Notes under the pieces: model-generated
The model's input: only the letters and a program-made list of their open reading frames with translations
What the model was told of the DNA's origin: nothing
Databases searched by the model: none
Origin: Arenicellales bacterium
GTDB taxonomy: Bacteria > Pseudomonadota > Gammaproteobacteria > Arenicellales > JAJDZL01
Reading direction: 5' to 3'
DNA length: 64,000 nucleotides
Assembly (NCBI GenBank): GCA_965116205.1
Contig: OZ220493.1
Location: forward strand, 2,165,072-2,229,071
In this document: piece after piece, positions 1 through 64,000 of the stretch
Numbering within the stretch: the first letter of the stretch is position 1
Layout of the letters: each line of letters starts with the position of its first letter
Translations under genes and position numbers: made by a program

Positions 1-253
1 GAGTACCTATCGATTCATCTTGGCAAAATTGTGTCAATGAGAAATATTGATTATGAAGAAAATAAGTTTCGAAAGTCTGCTTGACAACATGAGCTACTTC
101 TTAAATTTTCCAGAAGTCGAAAATAATATTGAAAAGTTGATTTTAGAGGAAGCTGAGTAATCCATACTAACAGAAACGAGAAATGGAAGTCGGCCTGCTG
201 AAGACGTTCTTGCTGATTATTTAAGGGATGATAAAAATCAGAAGAAGTTAAAA

Positions 254-961
254 ATGATGATTTCCATGGCTGGAGGTTCAGAAGAAAAATTAAAGCGCAT
301 TGTGGCATCTATTTTTGATGGTTCTTCAATTAATGAAATCAGAAAAGACTCGAAAATTAGGGAACGTGTTGCAAAATTTTTGGTTAACCCTGCGAGTGAA
401 CCATCATTCATACCAATGTTTGTCAGAAAGAGCTTTTCGTTACCAAATAACTGGATTGAGTTACTCAAAGATAAGGAGTACATGAGCGTTGTAGCAAGAC
501 ATTCAATGTCAGCAAAATATGCAGCGCGAATGGGCTTTGAGCTTGAGCGTCAAATCGCGAATATAGTCACTGAATGTGGATACACTTCGGAGAAGGGGGC
601 AGTTCAATTAGTTGATGATAAAAAAGTCGATTTGGCGGTGCCAAATGTGCGATTCCCGCAAATAATCGTGATGGTTTCCTACCAGTTAACAACGGGATCA
701 GGACAATCTTCAAAAGCGAATGAGCAGAGTCAAATGTACAACGCAGTTCAGAAATATAGCAGGTCTCGCGTCGGCAAGAGTGTAAGCATGGCTAACCCGA
801 ATGCTACCCGAGGTTGTATCTTTGTCAATGTGATTGATGGTGGTGGCTGGATTGAGCGAAGGAGTGATTTAGAACAACTTTGGCACCACTGTGATTATTG
901 TTTTACATTCAATACTATAGGTGACTTTCGAATGTTGCTTGACCACGTTATGAACAAATGA
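254..961 (+). CDS. putative type II restriction endonuclease, DpnII/MboI-like; probably the downstream part of a gene interrupted by an in-frame TAA at 158-160
   Basis: 235-aa ORF. Segments VMVSYQLTTGSGQSSKANE and FVNVIDGGGWIERRSDL resemble my recollection of R.DpnII (EVNFYSGSGSKLNE and WITDGQGWYKAKNNL). This was not database-checked. The frame stays open upstream to TAA 158-160, which is preceded in the same frame by a 35-codon ORF starting at ATG 53. Confidence 0.45.
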   Translation: MMISMAGGSEEKLKRIVASIFDGSSINEIRKDSKIRERVAKFLVNPASEPSFIPMFVRKSFSLPNNWIELLKDKEYMSVVARHSMSAKYAARMGFELERQIANIVTECGYTSEKGAVQLVDDKKVDLAVPNVRFPQIIVMVSYQLTTGSGQSSKANEQSQMYNAVQKYSRSRVGKSVSMANPNATRGCIFVNVIDGGGWIERRSDLEQLWHHCDYCFTFNTIGDFRMLLDHVMNK

Positions 962-1242
962 TGGTCACATTAAAGATAAATTGAATTCCGCCGAAGATGG
1001 TTCGCAAATTTTTCCAGTCGGCTGATAAAATTCGTTGTGCACTACTTCAATCACCTCAGTATTGTAACAGGTGATTCGTTCACCGCTACTGCGCCACGAA
1101 CAATCTTAATCAATCTGCGCTGGTGATCTGACCTCTGGGTTTCTGATATCTTGCCCGGGGCTACGGCGACGGTAACAGTTGATCATATCAGCCGGTGGTC
1201 GAGTAATAATATGAAGTTGCCACAGACCGGATGAAAGGTAGC

Positions 1243-1282
1243 GGGGCACGAGTCAGATTTGTGCGTCTCTGATTCGTGCCCC
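1243..1282 (-). terminator. stem-loop about 40 nt downstream of the catalase stop; likely intrinsic terminator
   Basis: GGGGCACGAGTCAGA (1243-1257) pairs with TCTGATTCGTGCCCC (1268-1282) at 14 of 15 positions, with a 10-nt loop. The U-tract on the minus-strand transcript is weak (GCUACCUUUCAU). Confidence 0.4.
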
Positions 1283-1323
1283 AACTGATGGCGGACTGAC
1301 CGTTCAGTGAGTTAAGCTACTTT

Positions 1324-2784
1324 TCACTTGCCAATCTGCTGCGACCTCATTGAAATGCTTAGTGCCTTAGTAACTCCGTCAGCATATTCTCGGTGCACTT
1401 TACGAAATTCTCCCAGTTGCCGTTTGACAATATGCTCCGGTACATCCTGCATGGATTCCGCAATGTTGCTGAACAATCGCTGACGCTGTGCATCATCAAA
1501 CAATTCAAATAGCGCTCGTGGTTGAACATAGTCATCATTATCTTCTCGGTGGTCATAACGCTCCGCTAGGCCATAGATGTTCAACGGTGGTTCACGATAG
1601 TCTCCATCCTGAATCGGTCCATTCACACTGTTTGGTTCGTAGTATGCATCCGGATTATCTGTGCCGTTTACAAAGAAACGCATGGCACCATCCTTATGAT
1701 AATGGTGGACCGGGCATCGCGGTGCGTTGACCGGTAGCGCTTCATAATGCGTACCCAAGCGGTAGCGATGGGCATCCGCGTACGAGAAAATTCGCGCCTG
1801 TAACATTTTGTCTGGGCTAAAGCCGATTCCCGGTACGACGTTTGATGGACTGAATGCAGCCTGCTCGATTTCCGCAAAATAATTTTCCGGATTGCATTTC
1901 AACTCTACAGTACCCACCTCAATCAGCGGGTAGTCACCGTGTGGCCAGACTTTAGTTAAGTCGAAAGGATTGTATAGCGTATTTTCCGCCTCGATTTCCG
2001 GCATGATCTGTACATACATCGTCCATCGGGGAAAGTCACCGCGCTCAATCGCACCGAATAGTTCCTCTTGATACGATTCGCGAGTGCGACCAATCAGTTC
2101 GGTAGCTTCCGCATTCGTATAGTGCTTATGCCCCTGCTGAGTTTTGAAGTGAAACTTTACCCAGTAGCGCTCTTGTTTGCTATTCCAAAAACTGAACGTG
2201 TGAGAGCCATAGCCATTCATGTACATCGGCGCCACCGGTAATCCTCGATCAGACATCAGAATCGTGACCTGATGGAGTGATTCTGGTGACAATGACCAGA
2301 AGTCCCACGCGGCGGTGGGTGAACGCAGGTTGCTTTTCGGATGACGTTTTTGCGAATGAATGAAGTCTGGAAACTTGAGTGGGTCGCGTACGAAAAATAC
2401 CGGCGTATTGTTACCGACCAAATCCCAATTACCTTCTTCGGTGTAGAACTTGATGGCAAAGCCACGTACGTCACGTTCTGCGTCAGCCGCACCAAGCTCT
2501 CCGGCAACAGTCGAAAATCTGATCAGCAATGGTATTTCCCTGCCAATCTCTGAGAATACAGCGGCACGTGAATATTTCGAGATATCGTTGGTAATTTTCA
2601 ACGAACCGTATGCACCCCATCCCTTGGCGTGAACCACTCTTTCAGGGATTCGCTCCCGATTTTGATGAGCGAGCTTCTCTAACAGTTGATAGTCCTGTAT
2701 CAACGCCGGGCCGCGCGGCCCGGCAGTCATGCTGTTTTGATTGTCTGCTACCGGTGCGCCGGCAGTTGTGGTTATAGTTTTCAT
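1324..2784 (-). CDS. katA: monofunctional heme catalase (small-subunit type)
   Basis: 486 aa. Catalase hallmarks are present: [18 protein letters not shown] (distal His region), FDLTKVWPH, and [14 protein letters not shown] (proximal Tyr region). A GGAG Shine-Dalgarno sequence lies upstream of the ATG. Confidence 0.95.
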
Positions 2785-2872
2785 AATTTGATCTCCTAAA
2801 TGAAGTGAAACAATGATTCACATAATATGTTCTCGATATAAATAATTAAAATATATTATTTTTATGAAAACG

Positions 2873-2887
2873 ATAAGTATTGCTTAT
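2873..2887. promoter_or_regulatory. candidate LysR/OxyR-type operator half-site in the katA-oxyR divergent region
   Basis: ATAAgtattgcTTAT is a 15-bp dyad fitting the T-N11-A LTTR box. It is close to the OxyR half-site ATAG-N7-CTAT and sits 12 nt upstream of the oxyR ATG. I did not find convincing additional repeats of the tetrameric OxyR motif. Confidence 0.3.
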
Positions 2888-2898
2888 AATTTGTAGAT

Positions 2899-3813
2899 AT
2901 GAACATTCGCGATTTGAAATACGTAGTGGCAGTCTCTGAACACAAACACTTTGGTCGCGCCGCCGCAGCCTGCTTTGTCAGTCAACCGGCACTGAGCGGG
3001 CAGATTCGCAAAATGGAAGAGTACTTGGGAGTGGCGTTATTCGAACGAAACAAGCGCGAGATTAAAGTTACTCAGGCTGGAGAGCGGATTATTGTGCATG
3101 CGAAAGTGGCATTAGCTGCAGTCGGCTTGATTGAACAGACTGCAAAGGCTATGAATGATCCTTTGACAGGTGAATTGCGTGTTGGAATGATTCCAACTAT
3201 CGGACCATATCTCACACCTTTTCTGTTGCCGGTTTTGCGACGGTATCTCCCGAAAATCCAACTGCAGCTCAAGGAGGATGTCACCACGTCTTTGGAACGT
3301 GAGCTGATCGAAGGAGTCATTGATGTTGCGATTCTAGCGACCGAAACCGAACACTCACAGTTAAAGGAAATGGCACTCTATGACGAACCCTTTTGGGTTG
3401 CTCTGCCGCATGGACATCCTTTGACGAATGAAGAGCAAATCAATGTCAAGGACATTCAGTTGGAAGAATTTCTGCTTCTAGAAGACGGACACTGTGTTCG
3501 AGATCAGATTATCTCATTCTGTTCGCAAGCGGCGCAACGCGCGATTGCAGTGAAAACCCAACATACTAGTTTGACAACGATTCTTGCTTTGGTGGGTGCC
3601 GGCGCAGGTGTAACGCTGGTGCCTGCCATGAGTCTGTCAGGTGCATGGGTAACTGATTTCGGCATTACCGTAAGACGGGAAAAATCTGGCCACGCGCTTC
3701 GGTCGGTGCGGCTGGTTTATCGTCAATCGTTTCCCAGAGTACAGGTGCTGGAGCGGCTAGCGGATATCATCGGTGCAGTTGTGCCTGATACGGTACAACC
3801 GGTTCGCCGTTAA
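2899..3813 (+). CDS. oxyR: hydrogen-peroxide-sensing LysR-family regulator OxyR
   Basis: 304 aa. It has an N-terminal LysR HTH (FGRAAAACFVSQPALSGQIRKMEEYLG). The LLEDGHCVRDQIISFC segment matches the OxyR redox Cys pair region (C199/C208 in E. coli). The gene is divergent from the catalase gene. Confidence 0.9.
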   Translation: MNIRDLKYVVAVSEHKHFGRAAAACFVSQPALSGQIRKMEEYLGVALFERNKREIKVTQAGERIIVHAKVALAAVGLIEQTAKAMNDPLTGELRVGMIPTIGPYLTPFLLPVLRRYLPKIQLQLKEDVTTSLERELIEGVIDVAILATETEHSQLKEMALYDEPFWVALPHGHPLTNEEQINVKDIQLEEFLLLEDGHCVRDQIISFCSQAAQRAIAVKTQHTSLTTILALVGAGAGVTLVPAMSLSGAWVTDFGITVRREKSGHALRSVRLVYRQSFPRVQVLERLADIIGAVVPDTVQPVRR

Positions 3814-4147
3814 AGCTTCAGAAAACACTCGCTCAGGTGGATGCCGTGTCAATCATAGCGTTCAGCTATACTTTGGTAGCATAAGTATTTTGCATGTTCG
3901 AGTTCGGCAACCGAAGTTCAACGGATGAAATAATGAAAAATTCTCAGACCAACTGCATGGCGCCGTCTAGGTTGATATACACCTCGGCATATAATTTGAC
4001 CTGAACTGGCCAATCATCAGAATCAAGAAGCAATAACTTCAATTTTCATTTGGATTGAATGAATGCTGATAGATTTCAATCCGACTGTTTTATGACATAG
4101 ACAGAGATTTTTTACTATAATGCCGCATCATCATTAACTCCGTTAGT

Positions 4148-4211
4148 AATCGGGTAGCTATTGTGCTCCTTTATCTTTATGACATGAAACAATGCTACCC
4201 GATTCTTTTTG
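4148..4211 (+). terminator. long stem-loop followed by a T-run; plus-strand intrinsic-terminator-like element between oxyR and mutY
   Basis: AATCGGGTAGC-t-ATTG (4148-4163) pairs with CAAT-GCTACCCGATT (4190-4204). It is followed by CTTTTTG (4205-4211). It lies about 340 nt beyond the oxyR stop and 27 nt beyond the mutY stop on the other strand. Confidence 0.4.
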
Positions 4212-4237
4212 CCTCCTTGGCTTTGACAGAAGATATT

Positions 4238-5377
4238 CTAAACACGTTCATCAACCATCTCGTTTCCTGTGAAGTCAAGCGAAAGCCCCGTTTGTCCTAT
4301 TGAAGTGTAAAGGTTACTAGATCGAATTCGTTCAATGAGTTTGGTCACCGGTGTCGGTACTCCTCTGTCAAGTGGCTCATCTAGACTGACGAAGTCAATA
4401 CCCAAATGAAGTAGGTCTCTATGGAGAGTGACCTCAACCCGCGTTACAACGGGGGTAATGTCCAATCGATAGTGGGTGAAGTGATGTTGAAACTGTTTCA
4501 TGATGTACTCAACTGAAGTTTGCATGGTGTAACGTTGTGCGAACCAACTTGGTAAACCCGCAATGTCTCCCGCATATTCAGGTAAACTCCACAACCCACC
4601 CCATATACCGGCAGTATTTCGCCGCTCCAGCAGAATTCGCCGATGGTGGTCAAGTGCCAATACCATGATCACTGATCTGTTTTTTCGGTTAGTGGGAATT
4701 TTCTTAAGTGGAAAGTTATCAACTTGGTTGGATTTTCGCGCACAGCACAACGTCGCGACCGGGCATGTTTCGCACTGGGGAGATTTTGGCGTACAAATCG
4801 TCGCACCAAGATCCATGATTAGTTGGGTGTATAACTGCATTTTGCCAGCTGGTGAACAGCCTTCTGCAATTTTCCAAAGTCGGCGAACTCGTGTGGATTC
4901 TTTTTCCTCATTTACACAGAAGTAACGAGCGTATACGCGCTTTGCATTGCCATCAAGTATTGGTGTTTGCCATCCATAAGCGAGTGCGCAGATGGCCCCC
5001 GCAGTGGAGCGGCCAACTCCCGGCAGGGCTTGCACGGCAGTGAAATCTTGCGGAAATTCTCCATTGTGTCGTTCTCTGATCATTTTCGCCGCACGATGCA
5101 GATTGCGAGCTCGCGTATAATAACCCAGCCCCGCCCACATGCTTAACACTTCATCCAACGATCCATTGGACAATTGGGTAATATTTGGAAATCGGTCGAT
5201 GAAGTTTAAGTAATAGGGGATGACGGTGTTCGCCTGTGTCTGTTGAAGCATGATCTCAGAGACCCAAATCCGGTAGGGGTCTGACTCAAAAGCCCAAGGC
5301 AGACCGCGGCCCGGAGATGGGTTGGACCAGTTGAGCAGTTCGGCGCTGAACTGCCGGCACTGTTCAGTCAGTCGCAT
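4238..5377 (-). CDS. mutY: A/G-specific adenine DNA glycosylase MutY
   Basis: Contains WVSEIMLQQTQ, the HhH LPGVGRSTAGAI, and the 4Fe-4S loop CTPKSPQCETCPVATLC (C-x6-C-x2-C-x5-C). A C-terminal NUDIX-like domain is present (GIWGGLWSLP). I placed the start at Met15 of the 393-aa ORF by alignment to my memory of E. coli MutY. ATG 5419 is the alternative. Confidence 0.9.
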   Translation of the reverse strand: MRLTEQCRQFSAELLNWSNPSPGRGLPWAFESDPYRIWVSEIMLQQTQANTVIPYYLNFIDRFPNITQLSNGSLDEVLSMWAGLGYYTRARNLHRAAKMIRERHNGEFPQDFTAVQALPGVGRSTAGAICALAYGWQTPILDGNAKRVYARYFCVNEEKESTRVRRLWKIAEGCSPAGKMQLYTQLIMDLGATICTPKSPQCETCPVATLCCARKSNQVDNFPLKKIPTNRKNRSVIMVLALDHHRRILLERRNTAGIWGGLWSLPEYAGDIAGLPSWFAQRYTMQTSVEYIMKQFQHHFTHYRLDITPVVTRVEVTLHRDLLHLGIDFVSLDEPLDRGVPTPVTKLIERIRSSNLYTSIGQTGLSLDFTGNEMVDERV

Positions 5378-5437
5378 GTGCCCAACTCCACATTTTTCAT
5401 CGGTAAGTTCAATTGACAACCCGGTTCGGTGTGATTA

Positions 5438-6220
5438 ATGAAAGTCGTGACCTTCAACGCCAATGGTATTCGCTCGGCTGTACGGAAAGGATTCCATCCT
5501 TGGATGCTCGACCTGGATGCCGATTTTATCTGTATTCAGGAATTAAAAGCTCAACATGAGCAGTTGACGCCGGATATATTATCTCCGGAAGGCTATTTGG
5601 GGTATTTTCATTGCGCACAGAAAAAAGGCTATAGTGGAACAGCGGTCTATACCAAACACGCGCCAGTCAATGTGACTTATGGGTTGGGCTGGGAAGATTT
5701 TGACGCCGAAGGACGTTGTGTCCGAGTTGAATATGATGCGCTGACGATCATTTCGATTTACCTGCCATCAGGCACCAGTTCTGATGAGCGCCAGCAGTTC
5801 AAAGAAGTTGTTCTAGAACGACTGAAACCGATATTGATTGATTTTCAGAATCAGAACCGGAACTACATCATCTGCGGAGATGTAAACATTGCCCATCGCC
5901 CTGTCGACCTTCGCAACTGGCAGGGAAATCGCAATAACTCAGGATTTCTTCCACAGGAGCGCGCGTGGATGGATTGGCTGTTTGACGAGGTCGGATTCAT
6001 CGACGCCTTTCGGGTCATTGACACGCGTCCCGGGCAATACACCTGGTGGTCTAATCGTGGTAATGCTTATGCAAAGAATGTCGGTTGGCGATTGGATTAT
6101 CAGATCGTCTCACCGGGGTTGAAAGACCGAATTCAATCGGTTTCCATCTTCCGTGACATCAAGTTTTCCGATCATGCGCCGGTTATTTGTACCTATGACA
6201 TGGCGAATATGATCGCTTAG
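5438..6220 (+). CDS. xthA: exodeoxyribonuclease III (EEP family AP endonuclease)
   Basis: 260 aa. It starts MKVVTFNANGIRS, contains CIQELK, and has the C-terminal SDHAPV motif typical of ExoIII/APE1-family nucleases. Confidence 0.9.
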   Translation: MKVVTFNANGIRSAVRKGFHPWMLDLDADFICIQELKAQHEQLTPDILSPEGYLGYFHCAQKKGYSGTAVYTKHAPVNVTYGLGWEDFDAEGRCVRVEYDALTIISIYLPSGTSSDERQQFKEVVLERLKPILIDFQNQNRNYIICGDVNIAHRPVDLRNWQGNRNNSGFLPQERAWMDWLFDEVGFIDAFRVIDTRPGQYTWWSNRGNAYAKNVGWRLDYQIVSPGLKDRIQSVSIFRDIKFSDHAPVICTYDMANMIA

Positions 6221-6228
6221 TTTGTGTT

Positions 6229-7797
6229 TCAAACGGACGACTTTACGTCACTGGTAACCGGTAGTCGCGCGACCAGCCGCTGTACCCAAAGTATGATGCC
6301 AATAACCGGAATACCAATGATGGCTGTGAAAATAAAAAAAGAGTGATAGCCGACTCCATCTACAATGGTACCAGAGTAACCAGCCACAAGTTTAGGCAGC
6401 AGTAGCATGATGGAGGTGAAGATTGCATATTGCATCGCGGTGAAGCGAATGCTGGTCAGACTTGAAAGATAGGCGACAAATGCCGCGGAAGCCAGACCGG
6501 CACTGACGCTATCTACCACAATGACCAACAGTAACATCAATTCGACTGGATTGGTAGCCAATGCCATAAATAGCAGATTAGATGCGGCCGCCAGCACTGC
6601 ACCCAGTAGCAGAGTCCGCAGGACCCCGAAACGTAACGCAAGCACCCCGCCCAATAAGCCGCCGGCAATGGCGGCGATCAGTCCCCAGAACTTCGAGTAA
6701 TGAGCAATCTGAGTCTTAGTGAATCCCATGTCAATATAGAAAACATTGGCAATGATGCCAAGTACGATGTCAGAAATCCGATAGGTACCCACTAATAACA
6801 GAATGATCAGTGCCAGACGACCGTAGCGGTGAAAGTAGTCGGAGATGGGGTTGATGTAAGTTTCATGAATATGTGCCATCTTGACTAGCCCGGCCTTGAT
6901 TAGTAACCATGCAACTAGCGTTGCCAGTAGCACGGAAGTGGTCAGTCGAAGACTTTCCAGCAGTAGTCGTACGGGCGCCGCATTGATGCCCCAATTTTCT
7001 ACCATCACAGCTTTGGTAGTGGTGACTAGGTCGCCGGTCAGATAGAACCCCAGTACGAAAGCCATAATGGCCAATGCGAAGACCATGAAGAAACGAATGA
7101 AATCCGCGGTGCCGGTGAATGAAGTTTTCTCCATTGATTCAACTTTGGGTTCAGGATTGAGAAGCGTCGTGATGATCCCTACGAGCATAAATCCGGCCAT
7201 CAACTGATAAACGAGGGACCATGCCCGGAAACTGTACTCACCGCCGCCGATGATATCAGCTATCCAGAGTGCACCGGCGCCCGCCAGTATCAATGCAATT
7301 CTATAGCCGGCAATATACATACCCGACAGCATCGCTTGTAGGTCGGGTGGTGCAGATTCAATTCGAAATGCGTCGATGACAATATCCTGGGTCGCCGAAG
7401 AAAACCCGATGCAGACGGCTCCGATCACCGTCATGATCAGTAAATCAGTCTGTGGGTCAAAGAGAGAAGTCCAAAAAATGCTAACAATGATGGCGAACTG
7501 CGCCACTAGAAGCCACGCCCGCCGCCGGCCAAGTTTCTGTGTCAAATAGGGAATCGGCATCCGGTCGACGATCGGTGCCCACACGAACTTAAACGAATAG
7601 CCGAGTGCCGCCCAGCTGAGAAATGTGATCGTTGCCCGTTCAATTCCGGCTTCACGAAGCCACACTGACAGAGTACCGAAAACTAGGAGCAGCGGCAGTC
7701 CAGCAGAAAAACCCAGAAACAGCATGCAGATCGATCGCGGGTGAACGACTCCGTAGACTGCCTGTCGCCAATTGTGTGATGTGGAATGGCTACCCAT
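6229..7797 (-). CDS. ampG: AmpG-family muropeptide MFS transporter
   Basis: 522 aa and highly hydrophobic with many TM segments. The N-terminal LGFSAGLPLLLVFGTLSVWLREAGI is typical of AmpG permeases. Confidence 0.8.
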   Translation of the reverse strand: MGSHSTSHNWRQAVYGVVHPRSICMLFLGFSAGLPLLLVFGTLSVWLREAGIERATITFLSWAALGYSFKFVWAPIVDRMPIPYLTQKLGRRRAWLLVAQFAIIVSIFWTSLFDPQTDLLIMTVIGAVCIGFSSATQDIVIDAFRIESAPPDLQAMLSGMYIAGYRIALILAGAGALWIADIIGGGEYSFRAWSLVYQLMAGFMLVGIITTLLNPEPKVESMEKTSFTGTADFIRFFMVFALAIMAFVLGFYLTGDLVTTTKAVMVENWGINAAPVRLLLESLRLTTSVLLATLVAWLLIKAGLVKMAHIHETYINPISDYFHRYGRLALIILLLVGTYRISDIVLGIIANVFYIDMGFTKTQIAHYSKFWGLIAAIAGGLLGGVLALRFGVLRTLLLGAVLAAASNLLFMALATNPVELMLLLVIVVDSVSAGLASAAFVAYLSSLTSIRFTAMQYAIFTSIMLLLPKLVAGYSGTIVDGVGYHSFFIFTAIIGIPVIGIILWVQRLVARLPVTSDVKSSV

Positions 7798-7862
7798 CGT
7801 ATCGTCAACAATAAATTGACTAAGACTGTCAGTGGGCGATGGACATCATGTCAACCATGTCT

Positions 7863-8429
7863 TCAGCCCAGCATCTGACTCCCCAGTGATTCGAGAAATC
7901 TCACCCCGATTGAATCGGCTAGATTCAGCAGCAGCAAAACTAGAATAGGTGAAAAATCTAGGCCACCAAACGTCGGTATGACCCGGCGGGCCGGCCGCAT
8001 AATCGGTTCGGTGAAGGTGAAGATCAGACGGGTGATCGGTGTGTAACTCCGTATCACCCAGCTCATGACAATGCGCACTAAGATGGCAATGATCAGAATT
8101 GAAATCGTATAGTCGAGAATTTTTGCTGGCGCCAGAATCAACAGTGCAAATATATTGCTGTTGAAACCGAGTGACGAAATATAGAGATATCTCTCTATAC
8201 CGGTCACGATGAGTGCCAGTACTAGGGGCGAACCAAAATCGGCGCCGGCCACGCGCGGTACGAACTTTCGAAGTATTCGTATCGGTATCCGGGTCGCTAG
8301 GTCGATGAACTGTGAAACGCGGTTATGAAAATCAGCGTCAAAGTACTGTAGTAGTGCACGTAGAATCGTAATGATCGCGTAGACTTCAACCAGCTGACGT
8401 ACCAGGTCCACAGAAATTGGGATTTCCAT
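7863..8429 (-). CDS. yggT: YggT-family membrane protein
   Basis: 188-aa membrane protein directly downstream of proC. The conserved yggS-proC-yggT order supports the call. Confidence 0.75.
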   Translation of the reverse strand: MEIPISVDLVRQLVEVYAIITILRALLQYFDADFHNRVSQFIDLATRIPIRILRKFVPRVAGADFGSPLVLALIVTGIERYLYISSLGFNSNIFALLILAPAKILDYTISILIIAILVRIVMSWVIRSYTPITRLIFTFTEPIMRPARRVIPTFGGLDFSPILVLLLLNLADSIGVRFLESLGSQMLG

Positions 8430-8433
8430 TGGT

Positions 8434-9282
8434 TCAGCCAGTCGATGTAGAACTAGACAGCTCTATCGATCGTCGTTCGCCGACCTGAATGGCCGAAATA
8501 ATATGGCGCTTGACTTCCGCTTGCTCAAGTACTTTGATTGCAGCTTCAGTGACGCCGCCTGGCGAGGTCACCTTCTGCCGAAGTGCGGCGGGACTCTCAG
8601 TACTGCAACTGGCCAATAGGGCGGCCCCCACGGCTGTTTCAGTGGCCAATAGATGCGCGGTGTCCGGACTCAATCCACGTTCAATTGCTGCCTGTTCCAT
8701 GGATTCAATCAAGTAAAAAAAGTAAGCCGGACCGCTACCGGAAATTGCGGTGACGGCGTCCAGCAAACTCTCATCGTGAAGCCAGACAGTTTTACCAACA
8801 GCTGCCAGAATCCGGTCGACGGTAATTTTCTCCGCCGCCGTTACATGGGGGTTTGCATACATGGCTGAAACCCCCTTTTGAATCAATGCCGGGGTATTGG
8901 GCATGACGCGTACGATAGGAAGATTTCCTCCAGACCACCGATCCAAGTCAGTCAATCGAATGCCGGCGGCAATGGAAATCAGTAGCGGCTGGACCGACTG
9001 TAATGCATCGGCGACGTCGTGTAAGACGGTTTGCATGACTTGCGGTTTGACAGCCAGCACGATGGTGGATGACTTTTCAACCACAGAACGGTTGGAGTGT
9101 TCAACACCAATACCGAATTGATCGACTACTTGTTGTCTGGCTTCGTCTAACGGGTCCGATACGATGATGGTATGGCGATCGAAGCCATTGGCGATCAATC
9201 CACCAACTAGGCTACGAGCCATGTTGCCACCGCCGATGAAACCGATAGTGTGGTGATGTTTGTCAGTTTTGAGGGAAGTCAC
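8434..9282 (-). CDS. proC: pyrroline-5-carboxylate reductase
   Basis: 282 aa. It has an N-terminal Rossmann motif (IGFIGGGNMA), plus RVMPNTPA and the SPGGVTEA motifs of ProC. Confidence 0.92.
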   Translation of the reverse strand: MTSLKTDKHHHTIGFIGGGNMARSLVGGLIANGFDRHTIIVSDPLDEARQQVVDQFGIGVEHSNRSVVEKSSTIVLAVKPQVMQTVLHDVADALQSVQPLLISIAAGIRLTDLDRWSGGNLPIVRVMPNTPALIQKGVSAMYANPHVTAAEKITVDRILAAVGKTVWLHDESLLDAVTAISGSGPAYFFYLIESMEQAAIERGLSPDTAHLLATETAVGAALLASCSTESPAALRQKVTSPGGVTEAAIKVLEQAEVKRHIISAIQVGERRSIELSSSTSTG

Positions 9283-9427
9283 AAATATTCGCGCAATGGA
9301 AAGATTTACCGATCATTTTATTTCAAAGCTATACAGCCATTGATATTCTCTAGGCATGCATTTCAAGAAAAGCGCTAATATTTAGTTGCGCGAAGGATGA
9401 TCTGAGTACAGGTTCAATCATCCAGTT

Positions 9428-10135
9428 TTAGGTTGGTTGCGGACGTGCGCCAAATAATGCAGTGCCAATGCGAACGTGTGTTGCGCCTTCGGCAATCGCC
9501 GCTTCAAGATCGTCAGTCATTCCCATTGACAGTGTGTCAAGTTGATGTCCAACTCGATTCGCTTTTTCAAGCAGTTTTCTGACCATAGCAAAGATTTTGC
9601 GCTGTTCACCGACATCGGAAACCGGTTTTGGGACAATCATGAATCCTCGCACCGCTAGGCGATCATGGTTTTTTATTTTTTCTAGAAGCACCATGGCTTC
9701 ATCCTCAGTCAATCCAGATTTGCTCTCCTCTGTCTGTAAATTCAGCTGCAGGCAGATATTGAGAGGTGGTTGCTCAATGGCACGCTGAGCATTGAGTCGC
9801 GTTGCAATTTTGTATCGATCAATGCTATGCACCCATGAGAAATGATTGGCGATCTGCCGAGTTTTATTACTCTGAATACTACCAATGAAGTGCCACTCGA
9901 GATTTAAGTCAGCAAGTTCCCGCTGCTTTGCCAGAGCTTCCTGCACAAAATTTTCGGCAAATGCACGTTGTCCGCATCGCGCCAGTTCCCGTATTGCTGA
10001 TGCCGGATGAAGTTTTCCAACGGCCACAAGTTGTACCGAGTGAGGTTCCCGTCTAGCGTTCCTTGCGGCTGCGCAAATCCGGTCATTGACTGTTCGGTAA
10101 TTTTCGGCGAGTTGGGACATTGATGTTATGCTCAC
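9428..10135 (-). CDS. yggS: YggS-family pyridoxal-phosphate homeostasis protein
   Basis: 235 aa. It has the PLP-lysine context LVAVGKLHP, plus WHFIGSIQSNK and LSMGMTDD, which are typical of YggS/PROSC. Confidence 0.9.
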   Translation of the reverse strand: MSITSMSQLAENYRTVNDRICAAARNARREPHSVQLVAVGKLHPASAIRELARCGQRAFAENFVQEALAKQRELADLNLEWHFIGSIQSNKTRQIANHFSWVHSIDRYKIATRLNAQRAIEQPPLNICLQLNLQTEESKSGLTEDEAMVLLEKIKNHDRLAVRGFMIVPKPVSDVGEQRKIFAMVRKLLEKANRVGHQLDTLSMGMTDDLEAAIAEGATHVRIGTALFGARPQPT

Positions 10136-10507
10136 GGCGTCGTTAATTGACGGGCATCATTCATTTTAATTTCATACAACCAGACTGCTTAAAAATAATC
10201 GTTGTATTTGGTCTCAGGATGGGAAATGTCAACTCATTGCAGTGTTTAGATTGAGTTGAAACTTACCATCGAAAAAGTTCTAAAAGTCAGCATCTAGTTC
10301 TAATAGAGCGATAGAAATCTTGATATGTGGCCGACACTCATAGGTGTTGCTACCGTATATCGTGAACAAGTAACTCGGTTGCCCATATCGCTCATACAAC
10401 GATGCGGCGATGTTACAAGATGACGCGCACCAATGTCTTATGTATCAATATTGCAGTTTCTCGTGTTGAATGGACTGCGCGACTAACCAGCGATTGCCTA
10501 ATTGGCT

Positions 10508-11818
10508 TTAGAGTTCGACTTGTTTTGAATCCGTGTGTCGATTTTTGTTAGGTAATTCCAGCAGGTATTGCATGAACGATGGAATTGGAATGGTTATTGC
10601 ATCAACCGCTCTGTGAATCAATCCAGAACGGATCATCTCCTGAATGAACTCCTGCGGTTTCATATCCTCTGGCATAACTTCTGAATGGTCCAGCTCTTCC
10701 TGCCATAGCTTATCCCGAAGCATTCTTATCAGTTCATCATAATGACAACCATCAATGCCGATAGTGCTTGCCACCTGTGCAAGTAGACGCGTGTGTGTAC
10801 CGACGAGTGAACTTTGCAGTCTATCACAATAGTAAGCCTGCCGTTTTGCATCACCGTGTGCTTGAATCAAGTCTCTGTTCACCTCGCTGAGATTACCTCT
10901 AGTGACGACCAACTCACCAGCCAATGCACGCATGTAGTGGCGCAAGTGTTGCGGCCAACCACCTGACAGTTCGGCAATCCAGCTGGCAATGTCTTCGACC
11001 TCCTTGCCGGTGACATAATGTTCCTTGAGCATAAGTTTCACGGATTCGGCAGCCTCTTCCGGTTGCAAAGGTGCCAAGTTTTGTACATGATCAATGTTGC
11101 CGGTAGCAAAGCGCGACACACCTGCTTCCTTCAAACGCTCTCGCGACCAAGCCAGCCCGGCCAGCAGCAGTATGATTGGAACACCCCGGATACCTGCATG
11201 CAAGTCTCGAATCAATCGGTCAGCGTCAGATTCCATCGACTGAATCTCATCCAGCATCAGAACAATCGGGCGCGGTTTGGTGGTCTGGCGTTTTCCGAAT
11301 GAAAGAATATGCCTTAGCCATGGAAATTTGGGGCGGTCATACAGTTTTCGCAAGTCGGTAAGAGTCAGCGATCCGCGTTGCACCGAATTTGAAGTTGTGC
11401 GGGTGAAAGTGACCTTGGTGTCAACGCCAGCGGAACGTGAGACGGTGTGGGATGTCATCAGTAAGTCGGCGCCTTTCGACAGCACCGCATTCGCAATGTG
11501 CGCGGTGAGCAGATTTCTATCATGCATTTCGCCAAGTACTCCTTCAACAACGACTGGACCGTCGTCCGCAATCCAACGGTCGCGCAAGTACCACTGCAAA
11601 GTAGTCTTGCCGGCACCGGGCGCACCTTGTATCAACCAAGTGCTCTGTTTCGGGTGCACATCCGCGATGGGCAATTGATCAATCTGTTCGCGCAACCGGT
11701 CCACGGTCGCCTCAATCGCTGAGATAAGCTCCTGGCGCCCAGCAAAGAACCGGGGTGAGTTCTTGTCGTCCTCATGGAAAAAATCTCTAAGTCCTTTGAT
11801 GTCCGGATCCCGTGTCAT
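10508..11818 (-). CDS. P-loop NTPase of the ORC/Cdc6-like / AAA_16 / Arch_ATPase (STAND-like) type with a probable C-terminal winged helix; function unknown
   Basis: 436 aa. Motifs: N-terminal FFAGRQELISAIE (F-x-GR-x-EL), Walker A GAPGAGKTT, Walker B IVLMLDEIQ. The C-terminal part (SGLIHRAVDAITIPIPSFMQYLL) looks like a wHTH. I recognised no effector domain. A strong SD (GGAGGTG) precedes the ATG. Confidence 0.6.
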   Translation of the reverse strand: MTRDPDIKGLRDFFHEDDKNSPRFFAGRQELISAIEATVDRLREQIDQLPIADVHPKQSTWLIQGAPGAGKTTLQWYLRDRWIADDGPVVVEGVLGEMHDRNLLTAHIANAVLSKGADLLMTSHTVSRSAGVDTKVTFTRTTSNSVQRGSLTLTDLRKLYDRPKFPWLRHILSFGKRQTTKPRPIVLMLDEIQSMESDADRLIRDLHAGIRGVPIILLLAGLAWSRERLKEAGVSRFATGNIDHVQNLAPLQPEEAAESVKLMLKEHYVTGKEVEDIASWIAELSGGWPQHLRHYMRALAGELVVTRGNLSEVNRDLIQAHGDAKRQAYYCDRLQSSLVGTHTRLLAQVASTIGIDGCHYDELIRMLRDKLWQEELDHSEVMPEDMKPQEFIQEMIRSGLIHRAVDAITIPIPSFMQYLLELPNKNRHTDSKQVEL

Positions 11819-12351
11819 GCCACCTCCTGCTCAGCGTTTACTCCTCCTATTATGCCACGTCTAACTGTTTGTAACGGGCGTGGCGCAAGAGAGCAGTGAA
11901 GCAAAAGTCTTGAGGTATTTTTCATTGTACGGCACCGCAACAAGTGCGGTGACCCAAGTCCGCGCGACTTCGGCGAGGTTGGACATCAAGCTATGCTCAC
12001 TACGTCCACAAGAATAGCGCAAATCGCCACGCCCAAAGAGTGAAATTGATGATCCAGTTAAATGATTAGAGAGTGGTTCGTCAGCCGTCATATTTTTAGT
12101 ACACAACTCACCACATGGTAAAATTCGGATTAATCACCACATAAAAAGTCTTCCAATCACAAATATGTGGAACTCAATTGCAAGAGAAGGCAAAAAATAT
12201 TCTAAAATTGCTACTGTTTGTTGATCATTCACACGAGGTGCTACCTTGACCTGCAGAGCGATGGCTGTACATGTCATCAATTGGTAGTAATCTACTAGCA
12301 GTTGGTACGACCATTTCAAGCTGACAAAAACTACAATGAGAAACATTTATC

Positions 12352-12636
12352 ATGATCAGAACTGTTAGACAGGCATGCCAATTTAATCCTGTCATTTGGG
12401 ATTACCGAGCGGCAGGAGGTATTGAAAACCTAGCTGATCTGATTAACGATCAGGGCGATGGTCGAGAATTCTTCTCTAGAAATTATGTTACGCATGGCAT
12501 GGAGCACATCTTCCGAGAGGGCATGCTACGACTCTCTAGCAAGTCAGACCAAGCGGTTTATTCTCCCTTGTCTGATATAAGTCACTGCATTGATCAAATT
12601 CTTCAATTCCTACCATTCAGAACTCCAACCTGGTAG
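12352..12636 (+). pseudogene. truncated 5' fragment of a DUF499/BrxC(PglY)-like ATPase gene
   Basis: The 94-aa ORF contains GREFFSRNYVTHGMEHIFREGMLRLSSKSDQAV. This matches my recollection of the conserved segment just upstream of the P-loop in DUF499 ATPases (eFF..TY.T.Gl..LL......RL.G....v..L...FGGGKTH). Similarity stops before any P-loop, and the ORF runs into the 3' end of the convergent methyltransferase gene. The family call is from memory. Confidence 0.4.
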
Positions 12637-13983
12637 TCCAAGTCCTGAAATGTTCGTTGAAGGATTTTTCACGAATACCAAACACCAGTCGTGTTTTAAA
12701 GCACCTTTACGGCAATCTTGCACGACTGACCTGGCGGAATACTCAGCATAAAATTTCCCTATATATGACAGCGTATTTTCTTCACTTTTATCTAGTCTCT
12801 GAATTAATTCCCAAAATGTCGGATCAGTTGTGTTGTACATCAGGACGAGTTTTCCATTGTCTTTCAATATTCTGGCACATTCGTTCATAAAGTTCCTGAG
12901 CTTGTTAAAAAAGTCTTCACTATTTTTCTTTCGAGCTGGTGCGTCAGAAATAACCCATTCGTTTCCATAATCTGCACTTTTTTCAAGAACTGAATTCCAC
13001 ATCGCCGACAGTTCCAAATATGGTATTCTGTCGTTGTGTGGTGGGTCAGTGATGACTAGGTCGACAACATTATCGGACATCTCCTTCATCAATCTGAACC
13101 CGTCACTCTCCATCAGCTTTACTGCGGGAGTAGTTTTCACCGGGTTGAATAAGTCTCCTGAAAAATCATTATCAATCAAGGCTTTAATAAGTTTGTTCGC
13201 TCGACCTTCAAAAACGCGCCATGCGTTTACTTCAATATTGAGTTTGGGTCGCCAATACCCAATTACCCAACTACCGACTTCGTATTTTCTTTTGTCACAG
13301 GCCGAGTTCGACTGATTTCGTCTTTTTATGGCGAAAACCATTTTTGACATCTGTCCCAAACTACTAGTCAAAATATAGTTGCCGACCCATTGTTGTTTGG
13401 CGTCTAGATCGGCAATTGCATTTTTCAGTACTTTAATTGCGACTATCGCTCGCGGTGTAAATAACGCGGCTATCGTTTGATTTTTCTCAACGTTTATTCT
13501 GGAATTTTCAAACAGCTTGTGTTCAAAAAAGGGAACTGAGTCTGTGTCGAAAGATTTTTCATCATCCCACAGTTCAATGTCACCAAGTCGAAGCTTATTT
13601 CCATTAGCAATCCAAAGTTCTTCAGGTTTATTCATTGTTCGGATGATGTGCGTGACTTCATTGCCCTCCAAGTCGAGATAAAGTTCTTTAATGTTCTTTT
13701 CCGCGTGGCATCTGATTCTATTGAAAACATCCTGCGCAAATGCTGCGGAAGGTGGATTGGTGAACATCCGGGCAATGGATAGCGCCACTGGGTTTATATC
13801 ACTGCCAATGAAATTTCTGCCTTTATCGAAGCAGACTCTTGCTAAAACTCCAGATCCCATAAACGGGTCCACCACCAAGTCCTCCGGTAGTGACAGCGCA
13901 TCGATTATTTTGGAACAGAGTTCAGGGGGTTTTTTACCCCAATATTTATGAGTGGCGAAAATACCTTTGTAGCCAGAATTCAT
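12610..13983 (-). CDS. DNA amino-methyltransferase (N6-adenine or N4-cytosine), alpha-class motif order; no partner endonuclease recognised
   Basis: 457 aa. Motif X-I lies at the N-terminus (HKYWGKKPPEL...VVDPFMGSGV, D39-G45). Motif IV is ITDPPH (D313-H316), about 270 aa later, which gives the order I-TRD-IV. The gene is AT-rich; one 60-nt line (13321-13380) hand-counts to 19 G+C. Confidence 0.8.
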   Translation of the reverse strand: MNSGYKGIFATHKYWGKKPPELCSKIIDALSLPEDLVVDPFMGSGVLARVCFDKGRNFIGSDINPVALSIARMFTNPPSAAFAQDVFNRIRCHAEKNIKELYLDLEGNEVTHIIRTMNKPEELWIANGNKLRLGDIELWDDEKSFDTDSVPFFEHKLFENSRINVEKNQTIAALFTPRAIVAIKVLKNAIADLDAKQQWVGNYILTSSLGQMSKMVFAIKRRNQSNSACDKRKYEVGSWVIGYWRPKLNIEVNAWRVFEGRANKLIKALIDNDFSGDLFNPVKTTPAVKLMESDGFRLMKEMSDNVVDLVITDPPHNDRIPYLELSAMWNSVLEKSADYGNEWVISDAPARKKNSEDFFNKLRNFMNECARILKDNGKLVLMYNTTDPTFWELIQRLDKSEENTLSYIGKFYAEYSARSVVQDCRKGALKHDWCLVFVKNPSTNISGLGLPGWSSEW

Positions 13984-14306
13984 CAGTCGTCACTGTACGC
14001 ATCTATGCACATTTTTTTGCGGTTTATTCAATCTGAAAACCAGTCACAGGAATGTTTCTGTTCAAAATAGGTTGGTAAAATCGCATCTTATTTCACACAT
14101 TGTGATTCGATCTAATCTGTTAACTCGAATTGTTGACTGGGTGTTTGCGTACCCGTGATGCGAAGACGTGAACCGGTGGCAATTAAACCCGTTTCCGCAG
14201 TTCAAGGTTATCAGGTAGGGTTAACTCATCCAGCCGGGGTTGAATGTGTTCGCCATTCAGGAAAAGTTTCTATTCACAGAATCAACTTTCCTGATTGGCG
14301 ATTATA

Positions 14307-14335
14307 TTTACCTTGACCATTTTGAGTGGTAAAAT
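14307..14335 (+). promoter_or_regulatory. candidate sigma70 promoter for frmA-frmB
   Basis: TTTACC (14307-14312), a 17-nt spacer, then TAAAAT (14330-14335), about 65 nt upstream of the start codon. Confidence 0.3.
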
Positions 14336-14401
14336 CAACGGTTAGCAGAAAATCTCTATAATCCGTTACCATCACAACAACATAACATCGGGAGTTTGAA
14401 A

Positions 14402-15514
14402 GTGCAAACTGTAGCAGCTGTCGCCTATGAAGCAGGCAAACCTCTGGAAATCGAAACGGTCGAACTGGACGGTCCGAAAGCCGGGGAAGTGCTGGTGGAA
14501 ATCAAAGCCACCGGCGTTTGTCACACCGACGAATTCACTCGTTCAGGTGCCGACCCGGAAGGTGTTTTTCCAGCTATTTTGGGACACGAAGGTGCCGGTG
14601 TGGTCGTTGACGTAGGCACCGGTGTAACCAGCGTGAAAAAGGGTGATCATGTGATCCCTCTCTATACGCCGGAATGCCGCCAATGTGACTACTGTACCAG
14701 CGGCAAAACCAACCTTTGCCAAGCGATTCGGGAAACGCAAGGTCAAGGCATCATGCCGGATGGTACCAGTCGATTCTCAATGGGTGGTAAGCCAATATTC
14801 CACTACATGGGTACATCAACCTTTGCTAATTTTACCGTCGTGCCGGAAATTGCCGTTGCGAAGATCCGCGAAGATGCACCATTTGACAAGGTTTGTTACA
14901 TCGGTTGCGGCGTGACTACCGGCATCGGTGCAGTGATCAATACTGCCAAGGTACAACCGGGGGACAATGTGGTGGTGTTTGGTTTAGGCGGTATCGGTCT
15001 GAACGTGATCCAAGGGGCGAGAATTGCCGGCGCTGATATGATCGTTGGCGTTGATATTAATCCGGCGCGCGAAGAACTAGCGACAAATTTTGGTATGACT
15101 CATTTTGTCAACCCCAATGAAGTGGAAGATGAATTGGCCCCCTATCTGGTGTCACTCACCGGCGGTGGCGCCGATTTCAGTTTCGAGTGTGTCGGGAATG
15201 TCGATCTGATGCGCGCCGCACTGGAATGCTGTCACAAAGGTTGGGGTGAGAGCATCATCATCGGGGTAGCGGGTGCCGGCCAGGAAATCAGTACTCGACC
15301 TTTCCAGCTGGTCACCGGACGCGTTTGGCGTGGTACGGCATTTGGTGGCGCACGGGGCCGTACTGACGTTCCCAAAATTGTCGATTGGTACATGGATGGC
15401 AAAATTAACATTGATGATCTGATCACTCATAAAATGCCATTGCCGCAGATCAATGACGCATTTGAATTGATGCATGCTGGTAAATCCATTCGCAGTGTTG
15501 TTGAATTCGCATGA
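14402..15514 (+). CDS. frmA: S-(hydroxymethyl)glutathione dehydrogenase / class III alcohol dehydrogenase
   Basis: Zn-ADH motifs GVCHTD and GHEGAGVV are present, and the protein is near-colinear with my memory of E. coli FrmA ([23 protein letters not shown]; [16 protein letters not shown]). I placed the start at GTG 14402, with GGGAG 7 nt upstream. The ORF-track TTG 14396 is only 1 nt from that SD. Confidence 0.93.
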
Positions 15515-16359
15515 CTGACCGGTTAAATACACTCAGTGAACATCGCACGTTTGGTGGTGTTCAGGGGTTTTACAGCCATGATTCAGCGTGCACCCGCACG
15601 CCGATGAAGTTTTCCATTTTCTTACCACCGGCTGCGACCAATAAGAAATGTAAAACCCTGTGGTATCTGTCAGGCTTGACGTGTACAGAGGAAAATTTTA
15701 CAGTGAAAGCCGGCGCCCAGCAGTTTGCCGCGCAGCACGACTTGATTCTTGTTGCACCGGATACCAGTCCTCGTGGTGCCGATGTTGTTGGTGAGGATGA
15801 AAGTTATGATTTTGGTACCGGCGCTGGGTTTTATGTAGATGCCACGGCGCCGCCTTGGTCAAGTAACTATCAGATGTATTCTTATATCACTCGCGAACTA
15901 CTGGAACTGGTGGTTGACAGTTTTCCGGTGGATGGTGACCGACAGGGGATTACCGGCCACTCCATGGGTGGGCATGGCGCGTTGATCATGGGTTTGAGAA
16001 ATCCAGATCTTTTCCGTTCAGTGTCGGCGTTTGCTCCCATTTGTGCACCATCTCAGTGCCCTTGGGGACAGAAAGCGCTAAGTGGATATTTGGGTGCAGA
16101 TGAACTTTTATGGCGGGACTACGACGCAACAGAACTCATCCGGCGCGGGTATACCTGTCGAGAGATACTGATTGACCAGGGCACCGCTGATGGTTTTCTG
16201 CACGAACAGCTCAAACCACAGGTCTTTTCTGAAGTTTGCGAATCCATGGGTCAATCGCTGTCACTACGCATGCAGACTGGTTACGATCACAGTTATTTTT
16301 TTATCGCTAGTTTCATTAAAGAGCACATTCAGTTTCATGTGCGAATGTTGGATGAATAA
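15511..16359 (+). CDS. frmB: S-formylglutathione hydrolase (esterase D family)
   Basis: 282 aa with the nucleophile elbow [11 protein letters not shown] typical C-terminal GYDHSYFFI is present. It overlaps frmA by 4 nt (ATGA). Confidence 0.92.
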
Positions 16360-16601
16360 TCGTCTGAACCAGATTCATTTGATCGTCTTAGCACAACTAT
16401 TTGGAATGTGAGATGCTATCCTTTGGCGCACTAATCACTCAAATAAAAATAAAAATATTCACTAGAAAAATTCATTTGAACATAAAATGAGAAATTAATA
16501 CATGCCGTATGAAAAGCAAAATTCATACGTTGTGAAAGTGAAGGCCGGCTTTTCGGCTAGTCAGATTATGACCAATATCAACAAGGAACAGGAGTTCTAA
16601 G

Positions 16602-17555
16602 ATGAATTTACTAAAACGCGCAATAGTAGTCTGTACGGCGGCGTTCGCGATGACTGGTACCGTCCAAGCGGCGGATGTTGTCATTGGCGCCCCTAATTGG
16701 ACCTCAGTACAAGCCACTGCCCACGTTCTGAAATTAGTTCTGGAAGACAATCTCGGTCTTGAAGTTGAAGTTCAGAACGGTACCAATCCGGTGGTCTTCG
16801 AAGCCATGGATAAAGGTAGTATGCATGTGCACCCTGAGGTATGGCTACCCAATCAGGACAATCTTCATAACACCTATGTGAAAGAAAAAGGCACGGTGGT
16901 AATGAATCCGCATGGGGTAACTTCCTTTCAGGGCATCTGTGTGCCTCAACACACCGCCGACATGTTGGGGGTAGCAAAAATCACTGATCTGACTGATCCG
17001 GCAATCGCCGCACAGTTTGATTCGAATGGCGATAGCCGAGGTGAAATTTGGATTGGTGCCACCGGTTGGGCTTCCACCAATGTCGAAAAAATTCGCGCCA
17101 AGAGTTACGGTTATGACCAGACTCTGGAACTGACTGAGATGGATGAAACTCTCGCACTCGCTAATCTGGATGCGGCGATTCAGCAGAAAAAACCATTCGT
17201 ATTCTTCTGCTACACACCACATCACATGTTCAGTATGCACGATTTGGTGGTGTTGGAAGAACCAGCACATGATCCGGCAAAATGGGTTGTACATCAGCCG
17301 ACCGACGATCCGAACTGGCTAGAAAACTCAATGGCTGGAGTGGCTTGGAAAGATGCCAAACTGCATATTCACTATGCCAAAGCTCTGGAAGAGAGCCAAC
17401 CGGAAGCGGCCGCCGTGCTCGCTAAAGTGAAACTAAACACCAAACAGGTCAGTGACCTGGTTACCAGCGCGCAGTCCGGCGGCATGAGTCTTGAAGACGT
17501 GGCCATGCAATGGGTTGCTGCGAATGGTGATGTGGTGGATGAGTGGTTGCGTTAA
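16602..17555 (+). CDS. glycine betaine/quaternary-amine ABC transporter substrate-binding protein (OpuAC/ProX-like)
   Basis: 317 aa with a signal peptide (MNLLKRAIVVCTAAFAMTGTVQA). It resembles OpuAC-type binding proteins and is followed by ProV/ProW-type genes. Confidence 0.75.
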   Translation: MNLLKRAIVVCTAAFAMTGTVQAADVVIGAPNWTSVQATAHVLKLVLEDNLGLEVEVQNGTNPVVFEAMDKGSMHVHPEVWLPNQDNLHNTYVKEKGTVVMNPHGVTSFQGICVPQHTADMLGVAKITDLTDPAIAAQFDSNGDSRGEIWIGATGWASTNVEKIRAKSYGYDQTLELTEMDETLALANLDAAIQQKKPFVFFCYTPHHMFSMHDLVVLEEPAHDPAKWVVHQPTDDPNWLENSMAGVAWKDAKLHIHYAKALEESQPEAAAVLAKVKLNTKQVSDLVTSAQSGGMSLEDVAMQWVAANGDVVDEWLR

Positions 17556-17610
17556 ATGCTGGAAGATCATGATCAAATGTTCAATTTGATGGGTGATTGA
17601 AATGACGAAG

Positions 17611-17648
17611 CGGTGCAATGTAGGTGGTATGTTGCACCGTTTTTTTTT
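17611..17648 (+). terminator. intrinsic terminator/attenuator after the binding-protein gene
   Basis: CGGTGCAA (17611-17618) pairs with TTGCACCG (17632-17639) and is followed by a run of 9 T. Confidence 0.7.
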
Positions 17649-17715
17649 GAATGATTGAAAGAATAAGATGTAACAACAGTGGTCGGCCACCTAAAATCCG
17701 CTTTGTGATCTGAAA

Positions 17716-18798
17716 ATGAAAATAGCTAGTGAGCATGTTATGAAAGACACTGAAAGAGATGTGGTAATTGAACTGAAACATGCGTGGAAGATATTCGGTG
17801 AACGGGCCGACGAAGCCATGCAGGCTGTGCAGACTGATGGTGTTGGTAAGTCTGAGGTGCTCGAGCAGTATGGAGCGGTGGTCGGCATCGCCGATTGCAG
17901 TTTCACAGTTCGCCGTGGTGAGATATTCTGCATTATGGGATTGTCGGGGAGTGGCAAGTCGACTTTGGTTCGTCATGTCAATCGACTGATTGAGCCAACT
18001 TCCGGCGAAATTTACCTGCTTGGTGAAGATGTGATGAAACTCTCATCAACAGCCCTTCGCGAGATGCGTGCCAAGCGCATCGGTATGGTCTTCCAACACA
18101 TGGCGCTGTTGCCGCATCGCTCGGTGCGGGACAATGTGGCGTACCCGCTGGAAATTCGAGGTGAATCGAAAGCCCGGCGTTGGGATGTTTCGCAACATTC
18201 ATTATCGCTGGTGGGATTGGATGGTTTCGAAGATCGCTTTCCACGCGAACTGTCCGGCGGCATGCAGCAACGTGTCGGACTGGCTAGGGCACTAGCATCC
18301 GATCCGGATGTTCTGTTGATGGATGAACCATTCAGCGCCTTAGATCCTTTGATTCGTCGGCAACTACAGGATCAGTTTATGGCATTGTCAGAAAAGTTGC
18401 ATAAGACCACGCTGTTCATTACTCACGATTTGGATGAAGCCATCCGCTTAGGCACCCGGATTGCGATCATGAAAGATGGTCGAATCGTCCAGATCGGTAC
18501 GCCGGAGGAAATCGTTACCAATCCAGCCGACGACTACGTGCGTGATTTCGTTCAGAACATCTCAAAACTCAAACTGGTGTTCGCCCATACGATACAAACT
18601 CCGATCAGTGAATACCAACCGGCTGAAGGCGAAGATTTAAGTCAATCGCCACGGGTTTCTCAAGACGTTGATTTAGATCATCTCATTGATGTCGCGGTAA
18701 CCACCACACAACCAACTGTGACCACCAACGACAGTGGTGACGATGCGGGTGTCGTTTCTAAAGATCGGCTGCTACAGGGAATTCGGGATGGTAAGTAA
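17716..18798 (+). CDS. glycine betaine/proline ABC transporter ATP-binding protein (ProV-like)
   Basis: Walker A GLSGSGKST, signature LSGGMQQRVGLARAL, and Walker B LLMDEPFSALD. It is colinear with ProV, including IMKDGRIVQIGTPEEIVTNPADDYVRDF. ATG 17740 is an alternative start. Confidence 0.9.
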   Translation: MKIASEHVMKDTERDVVIELKHAWKIFGERADEAMQAVQTDGVGKSEVLEQYGAVVGIADCSFTVRRGEIFCIMGLSGSGKSTLVRHVNRLIEPTSGEIYLLGEDVMKLSSTALREMRAKRIGMVFQHMALLPHRSVRDNVAYPLEIRGESKARRWDVSQHSLSLVGLDGFEDRFPRELSGGMQQRVGLARALASDPDVLLMDEPFSALDPLIRRQLQDQFMALSEKLHKTTLFITHDLDEAIRLGTRIAIMKDGRIVQIGTPEEIVTNPADDYVRDFVQNISKLKLVFAHTIQTPISEYQPAEGEDLSQSPRVSQDVDLDHLIDVAVTTTQPTVTTNDSGDDAGVVSKDRLLQGIRDGK

Positions 18799-20333
18799 TG
18801 TCTGACGATAAACAATTTGATGTCGAAAAAGAAATTCCCAAGATTGATCTCACGGATTCAATTCGTGAATTTGCCGGTCGCAACAGTGATTACTACGTAG
18901 AAAAACTGTCGCAGATTCAGTCGGCAGGAGAGCGAAGTAATCCGTGGAATTTAGCCGCATTGATTGTGGGTCCCGCGTGGTGTGCGGCACGCGGATTGTG
19001 GAATCTATTCTGGTTGTTCACCATTGCGGAAATTGTTGCCCTGGTGCAGGTGGGACGTGGAATCTGGGGTGACTTGGGGGCCGACAAACTGGCGCAAGCC
19101 GAGCAGCTGATGCAACGGGCACATGACTTGCGAGTTGAGGCTGGATTTGCCGGGACAACGGGCGATCAAACCGCAGAGACTTCCTTAGAGAGTGCCATCA
19201 ACTTAGAAAAGGCAGCGGAATTGGCGATGCAGGAAGCACAGGCTGCGGCCAGCACCTGGTGGATCTATCTCATCGTCGGGCTGGTGCTGTTCACCGTATT
19301 ACGATACGTGCTAGGGAAATATGCGAATCGTCTCTATGAGTTGCAATATTCGGCGTGGCGTCTGAATCGCAAGATCGTCAATGGATTCGGCTATCAGCGC
19401 TTGGTTGTTGGCCTATTGATTCTGGTGGTTTTGATTCCACTTACGCTCTATCGCTTTACGGTCACGAATCCGGTTGCCTGGTTGACCGATGTCCCCATCG
19501 GCGGGACTTATTTTACTCACAGCGCCAATGCTCTTGATACTTGGTTTGATCGCACGGCGGAAGCTGGTCAGGGACTGTTCGATGGCATCACGGCCAGCGC
19601 TCAATCGGTGCTGGATGTTATGGAACTGTTGATCGTTGATGCACCCTGGCCGGTGGTGGCAGTTTTTCTGGTGGTCATTGCATGGCGGGTAGCTAGTATT
19701 CGGGTAGCCATATTTACCGCGGCGTCTTTGTGTTACATTGGTTTTTTGGGGTTGTGGGAGGCCAGCATGGTGAGTATTGTGCTGGTCGGTGCCGCGGCTT
19801 TTTTCTGTATCATCATCGGCATTCCGTTGGGAATCTGGTTTTCACGTAGCGAAAAAGCGTATGCGATGGCGCGGCCGGTCTTGGATCTGATGCAGACGAT
19901 TCCACCGTTTGTCTACCTCATCCCGATCATTGCCTTTTTCGGCACCGGTCGCGTGCCTGGGGTGCTCGCAACCATTATCTTTGCGATGCCTCCGGTTGTT
20001 CGTTTGACCGCGCTGGGTCTTCGGCAGGTGCCCGGTACCGTGGTGGAAGCCGCAGTCGCATTTGGCGCCACCAAATGGAAGATTTTGGTGGGCGTGGAAC
20101 TACCATTGGCACGCCCGGCCATTATGACTGGCGTCAATCAGACCATTCTGATGAGCCTGTCGATGGTGGTCATCGCATCACTCATTGGTGCCAAGGGTTT
20201 GGGTCAGGAAGTGCTGACCGCCTTACAGTATGTGGCGAAAGGTCAGGGTATATTGGCGGGGATTGCCATTCTACTCTGTGCCATGATGCTCGACCGCATC
20301 GTACAGGGCAGATTTCAGAGACAGGAGGACTAG
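18798..20333 (+). CDS. ProW-type ABC permease with a long N-terminal membrane extension (DUF2628-like), paralogue 1
   Basis: 511 aa. The C-terminal BPD_transp_1 core is present (MQTIPPFVYLIPIIAFFGTGRVPGVLATIIFAMPPVVRLTALGLRQVP). The N-terminal ~270 aa contain NSDYYVEKLSQIQS...NPWNLAALIVGPAWCAARGLW. Its start overlaps the proV-like stop (TAATG). Confidence 0.85.
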   Translation: MSDDKQFDVEKEIPKIDLTDSIREFAGRNSDYYVEKLSQIQSAGERSNPWNLAALIVGPAWCAARGLWNLFWLFTIAEIVALVQVGRGIWGDLGADKLAQAEQLMQRAHDLRVEAGFAGTTGDQTAETSLESAINLEKAAELAMQEAQAAASTWWIYLIVGLVLFTVLRYVLGKYANRLYELQYSAWRLNRKIVNGFGYQRLVVGLLILVVLIPLTLYRFTVTNPVAWLTDVPIGGTYFTHSANALDTWFDRTAEAGQGLFDGITASAQSVLDVMELLIVDAPWPVVAVFLVVIAWRVASIRVAIFTAASLCYIGFLGLWEASMVSIVLVGAAAFFCIIIGIPLGIWFSRSEKAYAMARPVLDLMQTIPPFVYLIPIIAFFGTGRVPGVLATIIFAMPPVVRLTALGLRQVPGTVVEAAVAFGATKWKILVGVELPLARPAIMTGVNQTILMSLSMVVIASLIGAKGLGQEVLTALQYVAKGQGILAGIAILLCAMMLDRIVQGRFQRQED

Positions 20334-20347
20334 TGGTGGCTGAGACT

Positions 20348-21886
20348 ATGAGTACCGTTGAAATTCTGGAACACATTCCAGAAGTTGATATCGCCGAGTC
20401 CGTACAGGAGTTCGCCGATCAGAATGCCGACTATTACGTCCGTGAGTTCAAGCGCATCCAAGCCTCAAAGAGTGGATATTGTTGGACTTTCAACATCAGT
20501 TCAGCGACGTTTGGTCCGCTTTGGGCAACCGCTCGTGGTCTTTGGGGATTGTTTTGGGTATTTTCTCTGCTGGAAATGGTCTTTCTAGTTATGCTTGGTC
20601 TAGGTTTGTGGGGAGATTTGGGTGCCGATCAATTTGCCCGCGCCGAACGCATGCAGGGCAACTACGAGAAAATGATGGCACGAGTAGAAGCCGCACGACA
20701 GAAAGGTGATGAAGAAGGTGTGGCTGCATTCCAAAGACGCGCTGAAAATCTAGCTAAGGCCAGAGATAAAGCGCGGGCACAAGGTGAAGAATCTCGCGCT
20801 GGCGGCACTCGCTTTTTGATCATTGCTATCGTGGCTTTGATTCTGTTGAAAATATTTGAAGGTTGGGTGGCCAATATTGCTTATGAGCGTCAGTATTCTC
20901 GCTGGCGCGGTGACCGCACGGTGCGCGCCGGTTTCAACTGGGCAGTTGGGACTTTGGGGTTGGTGATCATCCTATTCGTTTATACGGTTACACTATTACG
21001 CTTTACGACAGCGGCGCCACCGAAGCTAATCACCGAATTTCCGATCGGTAATCACTATTATCTGGGCATCGCGTCATGGATTGATTATTGGTTTGATCTG
21101 GCGTCACACAACTTCGCATTTCTATTTCAAGGTGTGTCGCGCGGCATTCGAACCATTCTGGAGGGAGTAGAAACATTTTTAGTGGATACTCCGTGGCCAG
21201 TCGTTGCGGCAGTGATTGTGACGTTGGCTTATCGCAGCGCCGGGATTCGAGTGGCGATTTTTACCGCAGCCGCATTGCTCTACATCGCGGTACTTGGGTT
21301 TTGGCAAAAGAGTATGGCGACGGTGGCCTTGCTCGGTACGGCATCATTCCTTTGTGTCGCGATTGGGATTCCGCTTGGAGTTTGGTTTGCGCGGAGTCAG
21401 CGCGCATTTAATTTCGCTAGACCGGTGCTTGATCTGATGCAGACTCTGCCGTCGTTTGTGTATCTGATCCCGATCATCGCATTTTTTGGTACCGGCAAGC
21501 CGCCGGGAATTCTAGCTTCAATGATCTTTGGGTTACCTCCGATTATCCGTCTGACGACGCTCGGATTGCGGCAGGTGCCCCGCGATGTAGTTGAAGCGGC
21601 GCGCGCTTTTGGCGCAACCAATGCACAGATTCTACGCAATGTTGAAATTCCATTAGCGACCCCGAGCATTATGGCAGGTGTCAATCAGACGATACTGATG
21701 TGTCTGTCCATGGTGGTCATTGCGGCGCTGATCGATGCCAAGGGTTTGGGTTATGATGTTTTGGAAGCATTACAATATGCGGCCAAAGGACAGGGCATCT
21801 TAGCCGGCGTAGCGATTCTGTTCTGCGCCATCGTTATTGATCGGGTGATCCAGGGAAAATTCAAGGATACTGAAAAAGGTGGTTGA
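20348..21886 (+). CDS. ProW-type ABC permease with a long N-terminal extension, paralogue 2
   Basis: Same architecture as the upstream gene (NADYYVREFKRIQAS...; MQTLPSFVYLIPIIAFFGTGKPPGILASMIFGLPPIIRLTTLGLRQVP). I moved the start to ATG 20348. The first 91 codons of the ORF-track call (from 20075) overlap the previous gene in another frame. Confidence 0.85.
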   Translation: MSTVEILEHIPEVDIAESVQEFADQNADYYVREFKRIQASKSGYCWTFNISSATFGPLWATARGLWGLFWVFSLLEMVFLVMLGLGLWGDLGADQFARAERMQGNYEKMMARVEAARQKGDEEGVAAFQRRAENLAKARDKARAQGEESRAGGTRFLIIAIVALILLKIFEGWVANIAYERQYSRWRGDRTVRAGFNWAVGTLGLVIILFVYTVTLLRFTTAAPPKLITEFPIGNHYYLGIASWIDYWFDLASHNFAFLFQGVSRGIRTILEGVETFLVDTPWPVVAAVIVTLAYRSAGIRVAIFTAAALLYIAVLGFWQKSMATVALLGTASFLCVAIGIPLGVWFARSQRAFNFARPVLDLMQTLPSFVYLIPIIAFFGTGKPPGILASMIFGLPPIIRLTTLGLRQVPRDVVEAARAFGATNAQILRNVEIPLATPSIMAGVNQTILMCLSMVVIAALIDAKGLGYDVLEALQYAAKGQGILAGVAILFCAIVIDRVIQGKFKDTEKGG

Positions 21887-22086
21887 TAGGTTAGTCTGTT
21901 AATCATCAAGTGATGATCTGAACAGCACTAACTGCTCTGTTTGACTGATGAGTTAGTGAGAATTGAAAGATCTGCCCAATCGTTGGCGTCATTCTCCAGT
22001 GAATGATGGTTTGAGGTGGTGTGTCAACCATACTATCTCCCGGCTCGAAGATTTTCACATCGGTAGTTTTCGTAGACTTGATCACC

Positions 22087-22878
22087 TCATGGGTACCGCG
22101 TTAGAAAATCTTCGATCAGTTCGAGGAATAATGCTGGGTTCTCCAGCAACCCGAGGTGTTTCAGCCGCGGTACGATAATCGTCTTCGCTTGGTTGATTTC
22201 AGCGGCAATGGCATAGGACATTGCCGGGGTACTGCCACGGTCATATTCACAAGTTGCAATTAACGAAGGTTTCCATATTGGGGGTTCAGGTCGGATGAGT
22301 TCTTTAACGCCAGCCGCCAAAACAAAACGACATTGAGCGTAGGTTGCCATGTCGTTGGCTAGCACCCAATTTTTCACACGTTGAACTACACTGGTGTTGT
22401 TGGCCATATAGTCAGCTGTGAACCAGCGTTCGAGCGTTTCGTCAATAGTTGCGGCAGGACCGTCTTTTGCCGTTTGCATCGCGCGCAATTCAACCCGACG
22501 CTGTTCTTCAGGGTGACGTTCGTGTGGTGAATTGAGGATGATCAGTGATTGGACATACTCCGGATAATCCATGGCAAAACGACGGTTGATCATGCCGCCC
22601 AGCGAAAATCCCACCAAGGATGCACTCTTGATTTTGACTTCATCTAACAGACTTTTGAGTTGTTGCGAAAAAAGTCGGAGAGAAGGTTGCGCCACCGGCG
22701 TACTCTGCGCGCCATGCCCAAGCAGATCATAGGTGAGCACAAAATAGTCTGCGGCGAGGGCATGTACGTAGTCGCGCCACATGGCTTGCCGCAATCCCAA
22801 CCCATGAATCAGCACGATGACAGGATGACGAGGGTTGCCGGCAACCTCATATGCAGTACCTGTCAATGTTCTAGCCAT
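22087..22878 (-). CDS. alpha/beta-fold hydrolase
   Basis: 263 aa. It has an HGLG oxyanion motif (VIVLIHGLGL) and the nucleophile elbow GFSLGG. Confidence 0.75.
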   Translation of the reverse strand: MARTLTGTAYEVAGNPRHPVIVLIHGLGLRQAMWRDYVHALAADYFVLTYDLLGHGAQSTPVAQPSLRLFSQQLKSLLDEVKIKSASLVGFSLGGMINRRFAMDYPEYVQSLIILNSPHERHPEEQRRVELRAMQTAKDGPAATIDETLERWFTADYMANNTSVVQRVKNWVLANDMATYAQCRFVLAAGVKELIRPEPPIWKPSLIATCEYDRGSTPAMSYAIAAEINQAKTIIVPRLKHLGLLENPALFLELIEDFLTRYP

Positions 22879-22931
22879 AGTCGCGGGGTGGTGTGGAATT
22901 GAGGTGAATCAACTAGAATATTGACCAATGA

Positions 22932-23969
22932 CTAACAGAAGGCGGGAATGACCTCTGTACAGAATAGTTGTAGAGATTCTCTCTGCTCTTTAGGTGCCAA
23001 CCCCATACTGGCATAATAGATAAACGCATCGGCGCCAATCTGTTCGTATCGTTTCAGTTTTTCGATCACTTGCTCGGGAGACCCAAACATCATGTTTTCT
23101 TCCAATGCCGAAGGTGTGAACTGTTCCTGGTTTGCCATTTCTTCCGTTGCAAGTGCGCGTGGAAAGCCGTTAATGACTTCCCCGGGATATAGAAACAGAT
23201 TCTGGAACATTCCCATATTTCGCTGAATGGCGGTGACCGCTTTGTCGCGTGCTTGCGTACTGGTATAGAGCGCGGTATGTCGCATCACTGCGAAGTTGGT
23301 CTTTCGGTGTTTCGGGTAAATCGCTCTGGCCGCATCCAAATGTTGGCGATAAAGTTCAATTTCGGCAAATGGTCTCGAAATCGGCCAAGAAATGATATCG
23401 CACTCATTTTTCACCGCATAATCGAATGTGATGGGTGACCGCGCTGCAACCCAGATGGGGGGATGCGGTTTTTGTAACGGCTGCGGTACTGATGTCGCCG
23501 CAGGAAATGACCAGAATTCCCCATGATGCTCGTAATCGCCGACCCATAAATTCTTTACCGCGGGTAACATTTCCTGTACATATCGATAGCCATCTTTCTG
23601 TTTGAGGCCGGGTTTCATGCGATCGAATTCTCGTTGATAAGCACCTGAACCGATACCAAATTCCAAACGACCACCACTGATCAAGTCTAAAAATGCCGCC
23701 TCACTCGCAAGTTTGATTGGATGCCAGTAAGCGGCTACTACGACTGCGGTCCCCAGACGAATTTGGTGGGTGTGGGTCGATAACCAGGCAAGAATCTGAA
23801 ATGGATTGGGTGCGATGGTCATTTCCAGAGCATGATGCTCAGCGGCCCAAACGATGTCAAATCCACCATCGTCGGCAATTTTTACCATGTCTAGAAAGTG
23901 ATTAGCGACAGCCGTCATATCTTGGCTGGCACTAGTTCTTTCCAGATTGATTGCCAAATGAAATTTCAT
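22932..23969 (-). CDS. LLM-class (luciferase-like) flavin-dependent monooxygenase/oxidoreductase
   Basis: 345 aa. It has a typical LLM N-terminus (FDIVWAAEHH), the GRLEFGIGSG motif, and TIM-barrel length. Confidence 0.75.
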   Translation of the reverse strand: MKFHLAINLERTSASQDMTAVANHFLDMVKIADDGGFDIVWAAEHHALEMTIAPNPFQILAWLSTHTHQIRLGTAVVVAAYWHPIKLASEAAFLDLISGGRLEFGIGSGAYQREFDRMKPGLKQKDGYRYVQEMLPAVKNLWVGDYEHHGEFWSFPAATSVPQPLQKPHPPIWVAARSPITFDYAVKNECDIISWPISRPFAEIELYRQHLDAARAIYPKHRKTNFAVMRHTALYTSTQARDKAVTAIQRNMGMFQNLFLYPGEVINGFPRALATEEMANQEQFTPSALEENMMFGSPEQVIEKLKRYEQIGADAFIYYASMGLAPKEQRESLQLFCTEVIPAFC

Positions 23970-24391
23970 CTTCTTTCACTTCGGTGTTTTGGTTGTTGTT
24001 GGTTTAGTATTGAGCTGATAATGATGGTATGACATAATTATTTTATCCACGCTTGGATGGTTTTACTGTATTGCCATCAATCGTATACGCTTCAAATTCG
24101 GTCGCTAATGATAAAACTAACTGACCTTTATTGCTCATCATTGGCTAGAATTTTGGTATGATTGTAGGCTAAATGACTACTTGTCTGAAGGGAATGGGAA
24201 GGATGTATGAACTTAGCATCTGCCGCTGGAGACTGCCCACCGTGGTCAATCTGGCGCATCAGCTGACCGGAGAAAGCGTCATTAATGATCATGATATTTC
24301 ACCGCGACGACTGCTCGAATTGCGCGACGTTGAGCCGACCAACCATCAGTTCGATATTACACCGGCACACACCAGTTGAAGTGACCGACAG

Positions 24392-26809
24392 ATGTTGAAA
24401 GCACTGCCGGCGCACGCGTCCGTCGTGGTTATCGGTGGCGGCATCATGGGATGCTCGACGCTTTACCATCTAGCGAAAGCCAGTGTTAGCGATGCGCTAC
24501 TGCTTGAACGCAATCAGTTGACTTCTGGCACCACTTGGCACTCGGCCGCGCAGGTTCGGGCATTGCGCTCGACTCGAAATCTGACCGACCTGATTCGCTA
24601 TTCGATCGATCTTTACAGTCGTCTGGAGACTGAAACCGGTCAGTCCACCGGTTGGCTCAACAAAGGCTCCATTTCAATTGCAACCGGTGAAGATCGCTTG
24701 ATTCACATCAAGCGCCAGGCAGCTTTGGCGCAGATGTTTGGTTTGCGGGCAGAGTCCATTTCAGCTGCCGAAGCCAAAGAGCGCTGGCCGCACATGAACA
24801 GCCAAGATGTCATCGGTGCCATATGGTCGCCGGACGATGGTCGAGTAAGTCCTTCCGATCTTTGTGCCGCGCTAGTCAAAGGTGCACAGTCTAACGGTGC
24901 TTTGATTTATGAAAATACCACAGTGATTGGCATCGTTACCGAGCAAAATAGGGTGAAGGCCGTTGAAACGAACCAGGGTGCGGTTCGATGCGATGCCATT
25001 GCTGTTTGCGCCGGTCTGTGGAGCCGAGCAGTGGGGCATCTGGCGGGTGCGGAGGTGCCAGTCTGGCCCTGTGAACATTTTTATCTACTCACCAAGCCCA
25101 TCCCAGGTATCGTGGGAAATTTACCGACACTGTCCGACCACGACAGCCATCTGTATATTCGTGATGACAGCGGCGGCCTTTTGGTGGGTTGCTTTGAGCC
25201 ACAGGGAAAGTCAATTGATCCGCGCCAATTAGGTAGCGATTTTGCGTTTCGGTTACTTGACGAGGACTGGGATCATTTTGAACCGATGATGATCAACGCG
25301 CTGCATCGCCTGCCGGTCTTACAGTCAGCCGAGGTGAAAATGCTACTGAATGGACCGGAAAGTTTCACCCCCGATGGCATGTTTCTTCTAGGTGAGTGTG
25401 CCGAAACGAAAGGTTTATACTTGGGCTGTGGTATGAATTCAGTCGGTGTCGCGACCAGTGGCGGTGCCGGAATGGCACTGGCACACTGCATACAACAGGG
25501 CCACCTGCCGTTCGATCTGAGTGAAGCGGAGTCGATGCGTTTTCCGGCGATTTTCAATTCAATTGAATTTCTGTCTGCTCGGGTGCCAGAAGTTCTAGGC
25601 AAGCACTATGAAATTACCTACCCGGCTCGGCAGTGGTCCAGTGGACGAAACCAGCGGACCTTGGTGTTGCATCAGAAATTTATTGATGAAAAGGCATATT
25701 TTGCTCAGATGTTTGGTTGGGAGCGACCACTGTATTTTGACTGCCGAGATGAACCTAAACTTACGTTTGGAAAACCAGATTGGTTTGACAATGTTGCCGA
25801 TGAAGTTCATTCGGCGCATGAACATGCGGCCCTATTTGATCAGTCAGCCTTTGGAAAAATTGATGTAACGGGTAAGGATTCCTGTAGATATCTGAATCGA
25901 ATCTGTGTCAGTCAGGTAGACCGACCGGTAGGTCAGGTGATATATACCACTATGCTCAACGAGCGCGGTGGCATAGTCAGCGATCTGACTGTCGTGCGCC
26001 TGGCGCGCGATTTTTTTCGGCTCTATGTAGGTACTACTGCAGTCAGAAAGAACTGGACTTGGTTACATCGCCAGCTGCGCGATGAAGAGGTTCAGTTGAT
26101 TGATGTTACGGACCGGTATTGTGTGCTAGGACTGATGGGACCGCAAGCCACCAAAATTGCCAGTGCGTCTGGCGCTGATTTTTCAGATCTCAAGTATTTT
26201 CAAAGCCAACCGTCAATGATCGGCGGATGTCCAATTTTGGCGACCCGACTTTCCTATGTTGGAGAATTTGGCTGGGAAATGACGTGTCAGGTTGAGCATG
26301 CAGAGACGATTTATTCAATTCTGCGAGAGGGTGGCGCCAAACCGGCGGGATTGTTGGCGCAAACGTCCATGCGCATCGAAAAGCGATTTCTGGCTTACGG
26401 ACATGAGTTAGATTCAGAAGTTTCACCGCTTGCTGTGGGGTTAGAGTTTACCATAGACTGGGAAAAGGAATTTATCGGTCAGCAGGCGCTGGAACTGCTA
26501 CGAGAATCCGGCGTTCGAAATGGCATTGTCACTGTCATTTTTGATGACTTTGAAGTCGTACCGCTCGGTGATGAGCCGGTAGAGAGGCATGGAAAGTTAA
26601 TTGGAAAAACCACATCGGCGGCATTTGGATTTCGAATTAACGCTCCTATCGCACTGGTACGAGTAACCGAAAATAAGTTCAGCTTGAAAGATGGCACGCG
26701 AGTGGAAGTTAATATTGCTGGTGAGTATTGGTCTGGACGAGTCATCCATGGTGTAGCATTTGATCCATCAGGATTACGGATGAAATCATCACCGAGCAGT
26801 TTGCAATAG
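24392..26809 (+). CDS. dimethylglycine/sarcosine dehydrogenase-family flavoprotein (DAO domain + GcvT-like folate-binding domain)
   Basis: 805 aa. The N-terminal FAD dinucleotide fold is VVVIGGGIMGCS. The C-terminal half has the aminomethyltransferase-like fold (FGKIDVTGKD...; YVGEFGWEM). Confidence 0.85.
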   Translation: MLKALPAHASVVVIGGGIMGCSTLYHLAKASVSDALLLERNQLTSGTTWHSAAQVRALRSTRNLTDLIRYSIDLYSRLETETGQSTGWLNKGSISIATGEDRLIHIKRQAALAQMFGLRAESISAAEAKERWPHMNSQDVIGAIWSPDDGRVSPSDLCAALVKGAQSNGALIYENTTVIGIVTEQNRVKAVETNQGAVRCDAIAVCAGLWSRAVGHLAGAEVPVWPCEHFYLLTKPIPGIVGNLPTLSDHDSHLYIRDDSGGLLVGCFEPQGKSIDPRQLGSDFAFRLLDEDWDHFEPMMINALHRLPVLQSAEVKMLLNGPESFTPDGMFLLGECAETKGLYLGCGMNSVGVATSGGAGMALAHCIQQGHLPFDLSEAESMRFPAIFNSIEFLSARVPEVLGKHYEITYPARQWSSGRNQRTLVLHQKFIDEKAYFAQMFGWERPLYFDCRDEPKLTFGKPDWFDNVADEVHSAHEHAALFDQSAFGKIDVTGKDSCRYLNRICVSQVDRPVGQVIYTTMLNERGGIVSDLTVVRLARDFFRLYVGTTAVRKNWTWLHRQLRDEEVQLIDVTDRYCVLGLMGPQATKIASASGADFSDLKYFQSQPSMIGGCPILATRLSYVGEFGWEMTCQVEHAETIYSILREGGAKPAGLLAQTSMRIEKRFLAYGHELDSEVSPLAVGLEFTIDWEKEFIGQQALELLRESGVRNGIVTVIFDDFEVVPLGDEPVERHGKLIGKTTSAAFGFRINAPIALVRVTENKFSLKDGTRVEVNIAGEYWSGRVIHGVAFDPSGLRMKSSPSSLQ

Positions 26810-27167
26810 TGAAGGGTCCTTGACTCACTATTATCTTCGAGAAACTGAATTGGAACAGTGGTAGGCATTGGGTTACCGTTATTGATCTATAACGGATGCA
26901 TTGTTTCGATCGTGAAGAGCGAAGTAGAACCAAAGAATATTGTGCTGCTGCTGAAGTATGTGAGACGTTGCTGAGCTAACCCATTGACTTGAATTTGCAG
27001 AATTGAACACTATTTAGTGAATATTTGCACTTGACAGCAGGCGTGTAGAATGTTGATCCCGAGTGGATTGATCCCATTTTCCCATGGCTGTTGGTTTTCA
27101 TCAAATTGCAGATGCTATTTGCGATGCCACGACAAATGAAATTAAACATTGAGTAGGAGTAAGTAAA

Positions 27168-28982
27168 TTGGAAGTGACCACAAAAGAAGTTGAAGATAAA
27201 AATTGGTTGCAGAGTCTGATCATCAGAGGTCGCCGTAATGGTTACCTGACCTACGAGGATATCACTGATATACTCCCAGATTCGATGAGTGGCGCGGACG
27301 ACATCACTCGAACCATAGATTTGCTGACTAGTCTCGAAATAGACGTCTGTGATGAGGCGCCACATCCGGATAGTCTGATCCTCCAGGCTGACGATGTGGT
27401 TGATGAAGAAGCTGTTGCGGAAGAAGCTGAAGAAGTGCTGAAGAGCGACTTCGGTAGCACCACCGATCCCATTCGTATGTACATGCGCGAGATGGGGCAG
27501 ATTGACCTGTTGACTCGTCAGCGGGAAATTGAACTTGCCAAACAGATTGAATCTGGTTTAGTACAAGCTCAGGAGGCTTTGTCAGAGTGTCCATTCATGA
27601 TGCGCCATCTGCTGGCGAGATTTGAGCTGTTCCTCAATAAAAGACTGCGTTTCACCGAGCTGTGTAACCGAATCAAGGTGGTATCCAAACAGATTGATGC
27701 AAAAAGCGTCAAGGTTCGACCAGATACTCAAGATGGTATCAACGAAGTTTTGCACACTGTGGCGAAAGAGTTTGAACGTATTGAGCGGCGGGTCGGTTGG
27801 CTCAACACCAATGTTCGCAAGCAGAACGTTACTCACGCCAAAGCAGAAAGTCATCGTTTGAAGCTAAAAAATAAGTTCAAACAGTTCACGTTCGGCCGCC
27901 GCCACTACGATCTGATGTTTGATCTCATGCACAAAACTGACCGGGAGCGAAAAGACAAAATTAAAGAACTGGAAAGCGTTTTGCTCCATCGGGTACGCAT
28001 GGAACGTCGTCAGTTTCAAAATATCATTCCAGAATCAGCGACCCACCGAAATTTGATCGCCATGCTCAAAAAACAGTGCAATGAGATGCAGTCTGTCGAA
28101 GTTGATCGCTTTCGCGATGAGATCTTAGAAGCTCGCGATCAAATCATCCGCTTTGAAAAAAGACTCGGCATGTCCTTAGAACATTTCAAGTTGATTTATC
28201 CCAAGGTCTGTATCGCCGAAAGACAGGCCAACAAAGCCAAAAGTCAGATGATTGAGGCGAACTTACGACTGGTCGTGTCGATCGCGAAAAAATACAGCAA
28301 CCGCGGTTTGGATTTACAGGACTTGATTCAGGAAGGTAATATCGGATTGATGAAAGCAGTGGATAAATACGAGCATGAACTTGGCTTTAAGTTTTCAACC
28401 TATGCGACTTGGTGGATTCGCCAGGCGATCACCCGCGCCTGCGGCGACCAGTCGCGCACGATCAGAGTGCCGGTCCATATGATTCAGACGCTGAGTGCCT
28501 TGAATCGGATTCAGCGCGAAATTCGTCAGGAAGAGAGCCGTGAAGCGACGGTGGATGAACTGGCCGAAAAAATGGAAGTGACTGAAGAGAAGGTTCACAA
28601 AGTGTTGAATATTCCCAAGGAGCCGTTGTCGATGGAAGCACCGACCGGTGAAGACGAAGATTCAAGTCTGCTGGATATTATTGAAGATAAGTCAGCCACC
28701 AATCCCTTGGAAGATGCCATTAAATCGGGTTTGCACTCGGCGGTGGAGAGTATGTTGAACTCTCTGTCGGAGCGCGAAGCCGTGGTTCTGCGCATGCGCT
28801 ACGGTATTGGCATGCCGACCGACTACACACTTGAAGAAGTCGGTCAACAGTTCGGGGTTACTCGAGAGCGCGTACGACAGATTGAAAAAAGTGGCCTACG
28901 AAAACTACGCCATCCTTCTCGCGCGGTGAATTTACAACCTTATCTCAAGGATCTAAACGCTCATCAGTCGCCGGGAGCATAA
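27168..28982 (+). CDS. rpoD: full-length group-1-type RNA polymerase sigma factor (RpoD-like, divergent)
   Basis: 604 aa with a TTG start and TAGGAG upstream. It has a region 1.1-like N-terminus ([13 protein letters not shown]), an acidic linker, a long non-conserved region, region 2 ([39 protein letters not shown]), region 3, and region 4.2 ([20 protein letters not shown]). There is no dnaG upstream. Confidence 0.85.
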
Positions 28983-29196
28983 AGTCATCAAGTCTGGATT
29001 GGATGAGTAATAGCAGACTCAAGCTTGTCCTGAAAGACTGCCGCTGTTGAGCATTGGTCGAGGGTTGATTTTTTCGTTCACCGATCACCTCTATACAATT
29101 TCTGTCTTTTAGGTAAAATTAACGCGCGGATACGATTCTCGTGCGAGCGAGAGGTGTCGTCGAGTATTTTTTTAATCAACCAAGTAGGATGAAATA

Positions 29197-30039
29197 ATGA
29201 AAAATTTTATGCATAAATTATGGGTAGCAACTATCGCTTTCGTTTTGATGTTGGGAGGTGTATCGGTCAGTCACGCACAGTGTACCAACGATGTCTGGAA
29301 CAAGGTAATGAGCCGCGGCAAACTCATTGTGGGAGTCAAGGCTGACTATAAGCCTTGGGGTTACCGAAATGAAAACGGGGACATTGTGGGTATGGAAATC
29401 GACATGGCACAGCTGGTTGCAGATGCGATGGGAGTCGAACTGGAAACTGTTGCAGTCCAGTCGTCCAATCGAATGCAGTTTCTTGAGCAGGGTAAGATAG
29501 ATATGATGATTGCCACCATGTCGGATCGTCTTGATCGACGCAAAATTGTCGGTATCCCGCTACCGAACTACTACACTTCCGGCACCAACGTGATGTCCCC
29601 CCAAGCCCTGTCACTGACCGCTTGGGAAGATCTTCGAGATAAGCCAGTGTGTGGAAAACAGGGGGCGTTTTACAACAAAATCGTCAGTGAACGTTACGGC
29701 GCGAATATCATCGCGTTCACCGGTAATGCTGAGGCAAAACAGGCGTTACGCGACAAGAAGTGTATCGCCTGGGTTTATGATGACTCCTCCATCATGTCGG
29801 ATCTGTCATCCGGCAACTGGAACGACTTCGAAATGCCACTGGCCAGCGAAGACGACAATCCATGGGGTCTGGCAGTGCCACTGGCTGAAAAAGACTGTGT
29901 GTTCGGACATTTCATGTCCGGCATCACCTACAACTGGCATCGCACCGGTCAGCTGATGGCGCTTGAGAAAAAGTGGGGTATTCAATCGACTCAGTACCTG
30001 AAAGATAAGCACGCCGCCTATGCCGACTGGATTCAGTAA
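29197..30039 (+). CDS. polar amino acid ABC transporter substrate-binding protein (family 3)
   Basis: 280 aa with a signal peptide (MKNFMHKLWVATIAFVLMLGGVSVSHA). It has family-3 SBP features (GVKADYKPWGY...GMEIDMA). Confidence 0.8.
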   Translation: MKNFMHKLWVATIAFVLMLGGVSVSHAQCTNDVWNKVMSRGKLIVGVKADYKPWGYRNENGDIVGMEIDMAQLVADAMGVELETVAVQSSNRMQFLEQGKIDMMIATMSDRLDRRKIVGIPLPNYYTSGTNVMSPQALSLTAWEDLRDKPVCGKQGAFYNKIVSERYGANIIAFTGNAEAKQALRDKKCIAWVYDDSSIMSDLSSGNWNDFEMPLASEDDNPWGLAVPLAEKDCVFGHFMSGITYNWHRTGQLMALEKKWGIQSTQYLKDKHAAYADWIQ

Positions 30040-30146
30040 TAGTCGCTGACACCAGTATGAAAATTGGGGTGGCCAATGATGGGCATTGAATTGGTCACCC
30101 CGATTCATCTGCTGAACGAACTGTACGATCACGGGTCTACACCACG

Positions 30147-30899
30147 TTGAACGCGTTTCAGCAGTTTTTTTACAATCTTTCAGCGGATCACCCGCGCTGG
30201 AATTTCATTTTTTTCTACGATCCGGTGCAGACCGATCGGGTGTTGACCGGGTTGTGGGTGACGATTCAGCTCTCATTGACCTGCGTGCTGTTAAGCGTCA
30301 TCCTCGGTCTGGTTGGTGCTTGGCTACAGGGGGCGAAATCACGCTGGGTGCGCGCGGTAGTGCAGGGTTACATTCAGGTATTTCGCAACACCCCACCGTT
30401 GATTCAACTGCTGTTTTTCTATTTCGCGCTGGGACAGTTCACGCCGACCTACTCTCCCGATGGATGGTTGGAAATTCCCATCATTTCCAACGTCGGCTGG
30501 GCCATCATATCGCTGTCTTTCTTCGCCGGCTCATTTAATGTGGAAATATTCAGAGCCGGCATCGAATCGGTGCCCGAATCCACTCAGGAAGCATCAGAAT
30601 CATTAGGGATGAGTCGTTTACAGACTTTTCTTTATGTAGTGTTTCCACTCGCGTTTCGAGTCAGTCTGCCGGCACTCAACAATAATCTGGTCAATCTGGT
30701 AAAAACCACCACCCAAGCGTTGGCTATCGCCGTTCCTGAACTGCTCTACCAGATGGTCAGCATTTACAACGATTACTCGACTGCACAAAATGCCTGCATG
30801 GTCGTGTTGTTTGTTGTTTATATCGTATTGGTCGGTATTCTGGTTACCGGGATGAACGCGTGGGAACGGAGCACGAGAATTCCCGGTTATGGACAATGA
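30147..30899 (+). CDS. amino acid ABC transporter permease
   Basis: 250 aa with a TTG start. It has the HisM/GlnP-type core with an EAA loop (ESVPESTQEASESLGMSRLQTFLYVVFPLAFR). Confidence 0.85.
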   Translation: MNAFQQFFYNLSADHPRWNFIFFYDPVQTDRVLTGLWVTIQLSLTCVLLSVILGLVGAWLQGAKSRWVRAVVQGYIQVFRNTPPLIQLLFFYFALGQFTPTYSPDGWLEIPIISNVGWAIISLSFFAGSFNVEIFRAGIESVPESTQEASESLGMSRLQTFLYVVFPLAFRVSLPALNNNLVNLVKTTTQALAIAVPELLYQMVSIYNDYSTAQNACMVVLFVVYIVLVGILVTGMNAWERSTRIPGYGQ

Positions 30900-31807
30900 A
30901 ATTTCACCGTCGATACATTCCCGGCCTTGATCTAGCGAGCGAACCATGGCGTACCGATTTGCCGGTATTGAAGCCATTTCGCTTGTCACCTGTCAACACG
31001 GCATCGAATCTTGGATTCAGTCACTGGTTGCAGAGCATGAATCCTAAAGTTATCTTGGTGCTGATGTTGATTGTCCTAATTTGGCCGCTTGCTACGTTTG
31101 CACAAGGTGGTTACTCGACCGCTGCGGCTTTTGAAGCATTATGGCGCTGGCTACCATTTCTGGTCACCCATGGATTCGCGCTGAATATTCTGATCAGTTT
31201 CTTCACCATGTTGCTCGGCACCTTGGCTGGCATTCTATTGGGTTTGGGTCAGGTGGCACCCCTGCGCGCGTTGTCTCGTCTGAGCTGGTTTGTAACTCAG
31301 CTCTTTCGGAATTCTCCGTGGTTGGTTCTGCTGTTCATCGTTATGCTCGCCTTTCCATTTGAAATTTCGATTGCCGGGCGCCATTTTCTCATTCCGGACT
31401 GGATTAAAGCCGTATTCGGATTGTCTTTACCAATCATGGCCAATATCTCTGAAATCGTACGCGGAGGCATTCAGTCTGTTTCGACCGGACAATGGGAAGC
31501 CGCAGAATCACTGGCGTTCACTCGGCGACAGACTTTGTGGCAGATTATTCTTCCTCAGTGTTTCAAACGGATGATTCCACCGTGGATGAACTGGTATGCC
31601 ATATTGACCATGGCGACACCGCTCGTATCACTACTTGGCGTTGAAGAGCTGGTGACGCTATCGCGTCAGGCGATGGAAGCCGAAGATAACCATCCAGAAT
31701 TGCTCATGCCATTCTTTGGCTTTGCATTGGTGATATTTTTTCTCTATTGTTACCCCATCGCCAAGTGGACTTTACGTCTAGAACGAAAATATTCTGTCAA
31801 GCAGTAA
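30896..31807 (+). CDS. amino acid ABC transporter permease (second TMD, N-terminal extension)
   Basis: I set the start at ATG 30896, which overlaps the upstream stop (ATGA). The EAA loop is QSVSTGQWEAAESLAFTRRQTLWQIILPQCFKR. Confidence 0.85.
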   Translation: MKFHRRYIPGLDLASEPWRTDLPVLKPFRLSPVNTASNLGFSHWLQSMNPKVILVLMLIVLIWPLATFAQGGYSTAAAFEALWRWLPFLVTHGFALNILISFFTMLLGTLAGILLGLGQVAPLRALSRLSWFVTQLFRNSPWLVLLFIVMLAFPFEISIAGRHFLIPDWIKAVFGLSLPIMANISEIVRGGIQSVSTGQWEAAESLAFTRRQTLWQIILPQCFKRMIPPWMNWYAILTMATPLVSLLGVEELVTLSRQAMEAEDNHPELLMPFFGFALVIFFLYCYPIAKWTLRLERKYSVKQ

Positions 31808-31827
31808 CCCAATCTGAGTGATTTTCT

Positions 31828-32583
31828 ATGCCTAGTAGTCAATGGACTCCCGACCAGCCGATCATTTCAATTCGCGACGTGCATAAATCGTTTGGCGATC
31901 TTGAAGTTCTCAAAGGCATTTCACTGGAGGTGATGAAAGGTGAAGTCATCTGCGTTATCGGGCCTTCAGGCTCTGGAAAATCCACTCTGATTCGCTGCAT
32001 CAACGCGCTGAACACCATTGATTCGGGCTCCATTCTTGTCGAGGGACAGGAAGTTCACGATGTGGCACTCAACAAATTGGCACTGCGCAAGAAAGTGGGG
32101 ATGGTTTTTCAGCAGTACAATCTGTTTCCGCACAAAACCGCATTGCAAAACGTCATGATGGCACCGCTCAAGGTGCTGAAACGACCCAAGGAAGAAGTTG
32201 AGAAGGATGCCAGACAACTCATGGCCCGAGTTAACTTACAGGGTAAAGAAGACAGTTACCCGGGGGAACTGTCAGGTGGTCAGCAACAGCGGGTTGCCAT
32301 CGCCCGATCGTTGGCGATGAACCCGGATGTGATGCTGTTTGACGAAGTTACCGCAGCCCTTGACCCGGAAACAGTGAAAGAAGTATTACTTGCCATCAAA
32401 GATCTGGCGCACAGTGGCATGACCTGCATTTTGGTTACCCATGAGATGGGTTTTGCCCGGGAGGTGGCCGATCACATTTATTTTACCGACCGAGGGGTTA
32501 TCGTTGAACATGGGCCACCGGCAACATTTTTCTCCGCCGCTAAAGACCCGCGCACCCAGGAGTTTTTAAGTCAGATTTTGTGA
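31828..32583 (+). CDS. amino acid ABC transporter ATP-binding protein (GlnQ/HisP-like)
   Basis: Walker A GPSGSGKST, signature LSGGQQQRVAIARSLA, and Walker B VMLFDEVTAALD. Confidence 0.93.
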   Translation: MPSSQWTPDQPIISIRDVHKSFGDLEVLKGISLEVMKGEVICVIGPSGSGKSTLIRCINALNTIDSGSILVEGQEVHDVALNKLALRKKVGMVFQQYNLFPHKTALQNVMMAPLKVLKRPKEEVEKDARQLMARVNLQGKEDSYPGELSGGQQQRVAIARSLAMNPDVMLFDEVTAALDPETVKEVLLAIKDLAHSGMTCILVTHEMGFAREVADHIYFTDRGVIVEHGPPATFFSAAKDPRTQEFLSQIL

Positions 32584-32869
32584 TTCAAACTGAACTCTGG
32601 AACTGCGGTGGTAGGTGGTTTCCATCATCTCACGCGCTGCAGACTTTGACAGTCTGCTCTCAAGACAGACCTCACTGTCTTTTGAGGTTCGATAGTTCAG
32701 CGTCGTGGGTTGCATTTTCTGAGCCACACAATGGTGATTCCAGAAGTTCGTGGAGCCTTTAGCCAGACACCTGAAAAATGACGTGGCACGACGATAAATA
32801 TAAGTGAGCAAGTTCAATCAGCATTGGTATAATTTCGCACTTCTTTAAACCAATATTTGGAGAGTTAAT

Positions 32870-33847
32870 GTGAAAATCATAGGAAATAAAGCACGAGCAT
32901 TGATATTGACAGTTCTGGCTTTGGCCCTGTTTTCGGGTTCATCAATGGCTGCGGATAGTAGCGAGCCGATCAAAATCCCCATCAAAAACTGGTCCAGTCA
33001 GATTGTCATGGCCTACGTTATTGGCGGTATGTTTGAAAGCATGGGAAATAATGTGGAGTATGTGCCGGTCGATAACCAGGCGAGTTTCGAAGCGGTGCGC
33101 ACCGGTGACCTGACCCTCGTTCATGAGGTATGGCAATCAACCATGCAAAATGCTTACTACAGTGCGATGGAAAAAGGTGGATTGATTGATGCTGGAACAC
33201 ATGCGGCGGAGACCCTGGAGGAAATGGGTGTGCCAAACTGGGTGATTGACCAAGGCTTGTGTCCGGGGTTGCCCAACTGGGAAGCGTTAAAGGACTGTCA
33301 TGCGAATTTTGCGACGCCTGATTCCGGTGGCAAAGGTCGATGGTTGGAAGGTCCGCAGAGTTGGCATGGCGATGTCATGCCAAACCGCCTCAAAGGCTTA
33401 GGTATTGATGATAAATGGGTCGTCAAGTTCGCAGGCGCAGCCGATGCATTATGGACCGAACTGAAAGCGGCGGAAAAAGAAGGTCGCGGCACCATCATAT
33501 TCAACTGGACTCCCAATTTCACCGATGCCTCTGGATTCACCTTCATCGAATTTCCGCCTTACTACGATGGCTGTCGTATTGCCGATGGTGGTGACCTATC
33601 AACTACCGGTTGCGGGTCACCGAAGGGCTGGCTGAAAAAAGGTGCTAATTACCGATTTCCGCGCTCCCACCCGAGAGCTTATTCAGCTTTCACTAAATTG
33701 TCATTTACCACACCACAGATCGGTTCGATGGCGGCTTTAGTTGATGTTGATGGCATGACTCACCAAGACGCGGCGGTGGAGTGGCTGGCGAACAATGAGA
33801 ACGTCTGGAAACCTTGGACCGTGTCAATCTTGGGAGACACCAACTGA
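32870..33847 (+). CDS. glycine betaine/choline-type ABC transporter substrate-binding protein (OpuAC family)
   Basis: 325 aa with a GTG start and a signal peptide ending SSMAADS. It resembles OpuAC proteins and is followed by ProV/ProW-type genes. Confidence 0.7.
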   Translation: MKIIGNKARALILTVLALALFSGSSMAADSSEPIKIPIKNWSSQIVMAYVIGGMFESMGNNVEYVPVDNQASFEAVRTGDLTLVHEVWQSTMQNAYYSAMEKGGLIDAGTHAAETLEEMGVPNWVIDQGLCPGLPNWEALKDCHANFATPDSGGKGRWLEGPQSWHGDVMPNRLKGLGIDDKWVVKFAGAADALWTELKAAEKEGRGTIIFNWTPNFTDASGFTFIEFPPYYDGCRIADGGDLSTTGCGSPKGWLKKGANYRFPRSHPRAYSAFTKLSFTTPQIGSMAALVDVDGMTHQDAAVEWLANNENVWKPWTVSILGDTN

Positions 33848-33886
33848 TTGGTCAAACGATCATTGATATTATTTTCTGAATCTGTC

Positions 33887-33920
33887 AATCCCCCTCCGGT
33901 ACCGGAGGGGGATTTGTTTG
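33887..33920 (+). terminator. intrinsic terminator/attenuator after the binding-protein gene
   Basis: AATCCCCCTCCGG-TA-CCGGAGGGGGATT is a perfect GC-rich palindrome (33887-33914). It is followed by TGTTTG. Confidence 0.7.
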
Positions 33921-33973
33921 CCGAATCTGGTTTGGATAAGAGGTCTGTAAAGGAGTATCTACTGATCGATTAG

Positions 33974-35041
33974 ATGGTAATGGTAACGATGTCTTCGCGA
34001 GTACAACCAGTCATCAGATGTGAATCGGTCTTCAAAATATTTGGTAACCATGCCAAACGCACGCTGGAAGAATCCAATGGAGTGGTCGATAGTCGCAGAT
34101 TTTTCGAAGCCGGATTGATTGTGGGGGTGAATAACGTATCTCTGGAAGTTACACAGGGTGAGTTATTGGTCATCATGGGATTGTCGGGGTCCGGAAAATC
34201 CACTCTACTGCGTTGCATCTCCAGGTTGACTGAACCGACAGCGGGGAGAATCTTCGTAGAAAACCAAGACCTGCTGTCTTTGAATCATAAACAACTGATT
34301 GAACTGCGGCGCAACAAGATGGGTATGGTTTTTCAGAGTTTTGGTCTGTTGCCACACAAAACCGTGCTGGAGAACATTGCTTTCCCATTGCAAGTTAAGG
34401 GCTATCGAACCCGGGACAGTATGGATAAAGCACTGCAAATGGCCCAACTGGTCGGTCTAGAAGGGCGTGAAAACTATTTTCCTAGGGAGTTATCGGGCGG
34501 TCAGCAACAGCGTGTTGGAATTGCCCGGTCACTGGCGGTTGAGCCGGATATTTGGTTTCTGGATGAGCCGTTCTCGGCACTAGACCCGTTGATTCGTAAG
34601 GAAATGCAGGATGAATTCATGCGCCTGCAGGGCGTGTTGGGCAAAACCATTCTGTTTGTGACGCATGACTTTGATGAGGCACTGCGGTTGGCCGATCGAA
34701 TTGCCATCATGAAAGATGGAGTGATTGAGCAATTGGATACGCCTTCCAACATCGTGTTGCATCCGGCAACGGAATACGTTCGCAAGTTCACTCAAGATGT
34801 ACCCAGAGAAAAGGTGTTGACCGTTGAATCGGTGATGGATCCAGTGGATGATATGGCCGCGCTGAGTGAGTCACAGGTTGCAATGGATGCCATCGTTGAG
34901 TCAGTCGCGGAGTTGATTTTGGGTACAGACAAAGCGGTTGCCGTGGTGAACGGAGATGGTAAAGTGGTGGGTAGCCTACACTCGTCACACGTACTTAAAG
35001 TACTGTTCGGAGGACAATCCGAAGAATCAAGGCCACACTGA
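33974..35041 (+). CDS. glycine betaine/proline ABC transporter ATP-binding protein (ProV-like)
   Basis: Walker A GLSGSGKST, signature LSGGQQQRVGIARSLA, and Walker B WFLDEPFSALD. A C-terminal CBS-like tail is present. Confidence 0.9.
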   Translation: MVMVTMSSRVQPVIRCESVFKIFGNHAKRTLEESNGVVDSRRFFEAGLIVGVNNVSLEVTQGELLVIMGLSGSGKSTLLRCISRLTEPTAGRIFVENQDLLSLNHKQLIELRRNKMGMVFQSFGLLPHKTVLENIAFPLQVKGYRTRDSMDKALQMAQLVGLEGRENYFPRELSGGQQQRVGIARSLAVEPDIWFLDEPFSALDPLIRKEMQDEFMRLQGVLGKTILFVTHDFDEALRLADRIAIMKDGVIEQLDTPSNIVLHPATEYVRKFTQDVPREKVLTVESVMDPVDDMAALSESQVAMDAIVESVAELILGTDKAVAVVNGDGKVVGSLHSSHVLKVLFGGQSEESRPH

Positions 35042-35047
35042 AAGAGA

Positions 35048-37108
35048 ATGGCGAGCCTGATTAAACATCCAAAAATCGTTCAATTTCTGGTTCTACTTAC
35101 GGTATTTGTCGTTCTCTGTTTGATCATCAGTCCGTCGGATTCCAACATCTTCTGGCGCCTGCCGCCGCTTCTCAAACAGTTGCCGTTCATCATCAATGAC
35201 TCGGTAAGGTACCTGATGTTTGACTGGATGCCCGTTCAGGTTTACGATCCGATCATTGATGATTATGAAGAAAAACCACTGTTTCGGGAATTGACTCGTG
35301 CGGTCTCGAGTGTATTTCTGTTGGTCATCAATTTTGTCCGCGAGATTTTTCTAGGTGGCAATAAAACCATCGTCGCGTTCACCAGCTGGGATTTCATTAA
35401 AGAAAATCCATGGGCTAGTTGGCCAGCGCTACCCTGGACCGTGATTACGGGGTGGGCCATTCTTCTCGGCTATAAGTTGCAGGGGCGTGGTTTGGCTATC
35501 TTGGCCGGGGTGTGTACTTTCTACTTGGCGATTTTTGGGCAGTGGAAACCTTCTATGGAAACGCTGTCATTTGTTCTGATCGCGGCACCGGTGTCCGTGC
35601 TGCTCGGTCTTGTACTGGGCATCTGGGCATTCAAGAGTAAATGGGTGGAAGCGACTCTCAATCCACTGCTCAACGTGGCGCAAACCATGCCGCATTATTC
35701 TTATCTGGTTCCGGTCATCGTTCTGTTTGGCGTTGGAGATCATGCGGCAGCCATCGCCACCATTGTTTTTGCGACACCTCCCATGGTCCGACTGGTCTTA
35801 CTAGGCTTGAAAAAAGTGCCGGCTGACGTAGTCGAATCCGGCATGATGAGTGGGTGCAATAACTTTCAGTTGATGTTTCAGGTACTGCTGCCGACTGCTA
35901 GGCGCGATATTCTGATTGGTGTCAACCAGGTGGTGATGCAGTGTTTGGCGATGACGGTCATCGCCTCATTCATTGGGGCGCAGGGGTTAGGGTCAAATTT
36001 GATGATTGCACTCAATTCACTGCGGGTTGGTACCGGCATTGAAATTGGTGTCTGTATAGTACTGATTGCTGTAGTGCTTGATAAGATGTCGCTGGCTTGG
36101 GCCAACAAACAGACTGATTATTTTGCCGATCAGACATTTGTCCAGCGAAATCGATTTGCAATTCTGGCTTTAATCGTGTTGGTGGTGGGTACTTTATTGG
36201 CGTATGGCGGCCGCTTCATTTTCAAAGATGGCTTGAATTACCTCTACGTAGTGCCGCACAATAAAGGAATCACGACAGCACCCTACTGGCAGGCGGCGGT
36301 TGACTGGGTATGGGATACGTTTTTCTACGCGCTCAAGGCATTCAATGAGTTTCTGATCACCCAAATTTTGGAGCCCATGAAAAATCTGTATTTGGCGATG
36401 CCGGTAGCGGCCACTTTTGTGCTGATGATGGGCATTGGTTATATTCTGTCTGGCATTCGTCAGGCTTTGATTATTGGTGGCTTCCTGCTGTTTATTGCGC
36501 TATCAGAATACTGGGACCGAGCCTTGATTACCGCTTATATCGCCTCTTTTTCAGTCTTCGTTTCTACGATCATCGGCATCACGCTGGGTTCGTTGTGTGC
36601 GCAGAGTAGAAAAGCGAGCCGAGTCATTCTGCTGATTTGTGATTTTCTGCAAACTTTTCCTTCGTTCATTTATCTAATTCCAGTGATCATGCTGTTTGGC
36701 ATAACAGACACCTCGGTCATTATCGCGGCGGTTGTTTATGCGACTGTTCCGGCAACTCGTTACACGGTTGAGGGGCTGCAAAGTGTCCCTCAAGTGATGC
36801 ATGATGCGGGATCTATGCTGGGTGTTTCTCGTCTACAGCGATGGATATCAATTGAGCTGCCGCTCGCATTTCCACACATCATGCTGGGCGTAAATCAGAC
36901 CGTCATATTCGCCTTATTCATGGTCATTATCGGAGCGTTCATCGGCACCACGGATTTAGGGCAATTAATTCTCAAAGCGATTTCCGACCCACAGGGTACG
37001 GGTATCGGTTTGACTTTGGGATTGTGTGTTGCGTTTATTGGGTTGGCGGTCGATCAGATCATTCGAACTTGGGCCAATGCCAGAAAAAAAGCCTTGGATC
37101 TAGCGTAA
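35048..37108 (+). CDS. fused double ProW-type ABC permease (two BPD_transp_1 cores in one polypeptide)
   Basis: 686 aa with two permease cores. The first is AQTMPHYSYLVPVIVLFGVGDHAAAIATIVFATPPMVRLVLLGLKKVP. The second is LQTFPSFIYLIPVIMLFGITDTSVIIAAVVYATVPATRYTVEGLQSVP. Confidence 0.85.
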   Translation: MASLIKHPKIVQFLVLLTVFVVLCLIISPSDSNIFWRLPPLLKQLPFIINDSVRYLMFDWMPVQVYDPIIDDYEEKPLFRELTRAVSSVFLLVINFVREIFLGGNKTIVAFTSWDFIKENPWASWPALPWTVITGWAILLGYKLQGRGLAILAGVCTFYLAIFGQWKPSMETLSFVLIAAPVSVLLGLVLGIWAFKSKWVEATLNPLLNVAQTMPHYSYLVPVIVLFGVGDHAAAIATIVFATPPMVRLVLLGLKKVPADVVESGMMSGCNNFQLMFQVLLPTARRDILIGVNQVVMQCLAMTVIASFIGAQGLGSNLMIALNSLRVGTGIEIGVCIVLIAVVLDKMSLAWANKQTDYFADQTFVQRNRFAILALIVLVVGTLLAYGGRFIFKDGLNYLYVVPHNKGITTAPYWQAAVDWVWDTFFYALKAFNEFLITQILEPMKNLYLAMPVAATFVLMMGIGYILSGIRQALIIGGFLLFIALSEYWDRALITAYIASFSVFVSTIIGITLGSLCAQSRKASRVILLICDFLQTFPSFIYLIPVIMLFGITDTSVIIAAVVYATVPATRYTVEGLQSVPQVMHDAGSMLGVSRLQRWISIELPLAFPHIMLGVNQTVIFALFMVIIGAFIGTTDLGQLILKAISDPQGTGIGLTLGLCVAFIGLAVDQIIRTWANARKKALDLA

Positions 37109-37437
37109 ATTGGTACCGATAGATCACCAAAACCTGACGAACTTGCCGTGTGGTGACGAGATCATAGAACCACAACGGCACTTCATTTCCTGCCATTGGC
37201 CAACTTCCCTTGCCAGCATGAATAGTGCAACATTACTACAATTATGTGAAATTGGGTCTATTGGTTTTCATATCCATTAATGCATTCTGACTGGGTCGAG
37301 GTTGTCATCCGAGTTACAGCACCCGCTTGACGTGCACGGTAGGATTAAGCAGAGGTAAACACTGCAAATCAATAATATCAATCGAATGGTATAAAATGAA
37401 AAAGTCAAATATCCTTACAACCATTAGAGGAAATAGT

Positions 37438-38574
37438 ATGAAAAAAATGAACAAACAAGATTACATCGAACAGCTTGCGACTGGAAAAATATCCCGTCGG
37501 CAGTTCAATACGATGCTTGCCGCCGCCGGGGTGACCACGGTGATGCTACCGACATTCTCCGGTTCTGCACTGGCGGCAGCATCCGATCATCCCAATGTAT
37601 TTACTTGGGAAGGCTGGGATGCCCCTGAACATCATGGCGAGTACTTCGAAAAATACGGTGAGTATCCCAATTTCTCAATCTTCGGTGATGAAGAAGAAGC
37701 ATTTGCCAAGATCAAGGCTGGTGCGCAGTTTGATTTGACTCATCCATGTTCCTATAAAGTTGAAATCTGGCGCGATGCCGGTATCATCCAACCCATTGAC
37801 ACCAGTCGTCTGCAGTATTGGGATAATGTTATCCCTAGCTTAAAGAATATTCCGGGCATGATGCACAATGGCGAAAATTATTTCGTCGCTGCGGATTGGG
37901 GGTTAACTTCGGTTCTTTACCGGCCGGATCTGGTTGATGAGAAGTATCAGGAAGAAGAAACCTGGGGCATTCTCTGGGATGAACGTTATCGAGGACGCCT
38001 GTCGATGGCGGATAGTCTTATTGACGGCGTCATGGTTGCCGCAATCTACGGTGGTGCGAACAATCCTTTCGACATGACAGCCGACGAAGTAGAGGTTACG
38101 AGAGATCTACTCCGTAAACAACTACCATTGCTACGTTATTGGTGGACCAGTCCGACGGACATAGAAAATTCAATGGCGGCGGGAGAATTGGTAGCAACGA
38201 GTGCTTGGAATGATGCATTTACAGCACTGAAAACGCAGGGTGTGAATGTTAAGTATATGAATCCAAAAGAAGGGCCGATGACCTGGGTTTGTGGATTCTG
38301 CTTGATGACTGACGTCGATCCGGAGAAATTGGATAAGACTTACGATGTGATTGATGCTTTCCTTGCTCCGGAATCCGGTATTTTTCAATTTACGGATAAA
38401 GGCTATGGACATGCAAACATCGAAGCCTATTCGATGGTTGATGAAGAACTGTTAGCCGAACGTGGACTTTCTCGAGACCCGGAAGCACTGCTGAGCAGTG
38501 GAATATTCCAAGTTCCAATTGCTAATGAAGCCGAACTTCAGGCCATGTTTGAAGAGGTTAAGGCTGGCTTATAG
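37438..38574 (+). CDS. PotD/PotF-family (polyamine-type) ABC substrate-binding protein with a twin-arginine signal
   Basis: I chose ATG 37438 as the start, which gives MKKMNKQDY...ISRRQFNTMLAAAGVTTVMLPTFSGSALAAAS (an SRRxF Tat motif). The remainder resembles family-1 polyamine binding proteins. The ORF-track start 37327 adds 37 unlikely residues. Confidence 0.75.
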   Translation: MKKMNKQDYIEQLATGKISRRQFNTMLAAAGVTTVMLPTFSGSALAAASDHPNVFTWEGWDAPEHHGEYFEKYGEYPNFSIFGDEEEAFAKIKAGAQFDLTHPCSYKVEIWRDAGIIQPIDTSRLQYWDNVIPSLKNIPGMMHNGENYFVAADWGLTSVLYRPDLVDEKYQEEETWGILWDERYRGRLSMADSLIDGVMVAAIYGGANNPFDMTADEVEVTRDLLRKQLPLLRYWWTSPTDIENSMAAGELVATSAWNDAFTALKTQGVNVKYMNPKEGPMTWVCGFCLMTDVDPEKLDKTYDVIDAFLAPESGIFQFTDKGYGHANIEAYSMVDEELLAERGLSRDPEALLSSGIFQVPIANEAELQAMFEEVKAGL

Positions 38575-38597
38575 TCTGAGTAACTAAATCAGTGTTA

Positions 38598-38634
38598 CAA
38601 ATCGGAGTTTCGAGTCGACCGAAACTCCGATTTG
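38598..38634 (+). promoter_or_regulatory. perfect 15-bp-stem hairpin between the binding-protein and permease genes (intercistronic attenuator or mRNA stabiliser)
   Basis: CAAATCGGAGTTTCG (38598-38612), loop agtcgac, then CGAAACTCCGATTTG (38620-38634). No T-run follows. Confidence 0.5.
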
Positions 38635-38733
38635 AGCAGATGGCGAAATGTCAAACGCTTTTCGTAAACTGAACGCGATGTTCAGCACCATCAATTATTC
38701 AATTCTGCAAGCCTAGCGCGAAAGTCGCCGCCC

Positions 38734-39642
38734 ATGCAGACTGCCATCTCCACCCCATCTGTCGTCTCCCGTTTTAAACTCAGGTTTCGGAAGAGTGAAA
38801 CACTGCGCGGTTATGCGCTACTGTCACCTACTCTGACGATTGTTCTGCTTGGTCTACTCTTTCCACTGTTGATTCTGATTACACTGAGTTTTTGGAAACA
38901 GGAGTATGTCGATCTGATTCAGACGTTTACGTTGACTAATTATGCAGATTTTTTCAGGAAGAAGATTTACTACCTTATTCTCTATCGATCAATTCGCATA
39001 TCTCTATTGGTTATGCTGGTTACAGTCATACTGGCTTACCCATTGGCTTATTTCATCGCATTTCATGTGCAGAAGAACAAAATGCTATGGATCATTCTGG
39101 TCACTATCCCCTTTTGGACCAGTTATCTGTTGCGAGTTTTTTCTTGGAAAGTGATCCTGGGTTACAATGGTGTCATCAACTCTGGCCTGATGTCTTTGGG
39201 CATCATTACCGAGCCCTTGGAGTTTCTGCTCTACAATCCATTGGCGGTTGTCATCACGTTAGCCCATGCCTGGGCCGCTGTCGCCATACTCCCCATCTAT
39301 GTTTCACTTGAAAAAATAGACCGATCACTGATCGAAGCTTCTAGGGACTTGGGGGAAAGTGCATTCATGACATTTATCCGGGTTACGCTGCCCCTCTCAA
39401 TGCCGGGTGTGATCGCGGCCAGTCTGCTGATCTTTATTCCAACAGTGGGTGATTATGTGACGCCCGCACTGGTCGGCGGTACCCGCGGAATTATGATCGG
39501 GAACATCATTCAGTCGATGTTTGGTAAAGCGCTGAATTGGCCATTGGGCGCGGCGTTATCAATCATTTCAATGTTGACGGTCACTCTTGTGGTGTGTGTC
39601 CTGTTGGGTGCAACACAACTGTTCCGTAAGAAGGTCGCCTAG
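38734..39642 (+). CDS. PotB-like ABC permease
   Basis: 302 aa with a BPD_transp_1 core and EAA loop (LEKIDRSLIEASRDLGESAFMTFIRVTLPLSMPG). Confidence 0.85.
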   Translation: MQTAISTPSVVSRFKLRFRKSETLRGYALLSPTLTIVLLGLLFPLLILITLSFWKQEYVDLIQTFTLTNYADFFRKKIYYLILYRSIRISLLVMLVTVILAYPLAYFIAFHVQKNKMLWIILVTIPFWTSYLLRVFSWKVILGYNGVINSGLMSLGIITEPLEFLLYNPLAVVITLAHAWAAVAILPIYVSLEKIDRSLIEASRDLGESAFMTFIRVTLPLSMPGVIAASLLIFIPTVGDYVTPALVGGTRGIMIGNIIQSMFGKALNWPLGAALSIISMLTVTLVVCVLLGATQLFRKKVA

Positions 39643-39643
39643 T

Positions 39644-40456
39644 ATGATGCATCAACCTCGCGCCAAACTGAAGGCTTTGCCAGTCTACTCGGTACTGTAT
39701 CTGATTTTTCTTTACGCGCCAGTTGCGGTTTTGCCGCTCTTTTCTTTCAACGATTCACAGTACATTACCTTTCCGCTGTTGGGATTCACTTTGAAATGGT
39801 ATGCGCAGTTGGCGGACAGCCAAGGTTTGCAGAACGCTCTGTTGAACAGTTTGAAAGTAGGATTGTCTGTAGCCTTTCTGAGTACGATTCTGGGTATATT
39901 TGCGGCCAAGGCAGTCACCCGATATCGGATGCGAAGAAGCGGTATGCTGATCAGTTTTATCATGGTGCCATTGGTTATTCCAGAAATTATTCTCGGCATC
40001 TCTTTGTTAATGACCTTTAGTATCGGCGGATTGAAACTGTCATTAATTACCGTAGGGATCGGACACCTGATGCTCTGTACACCATTTGCGATGTTGGTGC
40101 TGATTTCCAGAATGGAAGGTTTCGACAAAAGCTACGAAGAAGCCGCACAGGACCTAGGGGAAAATGCCTGGTGGACCTTCTGGCGCGTTACATTTCCCAT
40201 CATTCTGCCGGGCGTGGTGGCGAGTTTTCTCCTGACGTTTACCATATCTTTTGACGAATTCATTCTGGCGTTTTTTCTGGCTGGTACCGATGCAACCTTA
40301 CCATTACATATCTGGAGTCAGTTACGCTTCCCGGACAAATTACCGTCAGTATTGGCCCTCGGTGCAATCATTGTGATACTGTCGATGGTGGTGATTTTTA
40401 TCGCTGAATATGTCCGGCGGCGCGGCGTTGATCTCAGTAAGAAATCAAAGGTGTAG
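39644..40456 (+). CDS. PotC-like ABC permease
   Basis: I set the start at ATG 39644, 2 nt after the upstream stop. The EAA loop is MEGFDKSYEEAAQDLGENAWWTFWRVTFPIILPG. Confidence 0.85.
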   Translation: MMHQPRAKLKALPVYSVLYLIFLYAPVAVLPLFSFNDSQYITFPLLGFTLKWYAQLADSQGLQNALLNSLKVGLSVAFLSTILGIFAAKAVTRYRMRRSGMLISFIMVPLVIPEIILGISLLMTFSIGGLKLSLITVGIGHLMLCTPFAMLVLISRMEGFDKSYEEAAQDLGENAWWTFWRVTFPIILPGVVASFLLTFTISFDEFILAFFLAGTDATLPLHIWSQLRFPDKLPSVLALGAIIVILSMVVIFIAEYVRRRGVDLSKKSKV

Positions 40457-40460
40457 TCCA

Positions 40461-41561
40461 GTGTCTGACTTTATCATTTCAATTGATCATGTGGTTAAGG
40501 ATTTTGGCAACGTCCGTGCGGTGAATAACGCACAATTGGATGTCCTGAAGGGTGAGTTTTTTTCACTGCTAGGTCCGTCGGGTTGTGGCAAGACAACATT
40601 GTTGCGGATGCTGGCCGGTTTTGAACTGCCAACTGAGGGCAAAATTGAGATTGATGGGCAGGATGTGACGCTATCACCACCGAATGACCGGCCGGTCAAT
40701 ATGGTTTTTCAGAATTACGCCATTTTCCCCCATCTGAACGTAGCTCAGAATATCGCTTTTGGTATGCGCAAGTCAGGTTTATCGAAACCAGAGTTGGCAG
40801 CGCGGATTGAGCAAATGTTGGATTTGATTAAATTATCCGGTTACGGTGACCGGGGTGCCAATGAACTCTCAGGAGGGCAGCGTCAACGTGTTGCGTTGGC
40901 GAGAGCGTTGATTAAACAGCCCAAAGTTTTGCTTTTGGATGAACCGCTCGGTGCACTGGACAAAAAACTCCGCGAACAGATGCAGATTGAACTACGCATG
41001 CTACAGCAGCAAGTGGGCATCACTTTTATATTTGTAACGCACGATCAAGAGGAAGCATTGACACTTTCTGATCGAATCGCAGTGATGGACCAGGGGAACA
41101 TCATTGAAGTATCAACCCCCGGACTACTGTATGAACAACCCAAATCAAGATTCGTCGCCGACTTCATCGGCACGATGAATTTTTTCGACTGCAAACTGCA
41201 GGATTTTTCCGATGGTTTGGCACTGGGACAGTCCGCGGAGTTGGGTGAAGTTCGCATTGAGACCGAGCAGTCTGTGGTAACACCTGGCAGTCCATTTGCG
41301 CTCGCCATTCGACCGGAAAAATTTTCTCTATCATTTGAGCAGCCCGACCAGACGAATAATCGCGTCAAAGGACGTATGGGACCGTCGGCATACTTGGGCG
41401 ACCGCAGTCACTTTTACATTCATATTGAAGGGCGCGAAACTCCGATTTCAGTCGCTTTGCAGAATCTAACCGGTGTATTAGACCAGGGGTACGGCACCGA
41501 CCGAGAAGTATGGTTGACCTGGTCCAATGACAGCGCAGTGATGCTACCTATGGAAGAATGA
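40461..41561 (+). CDS. PotA-like ABC transporter ATP-binding protein
   Basis: I set the start at GTG 40461, just after the upstream stop. Motifs: Walker A GPSGCGKTT, signature LSGGQRQRVALARAL, Walker B LLLDEPLGALD, and a C-terminal TOBE-like domain. Confidence 0.9.
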   Translation: MSDFIISIDHVVKDFGNVRAVNNAQLDVLKGEFFSLLGPSGCGKTTLLRMLAGFELPTEGKIEIDGQDVTLSPPNDRPVNMVFQNYAIFPHLNVAQNIAFGMRKSGLSKPELAARIEQMLDLIKLSGYGDRGANELSGGQRQRVALARALIKQPKVLLLDEPLGALDKKLREQMQIELRMLQQQVGITFIFVTHDQEEALTLSDRIAVMDQGNIIEVSTPGLLYEQPKSRFVADFIGTMNFFDCKLQDFSDGLALGQSAELGEVRIETEQSVVTPGSPFALAIRPEKFSLSFEQPDQTNNRVKGRMGPSAYLGDRSHFYIHIEGRETPISVALQNLTGVLDQGYGTDREVWLTWSNDSAVMLPMEE

Positions 41562-42529
41562 ATCAACCATCAGTGACGAAAGTATATGTTGATGGTCAGG
41601 CCGGTACCACTGCACTTCAAGTGGCCGATCTTCTCAAAAAGCGATCTGACATCAAACTCATTCGCTTGCCTGATGCTGACAGAAAAGTGGCAAGTGCACG
41701 TCGGGAAGCCATTGGCGAATCGGATGTAACGATTCTTTGTCTGCCAGACGAGGCGGCTCGTCAGGCCGTCGAATGGGCAAGGGAGTCTGGTACTCGGGTA
41801 ATTGATACCAGTACCGCACACCGAGTAGCGCATCATTGGAATTTTGGTATGCCGGAACTTTCCCCGACCAGTCGGCAGGCACTTCGGTCAGCTAACACAG
41901 TCGCCAATCCGGGCTGTTATCCGACCGGTGTTATTCTGCTGTTGCGGCCACTGCTCGAAGAAGCGGTGCTTGCACCGGACTGCCGATTGAGCATTCATGC
42001 ACTGTCGGGATATTCCGGCGGCGGCCGAAGTCTCATCGAAACTTGGGAAAATCCAGATAACCCGTTGCTGGCAATACCATTTTCTACACCCTACGCGCTC
42101 GATCGCCGGCACAAACATATTCCAGAAATCATGAAATATTCTGGGTTGCAATGTGAGCCGCAGTTTCTTCCTAGAGTGGGGCCTTTTTTCAAAGGCATGC
42201 GGGTTGAAATTCCACTACATGCGGGTTGGCTTGAAGACGCGGGCGCGAATCGAATTGACAACATATTTACAGCACTTGAAGTACGTTATCGGAATGAGCC
42301 ATTTGTTCGTTTGCGTCAGTTACGATCAGAAACGATTGATCAGTACACTTTTGACCCTAGGCGATGTAACGATACGAATCGAATTGAGTTGACGGTCTGT
42401 GATCATCCCTCTGGACACACACTGTTGGTGGCGATACTTGATAATTTGGGCAAGGGTGCAAGCGGAGCTGCAGTGCAATGTATGAACTTGATGATTGGTG
42501 TTGACGAAGGACGGGGGTTACATGTTTAA
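41558..42529 (+). CDS. argC: N-acetyl-gamma-glutamyl-phosphate reductase, short (type 2) form
   Basis: 323 aa with the active-site motif ANPGCYPTG and the C-terminal LDNLGKGASGAAVQCMNLM. It is colinear with type-2 ArgC. Its ATG overlaps the potA-like stop (ATGA). Confidence 0.85.
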   Translation: MNQPSVTKVYVDGQAGTTALQVADLLKKRSDIKLIRLPDADRKVASARREAIGESDVTILCLPDEAARQAVEWARESGTRVIDTSTAHRVAHHWNFGMPELSPTSRQALRSANTVANPGCYPTGVILLLRPLLEEAVLAPDCRLSIHALSGYSGGGRSLIETWENPDNPLLAIPFSTPYALDRRHKHIPEIMKYSGLQCEPQFLPRVGPFFKGMRVEIPLHAGWLEDAGANRIDNIFTALEVRYRNEPFVRLRQLRSETIDQYTFDPRRCNDTNRIELTVCDHPSGHTLLVAILDNLGKGASGAAVQCMNLMIGVDEGRGLHV

Positions 42530-42589
42530 GGTCTGCTGTCGGGCCAGATTTGATTGCGACAGTGGAGTTTGAACCATCGTAGGGTTTTA

Positions 42590-43484
42590 CCATTTTTACC
42601 AGTTCAGTAACAATCTGTCGGACGATAGCAGGCCCCTGAAAAACTAGGGTTGTATAAATCTGTGATGCAATCGCGCCGGCGAGGAGTTTGTTCTGGGCAT
42701 CTTCGGCTGAACTGATTCCACCGACCTCAATGATTGGAATCTTACCCTGGATAGTATCTGTTAGCCTTCGAATGATAGCGGTTGAACGACCTCTCAATAA
42801 TGATCACAGATCTACCGGTCTTGAGTGTAGTGCTTATGATGAAACGGTGCACTTCGTGCAGTAGTCGTATTAGTGGCAACCAAGACATTGATTTGATGTT
42901 TGAGAGAAATATCAGCAATACAGTCGACCTCATCTGTTTCGAGATTCGGTGAGACTTTTACGGCGATGGGTAGAAACTTACCATCATAGTGGCTGACCAG
43001 ATCATTTCAATGTTCCATGATGGAATGGATAAGTTGGTCGTATTCGAATTCCTGCTATAGTAATCTGAGTTCCGGTGTATTCGGTGAAGACAAATTAACG
43101 ACAGCTAGTTTGCATAAGCATATATGGCATCCGGACATTTGACATAGTCTTCAATGGCGCGATCATTGGGGAACCGTTCCAATTTCAATCAGTCCGAATC
43201 CCAAGGTAACCAGCGCGGGGTAGGCACCGCCATTTTTCAAATCCGGCAGCCGGCCCGATTGGATTTCTCTATGGTCTGCCAAAAATGTTAATCGGTAAGT
43301 CAGTTACCTGATTGCGAAAGAGTGTCATTAGACCGACATTCAGCATTTGACTGTCTGAGAACTTTTCAAGGAGTTTGATGGTTGTTCGATGAACCTGCTC
43401 GAGGTCCATGTTTACAAGCATGGGTTGAAGCAATTTGTAACTGGAAAATTTCAAAAAGACTCGTTTTGTCTCAATGGTCGCCAT
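42590..43484 (-). pseudogene. pyrD: decayed dihydroorotate dehydrogenase (quinone) gene
   Basis: Minus-strand translation gives PyrD-colinear pieces. These include LLQPMLVNMDLEQVH, NTPELRLL*QEFEYDQLIHSIMEH*NDLVSHYDGKFLPIAVKVSPNLETDEVDCIADISLKHQINVLVATNTT, and LRGRSTAIIRRLTDTIQGKIPIIEVGGISSAEDAQNKLLAGAIASQIYTTLVFQGP. In-frame stops lie at 43055-43057 (TAG), 43007-43009 (TGA) and 42812-42814 (TAG). At least two frameshifts occur around 42790-42830. Confidence 0.85.
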
Positions 43485-44212
43485 TGCCCGATGGGTAGAG
43501 GTCCCAACTTGATATCGCCAATGCGAACTCTTTTTAGTCCGATGACAGTAAGTCCAACCTGGTCACACATTCGCCTGATTTGACGTTTTCGGCCTTCCGT
43601 GAGAATCATACGAAAATAGTTGCGATCCAGCAGTTCAACTTTGGCCGGTGCTAATTTGACTTTGTCAAGACTTAGTCCAAACTTTAGGCGATTGATTTGT
43701 TCTGTATGAATATCCTGATTGACTCGCACCAGGTATTCTTTTTCGATCATCGAGTCAGGTGCGATCAGTTGCTTCGCAATTCGCCCATCCTGCGTGAGGA
43801 CTAGGAGACCGGTCGAGTCGATGTCGAGTCGGCCAGCTGGCGCTAAACCTTTAATAGGCCATTGAATTTTAAATCCTTTTTCTTCTTTACTGTTGTGATG
43901 CCGGTTACTTTGCGTTACCAATGACATCGCCGGTCGGTAGTGATTTTCAGGTTGTCCGGAAACATAGCCGATGGGCTTGTTCAGGAGAATTGTGATGAGT
44001 TTTTTCTGATAGGAATGAGCTCTCGGGTCAAGTACGATATGGCATATCTCGCTGACCGTAGTGCCCTGCTCATGGACTATTTCGCCATTCACTTTCAGCC
44101 AGCCCTTTGCAATAAAGAATTCAGCTTCTCGGCGAGAACAGATTCCTTTTTGTGATAAGTACTTAGACAGTCTGATGGATTCTACAGTCATTTGACTAAG
44201 AGTGAACGACAC
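43451..44212 (-). CDS. RsuA/RluF-family rRNA pseudouridine synthase
   Basis: 253 aa. It has an N-terminal S4 domain (IRLSKYLSQKGICSRREAEFFI), the catalytic GRLDIDSTGLLVLT, and EKEYLV and GRKRQIRRMC motifs. Confidence 0.88.
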   Translation of the reverse strand: MSFTLSQMTVESIRLSKYLSQKGICSRREAEFFIAKGWLKVNGEIVHEQGTTVSEICHIVLDPRAHSYQKKLITILLNKPIGYVSGQPENHYRPAMSLVTQSNRHHNSKEEKGFKIQWPIKGLAPAGRLDIDSTGLLVLTQDGRIAKQLIAPDSMIEKEYLVRVNQDIHTEQINRLKFGLSLDKVKLAPAKVELLDRNYFRMILTEGRKRQIRRMCDQVGLTVIGLKRVRIGDIKLGPLPIGQWRPLRQNESF

Positions 44213-44368
44213 AGTGGTATTCTGATGCCGGATTATGTGAAATATCCATTATTGTCCGAAGAGATGACAATGAAGACGATGTATTACGCAGTTGAATCAT
44301 CAAAAATGAAAATTATTTCACTGGGTACAGAGGTCGAACAGCGTTGCTAGGGCGCATCGTTACCCTTA

Positions 44369-46375
44369 CTAAATTTGCTCTATGATCTCTTCAATCTGAT
44401 CGAATTTCTTACTCTTGGCGAGGTATTCCGAATAGGCATTTTGTGCGCCTTTTATGAGAGTATCGTAATGAACAATTCGACTACCGGGAGAGATAACCGC
44501 CATCGATCGTGTAACAAGATCAGGGTCGTTACTCCCCTCTTCCATCAATTTTCCCAAAACGAAGACAACTTGGATTGTTGGAGATTTGTCTCCTTGATTG
44601 AGCAGTATTTTTTTCAGTATTTTAGAATAGTTCAATCCTTGGTCGACTAATTCCAGGAGTTTTACTTTCCGTCCGGCTCTTTTCAGTTCAACGATAATGT
44701 GAGTTCCTGCATAGGTCCGGTAGGCAATATCAACACGGCTGAGTTTTTCCTTTTCCGTTAAGTCATCAATAATCATCTTCTCCTTGGCGAGCCGCGATTC
44801 CATTTCTTCACTACCGGTAGCTCGTTCCCATGCTGGATCAAGGAGCCAGAGATGGTCAAACAAATACTTTTGTAAAACTCTTTCTTTGCCATCTTCGTTG
44901 ACGATACCTTGAAAATCTTTGATCACATTCAGCCGCGATTTAACAATCTCTCGATAGAGCGTTGCTTCCATTGCGTCTCGGTCTGCAAGAACTTCCAAAA
45001 GTTTGTTGATATCTTGTATGCCGGCGACAAACTCTTCGGTTGATTCTCGAATCCGCATCCGTTCGAATGCCAGGATACCGTGTCGGTATAGGGTCTTTCG
45101 ATCGTCGTTATTTTCAACTGGAAGGGCACTGAGGTTGGCAATCATTTTTTCAGCGCTTTTCTTAGAACCTGCCGGCAGGGATTCAAACCACTTGATCAGT
45201 ATTGGGGAATTTTCCTTCGCAATTTTCACTTCATGTTGACTTCTCCACTCGGACCAGCGTTTTTCGACTCGTTTTAGACTGGATTTTAGAAAAGACAATA
45301 ACTGAGTATAACGCTCGTCATCTTCCTGCATGCGCTGGCGGTCGCTGGTCGCGATATCCGGTTCATTATCTTGGTCAAGAAAATCAGCCTCAATCTGTCC
45401 AGTCAGGTACTTCGTATAGAGGTGACCATTATTCACCTTATCAAGAATATTTTCATGGATCAGGCGACCGCGGGCAAACACCACTATACTGTTTAGGTTA
45501 CCAGTATCCCTGCTATCCAACTGCTTGGGAAAACGCGCGGTCCCAAGCCAACCAGAGATCTGCCAATCTTTCGGCCAATCATCCATTCGGTTCGGTAACT
45601 CTTCAGATTCACAAAGGTTGGATGAGTACTCCGGGATCAGATCTAACTTGCCGAATGACCAAATGAATTGTGCAATACAAAGGTCTTCTCGCTCATTTTT
45701 GGTGATTGGTTGGCCATCAATTATGACCTCGAAGTTATGACGCTTGCCGATGATTGAGAAACGTCGTGCCAACCGCTTCCGCAATGCTTTGATTCTAGCA
45801 CCTAGCCTTTGTCGTTTGACTGCGTTCAGTAGTATCTTTGTGCCTTTGTGAACGGTTATTTCATCTTGCGACAAAGCGTCTGGCTGATAAGATTGTTGAT
45901 TTCTTTTTAGCGACTCGCGGATACCATCAACAAGAATGCGACAACCATGGTATTGGCCATCCTTAGTAGACTGTACTTCGATTATTTCGGCAATTGAAAA
46001 CAATGAGAGTTTACCCAGTCCTTTGCGTCCCATCACCGGTCGGCCTTTTTTTGTGAATTTGCCGGTTTCGTTATCTTCATCACGTCGGCGGTAACCGACG
46101 CGAAGATACTTGTCATTCATATCTTGGAACGTCATGCCGACGCCATCATCAACAATTTCTATCCGTTTCTCTTCCTGATCAACATTGATTGCAACATTTT
46201 CAGCATCCGCATCCCATGCATTGGCAACCACCTCTGTCAGCACGGCGGCAATATTACTATAGAGATTGATACCGAGGTGTTCAAAAACATTGAGGTCGAC
46301 TGCCATTTGATATTCATCGTCGCATCTGTCGGTTACAGGTTGAAAATTCGATAGTCTTTGTGAATTCTTATTCAT
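44369..46375 (-). CDS. GHKL (MORC/paraMORC-like, HATPase_c_3-type) ATPase fused to a C-terminal PD-(D/E)xK-like nuclease module
   Basis: 668 aa. Bergerat motifs: N-box TEVVANAWDADAENV (E48, N52, D55), G1 IVDDGVGM (76-81), G2 GRKGLGKLSLF (116-126). The C-terminus has RVDIAYRTYAGTHIIVELKRAG (D549...E563-x-K565). A GGAG SD lies upstream of the ATG. The gene lies 110 bp downstream of a Dcm-type methyltransferase on the same strand. Confidence 0.7.
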   Translation of the reverse strand: MNKNSQRLSNFQPVTDRCDDEYQMAVDLNVFEHLGINLYSNIAAVLTEVVANAWDADAENVAINVDQEEKRIEIVDDGVGMTFQDMNDKYLRVGYRRRDEDNETGKFTKKGRPVMGRKGLGKLSLFSIAEIIEVQSTKDGQYHGCRILVDGIRESLKRNQQSYQPDALSQDEITVHKGTKILLNAVKRQRLGARIKALRKRLARRFSIIGKRHNFEVIIDGQPITKNEREDLCIAQFIWSFGKLDLIPEYSSNLCESEELPNRMDDWPKDWQISGWLGTARFPKQLDSRDTGNLNSIVVFARGRLIHENILDKVNNGHLYTKYLTGQIEADFLDQDNEPDIATSDRQRMQEDDERYTQLLSFLKSSLKRVEKRWSEWRSQHEVKIAKENSPILIKWFESLPAGSKKSAEKMIANLSALPVENNDDRKTLYRHGILAFERMRIRESTEEFVAGIQDINKLLEVLADRDAMEATLYREIVKSRLNVIKDFQGIVNEDGKERVLQKYLFDHLWLLDPAWERATGSEEMESRLAKEKMIIDDLTEKEKLSRVDIAYRTYAGTHIIVELKRAGRKVKLLELVDQGLNYSKILKKILLNQGDKSPTIQVVFVLGKLMEEGSNDPDLVTRSMAVISPGSRIVHYDTLIKGAQNAYSEYLAKSKKFDQIEEIIEQI

Positions 46376-46485
46376 TGCCTTCTCCGTTTGAGATCAAAAT
46401 TTGCGCCATGGGTATTTTCGTATAGATTGCGAGTACGGTTTACTCAGCATTGAAGTTTGTTTTGTTACCCAGTGAAGAAGACAGA

Positions 46486-47595
46486 TTATGCGACTCTTTT
46501 CTGTGCATCAAGCCATTCCTCCACATGAAACAGGATGCTTTTGCCAATCGCTGCGCCGAGTTTGACAGGAACGGCATTGCCGATCAGACGGGCGACAGTG
46601 TTCCGGTTAATGGAAATACCTTTTGGTGCAAATTTGTACGCTCTCGGAAAACTCTGTAAAATGGCGCCCTCACGAAGAGAAATGGCACGGTCCTGCTCCG
46701 GATGTCCAAACCGTCCATTCCCGAAGCCATAATACTGTGTTGTCATCGTTGGTGCGGGGTCTGTCCAAGTCATCCGACCATAAACGCTACCGTAAGTCTT
46801 TCCTGATTTCTTCCGATGGCACAGGGCGCGGAGGTTTTCGTCCCAATCTCGCCAGGTCCCACCAGGCTTTGATGCGCGAATACGTTTCAGGTTGAGCAGT
46901 GACAATCCACATGCTGAATGTAATGGGTCGTCTACGTAAGTTTCTCCGGCCCTCAAAGGTGGCATTTTATTGATAGCATCCCAGACCGTTTTATGGCAAC
47001 CCATTGGTGTTGTGGGGCTGATAAGTTGAATGGAGGCAATCGTCGAAGCCAGCAGAACGAGCCTTTTTCGATGCTGTGGAACACCATAGTCAGCGCAGTT
47101 GACGACACTGTGGAAAATATGAAATTCACCATCTTTCAGAGTCTCTATGAAATCCATAAACACTTCTTGACGTTCTAGAAGTGGAACATTTTCCATCGTA
47201 ACAAGATGTGGTCTACACTCTTCAATAAGACGCGAAAAGTGGTTGAGAAGATTCCAGCGCCGGTCCTTAGGACTGGACCAAGATTGGTTGTAGGTTGAAA
47301 ATGGCTGACAGGGTGCACAGCCGGCTAGCAGTTTGAAGGAACCTTTGTCGAAGTGCCCAGCAACATCGGTTGCTGAGACCTTCTCAACCGACATCAACTT
47401 AAATGCAGCATTATTGTTTTTGGTGTAAGGATATTCGCAGGCTGGATCAATATCAACGCCAAGTCTGACATCGATATTGACACTTTCCAGTCCATGTGTA
47501 AGCCCGCCAGCTCCGCAAAAAAGATCAACACCGTGGATGGATGCCGCGATTTGCTTTAGCTTCTTTTGTTGCGTCGATTGATTTTGCTGGGGCAC
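46486..47595 (-). CDS. dcm: DNA (cytosine-5)-methyltransferase
   Basis: All canonical m5C motifs are present: I DLFCGAGG, IV CAPCQPFS, VI MENV, VIII QHRKRLV, X GNAVP. The stop is firm at 46486. The start is uncertain. The ORF-track start 47916 overlaps purB by 128 nt and has no ATG before motif I. I chose GTG 47595, 22 codons before motif I. Confidence 0.85.
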   Translation of the reverse strand: MPQQNQSTQQKKLKQIAASIHGVDLFCGAGGLTHGLESVNIDVRLGVDIDPACEYPYTKNNNAAFKLMSVEKVSATDVAGHFDKGSFKLLAGCAPCQPFSTYNQSWSSPKDRRWNLLNHFSRLIEECRPHLVTMENVPLLERQEVFMDFIETLKDGEFHIFHSVVNCADYGVPQHRKRLVLLASTIASIQLISPTTPMGCHKTVWDAINKMPPLRAGETYVDDPLHSACGLSLLNLKRIRASKPGGTWRDWDENLRALCHRKKSGKTYGSVYGRMTWTDPAPTMTTQYYGFGNGRFGHPEQDRAISLREGAILQSFPRAYKFAPKGISINRNTVARLIGNAVPVKLGAAIGKSILFHVEEWLDAQKRVA

Positions 47596-47788
47596 TGAGG
47601 GATCAATTTTTGATAAAGAAGAAAAATATGCATTTCTTTTCTTTTTGAGAAATTGTATATCAATTGACAGGCTATCTTCTCTGAAGAAATGAAGTTGATT
47701 CTTGAAAATTATCAGTCGTATTCGACAGAATGAGTGGGTTTTTGCAAAGATTCGAGTAAGCGATAATTTGTCAGCAAACCTCCTGAAT

Positions 47789-49177
47789 TTATGAAATTCC
47801 TTCACTTCGAGCGATGGCCGCCGCGTAACCGATGTAGTCACGGGGTACCAATTTGAGTAATTTGTTGCGATCTGATTCCGGCAGTTCAAGTCCACTGATG
47901 AATTCACGAATTTCAATTTCTGAGACGGTTACACCTCGGGTTAACTCTTTCATTCGCTCATAGGGCAGTTCACCGCCATGTTTGCGAAGGATGGTTTGAA
48001 TCGCTTCACTCAGCACCTCCCATGCATTATCTAGGTCTGCATTGAGTCGTTGTGGGTTGATTTCCAGCTTGGACAGTCCGTCGCGGATGGCTTGATACGC
48101 GATCAGACTGTGTCCCAACGGGACACCGAGATTTCTGAGTACGGTTGAATCACTCAAGTCTCTTTGCCATCGACTGATCGGTAGCTTCTCGGCTAGATGA
48201 CTGAACAGTGCATTCGCCACTCCTAAGTTGCCTTCCGCATTTTCAAAATCAATGGGATTAACCTTATGTGGCATCGCCGATGAGCCGACTTCACGCTGAA
48301 CAATTTTCTGCTTAAAGTAGCCAATCGAAATGTAACCCCAGACGTCACGGCAGAGATCCTGTAATATGGCATTGATTCGATGGAGAGCGTGACAGTATTC
48401 GGCGATGTAGTCATGCGATTCGGTTTGCGTGGTTACCGGACTGTATTCGAGTCCGAGTGATTCCACAAATTTTTTAGCCGCCTGTGGCCAATTCACCTCA
48501 GGGTTAGCTGTGAACAGTGAGTTGAAATTACCGGTAGCACCACTCAGTTTACCTTTGATGACAACATTGTCAAAGACGTTCAGTTGGTTCGAAAGACGCG
48601 TTGAAAATACTCTGAATTCCTTACCAACTGTTGTTGGCGAGGCCGGTTGTCCATGGGTACGGGCTAACATAGGTGTTTCTGCGAACTCAATGGCGAGTTG
48701 TGACAGTTGGTGAGTCAGTTGCGATAGCTCAGGGACCAGTATGTTGTCTCTGGCAGATTTCAACATTAGCCCGAAACAGTTGTCGTTGATATCGTAGGAG
48801 GTGCAACCAAAGTGTATCAGTTCCCGAGCCTGTTGCAGTTCTGCCAGGCTTTTTGCTCGATCTTTCAGAAAGTACTCGAGAGCCTTGACATCGTGATTAA
48901 TCTCCCGTTCGATCTCTTTTACGGCTAGGGCATCAGCAATTGAAAATTGCGTCACCAGGCTACGCAGACTCTTTATTGATTCGGTAGACAAAGGTACAAG
49001 GTCGGTGAACTCAGGCAGGTTAGCAAGTTGAATCAACCATTCTACTTCGACGTGTAATCGTAGTTTGATCAAACCAAATTCACTGAATAGTTCACTCAGT
49101 GGCTCAACTCGCTTGATGTAACGACCATCAAGCGGTGACAATGCTCTGATTGCTGCGGAGTCGGTCATTTCATCCAC
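47789..49177 (-). CDS. purB: adenylosuccinate lyase
   Basis: 462 aa with the fumarate-lyase signature GSSAMPHKVNP. The N-terminus SPLDGRYIKRV is typical of PurB. Confidence 0.95.
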   Translation of the reverse strand: MDEMTDSAAIRALSPLDGRYIKRVEPLSELFSEFGLIKLRLHVEVEWLIQLANLPEFTDLVPLSTESIKSLRSLVTQFSIADALAVKEIEREINHDVKALEYFLKDRAKSLAELQQARELIHFGCTSYDINDNCFGLMLKSARDNILVPELSQLTHQLSQLAIEFAETPMLARTHGQPASPTTVGKEFRVFSTRLSNQLNVFDNVVIKGKLSGATGNFNSLFTANPEVNWPQAAKKFVESLGLEYSPVTTQTESHDYIAEYCHALHRINAILQDLCRDVWGYISIGYFKQKIVQREVGSSAMPHKVNPIDFENAEGNLGVANALFSHLAEKLPISRWQRDLSDSTVLRNLGVPLGHSLIAYQAIRDGLSKLEINPQRLNADLDNAWEVLSEAIQTILRKHGGELPYERMKELTRGVTVSEIEIREFISGLELPESDRNKLLKLVPRDYIGYAAAIARSEGIS

Positions 49178-49204
49178 AACATTTGTTCTGTATTATTCAT
49201 CGCA

Positions 49205-50131
49205 CTAGTTGGCGAGAAAGTTGTACCAGTAGTGATCAAATAACATGGCCGCAAACAGTATCGTCAGGTAGTGGATGGAAAATCTAAACGTTTTACGAGC
49301 CAGTCGATCGCTGTATTGTCGATACAACCTTACCGCGTAATAGAAAAACACCATTCCCAGCACTAAGGCAAACAGAAGGTAGGGCAACCCTAAAAAGCCG
49401 GTCGCAAAAGGCATTGCCGATACGGCAACCAATAATGTGGTATACAGCAGAATGTGCAGGCGCGTATATTTTTTTCCGTGAGTAACGGGTAGCATGGGGA
49501 TGCTAGCGTTCTGATAGTCTTGGTGACGATAAAGTGCCAATGCCCAAAAATGTGGTGGTGTCCAGCAGAAAATAATTAGAAACAGCAAAAATGCATCTGA
49601 GCTCAGTTCACCGGTCATGGCGGTCCAGCCCAGTACTGGAGGCGCAGCACCGGCAGCACCCCCAATCACGATGTTCTGTGGCGTTGCGTGTTTCAGAAAC
49701 ACTGTATAGATGATGGCATAGCCAATGAGTGAGGCGAAGGTCAGCACACTGGTTAACGTATTGACTACCACCGTTAGAATGAGCATTGAAACAGCCGCCA
49801 GCGTACAGGCGAAAATCAACGCCGAACGCGTCTCAACTCGGCCGCTTGGAATCGGTCGGTCGCGGGTGCGTTTCATCAGTGAATCCTTATCTTCATCAAG
49901 CACATGATTGACTGCGGCGCCAGCCGCTGCGGCGAGGCCAATGCCAAAGGTAGCAAACAGCAGTGTCAGTAGATTGGGGAGCTCGGGTACCGAGAGAAAC
50001 ATGCCCACGATCGCGGTAAAAATAATGAGCGCAACGACTCGTGGCTTGGTAATGGTGTAATATTCATGCGCCAAACTTCGAATGGCCAGCGATCGAGACA
50101 ATTGAGAAGAATTGGTAATGTTGGTCGACAT
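49205..50131 (-). CDS. cyoE: protoheme IX farnesyltransferase (heme O synthase)
   Basis: UbiA-family membrane prenyltransferase (YYTITKPRVVALIIFTAIVGM; NHVLDEDKDSLMKRTRDRPIPSG). I set the start at ATG 50131. The ORF-track start 50200 is a TTG that adds 23 non-conserved residues. Confidence 0.88.
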   Translation of the reverse strand: MSTNITNSSQLSRSLAIRSLAHEYYTITKPRVVALIIFTAIVGMFLSVPELPNLLTLLFATFGIGLAAAAGAAVNHVLDEDKDSLMKRTRDRPIPSGRVETRSALIFACTLAAVSMLILTVVVNTLTSVLTFASLIGYAIIYTVFLKHATPQNIVIGGAAGAAPPVLGWTAMTGELSSDAFLLFLIIFCWTPPHFWALALYRHQDYQNASIPMLPVTHGKKYTRLHILLYTTLLVAVSAMPFATGFLGLPYLLFALVLGMVFFYYAVRLYRQYSDRLARKTFRFSIHYLTILFAAMLFDHYWYNFLAN

Positions 50132-50277
50132 GGCTTGTTTGGCAGAGGGAGATGCAGTCGATTTCAATTGGCAGAATCTGACCGCATTAAACTTTTTCAA
50201 GTCAAAAAAGTTTCCGATTCCAGAAAATGGGTGTTGGCGTCAATCAATATGAATGCGAATGGTGAACAACTACGGTG

Positions 50278-51000
50278 TTAGTTTCGGCGAGACCGTAAAG
50301 CCAGTAGAAAGTATATCACAAGCAAAGTGGCACTGAGAGCAAACCACTGAAAGGCATAAGCCTTGTGACGTCCGATCCAGCTCGCATCCGGGGGTGGCCA
50401 TTGTCGCTCAAACCCTGCTGAGTGTTCGTCATCCAGTAGAAGGATTACGCCCTGAATCTGGTAAGGTACCGCAGTCGCAAATCGTCCAATGTCAATCGAC
50501 TGCCAGATACGTGGCCAGCGGTCTGATTGTAGGGGGGGTGGATCTTTCAAAAGGAAAACGTCGGCTGGCGGGATAATTGCAGTTCCAGTTACCGTTGCAT
50601 CACCGACTGGTGAGTCAGCCACCGGTATTTGGCTGCGGTCCGGGTGCCCGGGAATCCAACCACGATTGACTAAAATGGCGGAATTTCCACCTCGAAACAG
50701 CAAAGGTGTAATGACATGAAAGCCGGGTTGACCGTGACGCACGCGATTATCGAGTAAAAATTCGTGCTTCCCATCCCAAGTACCGGTGGCGCGGAGACGG
50801 AAGTACTCAAGTTCTTCAGGCACTTCAATGGCTGAACCGATATTCAATGGCGGAGCGTCGCTACGTTGCCAATAGAGATCACGTATTTCAGTCTTCTGTT
50901 GGGCGCGGTCAAGTTGCCAGAATCCTAATCCAAGAAGCATCGGTAGCAGTACGATCGTCCCCACTGTTGGTATGATGCTAAAGCGAAAATTGAGTTTCAC
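50278..51000 (-). CDS. SURF1-family cytochrome oxidase biogenesis protein
   Basis: 240 aa with a GTG start. It has an N-terminal TM followed by GFWQLDRAQQK, and a C-terminal TM with HKAYAFQWFALS, both typical of SURF1/Shy1. Confidence 0.85.
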   Translation of the reverse strand: MKLNFRFSIIPTVGTIVLLPMLLGLGFWQLDRAQQKTEIRDLYWQRSDAPPLNIGSAIEVPEELEYFRLRATGTWDGKHEFLLDNRVRHGQPGFHVITPLLFRGGNSAILVNRGWIPGHPDRSQIPVADSPVGDATVTGTAIIPPADVFLLKDPPPLQSDRWPRIWQSIDIGRFATAVPYQIQGVILLLDDEHSAGFERQWPPPDASWIGRHKAYAFQWFALSATLLVIYFLLALRSRRN

Positions 51001-51090
51001 GGATTAACAGAGTATCTGAGACAGTAAGTATGCCAATCATCTGAGGCTTGATTTTGCGGGCGGCACGTCTGCACGTTTCGGAAGGCTGAA

Positions 51091-51963
51091 CTATACCAGC
51101 AGTCGGCAGTAATTGCAGGCACGACCTAGACGCGTAGGAGTGCCGGATTTGTCGCAGTATCCGCATCCATGTTTACTAAAGAAAGAGAGAGCAGGATCAA
51201 GGTCGGTACAGGTTTTTCGAGTACCGTTAGCATTATCAGTTCTCATCAAATCAACGGCGCTGCGCCAGACTGACTGAATATAGTTGGCGTCGGGTGCTGT
51301 ATCGTCCCGGGTCTGTTTAAGCATTCCCAAGTTTTTTGTGGTTTGAATGACATCTGAATCAACCGTGATTTGTAGAGCATCAAGGTGCGTGATTTTCGCG
51401 CCACCAAGGCGAGCAAGCAGATGAATCCATTTCTGACTGGTCTTAGTTCCGCTAAGCAGTGGGAAACGGTTACGATTGTCTTTTCCCCGGGTAGCAAGGT
51501 CTTTGAGCAGCTGTTTGGCATCTACCGTTTTGCCATAGATAACTCGACTAACCGCACAGTGGCTTTCGAGTGCGATAGTCTGTGCAATGTCCAACCAAGC
51601 CTGCGGACCCTGCTCATTGCCCTGGGAAACTTTACTTTCTTTCAGTTTGTCGTCCAACTGCTCGACGGAAAATTTGAACAGTTCTAAAGGGTCAAACACC
51701 TCTGGATGGCGCTCATAGAGTTCAAGGCTATTCCACCAGCACCGACTCGAATCTCGCCCCCGGTCGATGGCGGCGATAAAAGTGAGGTAAAGTAGAATCG
51801 TTCTATCCGGCACATCGGATTCACGTAGAAATTCGACGCATTCAACCGGTGGCATTTTGGCCCATGACGCTGGAGAGGGTACATTACCTCTTGCGGTCAG
51901 ATCAAACCGTCCCTGGTAGTAATCTTCGACAATATATTCAACAATGCGCCCAAATTCAGGCAT
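51091..51963 (-). CDS. HhH-GPD-superfamily-like (endonuclease III / DNA glycosylase-like) protein with a C-terminal CxxC-x12-CxxC motif
   Basis: 290 aa. It has a helix-hairpin-helix-like segment FPLLSGTKTSQKWIHLLARLGG (168-188). This is followed by ITVDSDVIQTTKNLGML, comparable to VDTHVFRVSNRLGL of EndoIII. The C-terminus is HGCGYCDKSGTPTRLGRACNYC (C267, C270, C283, C286), not the EndoIII C-x6-C-x2-C-x5-C loop. Assignment is by eye only. Confidence 0.45.
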   Translation of the reverse strand: MPEFGRIVEYIVEDYYQGRFDLTARGNVPSPASWAKMPPVECVEFLRESDVPDRTILLYLTFIAAIDRGRDSSRCWWNSLELYERHPEVFDPLELFKFSVEQLDDKLKESKVSQGNEQGPQAWLDIAQTIALESHCAVSRVIYGKTVDAKQLLKDLATRGKDNRNRFPLLSGTKTSQKWIHLLARLGGAKITHLDALQITVDSDVIQTTKNLGMLKQTRDDTAPDANYIQSVWRSAVDLMRTDNANGTRKTCTDLDPALSFFSKHGCGYCDKSGTPTRLGRACNYCRLLV

Positions 51964-52416
51964 ATTGGCTACTCAATGGAACCCATGGTGGATGAATTGC
52001 AGATTTTTTGTCAGGGGCCAGCAGTCAGCAAGGTGCTTTTTTCAATAGTTTCATTTTTTATTAGATTTTTGCAACGTGGTCAATAACAAAAAACAGTTCA
52101 TTTAATTTGAAGAAAGCTGGCAACTTAACGGTAACAGATAAACAATAGCAAAACAAATCAATAGATTGTGAAAGTGAGTTCTATAACCCAGTATTATGGT
52201 TATGTGTTCTAGGCAGTTGTCCGTGTGAAGTAATCGGCATATTCTCGTTAGTTGTGTTCATACCCAATCCGGAGAATCTAAAGGAAAAGGGGGTAGCACC
52301 TGATTTGAGTATTTTACTTCTCTTTAATCCCTGATTCTACAATGCAGATTAGAAAAACAGGTGTGCTGAACCGAATGAGTAAATTCTGTCTCGTAGTTCT
52401 GATAACATATACTACT

Positions 52417-52429
52417 TGACAATATGTCA
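52417..52429. promoter_or_regulatory. 13-bp palindrome, candidate operator in the long leader upstream of the HTH-methyltransferase
   Basis: TGACA-ATA-TGTCA, embedded in CTTGACAATATGTCAG (which also contains a TTGACA hexamer). It lies about 270 nt upstream of the methyltransferase ATG. Confidence 0.2.
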
Positions 52430-52695
52430 GATTCGAAACTGTTGTTTGGGTTATTTTCTTCTCCCGAATAGAGTGGCGATGAGTCGGCGATAACCGCCAT
52501 TCTGAAGGAGGTAATACTTAATGAAGATGCTCATTTCCTAATAATGTGCGAAACAGTTAGAAAATAATAATAACCGACCAAAAAACAGTCTTGGACGACG
52601 AGTAGTTACTATTTTAGATTTTGTTGGGTATTCACTCAAAATCAACTGTATGAAATCGGTAACCGAAAAATTATATTTGCCTTGATATAAAGCAT

Positions 52696-53721
52696 ATGCA
52701 GTATTCTGAAAGAACTTACTTGTCTGTTGTGGAGGTTGCAAAGTACACCGGATTATCCGTTCGAGAAATTCACCAGCGTGTCAAATCAGGGGATATCTCG
52801 GCTACAAAATCAACGGCGGGCCAATATCGTTTTAACCTGTGTAACATCTCTCACCTAAAACCGAATTCACACCTCGCTCAGACTCAACAGCCGACAAATG
52901 AGTCTGTTGAAGAAATCGAAAAGTCGGGAACGAAACAGACGATTGTCTGTGGTGATTCAAGAGGCATGATGAAACTAGAAGACAATAGCGTTCATTTAGC
53001 AATCACCTCACCACCATACTTTAATGCAAAAATGTATTCTTCAGATTCGAATGATCTTGGAAATGTACATGATCTTGATGTTTGGTTGGAACAAATCGGA
53101 GAAGTGTGGGCGGAAGTCTACCGGACACTATGTCCTGGGCGAAAATTTTTTCTGAATATTATGAACTTGCCAGTAAAACAGAATAAGTCTTTTCGTTCGC
53201 TCAATTTGTGTGGTAAGAGTATCGATCTGTGTGAAGATAAAGGATTTATTTTTAAACGAGATATTGTTTGGCACAAGACTAATGGAGTTCGTGCCCACTT
53301 TGGAACGTATCCTTATCCTGGTGGCATTCTCATCAACCACATGCATGAATTTATATTGGAATTTGAGAAACCACAACCTAAGCAGGTCTCAAAGTATCGT
53401 CATTTATCGGATGAACAGAAGCAACAGTCGAAGCTAGACAAAGAGTTTTGGCTTTCTCTTAAAAATTCAGATGTTTGGCTAATGAAACCTGAAAAAAGCG
53501 GTGGAAATCGCAATCATGCCGCACCATTTTCTATTGAACTGCCTGCACGATTAATTAAAGCGTATAGTTTCGTAGGTGAGACGATACTGGATCCTTTTTT
53601 AGGTTCAGGTACAACATTAGTTGCCGCTTCCGAATTGCTCAGGAATGGTGTTGGTTATGACATAAACCCAGACTTTTGCGATATGGCAAAAAAAAGAATT
53701 GGTAACGAAGATTCTAGTTGA
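52696..53721 (+). CDS. DNA amino-methyltransferase, beta-class order, SPPY motif IV (N4-cytosine-type signature), with an N-terminal HTH domain
   Basis: 341 aa. The N-terminal excisionase/MerR-like HTH is LSVVEVAKYTGLSVREIHQRVKSGDI. Motif IV is AITSPPYFN (S105-Y108). Motif I is DPFLGSGTT (from D299), near the C-terminus. The region is AT-rich. Confidence 0.85.
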   Translation: MQYSERTYLSVVEVAKYTGLSVREIHQRVKSGDISATKSTAGQYRFNLCNISHLKPNSHLAQTQQPTNESVEEIEKSGTKQTIVCGDSRGMMKLEDNSVHLAITSPPYFNAKMYSSDSNDLGNVHDLDVWLEQIGEVWAEVYRTLCPGRKFFLNIMNLPVKQNKSFRSLNLCGKSIDLCEDKGFIFKRDIVWHKTNGVRAHFGTYPYPGGILINHMHEFILEFEKPQPKQVSKYRHLSDEQKQQSKLDKEFWLSLKNSDVWLMKPEKSGGNRNHAAPFSIELPARLIKAYSFVGETILDPFLGSGTTLVAASELLRNGVGYDINPDFCDMAKKRIGNEDSS

Positions 53722-53724
53722 TTC

Positions 53725-54900
53725 ATGGCTACAAAGCATCAACAAGACAAAGGAGTTTCAAAACGAACTTTTGCTCAATCTAGCGATATAAAGTCTCGTG
53801 ATACTTATCAGTATCGACTAGACATGAAGAAAAAAGGGGTAAGGGAATTAGAGTTCCTGCCTTATCTCCAACAAATACTGCAAAACAAGTTTAAAGACCA
53901 AAATCTCACAGTGAGTAAATCTGGTGGTGACGCACTACATTGGTTTCTCCGGCACGGAGAACTTATTAGCAGAGAACCTGATTTTATAGCCAAAATTAAT
54001 GGTGAAGAAACGAAAATCGAATTTCAAATGGCGAATGAAACGCCCAAAGAGTTCTTTGATTTCAAGGAAACCAAGCTCGGCAAAAAACCTAAAAATAAAC
54101 CGCGCCAACCATATACGGATCGAATATTTTTTTATGTTGTTCGAGACAAGAACAGTTACAGTTTTTTGACTCCAAAGTGGATTTGGGAAAATGGAAGTGA
54201 CCGGTTCATCTCAGCGTGGAGAAGTCAAGGACGGAGTATTCCAATTAGTGTTTTTTTGAATCAATGCCGGGATGGAAGTGAATCTCTTCGAAATATATTG
54301 CAACTGATTGATGACAAAATACTACTTTTGGAATTTCAAAACGAGATTATTGATATTGAATCAGATGCAATATCTGCCCAACTACAAAAGTTGGTCGATG
54401 AGAGTGTTGAGTTTAGAATCGTGCCGAGGTCACTTGAAGGGATCTATTATGCTTGTTTTCTAATGAATAGATTAAATCGATATCCAGATGGCTCAAACAC
54501 ATGGCTTGTGTATCTATCTTCTTTCCTAAATGAATCAATATCCAATTTGAACTTTCAACGCTTTATGTTTTCATTTGATTTTCTTTATTTTAAATGCCAC
54601 CAATTTGCGGAGAATGAGAGAAAAATAGTAGGTGATGTGTTAAGCAGGTCAAAGAGCGCTGTAGAGACGAGAATTGACAACTACGGTGTATTCAGGGTTG
54701 ATCGCAATGAATCTCAAATTGAAGGAACTAGACGATTATTGTTTTCAATGAATCTACTAGAAGATGTTATGCAAGATGCAAGATTTTCATTCGGTTTCAA
54801 TTTCCCACAAGTTCGAAAAATCTATGAAATGATTCCAGACGTTTCTAAATTGGCTAATGAAGTTCGAGAATTTTATAAATCAGAAAAAGACCACATCTAG
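53725..54900 (+). CDS. putative type II restriction endonuclease (PD-ExK motif), partner of the upstream methyltransferase
   Basis: 391 aa starting 3 nt after the methyltransferase stop. It has a candidate catalytic motif in SREPDFIAKINGEETKIEF (P85-D86 ... E95-x-K97). I recognised no other family. One 60-nt line (53761-53820) hand-counts to 21 G+C. Confidence 0.55.
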   Translation: MATKHQQDKGVSKRTFAQSSDIKSRDTYQYRLDMKKKGVRELEFLPYLQQILQNKFKDQNLTVSKSGGDALHWFLRHGELISREPDFIAKINGEETKIEFQMANETPKEFFDFKETKLGKKPKNKPRQPYTDRIFFYVVRDKNSYSFLTPKWIWENGSDRFISAWRSQGRSIPISVFLNQCRDGSESLRNILQLIDDKILLLEFQNEIIDIESDAISAQLQKLVDESVEFRIVPRSLEGIYYACFLMNRLNRYPDGSNTWLVYLSSFLNESISNLNFQRFMFSFDFLYFKCHQFAENERKIVGDVLSRSKSAVETRIDNYGVFRVDRNESQIEGTRRLLFSMNLLEDVMQDARFSFGFNFPQVRKIYEMIPDVSKLANEVREFYKSEKDHI

Positions 54901-55267
54901 CCTCAACGATTTTCACTTCTGATGTTGTTTCATAGAAATTCACATGAGTGGTAGCTTCATGCATTCCGCTCAGATGAAATTGCCGGCCGACCGCGCAGAT
55001 GTTCCTATTATCTCTCGCCGTTACGATATCTCAACCTACGGTGAATTGAGACATTCTACCTAACCCAGTGCTACCCTCTAAACTGAATTTCACTGTGGCA
55101 ACGAGGCGGAATATTTTTCTGCTAACTTCGAGCAGAGGTATTCACGAGACCAATTTCCAGATTTGCTTCACAGAAAAATGAGACTCAAAATAATTTCAAT
55201 CTCATCTCTATTTCATTTAGATCTTACCACAGCATCATTAACACAATATGCAAGTTAAGAGTTAGTC

Positions 55268-55507
55268 ATGAATACACAATCATTTGTCATTGTGCTACTA
55301 CTGTTGGTGATGATCGCCAGCTTGGTTTCAGCATTTTGGTACATGATGAAAGATCGCGGCACCGGCAACCGCACAGTCAAGGCGTTGACTATGCGGGTAT
55401 CAATCTGGGCGCTACTGTTTTTTCTGATCGTCGGTGGAATTTATACCGGTTGGATCACGCCCAGCAATACGATACCCATACCACCCCGGTCAAGTGCCAG
55501 TGAATGA
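55268..55507 (+). CDS. twin-transmembrane-helix small protein (DUF2909-like) commonly found in cox clusters
   Basis: 79 aa with two hydrophobic helices (FVIVLLLLVMIASLVSAFWY and VSIWALLFFLIVGGIYTGW). Its position opposite coxC matches other proteobacterial cox loci, from memory. Confidence 0.6.
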   Translation: MNTQSFVIVLLLLVMIASLVSAFWYMMKDRGTGNRTVKALTMRVSIWALLFFLIVGGIYTGWITPSNTIPIPPRSSASE

Positions 55508-55525
55508 CGTTGTCGAACGTTTGGA

Positions 55526-56401
55526 CTAGACGACGTAGACAAAAATAAACAGCCCCACCCACACCGTATCAACGAAGTGCCAGTACCAGGCGGCCGCTTC
55601 AAATCCAAAATGGTGGTCCGGTTTGAAATGTCCGCGCATACAGCGAATCAGGATGACCGCGAGTATGATGGCACCAATCGTCACATGTGCACCATGAAAA
55701 CCGGTCAGCATGAAGAATGTTGCGCCGTAGACTCCGGTACCTAATGTCAGCCCCAAGTCGGCGTAGGCGTGTGCGTATTCATAACCTTGTAGATAGAGAA
55801 ATACAAATCCCAGAATAACAGTAATGGCTAGCCACGTGATCAACGCAGTGCGCTGGTTCTTTTTCAGTGCCCAATGAGCGAAGGTAATCGTAACGCTGGA
55901 GGTGAGCAGAATCAGCGTGTTCCACACGGGGATTCCCCACGCGCCGATGGTTGAGAACTGTCCGGCAGTAACCGGTGTATCAGCGGCAATCAATTCAGCG
56001 CCCATGGGGCCGGCGGTCGGCCAACCACCATCATATCCCATCCACAGCAGGTCGGTTTCAGCCAGCCAGGGCACGGCGAGATTTCTCAGATAAAACAGGG
56101 TGCCGAAGAAACCGGCAAAGAACATCACTTCGGAAAAAATAAACCACAGCATCCCCATCCGAAATGAAATATCTACCTTGGCGTTGTACTTGCCTCCTTC
56201 GCTTTCTAGTACGACAACCCCAAACCAGCCAAACATCATGAAAGCAATGATGAGACCACCGGCCAGCATGACCCAAGGTGCCATGTTGACATCGTTCATC
56301 AGCATGACAAAGCCGCCAGCTAGGGCGAATAGCCCGATGGAAGCGACCAATGGCCAAGGACTGGGGTCGGGGAGGTAATATTCGCCATTCGACGTACTCA
56401 T
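55526..56401 (-). CDS. coxC: cytochrome c oxidase subunit III
   Basis: 291 aa and 7-TM. It has the typical C-terminus HHFGFEAAAWYWHFVDTVWVGLFIFVY. Confidence 0.93.
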   Translation of the reverse strand: MSTSNGEYYLPDPSPWPLVASIGLFALAGGFVMLMNDVNMAPWVMLAGGLIIAFMMFGWFGVVVLESEGGKYNAKVDISFRMGMLWFIFSEVMFFAGFFGTLFYLRNLAVPWLAETDLLWMGYDGGWPTAGPMGAELIAADTPVTAGQFSTIGAWGIPVWNTLILLTSSVTITFAHWALKKNQRTALITWLAITVILGFVFLYLQGYEYAHAYADLGLTLGTGVYGATFFMLTGFHGAHVTIGAIILAVILIRCMRGHFKPDHHFGFEAAAWYWHFVDTVWVGLFIFVYVV

Positions 56402-56444
56402 CAGTTATCCTCTTTTGTTAGTAATGTTGAATCTATTGACTTAT

Positions 56445-57020
56445 TCAGCCGCTTGTATGCTCACCATGAGCGGCAGTCGATTGACTGACCGGGTAAAAGA
56501 TGTAGGACAGTGTCAATTTATCAATGGTTTCCGGCAGATCTGAGTTGACATAGAATCGAACCGGCATTTCTCGCGCTTCACCGGCTGCCAGTGTCTGATT
56601 ACTGAAACAGAAACACTCAAGCTTGACCAGGTTTTTCATGGCCTCCATCGGTAACACGCTCGGAATAGCCTGTCCGACCATTGATTCGTTTGATGTATTG
56701 GTAACCAGATAGTTGACCAGATGAATTTCACCGGGGTGTACCTTAGTTGTGCGAACGACTGGTTTCATAGTCCAGGGCATATCTTCGTTTTCAGTTGCAG
56801 CAAACTCAACAGTGATACCTCGGTCTGCTTGAATGGCAATGTCTGAAGAGTCATGCTGTTCGACAGCAATGGTTGATGGGCAACCGATGCCGAGATGCTC
56901 ACAGGAATAATCAGTCACCGGTGCCAGTGCGTAACCCAAACCAAACATTAAAATCATCAGTCCCGAGAACAATATGATCCAACGCGCTTGCGAGCGACGA
57001 TTGGTGGTGGCGTTCAACAT
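56445..57020 (-). CDS. ctaG: cytochrome c oxidase assembly protein CtaG/Cox11, divergent tandem copy
   Basis: 191 aa with an N-terminal TM and the copper-site motif KLECFCF. The membrane-proximal motif is altered to APVTDYSCEHLGIGC, versus VPLYDLFCEITGVGG in the neighbouring copy. Confidence 0.88.
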   Translation of the reverse strand: MLNATTNRRSQARWIILFSGLMILMFGLGYALAPVTDYSCEHLGIGCPSTIAVEQHDSSDIAIQADRGITVEFAATENEDMPWTMKPVVRTTKVHPGEIHLVNYLVTNTSNESMVGQAIPSVLPMEAMKNLVKLECFCFSNQTLAAGEAREMPVRFYVNSDLPETIDKLTLSYIFYPVSQSTAAHGEHTSG

Positions 57021-57076
57021 ACTAGCAACCTCCTTGTTTAAGCGATGAACATCAAAATCAAAGCGTCGTCATTCAT

Positions 57077-57652
57077 TCAGCTGTTTGCCTGTTGAGCCAT
57101 GGTGTCAATTGGCTGACCCAGCGGAAAAAAGCTGTAGGAGAGTGTCAAAGTATTGATCTCATCCGACAGCTTCGAATTAATGTAGAAGCGAACCGGCATT
57201 TCCCGCATTTCACCGGCTGCAAGCGTTTGGGCATCGAAGCAGAAACACTCAAGCTTGACTAGGTTTTTTGCGGCCTGCATGGGTGAAATACTTGGAATGG
57301 CCTGTCCAACCATGGGTTGTTTGGATGTATTCTTGACTAGATAATTCACTTCGTGAATGACGCCAGGATTTACTTTGGTTTTACGAACCAAGGGTGTGAT
57401 GGTCCAAGGCATATTCTGGTTGGCTGTCGCCGTGAATTCCACCGTAACTTCTCGTCTCGCTTCGATGATAGCTTGCTGCTGTTGTTCGACGGCAATGGTG
57501 GGTTTGCCGCCGACCCCAGTGATTTCACAGAACAGGTCATAAAGTGGCACCAGTGCATAACCGAATCCAAACATGAGGACGACGGCACCAGAGAGCAAAA
57601 CGACCCATCGACCATTGGCGCGGCGCGTTGTTCCAACAACAGGCATAACCAT
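57077..57652 (-). CDS. ctaG: cytochrome c oxidase assembly protein CtaG/Cox11, canonical copy
   Basis: 191 aa with VPLYDLFCEITGVGG and KLECFCF, the hallmark Cox11 motifs. Confidence 0.92.
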   Translation of the reverse strand: MVMPVVGTTRRANGRWVVLLSGAVVLMFGFGYALVPLYDLFCEITGVGGKPTIAVEQQQQAIIEARREVTVEFTATANQNMPWTITPLVRKTKVNPGVIHEVNYLVKNTSKQPMVGQAIPSISPMQAAKNLVKLECFCFDAQTLAAGEMREMPVRFYINSKLSDEINTLTLSYSFFPLGQPIDTMAQQANS

Positions 57653-57762
57653 TACCGGATATATTCAACGACCATGATGGCAATGAAAAATGCCATGGCG
57701 AACAAGCCCAACACCAAGGCGTTACGTTTGACTTTGCTCTGCAGTTCTTTCGCTGTTTTCAA
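57652..57762 (-). CDS. possible small single-TM protein between ctaD and ctaG (cytochrome oxidase small assembly protein-like)
   Basis: This ORF is not in the ORF track. It starts at TTG 57762, preceded by GGGG. It has 36 codons (LKTAKELQSKVKRNALVLGLFAMAFFIAIMVVEYIR). Its stop overlaps the ctaG ATG (TAATG). I recall similarly placed ~40-aa genes annotated in other cox clusters. Confidence 0.35.
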   Translation of the reverse strand: MKTAKELQSKVKRNALVLGLFAMAFFIAIMVVEYIR

Positions 57763-57776
57763 TGGCTACCCCTGAC

Positions 57777-59360
57777 TTATTTGACCGCAGGTGGAGTTTC
57801 AAAAGTGTGATAGGGTGGTGGTGAAGCAACGGTCCATTCAAGTCCTTCTGCACCTTCCCATACCTGTGCCGTCGCTTTTTTGTGTTTGCCGCGTACCGCT
57901 TGAATAATGATGTAAACAAACAGCAGCTGCGCCAATCCCAGGCCGAATGCACCGATGGTTGAAACCATGTTAAATTCTGTGAACTGCAATGCATAGTCGG
58001 GAATACGGCGCGGCATGCCCGCCAGCCCTAGGAAGTGTTGTGGAAAAAATGTGATGTTGAAGAAAATGGTGGTCAGCCAGAAATGTGTTTTACCCAATCG
58101 TTCACGATACATCCGCCCGGTCCACTTCGGTAGCCAGTAGTAAACCGCTCCCATCATTGACATGATTGATCCGGCAAAGAGGACGTAGTGAAAATGAGCC
58201 ACGACAAAATAGGTGTCGTGGTATTGAAAATCTGCCGGCACAATGGCCAACATTAGTCCTGACAATCCGCCAATCGTAAATAGAAAGACGACCGCCAAGG
58301 CGAACAGCATGGGGGTTTCGAAAGTGATCGAGCCACGCCACATCGTGGCAACCCAATTGAAAACCTTGACACCAGTCGGTACGGCAATCAACATGGTTGC
58401 GTACATGAAATACAGTTCACCGGCCAGTGGCATACCCACGGTAAACATGTGATGCGCCCAGACGATGAATGACAGAAAGGCAATACCGGCGGTGGCAAAC
58501 ACCATACTGTCATAGCCAAACAGTGGCTTGCGGGAGAACGTCGGCACGATCTGGGATACGATGCCAAACGCTGGTAGGATCAGAATATATACTTCAGGGT
58601 GTCCGAAAAACCAGAATATGTGTTGAAACAGTACCGGGTCACCACCCCCGGCCGGGTCAAAAAATGCGGTGCCGAAATGCCGGTCGGTGAGTAGCATGGT
58701 GACCGCGCCGGCCAAGACAGGCATGGCCGCAATGAGTAAGAATGCAGTGATCAGCCAGGTCCAGACAAACAACGGCAGTTTCATGAGTGTCATGCCCGGT
58801 GCGCGCATATTCATGATGGTCACGATGACGTTGATCGCGCCGAGAACCGACGATATTCCCATCATATGAATGGATAGAATCGTCATGTCCACGCCGATTC
58901 CCCCCTGAATTGAGAGCGGCGCGTAGAGTGTCCACCCAGAGGCCGGTCCACCGCCGACTGTGAATAGAGAACCTAACAGCATGGCGAACGCAAATGGCAG
59001 AATCCAAAAACTCCAGTTGTTCATGCGCGGCAGTGCCATATCCGGCGCACCAATCATCATCGGAATCAGCCAATTGGCAAAACCGACGAATCCTGGCATG
59101 ATGGCACCAAAGATCATAATCAACGCGTGCATGGTGGTGAGTGAGTTGAATAGTTCAGGGTTCACGACCTGTAAACCCGGTTGAAAAAGTTCGGCCCGAA
59201 TAGCTAGTGCCATCACCCCGCCTACAAAGAACATGGTCAGTGAAAAGATCAGATACATCGTACCGATATCTTTGTGATTGGTGGTTGTCAACCAGCGGAC
59301 AATGCCGCTGGGACGGTGGTCGTGGTGGTGTGCGTGTGCTTCGGTGTGCGCAGCGGACAT
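57777..59360 (-). CDS. ctaD: cytochrome c oxidase subunit I
   Basis: 527 aa. Heme-copper oxidase signatures are present: [23 protein letters not shown], and VAHFHYVL. Confidence 0.97.
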
Positions 59361-59421
59361 AGTGAATTTACTCCAAACGATTAGTGTAACGGTCTGTTCA
59401 GTTTACGATCTCTAAAAATTG

Positions 59422-60621
59422 TCAACGCAGTGCGGCAATTTGGGAAGGTTGAACCATATCACCCATGCTGTTTCCCAATGCGTTGCGTTCATACGTGATC
59501 ACGGCGGCAATCTCTTCATCACTGAGTTGTACTTTGAATGCTTGCATGGTCGTGTTCGGCTTACCATTCATCACAATATCAATGTGAGCATCCAGTGGAC
59601 CGGTTGTTATTTCACCACCGGTGAGCGGTGGAAAGTGGGGTGGAATACCTTTTCCCTCGGGGCCATGACAGGCTAGGCACTTTAGATACACGGTCTTACC
59701 GTGTTCCATCAATTGTTCCATCGTCCACTCTGTTACGGTGTCAACCGCAGCCACCTGTTCGACTGCCGTCATTTCGGGTGTGGCATCCGCTGAGGTGGGA
59801 ACGGCCATGGAGGTTGATGTTGAGGCAACCTGTCTGGGTTTGTTTTCTTCAACCCAGGCATCGAATTCTGCCGGTGCCAGTACTTCGACGACAATCGGCA
59901 TGAAGGCATGGTCCTTGCCACACAGTTCCGCACATTGCCCCCGGTAGATACCCGGCGTGTCGACGTTGGTCCAAAACTCGTTGATATAACCGGGTATGGC
60001 ATCTTTTTTAACGCCAAATTTTGGAATCCACCAGGCGTGAATGACGTCATTCGAGGTGATCAGAAATCTGACTTTTCGATTGGCGGGAATAACAACTGGC
60101 TTATCCACTTCCAAAAGATAGTGCTCACCTTTGGGTTCGCGGTTTTCAATCTGTGCGCGCGGCGTGGAAAGATTGCTGAAAAAGCCGATATCGTGATCCA
60201 GATATTCGTAGTGCCATTTCCATTGATAGCCAGTAATTTTAACGGTCAGGTCGGATTCCGTGGTATCTTCCATATAGAGCAGAGTTGCCGTCGATGGGAT
60301 GGCCATGCCGACTAAAATCACGAAGGGAATGACAGTCCACACCACTTCGAGCTTAGAGTTGTGTGAAAACTGATGTGCCTCATGACCGCGGCTTTTTCGA
60401 TGCGCATAGAGTGAGTAAAACATGACGCCGAAAACCACCACGAATATCACCAGACAGATGATCATGATGGCATTATGCAGGTCGAGGATGCGACTGGCGA
60501 CCGGCGATGATGGTGGCGGTAGATTCAAGCCCCACTCGGCATAAACATTCCATGGCAGCAGTGCACCGACTGCAGTGACCAGCAGTAGTAGATGGCGCGC
60601 CTTATAGTACATTCGTGTCAT
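59422..60621 (-). CDS. coxB: cytochrome c oxidase subunit II with a C-terminal cytochrome c domain
   Basis: The CuA site is QCAELCGKDHAFM, and the C-terminal heme-binding motif is CLACHG. I set the start at ATG 60621 (MTRMYYKARHLLLL...), downstream of the preceding gene's stop. The ORF-track start is 60708. Confidence 0.92.
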   Translation of the reverse strand: MTRMYYKARHLLLLVTAVGALLPWNVYAEWGLNLPPPSSPVASRILDLHNAIMIICLVIFVVVFGVMFYSLYAHRKSRGHEAHQFSHNSKLEVVWTVIPFVILVGMAIPSTATLLYMEDTTESDLTVKITGYQWKWHYEYLDHDIGFFSNLSTPRAQIENREPKGEHYLLEVDKPVVIPANRKVRFLITSNDVIHAWWIPKFGVKKDAIPGYINEFWTNVDTPGIYRGQCAELCGKDHAFMPIVVEVLAPAEFDAWVEENKPRQVASTSTSMAVPTSADATPEMTAVEQVAAVDTVTEWTMEQLMEHGKTVYLKCLACHGPEGKGIPPHFPPLTGGEITTGPLDAHIDIVMNGKPNTTMQAFKVQLSDEEIAAVITYERNALGNSMGDMVQPSQIAALR

Positions 60622-60646
60622 CAACCGACTCCCAAACGGTTCATTG

Positions 60647-61129
60647 TTATACATGATTCCTGACTTGTTCAGCCAATTGCTGAAACAGGCGTATTTTTGC
60701 ACTTTCAACTAGAAATTCTCCAATTTCGTATTCTTCTGCACGACTGACCATCAACAGACGGGCTGGTGCCTGCGGTGTTTTACCCGGCAGGAGGAAAAAT
60801 TTCGTCCATTGCCTGACAAAAGAACCGACTGACTGACCAGGCCAGCGTCGCTGCGTCAAGTGAACATAATGGCGACTGATGACAAGCCGGTCAGCATCAT
60901 AGGAACGGGAACAGGCGATATAAGTGCCGATGGCAAGCAGAAGAACTTCCAAACCTGCAAAAGGCAGGATCAGCCATGCCCCAATAATCGCAAATATTAT
61001 AGCAATACCAATTGTCACAATTGATAGAATCAATACACCAGTCAACAGCAGGTGACGATTGTTGCACGCATTCGAATACAACTCAATGCAAAGCAGATCG
61101 TTTTCCGAGAGTATTTCAAACCCAACCAT
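60647..61129 (-). CDS. DUF2244-like two-TM membrane protein often found upstream of coxB
   Basis: I set the start at Met24 (61129) to avoid overlapping the upstream gene. A two-helix hydrophobic hairpin (LLLTGVLILSIVTIGIAIIFAIIGAWLILPFAGLEVLLLAIGTYI) is followed by a soluble tail. The family call is from memory. Confidence 0.5.
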   Translation of the reverse strand: MVGFEILSENDLLCIELYSNACNNRHLLLTGVLILSIVTIGIAIIFAIIGAWLILPFAGLEVLLLAIGTYIACSRSYDADRLVISRHYVHLTQRRWPGQSVGSFVRQWTKFFLLPGKTPQAPARLLMVSRAEEYEIGEFLVESAKIRLFQQLAEQVRNHV

Positions 61130-61176
61130 CGCTGGTTTTTCCGGCCCGACGGCCTCCAACGCCGGTGCTGTGGAAT

Positions 61177-62013
61177 TTAGCGCTGATAAGAATTCCACAG
61201 TTTCTCCGAGTAAAATTCGTAGGTGACGGGTGTTCGACAGCGCTTGCAGACCTGATGGCGACTACGTTTGTCGCGGACGCCATACGATTTACAGCGTTTG
61301 CAGGAAACGATATATTTTGGTTTTGAAAAATTAACACAGTGTGTTCTTTCCGCACTACAGCCGATTTCTCGAGCTTTGGCCTGCCAGACCGAGTTATGTC
61401 CGTGTTGGGGGCCAACCAGAGCGTGCGCGATTTCATGCAGTAGGGTATCTGTTATGTCACCATCATCAGCCATCAGGCAGAACTGCTGTGACATGGTGAT
61501 CAACTGTTTTTCATAGATACAACTGCCGGCACGTTTGCTGGCATTGTCAAAAGTGAAACGCCAATCGTATAACTTGTGTTGAACAAGCATCGCATCCGCT
61601 AATTCTGCCCGGCTCATGAGTTTCTCGGTATTATGTTTGATGCGCTTTGCTGTTTTGTCGCCGGACAATAATCGATAGGCAACATCCCAGTAACCCTCAT
61701 CCGTTTCGACGCGGGCTCGACTTGGGTTCAACTGATTGATGTAACCGAAGATTTTGTTGTTACTGTACCAGAAGTAGACTTCATCGTTGAGGTTGAACGC
61801 GCAGCGTTCCACCAAATTACGATTGAAGACGCGTTGGGGCGCAACGCCTTCCCGTCGGCGCAGGGTGCGCAAAGGTACGCTGAATTCTGTTTCTGGTGGT
61901 GAAATGACGTAGGCATTTTTTCCGTTGATCGAGGCGACAAAACCGGTTTTCAGTCCCTCGGCAGTGCGAAATTCCACCGGGTCTTTTATTTTAATCTGCT
62001 GTGCCATTGACAA
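61177..62013 (-). CDS. SprT-like zinc metalloprotease domain protein with a C-terminal zinc ribbon
   Basis: 278 aa with an HExxH motif (LLHEIAHALVGPQHGHNSVW). The C-terminal Cys pairs are CKRCKS...CKRCRTPV. Confidence 0.7.
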   Translation of the reverse strand: MSMAQQIKIKDPVEFRTAEGLKTGFVASINGKNAYVISPPETEFSVPLRTLRRREGVAPQRVFNRNLVERCAFNLNDEVYFWYSNNKIFGYINQLNPSRARVETDEGYWDVAYRLLSGDKTAKRIKHNTEKLMSRAELADAMLVQHKLYDWRFTFDNASKRAGSCIYEKQLITMSQQFCLMADDGDITDTLLHEIAHALVGPQHGHNSVWQAKAREIGCSAERTHCVNFSKPKYIVSCKRCKSYGVRDKRSRHQVCKRCRTPVTYEFYSEKLWNSYQR

Positions 62014-62037
62014 TCTATTAACACTTAGCCAAACCGA

Positions 62038-64000
62038 TCAATCTGAACGTATGTTTTCGAAAGGTCTAGCATCAGATTGAGTATCGGTCAAATGAGGTAC
62101 ATGATTAACCTGCAATTGATCGATGATGAATGCATAGTTTCGGGCAGTTTCACGGAGTTCCCCTGACCGACCGGATGAACCGGCATGACCGGCGTCCATT
62201 TCGGTAATCAGATAAAGTACGTTGCGGTCTGTTTTACATTGTCTAATTTTCGCCGCCCACTTGGCCGGTTCCCAGTAACCGACACGCGGGTCATTCAGTC
62301 CGCCGGTAATCAGCAGGGCCGGGTAGTTTTTTGCAAACGTGTTGTCGTAGGGTGAATAAGACTTGATGTAGTCGTACATTTCGGCGTCATTGGGGTCACC
62401 CCACTCATCTCGTTCGATAATTGATAGTGGCAAGGAGTCATTCAGTATGGTGGTAATGACGTCAACAAAAGGCACCAATGCAACTGCCGCTCGACAGCGC
62501 AAGGATTCTGCATTGAGGAAATTTCCCACCACCAGGCCACCGGCACTACCACCGATGATCGCCAGTTGCTCTGCGCTGGTGATGCCGGCATCAAGCAGGT
62601 GATTGGCACAGGCATGAAAGTCGTGAAAGGTGTTTTTCTTGTTCTCCAATTTACCATCCAGATACCAGTTACGGCCCATTTCGCTGCCGCCGCGGAGCTG
62701 AGTGACGGCAACAATGATGCCACGGTCCAGTAGAGATAATCGTCGATAGTTGAAATACAGACTTGAGTTGATTCCATACGCACCGTATCCGCAAAGCAGT
62801 AGTGGTGCCGGCTGAGTCTTTACGGCTTGTTTATTGAATACGAGGTACATTGGAACTTGGGTGCCATCGTGCGAGGTGACCAGATGTTTCTCTGTGCCGT
62901 AGTGGGTCGGGTCATAATTGCCGCCCACCGGTTTTGTTTTTAGGTGTGTGGTTTTGCCAGTGGACAGATCAAGGTCATAAACTGAAAATGGCATGGTCAG
63001 CGAGTTCCCGGCCAACCGACAGGTCTTGGTGGCAAATTCCCAGTTTTCGTGCAGTTCCAGTTCCTGAATGTGCGCGGGGTTTTGGACTACATAGGATTCC
63101 TTGTCATCGTCGGCGAGAACTCGTATGGCGGGCAAGCCATCACGCCGCTCTTCAATGACAATAAACTGGCTGAACACTTGGAAATCAGTAAGTGTTACAT
63201 TAGTGTTGTGGGCGATGACGTCGGTCTGAAGGGTTGGGTCAGGTTGTGGCAAACTTGTTCGAGTCAGACGAAAATTGACCGCCTCGTCATTGGTGAGTAC
63301 GTACAAATTTTCACCACGGTCCTGAACCTCATAGATGACTCCTTGGCGCCGTGCAAAGACCAACCGTGGTTGTGGATGGACTTGGTCACCATCCAACAGA
63401 TGGACTTCCGACGTTATTTGACTATTGAGTTCGATTTGAATGAATCGTTCACTGTCTGATACAGATATTGAAACATAAAACGCCTCATCGGCTTCTTCAA
63501 AGATCAACTCATCATCCTGCTGTTTGGTACCCAGATGATGCCGGTAGACTCGATGTGGGCGATGTGCCGCATTCAGAGTTGTATAGTAAATGGAAGAACT
63601 GCGCCGGTCCCAGACAAAATCGGATGAAGTGTTAGTCAGTTGATCGAGCACCTGCCGGTCGCTGATTCTCAGCATGCTGATGGTATAGATCTCATCACCC
63701 GTCGAATCTATGGCATAACCCAACATTTCCTGATTAGGACTGACTACGAAGTCGGCGAGTTCGAAGTATTTTTGACCGGCCGCCAGTGCGTTTTCGTCGA
63801 TCAGCAATTCCTCACTTGTTGGCATGCCAATGATTCGCCGCCAATGTGATTCATAATTGTCCTGTTGCTGATCTTTGGTAAAGTACTCATATCTCCCGTA
63901 TTTAATGGGTACTGAGGTGTCGAATGCTATGATTCGATCGTACATTTCATTGCGTAGCGCATCGATCAGGGGATCAAGGTGCTGCATGGCGGCGGCAGCA
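62038..64000 (-). CDS. ptrB: oligopeptidase B (S9 prolyl oligopeptidase family), 5' end outside the window
   Basis: The catalytic Ser context is IGGSAGGLVVG, and the family motifs MDAGHAGSSGR and YSPYDN are present. It is colinear with my memory of E. coli PtrB from about residue 50, and the frame remains open to position 64000. Confidence 0.88.
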   Translation of the reverse strand, partial: AAAAMQHLDPLIDALRNEMYDRIIAFDTSVPIKYGRYEYFTKDQQQDNYESHWRRIIGMPTSEELLIDENALAAGQKYFELADFVVSPNQEMLGYAIDSTGDEIYTISMLRISDRQVLDQLTNTSSDFVWDRRSSSIYYTTLNAAHRPHRVYRHHLGTKQQDDELIFEEADEAFYVSISVSDSERFIQIELNSQITSEVHLLDGDQVHPQPRLVFARRQGVIYEVQDRGENLYVLTNDEAVNFRLTRTSLPQPDPTLQTDVIAHNTNVTLTDFQVFSQFIVIEERRDGLPAIRVLADDDKESYVVQNPAHIQELELHENWEFATKTCRLAGNSLTMPFSVYDLDLSTGKTTHLKTKPVGGNYDPTHYGTEKHLVTSHDGTQVPMYLVFNKQAVKTQPAPLLLCGYGAYGINSSLYFNYRRLSLLDRGIIVAVTQLRGGSEMGRNWYLDGKLENKKNTFHDFHACANHLLDAGITSAEQLAIIGGSAGGLVVGNFLNAESLRCRAAVALVPFVDVITTILNDSLPLSIIERDEWGDPNDAEMYDYIKSYSPYDNTFAKNYPALLITGGLNDPRVGYWEPAKWAAKIRQCKTDRNVLYLITEMDAGHAGSSGRSGELRETARNYAFIIDQLQVNHVPHLTDTQSDARPFENIRSD

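Follow-up and report, generated by a model that had tools for sequence, protein, structure and literature searches.

HgiDII and BbrUII are listed in REBASE as Type II restriction-modification systems, and BbrUII is one of three systems reported to hamper transformation in B. breve. In 2008, R.HgiDII was described as a protein with an N-terminal GHKL domain and a distinct C-terminal domain that was left without an assignment (Orlowski and Bujnicki; PMC2441816). Its partner M.HgiDII is a 5mC methyltransferase recognising GTCGAC (PMC5867850). Further proteins of related design are the paraMORC3 proteins, in which a GHKL domain is followed by a C-terminal RecB-like nuclease with an E-D-ExK signature. 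They are encoded alongside methylases and SF2 helicases in restriction-modification settings, although those that carry the nuclease mostly stand alone (Iyer, Abhiman and Aravind 2008, PMC2292703). GHKL-Shedu proteins with an Hsp90/MORC-like middle domain were reported by Gu et al. 2023. VcSduA of Vibrio cholerae (Shedu type I-D), which combines GHKL with a DUF4263 nuclease, defends against phage, and this defence is lost with the ATPase exchange E27A as well as with the nuclease exchange K557A (Adams et al. 2025, PMC12137116). Canonical Shedu SduA from Bacillus cereus (PDB 8ti8/8ti9) carries an N-terminal sensor domain instead of a GHKL ATPase. A further point of reference is class 1 DISARM; the six-gene DISARM of Serratia sp. 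SCBI contains no GHKL gene (Aparicio-Maldonado et al. 2021, Bravo et al. 2022).

The locus described here lies in a 64-kb window, meaning the whole stretch of DNA that was analysed, and comprises the following features:

43451..44212, pseudouridine synthase gene (PF00849 plus S4), flanking the pair
44369..46375, minus strand, restriction subunit gene, encoding 668 aa with GHKL ATPase, middle domain, helical linker and putative C-terminal PD-(D/E)xK nuclease
44372..44896, minus strand, predicted Shedu-type PD-(D/E)xK nuclease domain (residues ~494-668)
44897..45421, minus strand, all-helical linker region (residues ~319-493; AF2 secondary structure and conservation)
45446..45844, minus strand, mixed alpha/beta middle domain (residues ~178-310; secondary structure taken from the full-length AF2 model, of low confidence in this part)
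45872..46252, minus strand, GHKL (Bergerat-fold) ATPase domain (residues 42-168; Pfam HATPase_c_3, E 3.4e-19)
46376..46485, minus strand, 110-bp spacer between the methyltransferase and restriction genes, containing a GGAG ribosome-binding site along with a short palindrome
46486..47595, minus strand, C5-cytosine DNA methyltransferase gene (369 aa from GTG at 47595)
47789..49177, purB, flanking the pair

The gene for the 668-aa protein reads from an ATG start with GGAG 10 nt upstream. The m5C methyltransferase gene (PF00145) ends with its stop at 46486, on the same strand and 110 bp upstream, and the two genes are set between the housekeeping genes for the pseudouridine synthase and PurB. An earlier note on this DNA had described this layout correctly, including the absence of Vsr: none of Vsr, AspBHI/Mrr-like or DISARM genes was found anywhere in the window. 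Reading of the spacer also revealed a 16-mer repeat at 46431-46446 (GAGTACGGTTTACTCA), the ends of which are self-complementary (GAGTA/TACTC). A scan of the locus for promoters and terminators gave no signal above shuffled background. Repeats flanking the pair were short and at chance level, so that insertion boundaries are not definable.

By sequence comparison, the 668-aa protein is a full-length member of a named restriction-enzyme family. It matches the NCBIfam equivalog model NF050001, "BbrUII/HgiDII family restriction enzyme", with a score of 821.1 bits (cutoff 550), and the match runs from end to end (residues 22-668 on model positions 1-659 of 659). PADLOC assigns it to PDLC03419 REase_II (E 1.2e-114); at E<=1, the matches from PADLOC 2.0.0 were limited to two REase_II models and a marginal one to TmtA, with no Shedu model. 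More than 4,000 homologues were found, and homologues are named likewise by PGAP and sequence sources. Identity to any other sequence found is at most about 70%. The earlier note had suggested that the fusion may be an undescribed architecture. This does not hold, since it is covered by the curated family, the PADLOC model and the 2008 descriptions of R.HgiDII and of the paraMORC3 fusions. Nor are such proteins essentially uncharacterised experimentally, as had been stated, given the phage defence by VcSduA.

The ATPase motifs proposed from the sequence were all exact. The N-box TEVVANAWDADAENV (residues 47-61) contains E48, N52 and D55, the G1 motif DDGVGM is located at 76-81 (D76-x-G78-x-G80), and the G2 motif GRKGLGK at 116-122 (G116-RKG-L-G121-K). 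In a sample of 75 full-length relatives with a median identity of 39% to the window protein, E48, N52, D55, D76, G78, G80, G116, G119 and G121 are 99-100% conserved. At this degree of divergence, such conservation indicates that neither the GHKL features nor the nuclease features described below are due to chance, and the ATPase and nuclease residues are kept in both genomic contexts of the family.

The middle domain is probably a GHKL transducer-like domain, as judged from the predicted structure. Foldseek aligns 377-484 columns of the full-length model to the N and M domains of Hsp90/TRAP1, and the top 50 PDB matches are Hsp90, TRAP1 and GRP94. This model is mediocre (pLDDT 61.8) and served for domain order only. 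Pfam at E<=1 detected nothing in the protein beyond HATPase_c_3/HATPase_c, and no MORC S5 model. The label "MORC-like" is therefore not specifically supported, and MORC proper is ruled against by both Pfam and Foldseek. As regards paraMORC3, the middle domain, modelled with low confidence, aligns with Hsp90 middle domains, and Pfam detected no S5 domain. The helical linker carries the conserved segment ATSDRQR (342-348) as well as W374 and W396, and may possibly take part in DNA binding or recognition.

In the earlier note, the C-terminal domain was read as a PD-(D/E)xK nuclease with the core pattern of DUF4263/Shedu or NERD enzymes, and the DUF4263/Shedu assignment is supported by conservation, by Pfam SduA_C matches among relatives and by the structural match of the model. 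The segment RVDIAYRTYAGTHIIVELKRAG at residues 547-568 holds D549, E563 and K565, and these residues, together with E498, E526, Q579 and Y583, are 100% conserved in the 75 relatives. The proposed active site would thus consist of E498, E526, D549, E563-x-K565 and Q579-x3-Y583. Pfam SduA_C matches 27 of 92 relatives, one of which exceeds the gathering score with 29.7 bits over the whole model; 13 relatives match PDDEXK_4 and 5 match NucS_C. The C-terminus of the window protein itself scores below the SduA_C cutoff of 27 (13.3 bits, E 0.094). Its AF2 model (pLDDT 83, pTM 0.82) has Shedu nuclease 8ti9 as the best Foldseek match (E 5.3e-4, probability 1.0), followed by EcoT38I, Nt.BspD6I, Bse634I and Cap4. 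The match to the Shedu nuclease is moderate, with a TM of ~0.45 and 13% identity. Sequence searches of the PDB with the whole protein, the C-terminal profile and one relative gave GHKL matches or noise only. The domain is almost confined to the ends of ~650-aa proteins of the BbrUII/HgiDII family. PD-(D/E)xK is itself the classical fold of restriction enzymes, and the description of the locus as lacking a classical endonuclease has to be dropped.

This composition resembles several known proteins, as far as published descriptions allow comparison. VcSduA and the homologues of Gu et al. share the order of GHKL domain, Hsp90/MORC-like middle and C-terminal DUF4263/SduA_C nuclease, and the residues mutated in VcSduA correspond to the N-box catalytic Glu and the ExK lysine of the window protein. 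The paraMORC3 proteins share GHKL and the E-D-ExK pattern, to which the window protein adds a RecB-type QxxxY, and relatives of the window protein are found among SNF2 and DrmA helicases, reminiscent of the SF2 helicases near paraMORC3. With canonical SduA the likeness is limited to the nuclease domain, the sensor domain being replaced by the GHKL ATPase; the linkage to a methyltransferase is a further difference.

The methyltransferase belongs to PF00145 (E 3.8e-50, residues 129-461 of the long ORF) and matches TIGR00675 dcm with 118.8 bits. The 476-aa ORF as listed overlaps purB. Between the end of purB and the catalytic domain, the GTG at 47595 is the sole start codon in this frame, and the resulting 369 aa equal the length of the methyltransferase orthologues. 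In PADLOC, the models MTase_II (4.4e-81) and DrmMII (3e-80) score nearly equally. The sequence suggests a cognate enzyme of M.HgiDII/DrmMII-like type, the likeness to DrmMII being one of PADLOC model score. In pairing with a C5-cytosine methyltransferase the locus also agrees with the HgiDII and BbrUII systems, a comparison made at the level of enzyme class.

The two genes probably make up an m5C restriction-modification system that is Type II-like and belongs to the BbrUII/HgiDII family. The methyltransferase would modify the host's own DNA at a short palindromic site built around TCGA, and the nuclease domain would cut DNA lacking this mark. The GHKL domain may gate the nuclease by binding and hydrolysing ATP, with the protein probably dimerising into a clamp on DNA. 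The ATPase motifs are strictly conserved, which speaks for gating by ATP, and so does, by analogy, the loss of defence in the E27A and K557A variants of VcSduA. If the site were GTCGAC, as for M.HgiDII, cleavage there would make the enzyme a SalI isoschizomer. The window contains 11 GTCGAC sites against 15.2 expected, which is no depletion and uninformative on avoidance. For the DrmMII of Serratia, the site is MTCGAK/YMTCGAKR and not GTCGAC, and its kinship with the window methyltransferase is a matter of the PADLOC score only. Several points weigh against the proposed function. HgiDII was reportedly first assayed as an ordinary Type IIP enzyme, and no test of an ATP requirement of HgiDII or BbrUII was found in the literature searched. 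In one study, M.BbrUII alone gave little gain in transformation. VcSduA works without a methyltransferase (PMC12137116), and this type of nuclease is therefore not intrinsically methylation-gated.

This last point leads to the rival explanation that fares best, namely a stand-alone Shedu type I-D nuclease triggered by infection (e.g., by DNA ends or phage proteins), next to a methyltransferase that is functionally independent. VcSduA has the same GHKL and DUF4263-type architecture and protects E. coli by itself, Shedu homologues with a fused GHKL domain are listed by Gu et al., and a Shedu nuclease is the best structural match. The gene neighbourhoods of homologues, the survey of which had been proposed in the earlier note, argue against this explanation. 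A methyltransferase orthologue (46-71% identity) is adjacent on the same strand in 34/80 genome loci and was present in all intact loci that were viewed more widely. The five loci that lack it are truncated or have been broken up by IS elements or integrases. The orthologue also occurs in AspBHI-type loci, in an E. coli P2-like prophage and on haloarchaeal plasmids. The orthologous m5C methyltransferase thus travels with the gene across phyla and gene arrangements and is found at nearly every locus examined, whereas VcSduA acts alone and the nuclease-bearing paraMORC3 proteins are mostly stand-alone. As PADLOC found no Shedu model and NCBIfam classes the protein as a restriction enzyme, a stand-alone Shedu nuclease is an unlikely account of the locus. 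The linkage is instead in line with the earlier assignment of the nuclease as the putative restriction arm and the methyltransferase as the putative protection arm of a restriction-modification system.

The same survey revealed a second context. In 41/80 loci, the GHKL-nuclease gene is located within class 1 DISARM, between DrmMI and DrmA, and in 5/5 loci viewed at +-10 kb a methyltransferase orthologue stands at the head of the DISARM operon (62-68% identity to the window enzyme in the three of these loci that were compared). In this respect class 1 DISARM resembles the window, where DrmA, DrmB, DrmC, DrmD and DrmMI are nevertheless missing: tblastn with these five proteins against the window gave no match at E<=0.01, and the gaps hold no remnant. 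The pair might be read as the leftover of a DISARM operon, in which the GHKL-nuclease is an effector needing DrmA/DrmB and here inactive or partly active. Besides the DISARM-embedded relatives, which include the closest homologue P0002 (68% identity), this reading draws on locus L002, a two-gene module with a C-terminal DrmMI remnant in its gap (E 4.5e-24). Against it stand, apart from the missing DISARM genes, the intactness of both window genes with all catalytic residues present, the deepest branches of the family, which are plain pairs of methyltransferase and restriction genes, and the P2-like prophage of E. coli, which carries the same pair as self-contained cargo. HgiDII and BbrUII are moreover listed as Type II systems, and BbrUII is among the three reported to affect transformation in B. 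breve. A DISARM leftover is slightly less probable still than a stand-alone Shedu nuclease.

A MutL-like repair factor acting on T:G mismatches from m5C deamination in place of Vsr, an idea in keeping with the weak similarity of the GHKL domain to MutL models, the lack of Vsr in the window and a repair role considered by Iyer et al. for some stand-alone paraMORC3 proteins (PMC2292703), is highly improbable and was rejected, because Vsr co-occurs beside the GHKL gene in 22/80 loci and in further loci viewed at +-10 kb, the family is curated as restriction enzymes, and its members occur in defence islands, at prophage cargo sites and within DISARM operons.

For the restriction-modification pair itself, a broader role is conceivable. 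With the nuclease gene between drmMI and drmA, and the methyltransferase opening the operon in the DISARM-type loci viewed at +-10 kb, the pair brackets DrmD-DrmMI there. It is tempting, though rather doubtful at present, to regard the methyltransferase and GHKL-Shedu-nuclease as a portable methylation-gated module acquired repeatedly by class 1 DISARM. In that case the GHKL-nuclease would have its cognate methylase in "DrmMII" and could itself supply the arm for DNA degradation described as missing in DISARM studies, and the window would show the module working alone. No description of the pair within DISARM was found in the searchable literature, beyond the reach of which lay Ofir et al. 2018.

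The result for the window is mainly one of correct annotation: a proposed mobile HgiDII-type restriction-modification pair set between housekeeping genes, and not a new defence architecture. The nesting of the pair in DISARM is the most interesting by-product, as it offers a concrete candidate for the nuclease that DISARM reportedly lacks. The C-terminal domain of R.HgiDII, in 2008 a candidate for a new restriction-enzyme fold, now finds a place among the Shedu-type PD-(D/E)xK nucleases. This assignment would connect a classical "Type II" family with both Shedu and the GHKL-gated VcSduA, and it raises the question of whether HgiDII-type "Type II" enzymes are ATP-dependent.

The restriction gene and its partner are located on the minus strand, with a pseudouridine synthase gene on one side and purB on the other.

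44369..46375, minus strand: restriction gene, a 668-aa ORF encoding a GHKL ATPase with a C-terminal nuclease domain
46486..47595, minus strand: C5-cytosine (m5C) methyltransferase, 369 aa, GTG start at 47595 (PF00145, TIGR00675)

An earlier note, made from the sequence alone, had described this pair, and much of its description is borne out. The 668-aa ORF is real, the motifs quoted for it are exact at every position (E48/N52/D55, DDGVGM at 76-81, GRKGLGK at 116-122, and D549/E563/K565), the m5C methyltransferase is encoded upstream, with 110 bp between its stop and the ATPase start, and the flanking genes are housekeeping genes. Vsr is absent from the 64-kb window, and no Mrr/AspBHI-like or DISARM genes were found there. 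The methyltransferase ORF as listed comprises 476 aa and extends into purB; beyond the purB stop, the GTG at 47595 is the sole in-frame start ahead of the catalytic domain, giving 369 aa, the same length as the orthologues. In NCBIfam, the 668-aa protein is an end-to-end equivalog match to NF050001, named "BbrUII/HgiDII family restriction enzyme", with 821 bits (equivalog cutoff 550 bits), and PADLOC scores it best against a model for a Type II REase (1.2e-114).

The N-terminal part is a GHKL ATPase, as the earlier note had stated: Pfam HATPase_c_3 spans residues 42-168, and the GHKL motifs are 99-100% conserved in 75 full-length representatives. The attribute "MORC-like" found no specific support. 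Pfam revealed no S5 or MORC-specific domain in the protein, and the closest PDB structures to its full-length model, which is only moderate (pLDDT 61.8), are the N-terminal and middle domains of Hsp90/TRAP1 rather than MORC. Therefore, the description "GHKL with transducer-like middle domain" is warranted.

In R.HgiDII, Orlowski and Bujnicki (2008) distinguished a GHKL domain and, at the C-terminus, a second domain "unassigned to any known fold" (PMC2441816). The proposal of a PD-(D/E)xK fold for this domain was tested by distribution, conservation, Pfam, and structure. Residues 486-668, searched against 1.84 billion representatives, returned 434 clusters, and in nearly all of them the domain forms the end of ~650-aa proteins. 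Among the 75 full-length representatives (median identity 39%), E498, E526, D549, E563, K565, Q579, and Y583 are 100% conserved, forming an E-D-ExK signature and a QxxxY motif, the latter being a mark of RecB-type nucleases. Pfam analysis of 92 relatives yielded SduA_C, the Shedu nuclease domain, in 27, PDDEXK_4 in 13, and NucS_C in five, with no rival fold class among the matches. The best relative matches SduA_C with 29.7 bits across the whole model (cutoff 27); the window protein's own domain reaches only E 0.094. The domain was modelled from 92 diverse sequences with good confidence (pLDDT 83, pTM 0.82); the model has the order strand, strand, helix, strand, in which D549 opens one strand and ExK closes the next. 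In Foldseek against the PDB, the nuclease domain of B. cereus Shedu (8ti9) ranks first (E 5.3e-4, probability 1.0, TM ~0.45), followed by further PD-(D/E)xK enzymes. The invariant residues, the SduA_C matches, and the top structural match thus support the proposed fold.

The domains and the restriction-modification logic of the earlier interpretation hold, but its claims of novelty are wrong. The architecture was published in 2008 as R.HgiDII (PMC2441816) and as paraMORC3 with a RecB-like nuclease (PMC2292703), catalogued among Shedu variants in 2023, and validated genetically in 2025 (PMC12137116), so the window gene belongs to an already known kind. The searchable literature apparently contains no statement that explicitly places the C-terminal domain of HgiDII in the Shedu-type fold.

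The homologue search returned >4,000 family proteins at E<=1e-5, many of them ~67% identical across phyla, and relatives occur in 238 species genomes of Proteobacteria, Gemmatimonadota, Acidobacteriota, Chlorobiota, Actinomycetota, Planctomycetota, and others, as expected of a gene that moves horizontally. Homologues were found on 40 plasmids and in 30 of 5,426 complete E. coli genomes, where PGAP also assigns the BbrUII/HgiDII family name. In E. coli CFSAN061771 (NZ_CP042896.1, L087:11085-14134), the enzyme and a cytosine methyltransferase are convergent cargo genes of a P2-like prophage, with the replication endonuclease gene on one side and the portal gene on the other. Haloarchaeal plasmids (Halobaculum, Haloplanus) are among the top matches, the matched region overlapping an annotated cytosine methyltransferase.

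Among 80 genome loci carrying homologues (designated by L numbers), an orthologue of the window methyltransferase (46-71% identity) adjoins the GHKL-nuclease gene in 34: in 33 it immediately precedes the gene in the same orientation, and in one (L076) it lies downstream of the gene, on the other strand. This linkage clearly contradicts a lack of enrichment next to methyltransferases, and the pair is a conserved unit. The five loci with neither an adjacent methyltransferase nor DISARM are truncated or disrupted by an IS element or integrase. In a third context (two loci), the order is methyltransferase, in some cases another gene, an AspBHI_N+Mrr_cat protein, and the GHKL-nuclease, with or without Vsr.

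L085:8788-10008 and L086:8784-10004: RE_AspBHI_N+Mrr_cat protein, 406 aa, its end running a few bases into the GHKL gene

A modification-dependent-nuclease-like protein beside an m5C methyltransferase is an odd pairing. Shorter GHKL paralogues of 624 aa and 556 aa occur near the full-length gene (L057:4211-6085, L089:18220-20944); the one in L089 has its own m5C methyltransferase and is surrounded by many IS elements.

In 41 of the 80 loci, the GHKL-nuclease gene is part of a class 1 DISARM operon, where it is placed after DrmMI and before DrmA.

DISARM-embedded homologues: L001, L003-L008, L010-L012, L014-L018, L020, L021, L023, L024, L026-L029, L031-L035, L039-L042, L044-L046, L050, L051, L062, L063, L066, L067
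Wide views of DISARM context: L081-L084, L088, L090
L004:3898-6039, also L011, L012, L015, L017, L042, L066: KAP-family P-loop NTPase, 713 aa (PADLOC PifA, E 7e-117)

The five DISARM loci viewed at ±10 kb all share the order m5C methyltransferase, DrmD, DrmMI, GHKL-nuclease, DrmA, DrmB; DrmC follows in the four with long enough flanks, and Vsr is present or absent. The methyltransferase heading the operon in all five ("DrmMII") is orthologous to that of the window, with 62-68% identity in the three loci compared (full length in two, 64 available residues in the third). Some embedded loci contain inserts: in seven, the KAP/PifA-like NTPase separates the GHKL gene from DrmMI, while L010/L081 carry 593-aa and 547-aa proteins without assignment and a second SNF2 helicase. 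The site between DrmMI and DrmA appears to be a hotspot for cargo genes. A rough neighbour-joining tree places plain methyltransferase and nuclease pairs on deep branches and DISARM-embedded copies in derived clades; the context changed several times. Deletion back to the bare pair happens too, as the 592-bp methyltransferase-GHKL gap of L002 (5410-6001) holds a C-terminal DrmMI remnant (residues ~1144-1320, E 4.5e-24), indicating that this two-gene module arose from a DISARM-nested ancestor. No account of the pair nested in class 1 DISARM was found in the searchable literature. The characterised Serratia DISARM has six genes and lacks the GHKL gene, and the nuclease of DISARM is described as "a mystery" by the authors of that work.

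The window also contains a probable second restriction-modification module.

52696-54900, plus strand: HTH-fused N6/N4 DNA methyltransferase, 341 aa (PF01555, E 1.3e-41), followed after 4 bp by a 391-aa ORF
51091-51963, minus strand: 290-aa ORF between cox-assembly genes and a low-GC island
56445-57020 and 57077-57652, minus strand: two tandem 191-aa CtaG/Cox11 paralogues of the cytochrome oxidase cluster

The 391-aa ORF is a candidate orphan-family restriction enzyme; neither it nor the 290-aa ORF has a match in Pfam, NCBIfam, or PADLOC. The low-GC island in which this module lies (~52000-54000, GC 0.37-0.39 versus ~0.47 nearby) splits the cytochrome oxidase gene cluster, with SURF1/cyoE on one side and COX3/CtaG/COX1 on the other.

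HgiDII recognises GTCGAC (PMC5867850), and the site of a Serratia DrmMII is MTCGAK/YMTCGAKR. In VcSduA, a Vibrio cholerae GHKL and DUF4263 protein, E27A and K557A each abolish defence (PMC12137116); E48 of the window protein aligns to approximately position 27 of the NCBIfam model, a weak hint for the analogy. The methyltransferase would protect a TCGA-core palindrome, unmethylated DNA would be cut by the nuclease, and, by analogy with VcSduA, the GHKL domain may gate this cleavage via ATP-driven dimerisation.

Follow-up and report, generated by a model that had tools for sequence, protein, structure and literature searches.

A divergent HhH-GPD-superfamily protein with a C-terminal four-cysteine module, predicted to be a DNA glycosylase, is encoded beside SURF1 in Arenicellales

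EndoIII, MutY, OGG1, and AlkA share a two-lobed all-alpha fold, and the HhH-GPD superfamily is marked by a helix-hairpin-helix that is followed by a Gly/Pro-rich loop with a conserved Asp. A hairpin Lys is found in EndoIII, OGG1, and AGOG and is absent from MutY and AlkA; the hairpin pattern is G-R-K-T in EndoIII and G-T-K-V in OGG1. We take K120 of the HhH and D138 to be the active-site pair of Escherichia coli EndoIII. AGOG (PF09171; 1xqo and 7ou3), an archaeal 8-oxoguanine glycosylase/lyase of the HhH-GPD type, presumably uses Lys140 and Asp172, which are separated by a long spacing, and it has no cysteine cluster. The cysteines of EndoIII follow the pattern C-x6-C-x2-C-x5-C, and Mig-type enzymes likewise possess this canonical Fe-S motif and have no Lys in the hairpin. 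In Fpg/Nei, TAG, and DME/ROS1, Cys-rich Zn sites serve as structural or DNA-binding elements: Fpg/Nei enzymes have the H2TH fold and a C-terminal C4 zinc finger (CxxC-x16-CxxC), the zinc "snap" of TAG is a Cys2His2 site that bridges the two termini, and DME/ROS1 combine a permuted CXXC unit with a retained Fe-S cluster. QNG1 (DUF2419; 7u07 and 7u5a) is an HhH-GPD-like queuosine-5'-monophosphate glycosylase of ~320 aa that acts on a free nucleotide and has no Cys4 module. In immunity, Brig1 removes bases that carry enzymatic modifications from invading DNA. The END nucleases, in which a PLD nuclease is joined to an inactivated EndoIII/OGG-like sensor (PF21790), are encoded in defence islands and direct an HhH-GPD-superfamily domain at DNA bases that are non-canonical (PMC12191111).

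Fold and superfamily placement

The target gene (51091..51963, minus strand) lies in the window, which is the whole 64,000-nucleotide stretch of DNA that was analysed, and encodes a 290-aa protein; the assignment rests on an ORF with an ATG start, on homologues, and on the predicted fold. It is a real gene and not a chance ORF. Intact orthologues are present in more than 15 Arenicellales genomes, and the homologues in a library of 1.84 billion proteins comprise 30 close clusters and ~590 distant cluster representatives (50% identity). The dN/dS values of unsaturated orthologue pairs (0.13-0.22) indicate that the gene is under purifying selection.

The two AlphaFold (AF2) models of the protein (pLDDT 87.1 and 91.9) are all-helical and predict the two-lobed all-alpha fold of EndoIII, MutY, OGG1, and AlkA. 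With both models, the credible Foldseek matches in the PDB were essentially all HhH-GPD enzymes, namely MUTYH, MutY, Mig (1kea), NTHL1, EndoIII, MagIII, OGG1, AGOG, TAG, and QNG1, and the similarity to each of these solved structures is remote (TM 0.35-0.55, Foldseek E 0.02-0.4). MutY/MUTYH and Mig.MthI (7ef8, 3n5n, 1kg2, and 1kea) were the top-ranked matches with the lowest RMSD (5.3-6.8 A), and AGOG gave TM 0.44-0.55, with 7ou3 (0.49/0.55) among the best for solved structures. EndoIII/Nth and NTHL1 (2abk, 1orn/1p59, 8a5f, and 7rdt) have the two-lobed all-helical HhH-GPD fold in common with the target at TM 0.37-0.55; the target differs from them by ~60-80 aa of extra N-terminal helices. QNG1, which is similar to the target in length, had the best E-values in the second search. 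The top structural match overall was an "Endonuclease III" of Halogranum tailed virus 1 (UniProt R4T712, a predicted structure in BFVD), with E 2e-5, probability 1.0, TM 0.64 (query) and 0.76 (target), and 17% identity over 274 columns. The viral protein has 240 aa, and its name is an automatic annotation.

Searches by sequence pointed to the same superfamily, with all matches to known families under curated thresholds in the Pfam, NCBIfam, and PDB profile searches. The target protein itself had 0 Pfam and 0 NCBIfam matches at E<=1, did not reach the Pfam gathering score for HhH-GPD, and had no PADLOC match; neither the single protein nor a close-family profile gave a usable match in PADLOC, PHROG, or the PDB sequences. 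Among 53 domain-only relatives, nine reached PF00730 (HhH-GPD) below threshold with a best E of 1.4e-4, four touched the AGOG model at E of at least 0.089, and one touched DUF2400, while no family beyond HhH-GPD and AGOG recurred more than twice. When a trimmed core profile was compared with the PDB, all 10 of the 10 matches at E<=10 were EndoIII, NTHL1, or AGOG, and they aligned on the catalytic-Asp motif. Pa-AGOG was the first PDB sequence match, although a weak one (E 0.49), and the matches to EndoIII/NTHL1 (E 0.15-2) were not significant; the Nth models of Pfam and NCBIfam miss the target. Likewise, hhalign gave no significant match between the wide family profile and the MutY encoded in the window. 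Because PF00730 was reached only below threshold and by relatives, we place the target by its modelled fold and its motifs, as a divergent HhH-GPD superfamily protein outside current family models. The EndoIII-like, HhH-GPD layout that the initial annotation had read from the sequence is thus borne out by the Foldseek matches, the subthreshold HhH-GPD and AGOG matches, and the core profile centered on the catalytic Asp. Within a well-studied repair fold, the ~590 cluster representatives form a group that is covered by no model of Pfam, NCBIfam, or PADLOC and is without a solved relative.

Active-site motifs and the four-cysteine module

The family has the helix-hairpin-helix followed by the Gly/Pro-rich loop and conserved Asp, and the motifs first quoted for this protein are all present in it. 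The HhH-like segment (residues 166-188, RFPLLSGTKTSQKWIHLLARLGG; 51400..51468, minus strand) includes the hairpin Gly172 and a candidate Schiff-base Lys174, and the Gly/Pro loop with the catalytic-Asp motif (residues 198-213, QITVDSDVIQTTKNLG; 51325..51372, minus strand) includes Asp202, with VDSDVIQTTKNLG corresponding to residues 201-213. Over the Asp motif, the family consensus is PVAVDxHVxRxTxNLG, and a longer consensus reads FPLLxGxK..W.R.La.PGGA......PVaVDxHV. Across 53 diverse members, the hairpin segment is conserved at P168 (53/53), G172 (47/53), K174 (48/53), W179 (52/53), P186 (49/53), and G187 (53/53), and the Asp motif at V201, D202, and L212 (each 52/53). The earlier suggestion to look for a catalytic Asp and Lys was therefore answered by two conserved candidates, with the equivalence of the Lys resting on motif position.

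The family pattern VD-x-HV-x-R-x-T-x-NLG aligns with VD-T-HV-x-RV-x-x-RLG of EndoIII. The profile puts the Asp motif onto IAVDTHVERVSKRLG of EndoIII (1orn/1p59), onto VDTHVHRV of Deinococcus radiodurans EndoIII and NTHL1, and onto IPIPVDYRVARLT of Pa-AGOG; the alignment of PVAVD on IPIPVD agrees with Asp172, the residue that we take to be catalytic in AGOG. While D202 is thus aligned to the EndoIII Asp by profile, K174 lies two residues past the hairpin Gly in a G-x-K-[T/I] pattern that resembles the hairpins of EndoIII and OGG1, and it is a candidate counterpart of the EndoIII/OGG1 nucleophile by its position in the motif. Since a Lys follows the hairpin Gly, as it does in EndoIII and NTHL1, bifunctional chemistry would be expected by analogy. 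The loop from Lys to Asp is 10 residues longer than in EndoIII (a spacing of 28 from K174 to D202, vs 18), which is nearer to the 32 of AGOG and QNG1. The nuclease-linked domain of the END proteins no longer has its catalytic residues, whereas the target family keeps both the Lys and the Asp. The window copy departs from the consensus at five positions around the active-site motif (R181H, P186L, P198Q, H/Q204D, and R206I), so that its predicted activity may be altered.

The protein ends in HGCGYC-x12-CNYC, as the initial annotation had stated. This Cys4 module (residues 266-286, GCGYC-x12-CNYC; 51106..51168, minus strand) contains C267, C270, C283, and C286, and its region has a pLDDT of 92-94 in the AF2 model. 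Across the diverse members, G266, C267, C283, and C286 are present in 53/53 and C270 in 52/53. Four C-terminal cysteines are also a feature of EndoIII and NTHL1, and the tail occupies the place of the EndoIII/MutY Fe-S motif; however, the family spacing is CxxC-x12-CxxC and not C-x6-C-x2-C-x5-C, and the canonical [4Fe-4S] loop occurs only in the bona fide MutY of the window (4238..5419, minus strand; CTPKSPQCETCPVATLC). Similar to the target, MutY and Mig have a catalytic domain with a C-terminal metal site, which is a predicted one in the target, but they have the canonical Fe-S loop and lack the hairpin Lys (GRST in the window's MutY). The spacing resembles the CxxC-x16-CxxC of Fpg/Nei, and judged from it, Zn is somewhat more likely than [4Fe-4S] as the predicted metal. 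We found no description in the literature of an HhH-GPD enzyme with a CxxC-x12-CxxC motif. A family that keeps the Lys and Asp with the Fe-S loop swapped for this motif offers a natural test of what the cofactor does, that is, structural DNA binding vs redox signalling.

The locus in Arenicellales

The target gene sits inside a coxA-ctaG-coxC-DUF2909 / SURF1-ctaB cluster. Downstream, after a 90-nt gap, lies SURF1 (50278..51000, minus strand; PF02104, E 9e-41), a kept neighbor that is followed by ctaB (49205-50200) and then purB. The order target-SURF1-ctaB-purB is retained in 12 Arenicellales genomes, and in Arenicellales the target heads this string as a chromosomal gene passed on vertically. 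The comment that no repair gene is expected here was misleading, because in this order the gene has its fixed place in the slot. The comparative check that had been proposed gave a divided answer: the gene is present beside SURF1 in the loci of 12 relatives that have no restriction-modification (R-M) genes, but four other Arenicellales copies, as well as all distant members, lie away from cox genes.

On the other side, the gap between DUF2909 and the target gene (51964..55267) is variable and holds, in the window, a low-GC R-M-like pair in a segment with G+C 0.35-0.41. This pair comprises an N4/N6 DNA MTase with an N-terminal HTH (52696..53721, plus strand; PF01555, E 1e-41; HTH_17; PADLOC MTase_II, E 3e-56) and a 391-aa ORF, ORF391 (53725..54900, plus strand), which starts 4 nt past the MTase stop, is presumed to be its restriction partner, and had zero matches in Pfam, NCBIfam, PADLOC, and PHROG. 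The described position between SURF1 and a low-GC MTase/ORF insertion within a cox cluster is therefore correct. The gap is ~0.3 kb in four loci (L010, L011, L013, and L014); in other loci it spans 0.7-7.6 kb and holds different cargo, such as a permease in L001, HipBA in L015, and Fic and Ank-FGE in L018; in L022, an HTH-IrrE and PIN pair lies in the neighboring coxC-DUF2909 interval. The gap upstream of the target gene is an insertion hotspot with unrelated cargo across genomes. At the ends of the R-M insertion, we found no convincing terminal repeats or target-site duplication, and the orthologous intergenic DNA is too diverged for its borders to be placed.

Two explanations start from these neighbors. 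The first would make the protein an R-M accessory, either a Mig- or Vsr-like enzyme repairing deamination or methylation damage by the adjacent MTase or a glycosylase-type restriction effector. The MTase and putative REase immediately adjoin the gene in the window, the orthologue in L016 also has an N4/N6 MTase upstream, one that carries a Cro/C1 HTH, and Mig.MthI (1kea) is among the structural matches. However, an upstream MTase occurs only in these two loci and the two MTases are unrelated, and genes for the MTase, ORF391, Dcm, and HATPase are missing from 12/12 syntenic orthologous loci. In other genomes, the same gap holds HipBA, Fic/DOC, or a permease. Moreover, the target gene is divergent from the MTase at a distance of ~730 bp, and its composition (G+C 0.49, GC3 0.47) is like that of SURF1 and PurB, vs G+C 0.40 and GC3 0.35 for the MTase and G+C 0.36 and GC3 0.32 for ORF391. 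Mig is linked to R-M, whereas the target has no conserved linkage to an MTase or R-M system, and Mig-type enzymes, unlike the target, have the canonical Fe-S motif and no Lys in the hairpin. An R-M accessory role is thus very improbable and largely refuted, and the functional tie to the R-M pair that the initial annotation had raised did not hold up, while its observation of host-like composition, with co-acquisition unsupported, did. Because the 12 syntenic loci have no R-M genes, the slot cargo is varied, and the composition differs, we read the R-M pair from the sequence comparison as a later, incidental insertion that is functionally unlinked to its neighbor; what the locus retains in Arenicellales is the target gene itself, as a resident beside cox genes and SURF1. 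The second explanation, a cytochrome c oxidase biogenesis factor whose four cysteines would handle metal or heme and which would be coexpressed with SURF1 and heme O synthase, draws on the target-SURF1-ctaB order with its ~90-nt gap in 12 Arenicellales genomes, on an otherwise uninformative promoter/terminator scan that found no terminator-like site between the gene and SURF1, and on the invariant cysteines. Against this stand a fold and motifs of the DNA glycosylase type, family fusions that are all nucleic-acid related, the other copies away from cox genes, and a model of a soluble protein in which no signal peptide or transmembrane segment is evident. Such an assembly role, which we consider extremely improbable, was rejected on the fold, the family fusions, and the non-cox sites of the other copies.

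Wider family and predicted function

Longer relatives join the target-type domain to other domains. DUF6884 is the partner in 25 of 64 longer relatives, and the other partners include an OGG-like domain, HARE-HTH, HD, HEPN, STAND/AAA NTPases, and AbiEi HTH. Stand-alone members can adjoin a separate gene for DUF6884 (L085) or for its YaaA-like homologue (L073). In fused relatives, the DUF6884 moiety is identified by PADLOC as PDC-M57A (E 1e-27 to 1e-31) and weakly as DpdC; PDC-M57A matches this moiety only, and the window protein does not belong to PDC-M57. Neither a local HMM for DUF6884 nor one for the N-terminal domain of the fused proteins had a match in the window or in loci L001-L025, and our literature search found nothing on PDC-M57, DUF7662, DUF7664, or DUF7669. 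DpdC, which belongs to the same YaaA/DpdC-like superfamily as DUF6884, modifies a base in DNA, and Pfam curators have tied DUF6884 to DNA-lesion binding (PMC11701544). On the few long metagenomic contigs that show family neighborhoods, the nearby genes include those for Eco57I/MmeI-type and Type ISP R-M enzymes, for McrB-McrC pairs, and for UvrD with REase-ARP; the copy in L004 adjoins KwaAB and a transposase. The association of the wider family with DNA-modification and defence genes is real. Because DUF6884 recurs by fusion or adjacency and R-M and McrBC genes are found nearby, oxidised, alkylated, or enzymatically modified bases are suggested as the substrate; a modified-base glycosylase is still a candidate reading, one that draws on this wider family and not on the neighbors in the window. 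The DUF6884/PDC-M57A fusions and R-M/McrBC surroundings also connect the family to defence glycosylases (Brig1, END nucleases, and 5hmC glycosylase), and the fusions provide a concrete handle on the function of DUF6884.

Our preferred reading, held with moderate confidence, is that the target is a stand-alone HhH-GPD glycosylase of a clade without a Pfam model, predicted to be bifunctional and to carry a Cys4 metal module, with the R-M genes incidental. On the models, it is most likely an active DNA glycosylase, probably bifunctional, with a predicted Zn (or Fe-S) module. The HhH and the Cys4 module would provide the contacts to DNA, and a base that is damaged or non-canonical would be flipped into the interlobe cleft, where the N-glycosidic bond would be cut with the assistance of D202. 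Like the hairpin Lys of EndoIII, OGG1, and AGOG, K174 could then form a Schiff base and nick the abasic site, which would make the protein a glycosylase/AP lyase. The four cysteines would hold a structural metal in place of the Fe-S cluster loop.

Three other accounts accept the fold and differ on the activity. The fold might be kept with the chemistry lost, at least in the window copy, leaving a catalytically inert DNA-binding or lesion-sensing protein; this is improbable, for although the five departures from the consensus favor it and inactivated EndoIII domains acting as sensors are a precedent (PMC12191111), the window protein retains K174 and D202, as do 48/53 and 52/53 relatives, the whole gene is under purifying selection, and the window and the fetched loci have no gene for an effector partner close by. 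A nucleoside or nucleotide N-glycosidase, which like QNG1/DUF2419 would serve salvage by hydrolysing a free modified nucleotide and would not act on DNA, appears quite improbable. QNG1 structures were the first or second PDB match by E (0.018-0.07) over a full-length alignment, QNG1 has a Lys/Asp pair with long spacing (K199 and D231 mutants in PDB titles), and the fusion partner DUF6884 has a weak similarity to DpdC, a protein of the 7-deazaguanine pathway. However, QNG1 superposes poorly (RMSD 11-13 A, TM 0.35-0.44), and MUTYH, MutY, and AGOG superpose better (RMSD 5-7 A, TM up to 0.55); the window protein and all 53 relatives have no Pfam match to DUF2419 (0/53), whereas HhH-GPD and AGOG appear. 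In addition, the Cys4 tail lies at the site of the DNA-contacting Fe-S loops of EndoIII and MutY, the fusions are to DNA-binding or DNA-targeting domains, and the neighbors are R-M genes. The protein could instead be a stand-alone anti-phage or modified-base surveillance glycosylase that excises invader bases, like Brig1, or senses them, like END, with its slot as the anchor of a defence island. The PDC-M57A assignment of the fused DUF6884, the STAND/AAA NTPase, HEPN, HD, and AbiEi HTH fusions, the R-M and McrB-McrC neighbors together with KwaAB in L004, and the MTases found independently upstream in the window and L016 all speak for it, as does the precedent of an EndoIII/OGG-like domain directed against hypermodified phage DNA (PMC12191111). 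We nevertheless regard it as unlikely. In the window and the fetched loci, no DUF6884, nuclease, or NTPase accompanies the Arenicellales proteins, the gene has backbone composition and the same housekeeping slot in 12 species, and other copies lie among metabolic genes. The domain has no PADLOC match, searches with close or fused-class alignments found no member on viral contigs, and the neighborhoods come from that small contig set without a statistical background. Unlike the END sensor, moreover, the window protein is single-domain and stand-alone, has no PF21790 match, and lies outside a defence system.

For the family as a whole, we also consider, as a tentative and rather unlikely proposal, that it may be a new base-excision module of prokaryotic immunity or of DNA-modification housekeeping, most clearly in the [N-terminal domain]-DUF6884-[HhH-GPD/Cys4] fusions; the stand-alone Arenicellales gene would be a domesticated member that also marks an integration hotspot for defence and accessory genes. 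In such a module, the YaaA/DpdC-like base-flipping domain and a catalytically intact HhH-GPD glycosylase/lyase with Zn or Fe-S would together find and excise hypermodified bases, with 7-deazaguanine derivatives as one candidate substrate, and would act beside R-M, Type ISP, and McrBC systems. One distant relative, P0049, joins PF21790, DUF6884, and the target-type domain in a single protein.

Coding status and superfamily of the target

The target was confirmed as a 290-aa ORF with an ATG start at 51091–51963 on the minus strand. Because it has 30 close homologues of equal length, orthologues with an intact reading frame in over 15 Arenicellales MAGs, and a dN/dS of 0.13–0.22 (unsaturated pairs), it is a real gene and no chance ORF. 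The motif segments quoted in the initial annotation, RFPLLSGTKTSQKWIHLLARLGG (residues 166–188) and VDSDVIQTTKNLG (residues 201–213), are present, as is the tail HGCGYC-x12-CNYC with C267, C270, C283, and C286, and the genuine MutY of the window (4238–5419, minus strand) carries the canonical Fe–S motif CTPKSPQCETCPVATLC. As also described there, the gene is flanked by SURF1 (PF02104, E = 9e-41) and, on the other side, by a low-GC N4/N6 MTase (52696–53721, plus strand; PF01555, E = 1e-41; PADLOC MTase_II, E = 3e-56). After a 4-nt gap, the MTase is followed by the 391-aa ORF391 (53725–54900, plus strand), which has no family match in Pfam, NCBIfam, PADLOC, or PHROGs and may be presumed to be a type II restriction endonuclease of an orphan family. 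The backbone-like composition claimed for the target also holds: its G+C is 0.49 (GC3 0.47), similar to SURF1 and PurB, whereas the values are 0.40 (0.35) for the MTase and 0.36 (0.32) for ORF391.

Neither the target alone nor its close-family profile had any match in Pfam, NCBIfam, PADLOC, PHROGs, or PDB sequences. The AlphaFold2 models built from 29 sequences (pLDDT 87.1, pTM 0.86) and from a diverse 53-sequence alignment (pLDDT 91.9, pTM 0.90) share an identical all-helical topology, and with both models Foldseek retrieved from the PDB nearly exclusively HhH-GPD enzymes, then noise. The matches comprise MUTYH/MutY, Mig (1kea), NTHL1, EndoIII, MagIII, OGG1, AGOG, TAG, DrAlkA, and MBD4 as well as the nucleotide glycosylase QNG1/DUF2419, all of them distant (E = 0.02–0.4, TM = 0.35–0.55). 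Among predicted viral structures, the top match was a protein annotated as Endonuclease III in Halogranum tailed virus 1 (E = 2e-5, TM = 0.64/0.76). Pfam searches of 53 domain-only relatives gave sub-threshold matches to HhH-GPD in nine (best E = 1.4e-4), AGOG in four, and DUF2400 in one, with any other family seen at most twice. Likewise, a profile restricted to the HhH-GPD core had 10 matches among PDB sequences at E ≤ 10, each sub-threshold and each to EndoIII, NTHL1, or AGOG, aligning pvaVDvHVrRvteNLG on iaVDTHVeRVskRLG, the catalytic-Asp motif. Single matches are each sub-threshold, and their weight comes from their agreement; since structure and deeper profiles concur, there is little doubt that the target belongs to the HhH-GPD superfamily, upholding its earlier assignment as EndoIII-like.

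Predicted catalytic residues and the Cys4 tail

Across 53 diverse family members, P168 and G187 are each invariant (53/53), while G172 is found in 47, K174 in 48, and D202 in 52 (one Asn). K174 lies two residues past the hairpin Gly, where EndoIII (GRK) and OGG1 (GTK) have their Schiff-base Lys, and we infer from this motif position that it would be the equivalent residue. In contrast, MutY has Ser here, and the window's MutY reads GRST. The Lys-to-Asp spacing of 28 exceeds that of EndoIII (18) and is nearer to that of AGOG and QNG1 (32). The window's copy differs from the otherwise strongly conserved family consensus at R181H, P186L, P198Q, H/Q204D, and R206I, all clustered around the HhH/Asp motif; L186 and Q198 are common to the target and its closest relative, P0003. 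These departures could mean that specificity has changed, or activity relaxed, in the sub-lineage.

The catalytic domain carries the four cysteines at its C-terminal end, the site of the Fe–S ligands in EndoIII and MutY, but their spacing is wholly unlike that of those ligands. C267, C283, and C286 are present in 53/53 members and C270 in 52/53, so the proposed CxxC-x12-CxxC in place of the Fe–S loop is borne out; conservation of C252 (33/53) is restricted to the close family. Such spacing is typical for Zn sites, and the Fpg/Nei C-terminal finger (CxxC-x16-CxxC) provides a functional analogy. We lean toward Zn at the predicted site and, because paired CxxC ligands can also carry a cubane, regard Fe–S as a possible, less likely occupant.

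Genomic setting, family associations, and alternative roles

Twelve distinct Arenicellales genomes share the order coxA-ctaG-coxC-DUF2909 (opposite strand), then target-SURF1-ctaB-purB-rluX (loci L009–L015, L018, L019, L021, L022, and L024, the last a short contig spanning coxC, DUF2909, and the start of the target only). The window's MTase, ORF391, Dcm, and HATPase-REase genes occur in none of these 12 loci. The DUF2909-to-target distance ranges from 0.3 to 7.6 kb, and the gap holds a permease in L001, HipBA and a porin in L015, and Fic/DOC with an ankyrin-FGE protein in L018; an HTH-IrrE and PIN pair occupies the adjacent coxC-DUF2909 interval in L022. Because gap length and cargo vary and the R-M genes are absent from the syntenic loci, this slot is a general integration hotspot, with the window's R-M pair one of many cargoes. 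The suggested functional tie is thus not borne out: the adjacency that prompted it is incidental, and an R-M accessory role is very improbable. That the target is an oxidase assembly factor, as its place in the cox cluster might suggest, is hardly credible, with four further Arenicellales copies (L016, L017, L020, and L023) and more distant members (L002, L004, and L008) lying outside the cox slot, near OTCase, PfkB, DsbD, transposases, or KwaAB. No conserved operon partner was found across the compared loci. In L016 (3631–8870, an Arenicellales MAG), uvrB, a 392-aa circularly permuted N4/N6 MTase unrelated to the window's, and a 97-aa Cro/C1 HTH lie upstream of the orthologue, and the sister genome carries PfkB at that position; this is a second, independent MTase insertion directly upstream of a family member. 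In the Arenicellales genome OZ243975.1, the copy at L020 is intact, and a remnant at another site (L025, 8001–8234) has decayed; the remnant has no intact ORF, matches only residues 212–289, the Cys4 end, and is evidence of past duplication or relocation.

Searching 1.84 billion representatives with a profile yielded 590 proteins (E ≤ 1e-3), of which many are multidomain. DUF6884 occurs in 25 and DUF7662 in 17 of the 64 long members, and OGG-like PF21790, HD, HEPN_Swt1, AAA/STAND, AbiEi HTH, HARE-HTH, DUF4268, and UPF0150 in single ones. The most frequent architecture joins a small N-terminal domain, DUF6884, and the target-type HhH-GPD/Cys4 domain, with catalytic and Cys residues all invariant. 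This fusion is mirrored by gene pairs: a stand-alone member directly adjoins a stand-alone DUF6884 gene in L085 (8007–9627), and in L073 (7971–9590) the adjoining 229-aa gene is a BLAST homologue of the latter, with only a weak YaaA-family Pfam match. DUF6884 is YaaA-like; its PADLOC matches are to PDC-M57A (best E = 7e-31) and, at a weak level, to DpdC, a DUF328/YaaA-family protein that hydrolyzes dPreQ0 to dADG within DNA. Pfam curators link DUF6884 to base flipping and to the binding of DNA lesions (PMC11701544). On long metagenomic contigs, the neighbors include Eco57I/MmeI-type and Type ISP R-M enzymes, McrB(AAA_5+DUF2461)-McrC pairs, and a UvrD helicase with REase-ARP. McrB-like (AAA_5 + DUF2461) and McrC genes flank DUF6884-fused relatives in L029 (4272–9368) and L031 (3284–12850), the latter also encoding a 1402-aa Eco57I-type R-M enzyme; together, these genes may make up a composite locus for modification-dependent restriction.

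Taken together, the target is probably an active HhH-GPD DNA glycosylase, likely bifunctional, in which a Cys4 metal module would stand in for the Fe–S loop, encoded by a resident Arenicellales chromosomal gene without an R-M tie. Judging by the associations of the family, the substrate would be a non-canonical or modified base. Those same neighbors would suit a defense or surveillance role, which we consider unlikely for the target itself. An inert sensor has a precedent in END nucleases, in which hypermodified phage DNA is sensed by an EndoIII/OGG-like domain that has been inactivated (PMC12191111), whereas the target's family retains Lys and Asp; this reading is quite improbable. A QNG1-like nucleotide hydrolase, suggested by the Foldseek match and the long Lys–Asp loop, is distinctly improbable. 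As an HhH-GPD glycosylase, the target is of a known kind; the novelty lies in a clade outside existing family models that combines an invariant CxxC-x12-CxxC, a long Lys–Asp loop, and a recurrent DUF6884 partnership, and of which no description was found in the searchable literature. The family offers a good starting point for experiments.

Other features of the window

A second R-M-like module lies at 44369–47916, between purB and an rluX-type pseudouridine synthase. It comprises a Dcm-type m5C MTase (46486–47916, minus strand; PF00145, E = 4e-50) and a 668-aa HATPase_c_3 protein (44369–46375, minus strand; PADLOC REase_II, E = 1e-114). Because this module is missing from all 12 syntenic loci, the window holds two independent R-M insertions less than 10 kb apart. 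The Dcm ORF as listed shares 128 nt with the 3' end of purB; its Pfam domain starts only at residue 129, so that the true start is probably downstream of the listed one.

The cox cluster, arranged as coxA-ctaG-coxC-DUF2909 / SURF1-ctaB in the window (49205–59360) and in L001 and L005, lacks in all three the heme A synthase gene (ctaA/COX15) that separates SURF1 from ctaB in many proteobacteria; ctaA must be elsewhere in these genomes. Within the cluster, two ctaG/Cox11 genes of 191 aa each stand in tandem (56445–57020 and 57077–57652). Both map to one ctaG in every related locus, and the duplication is therefore lineage-specific. Finally, mutY divergently adjoins an exonuclease III/Xth-like ORF (5438–6220, plus strand), assigned by reading its translation, so that two base-excision-repair genes appear side by side at 4238–6220.
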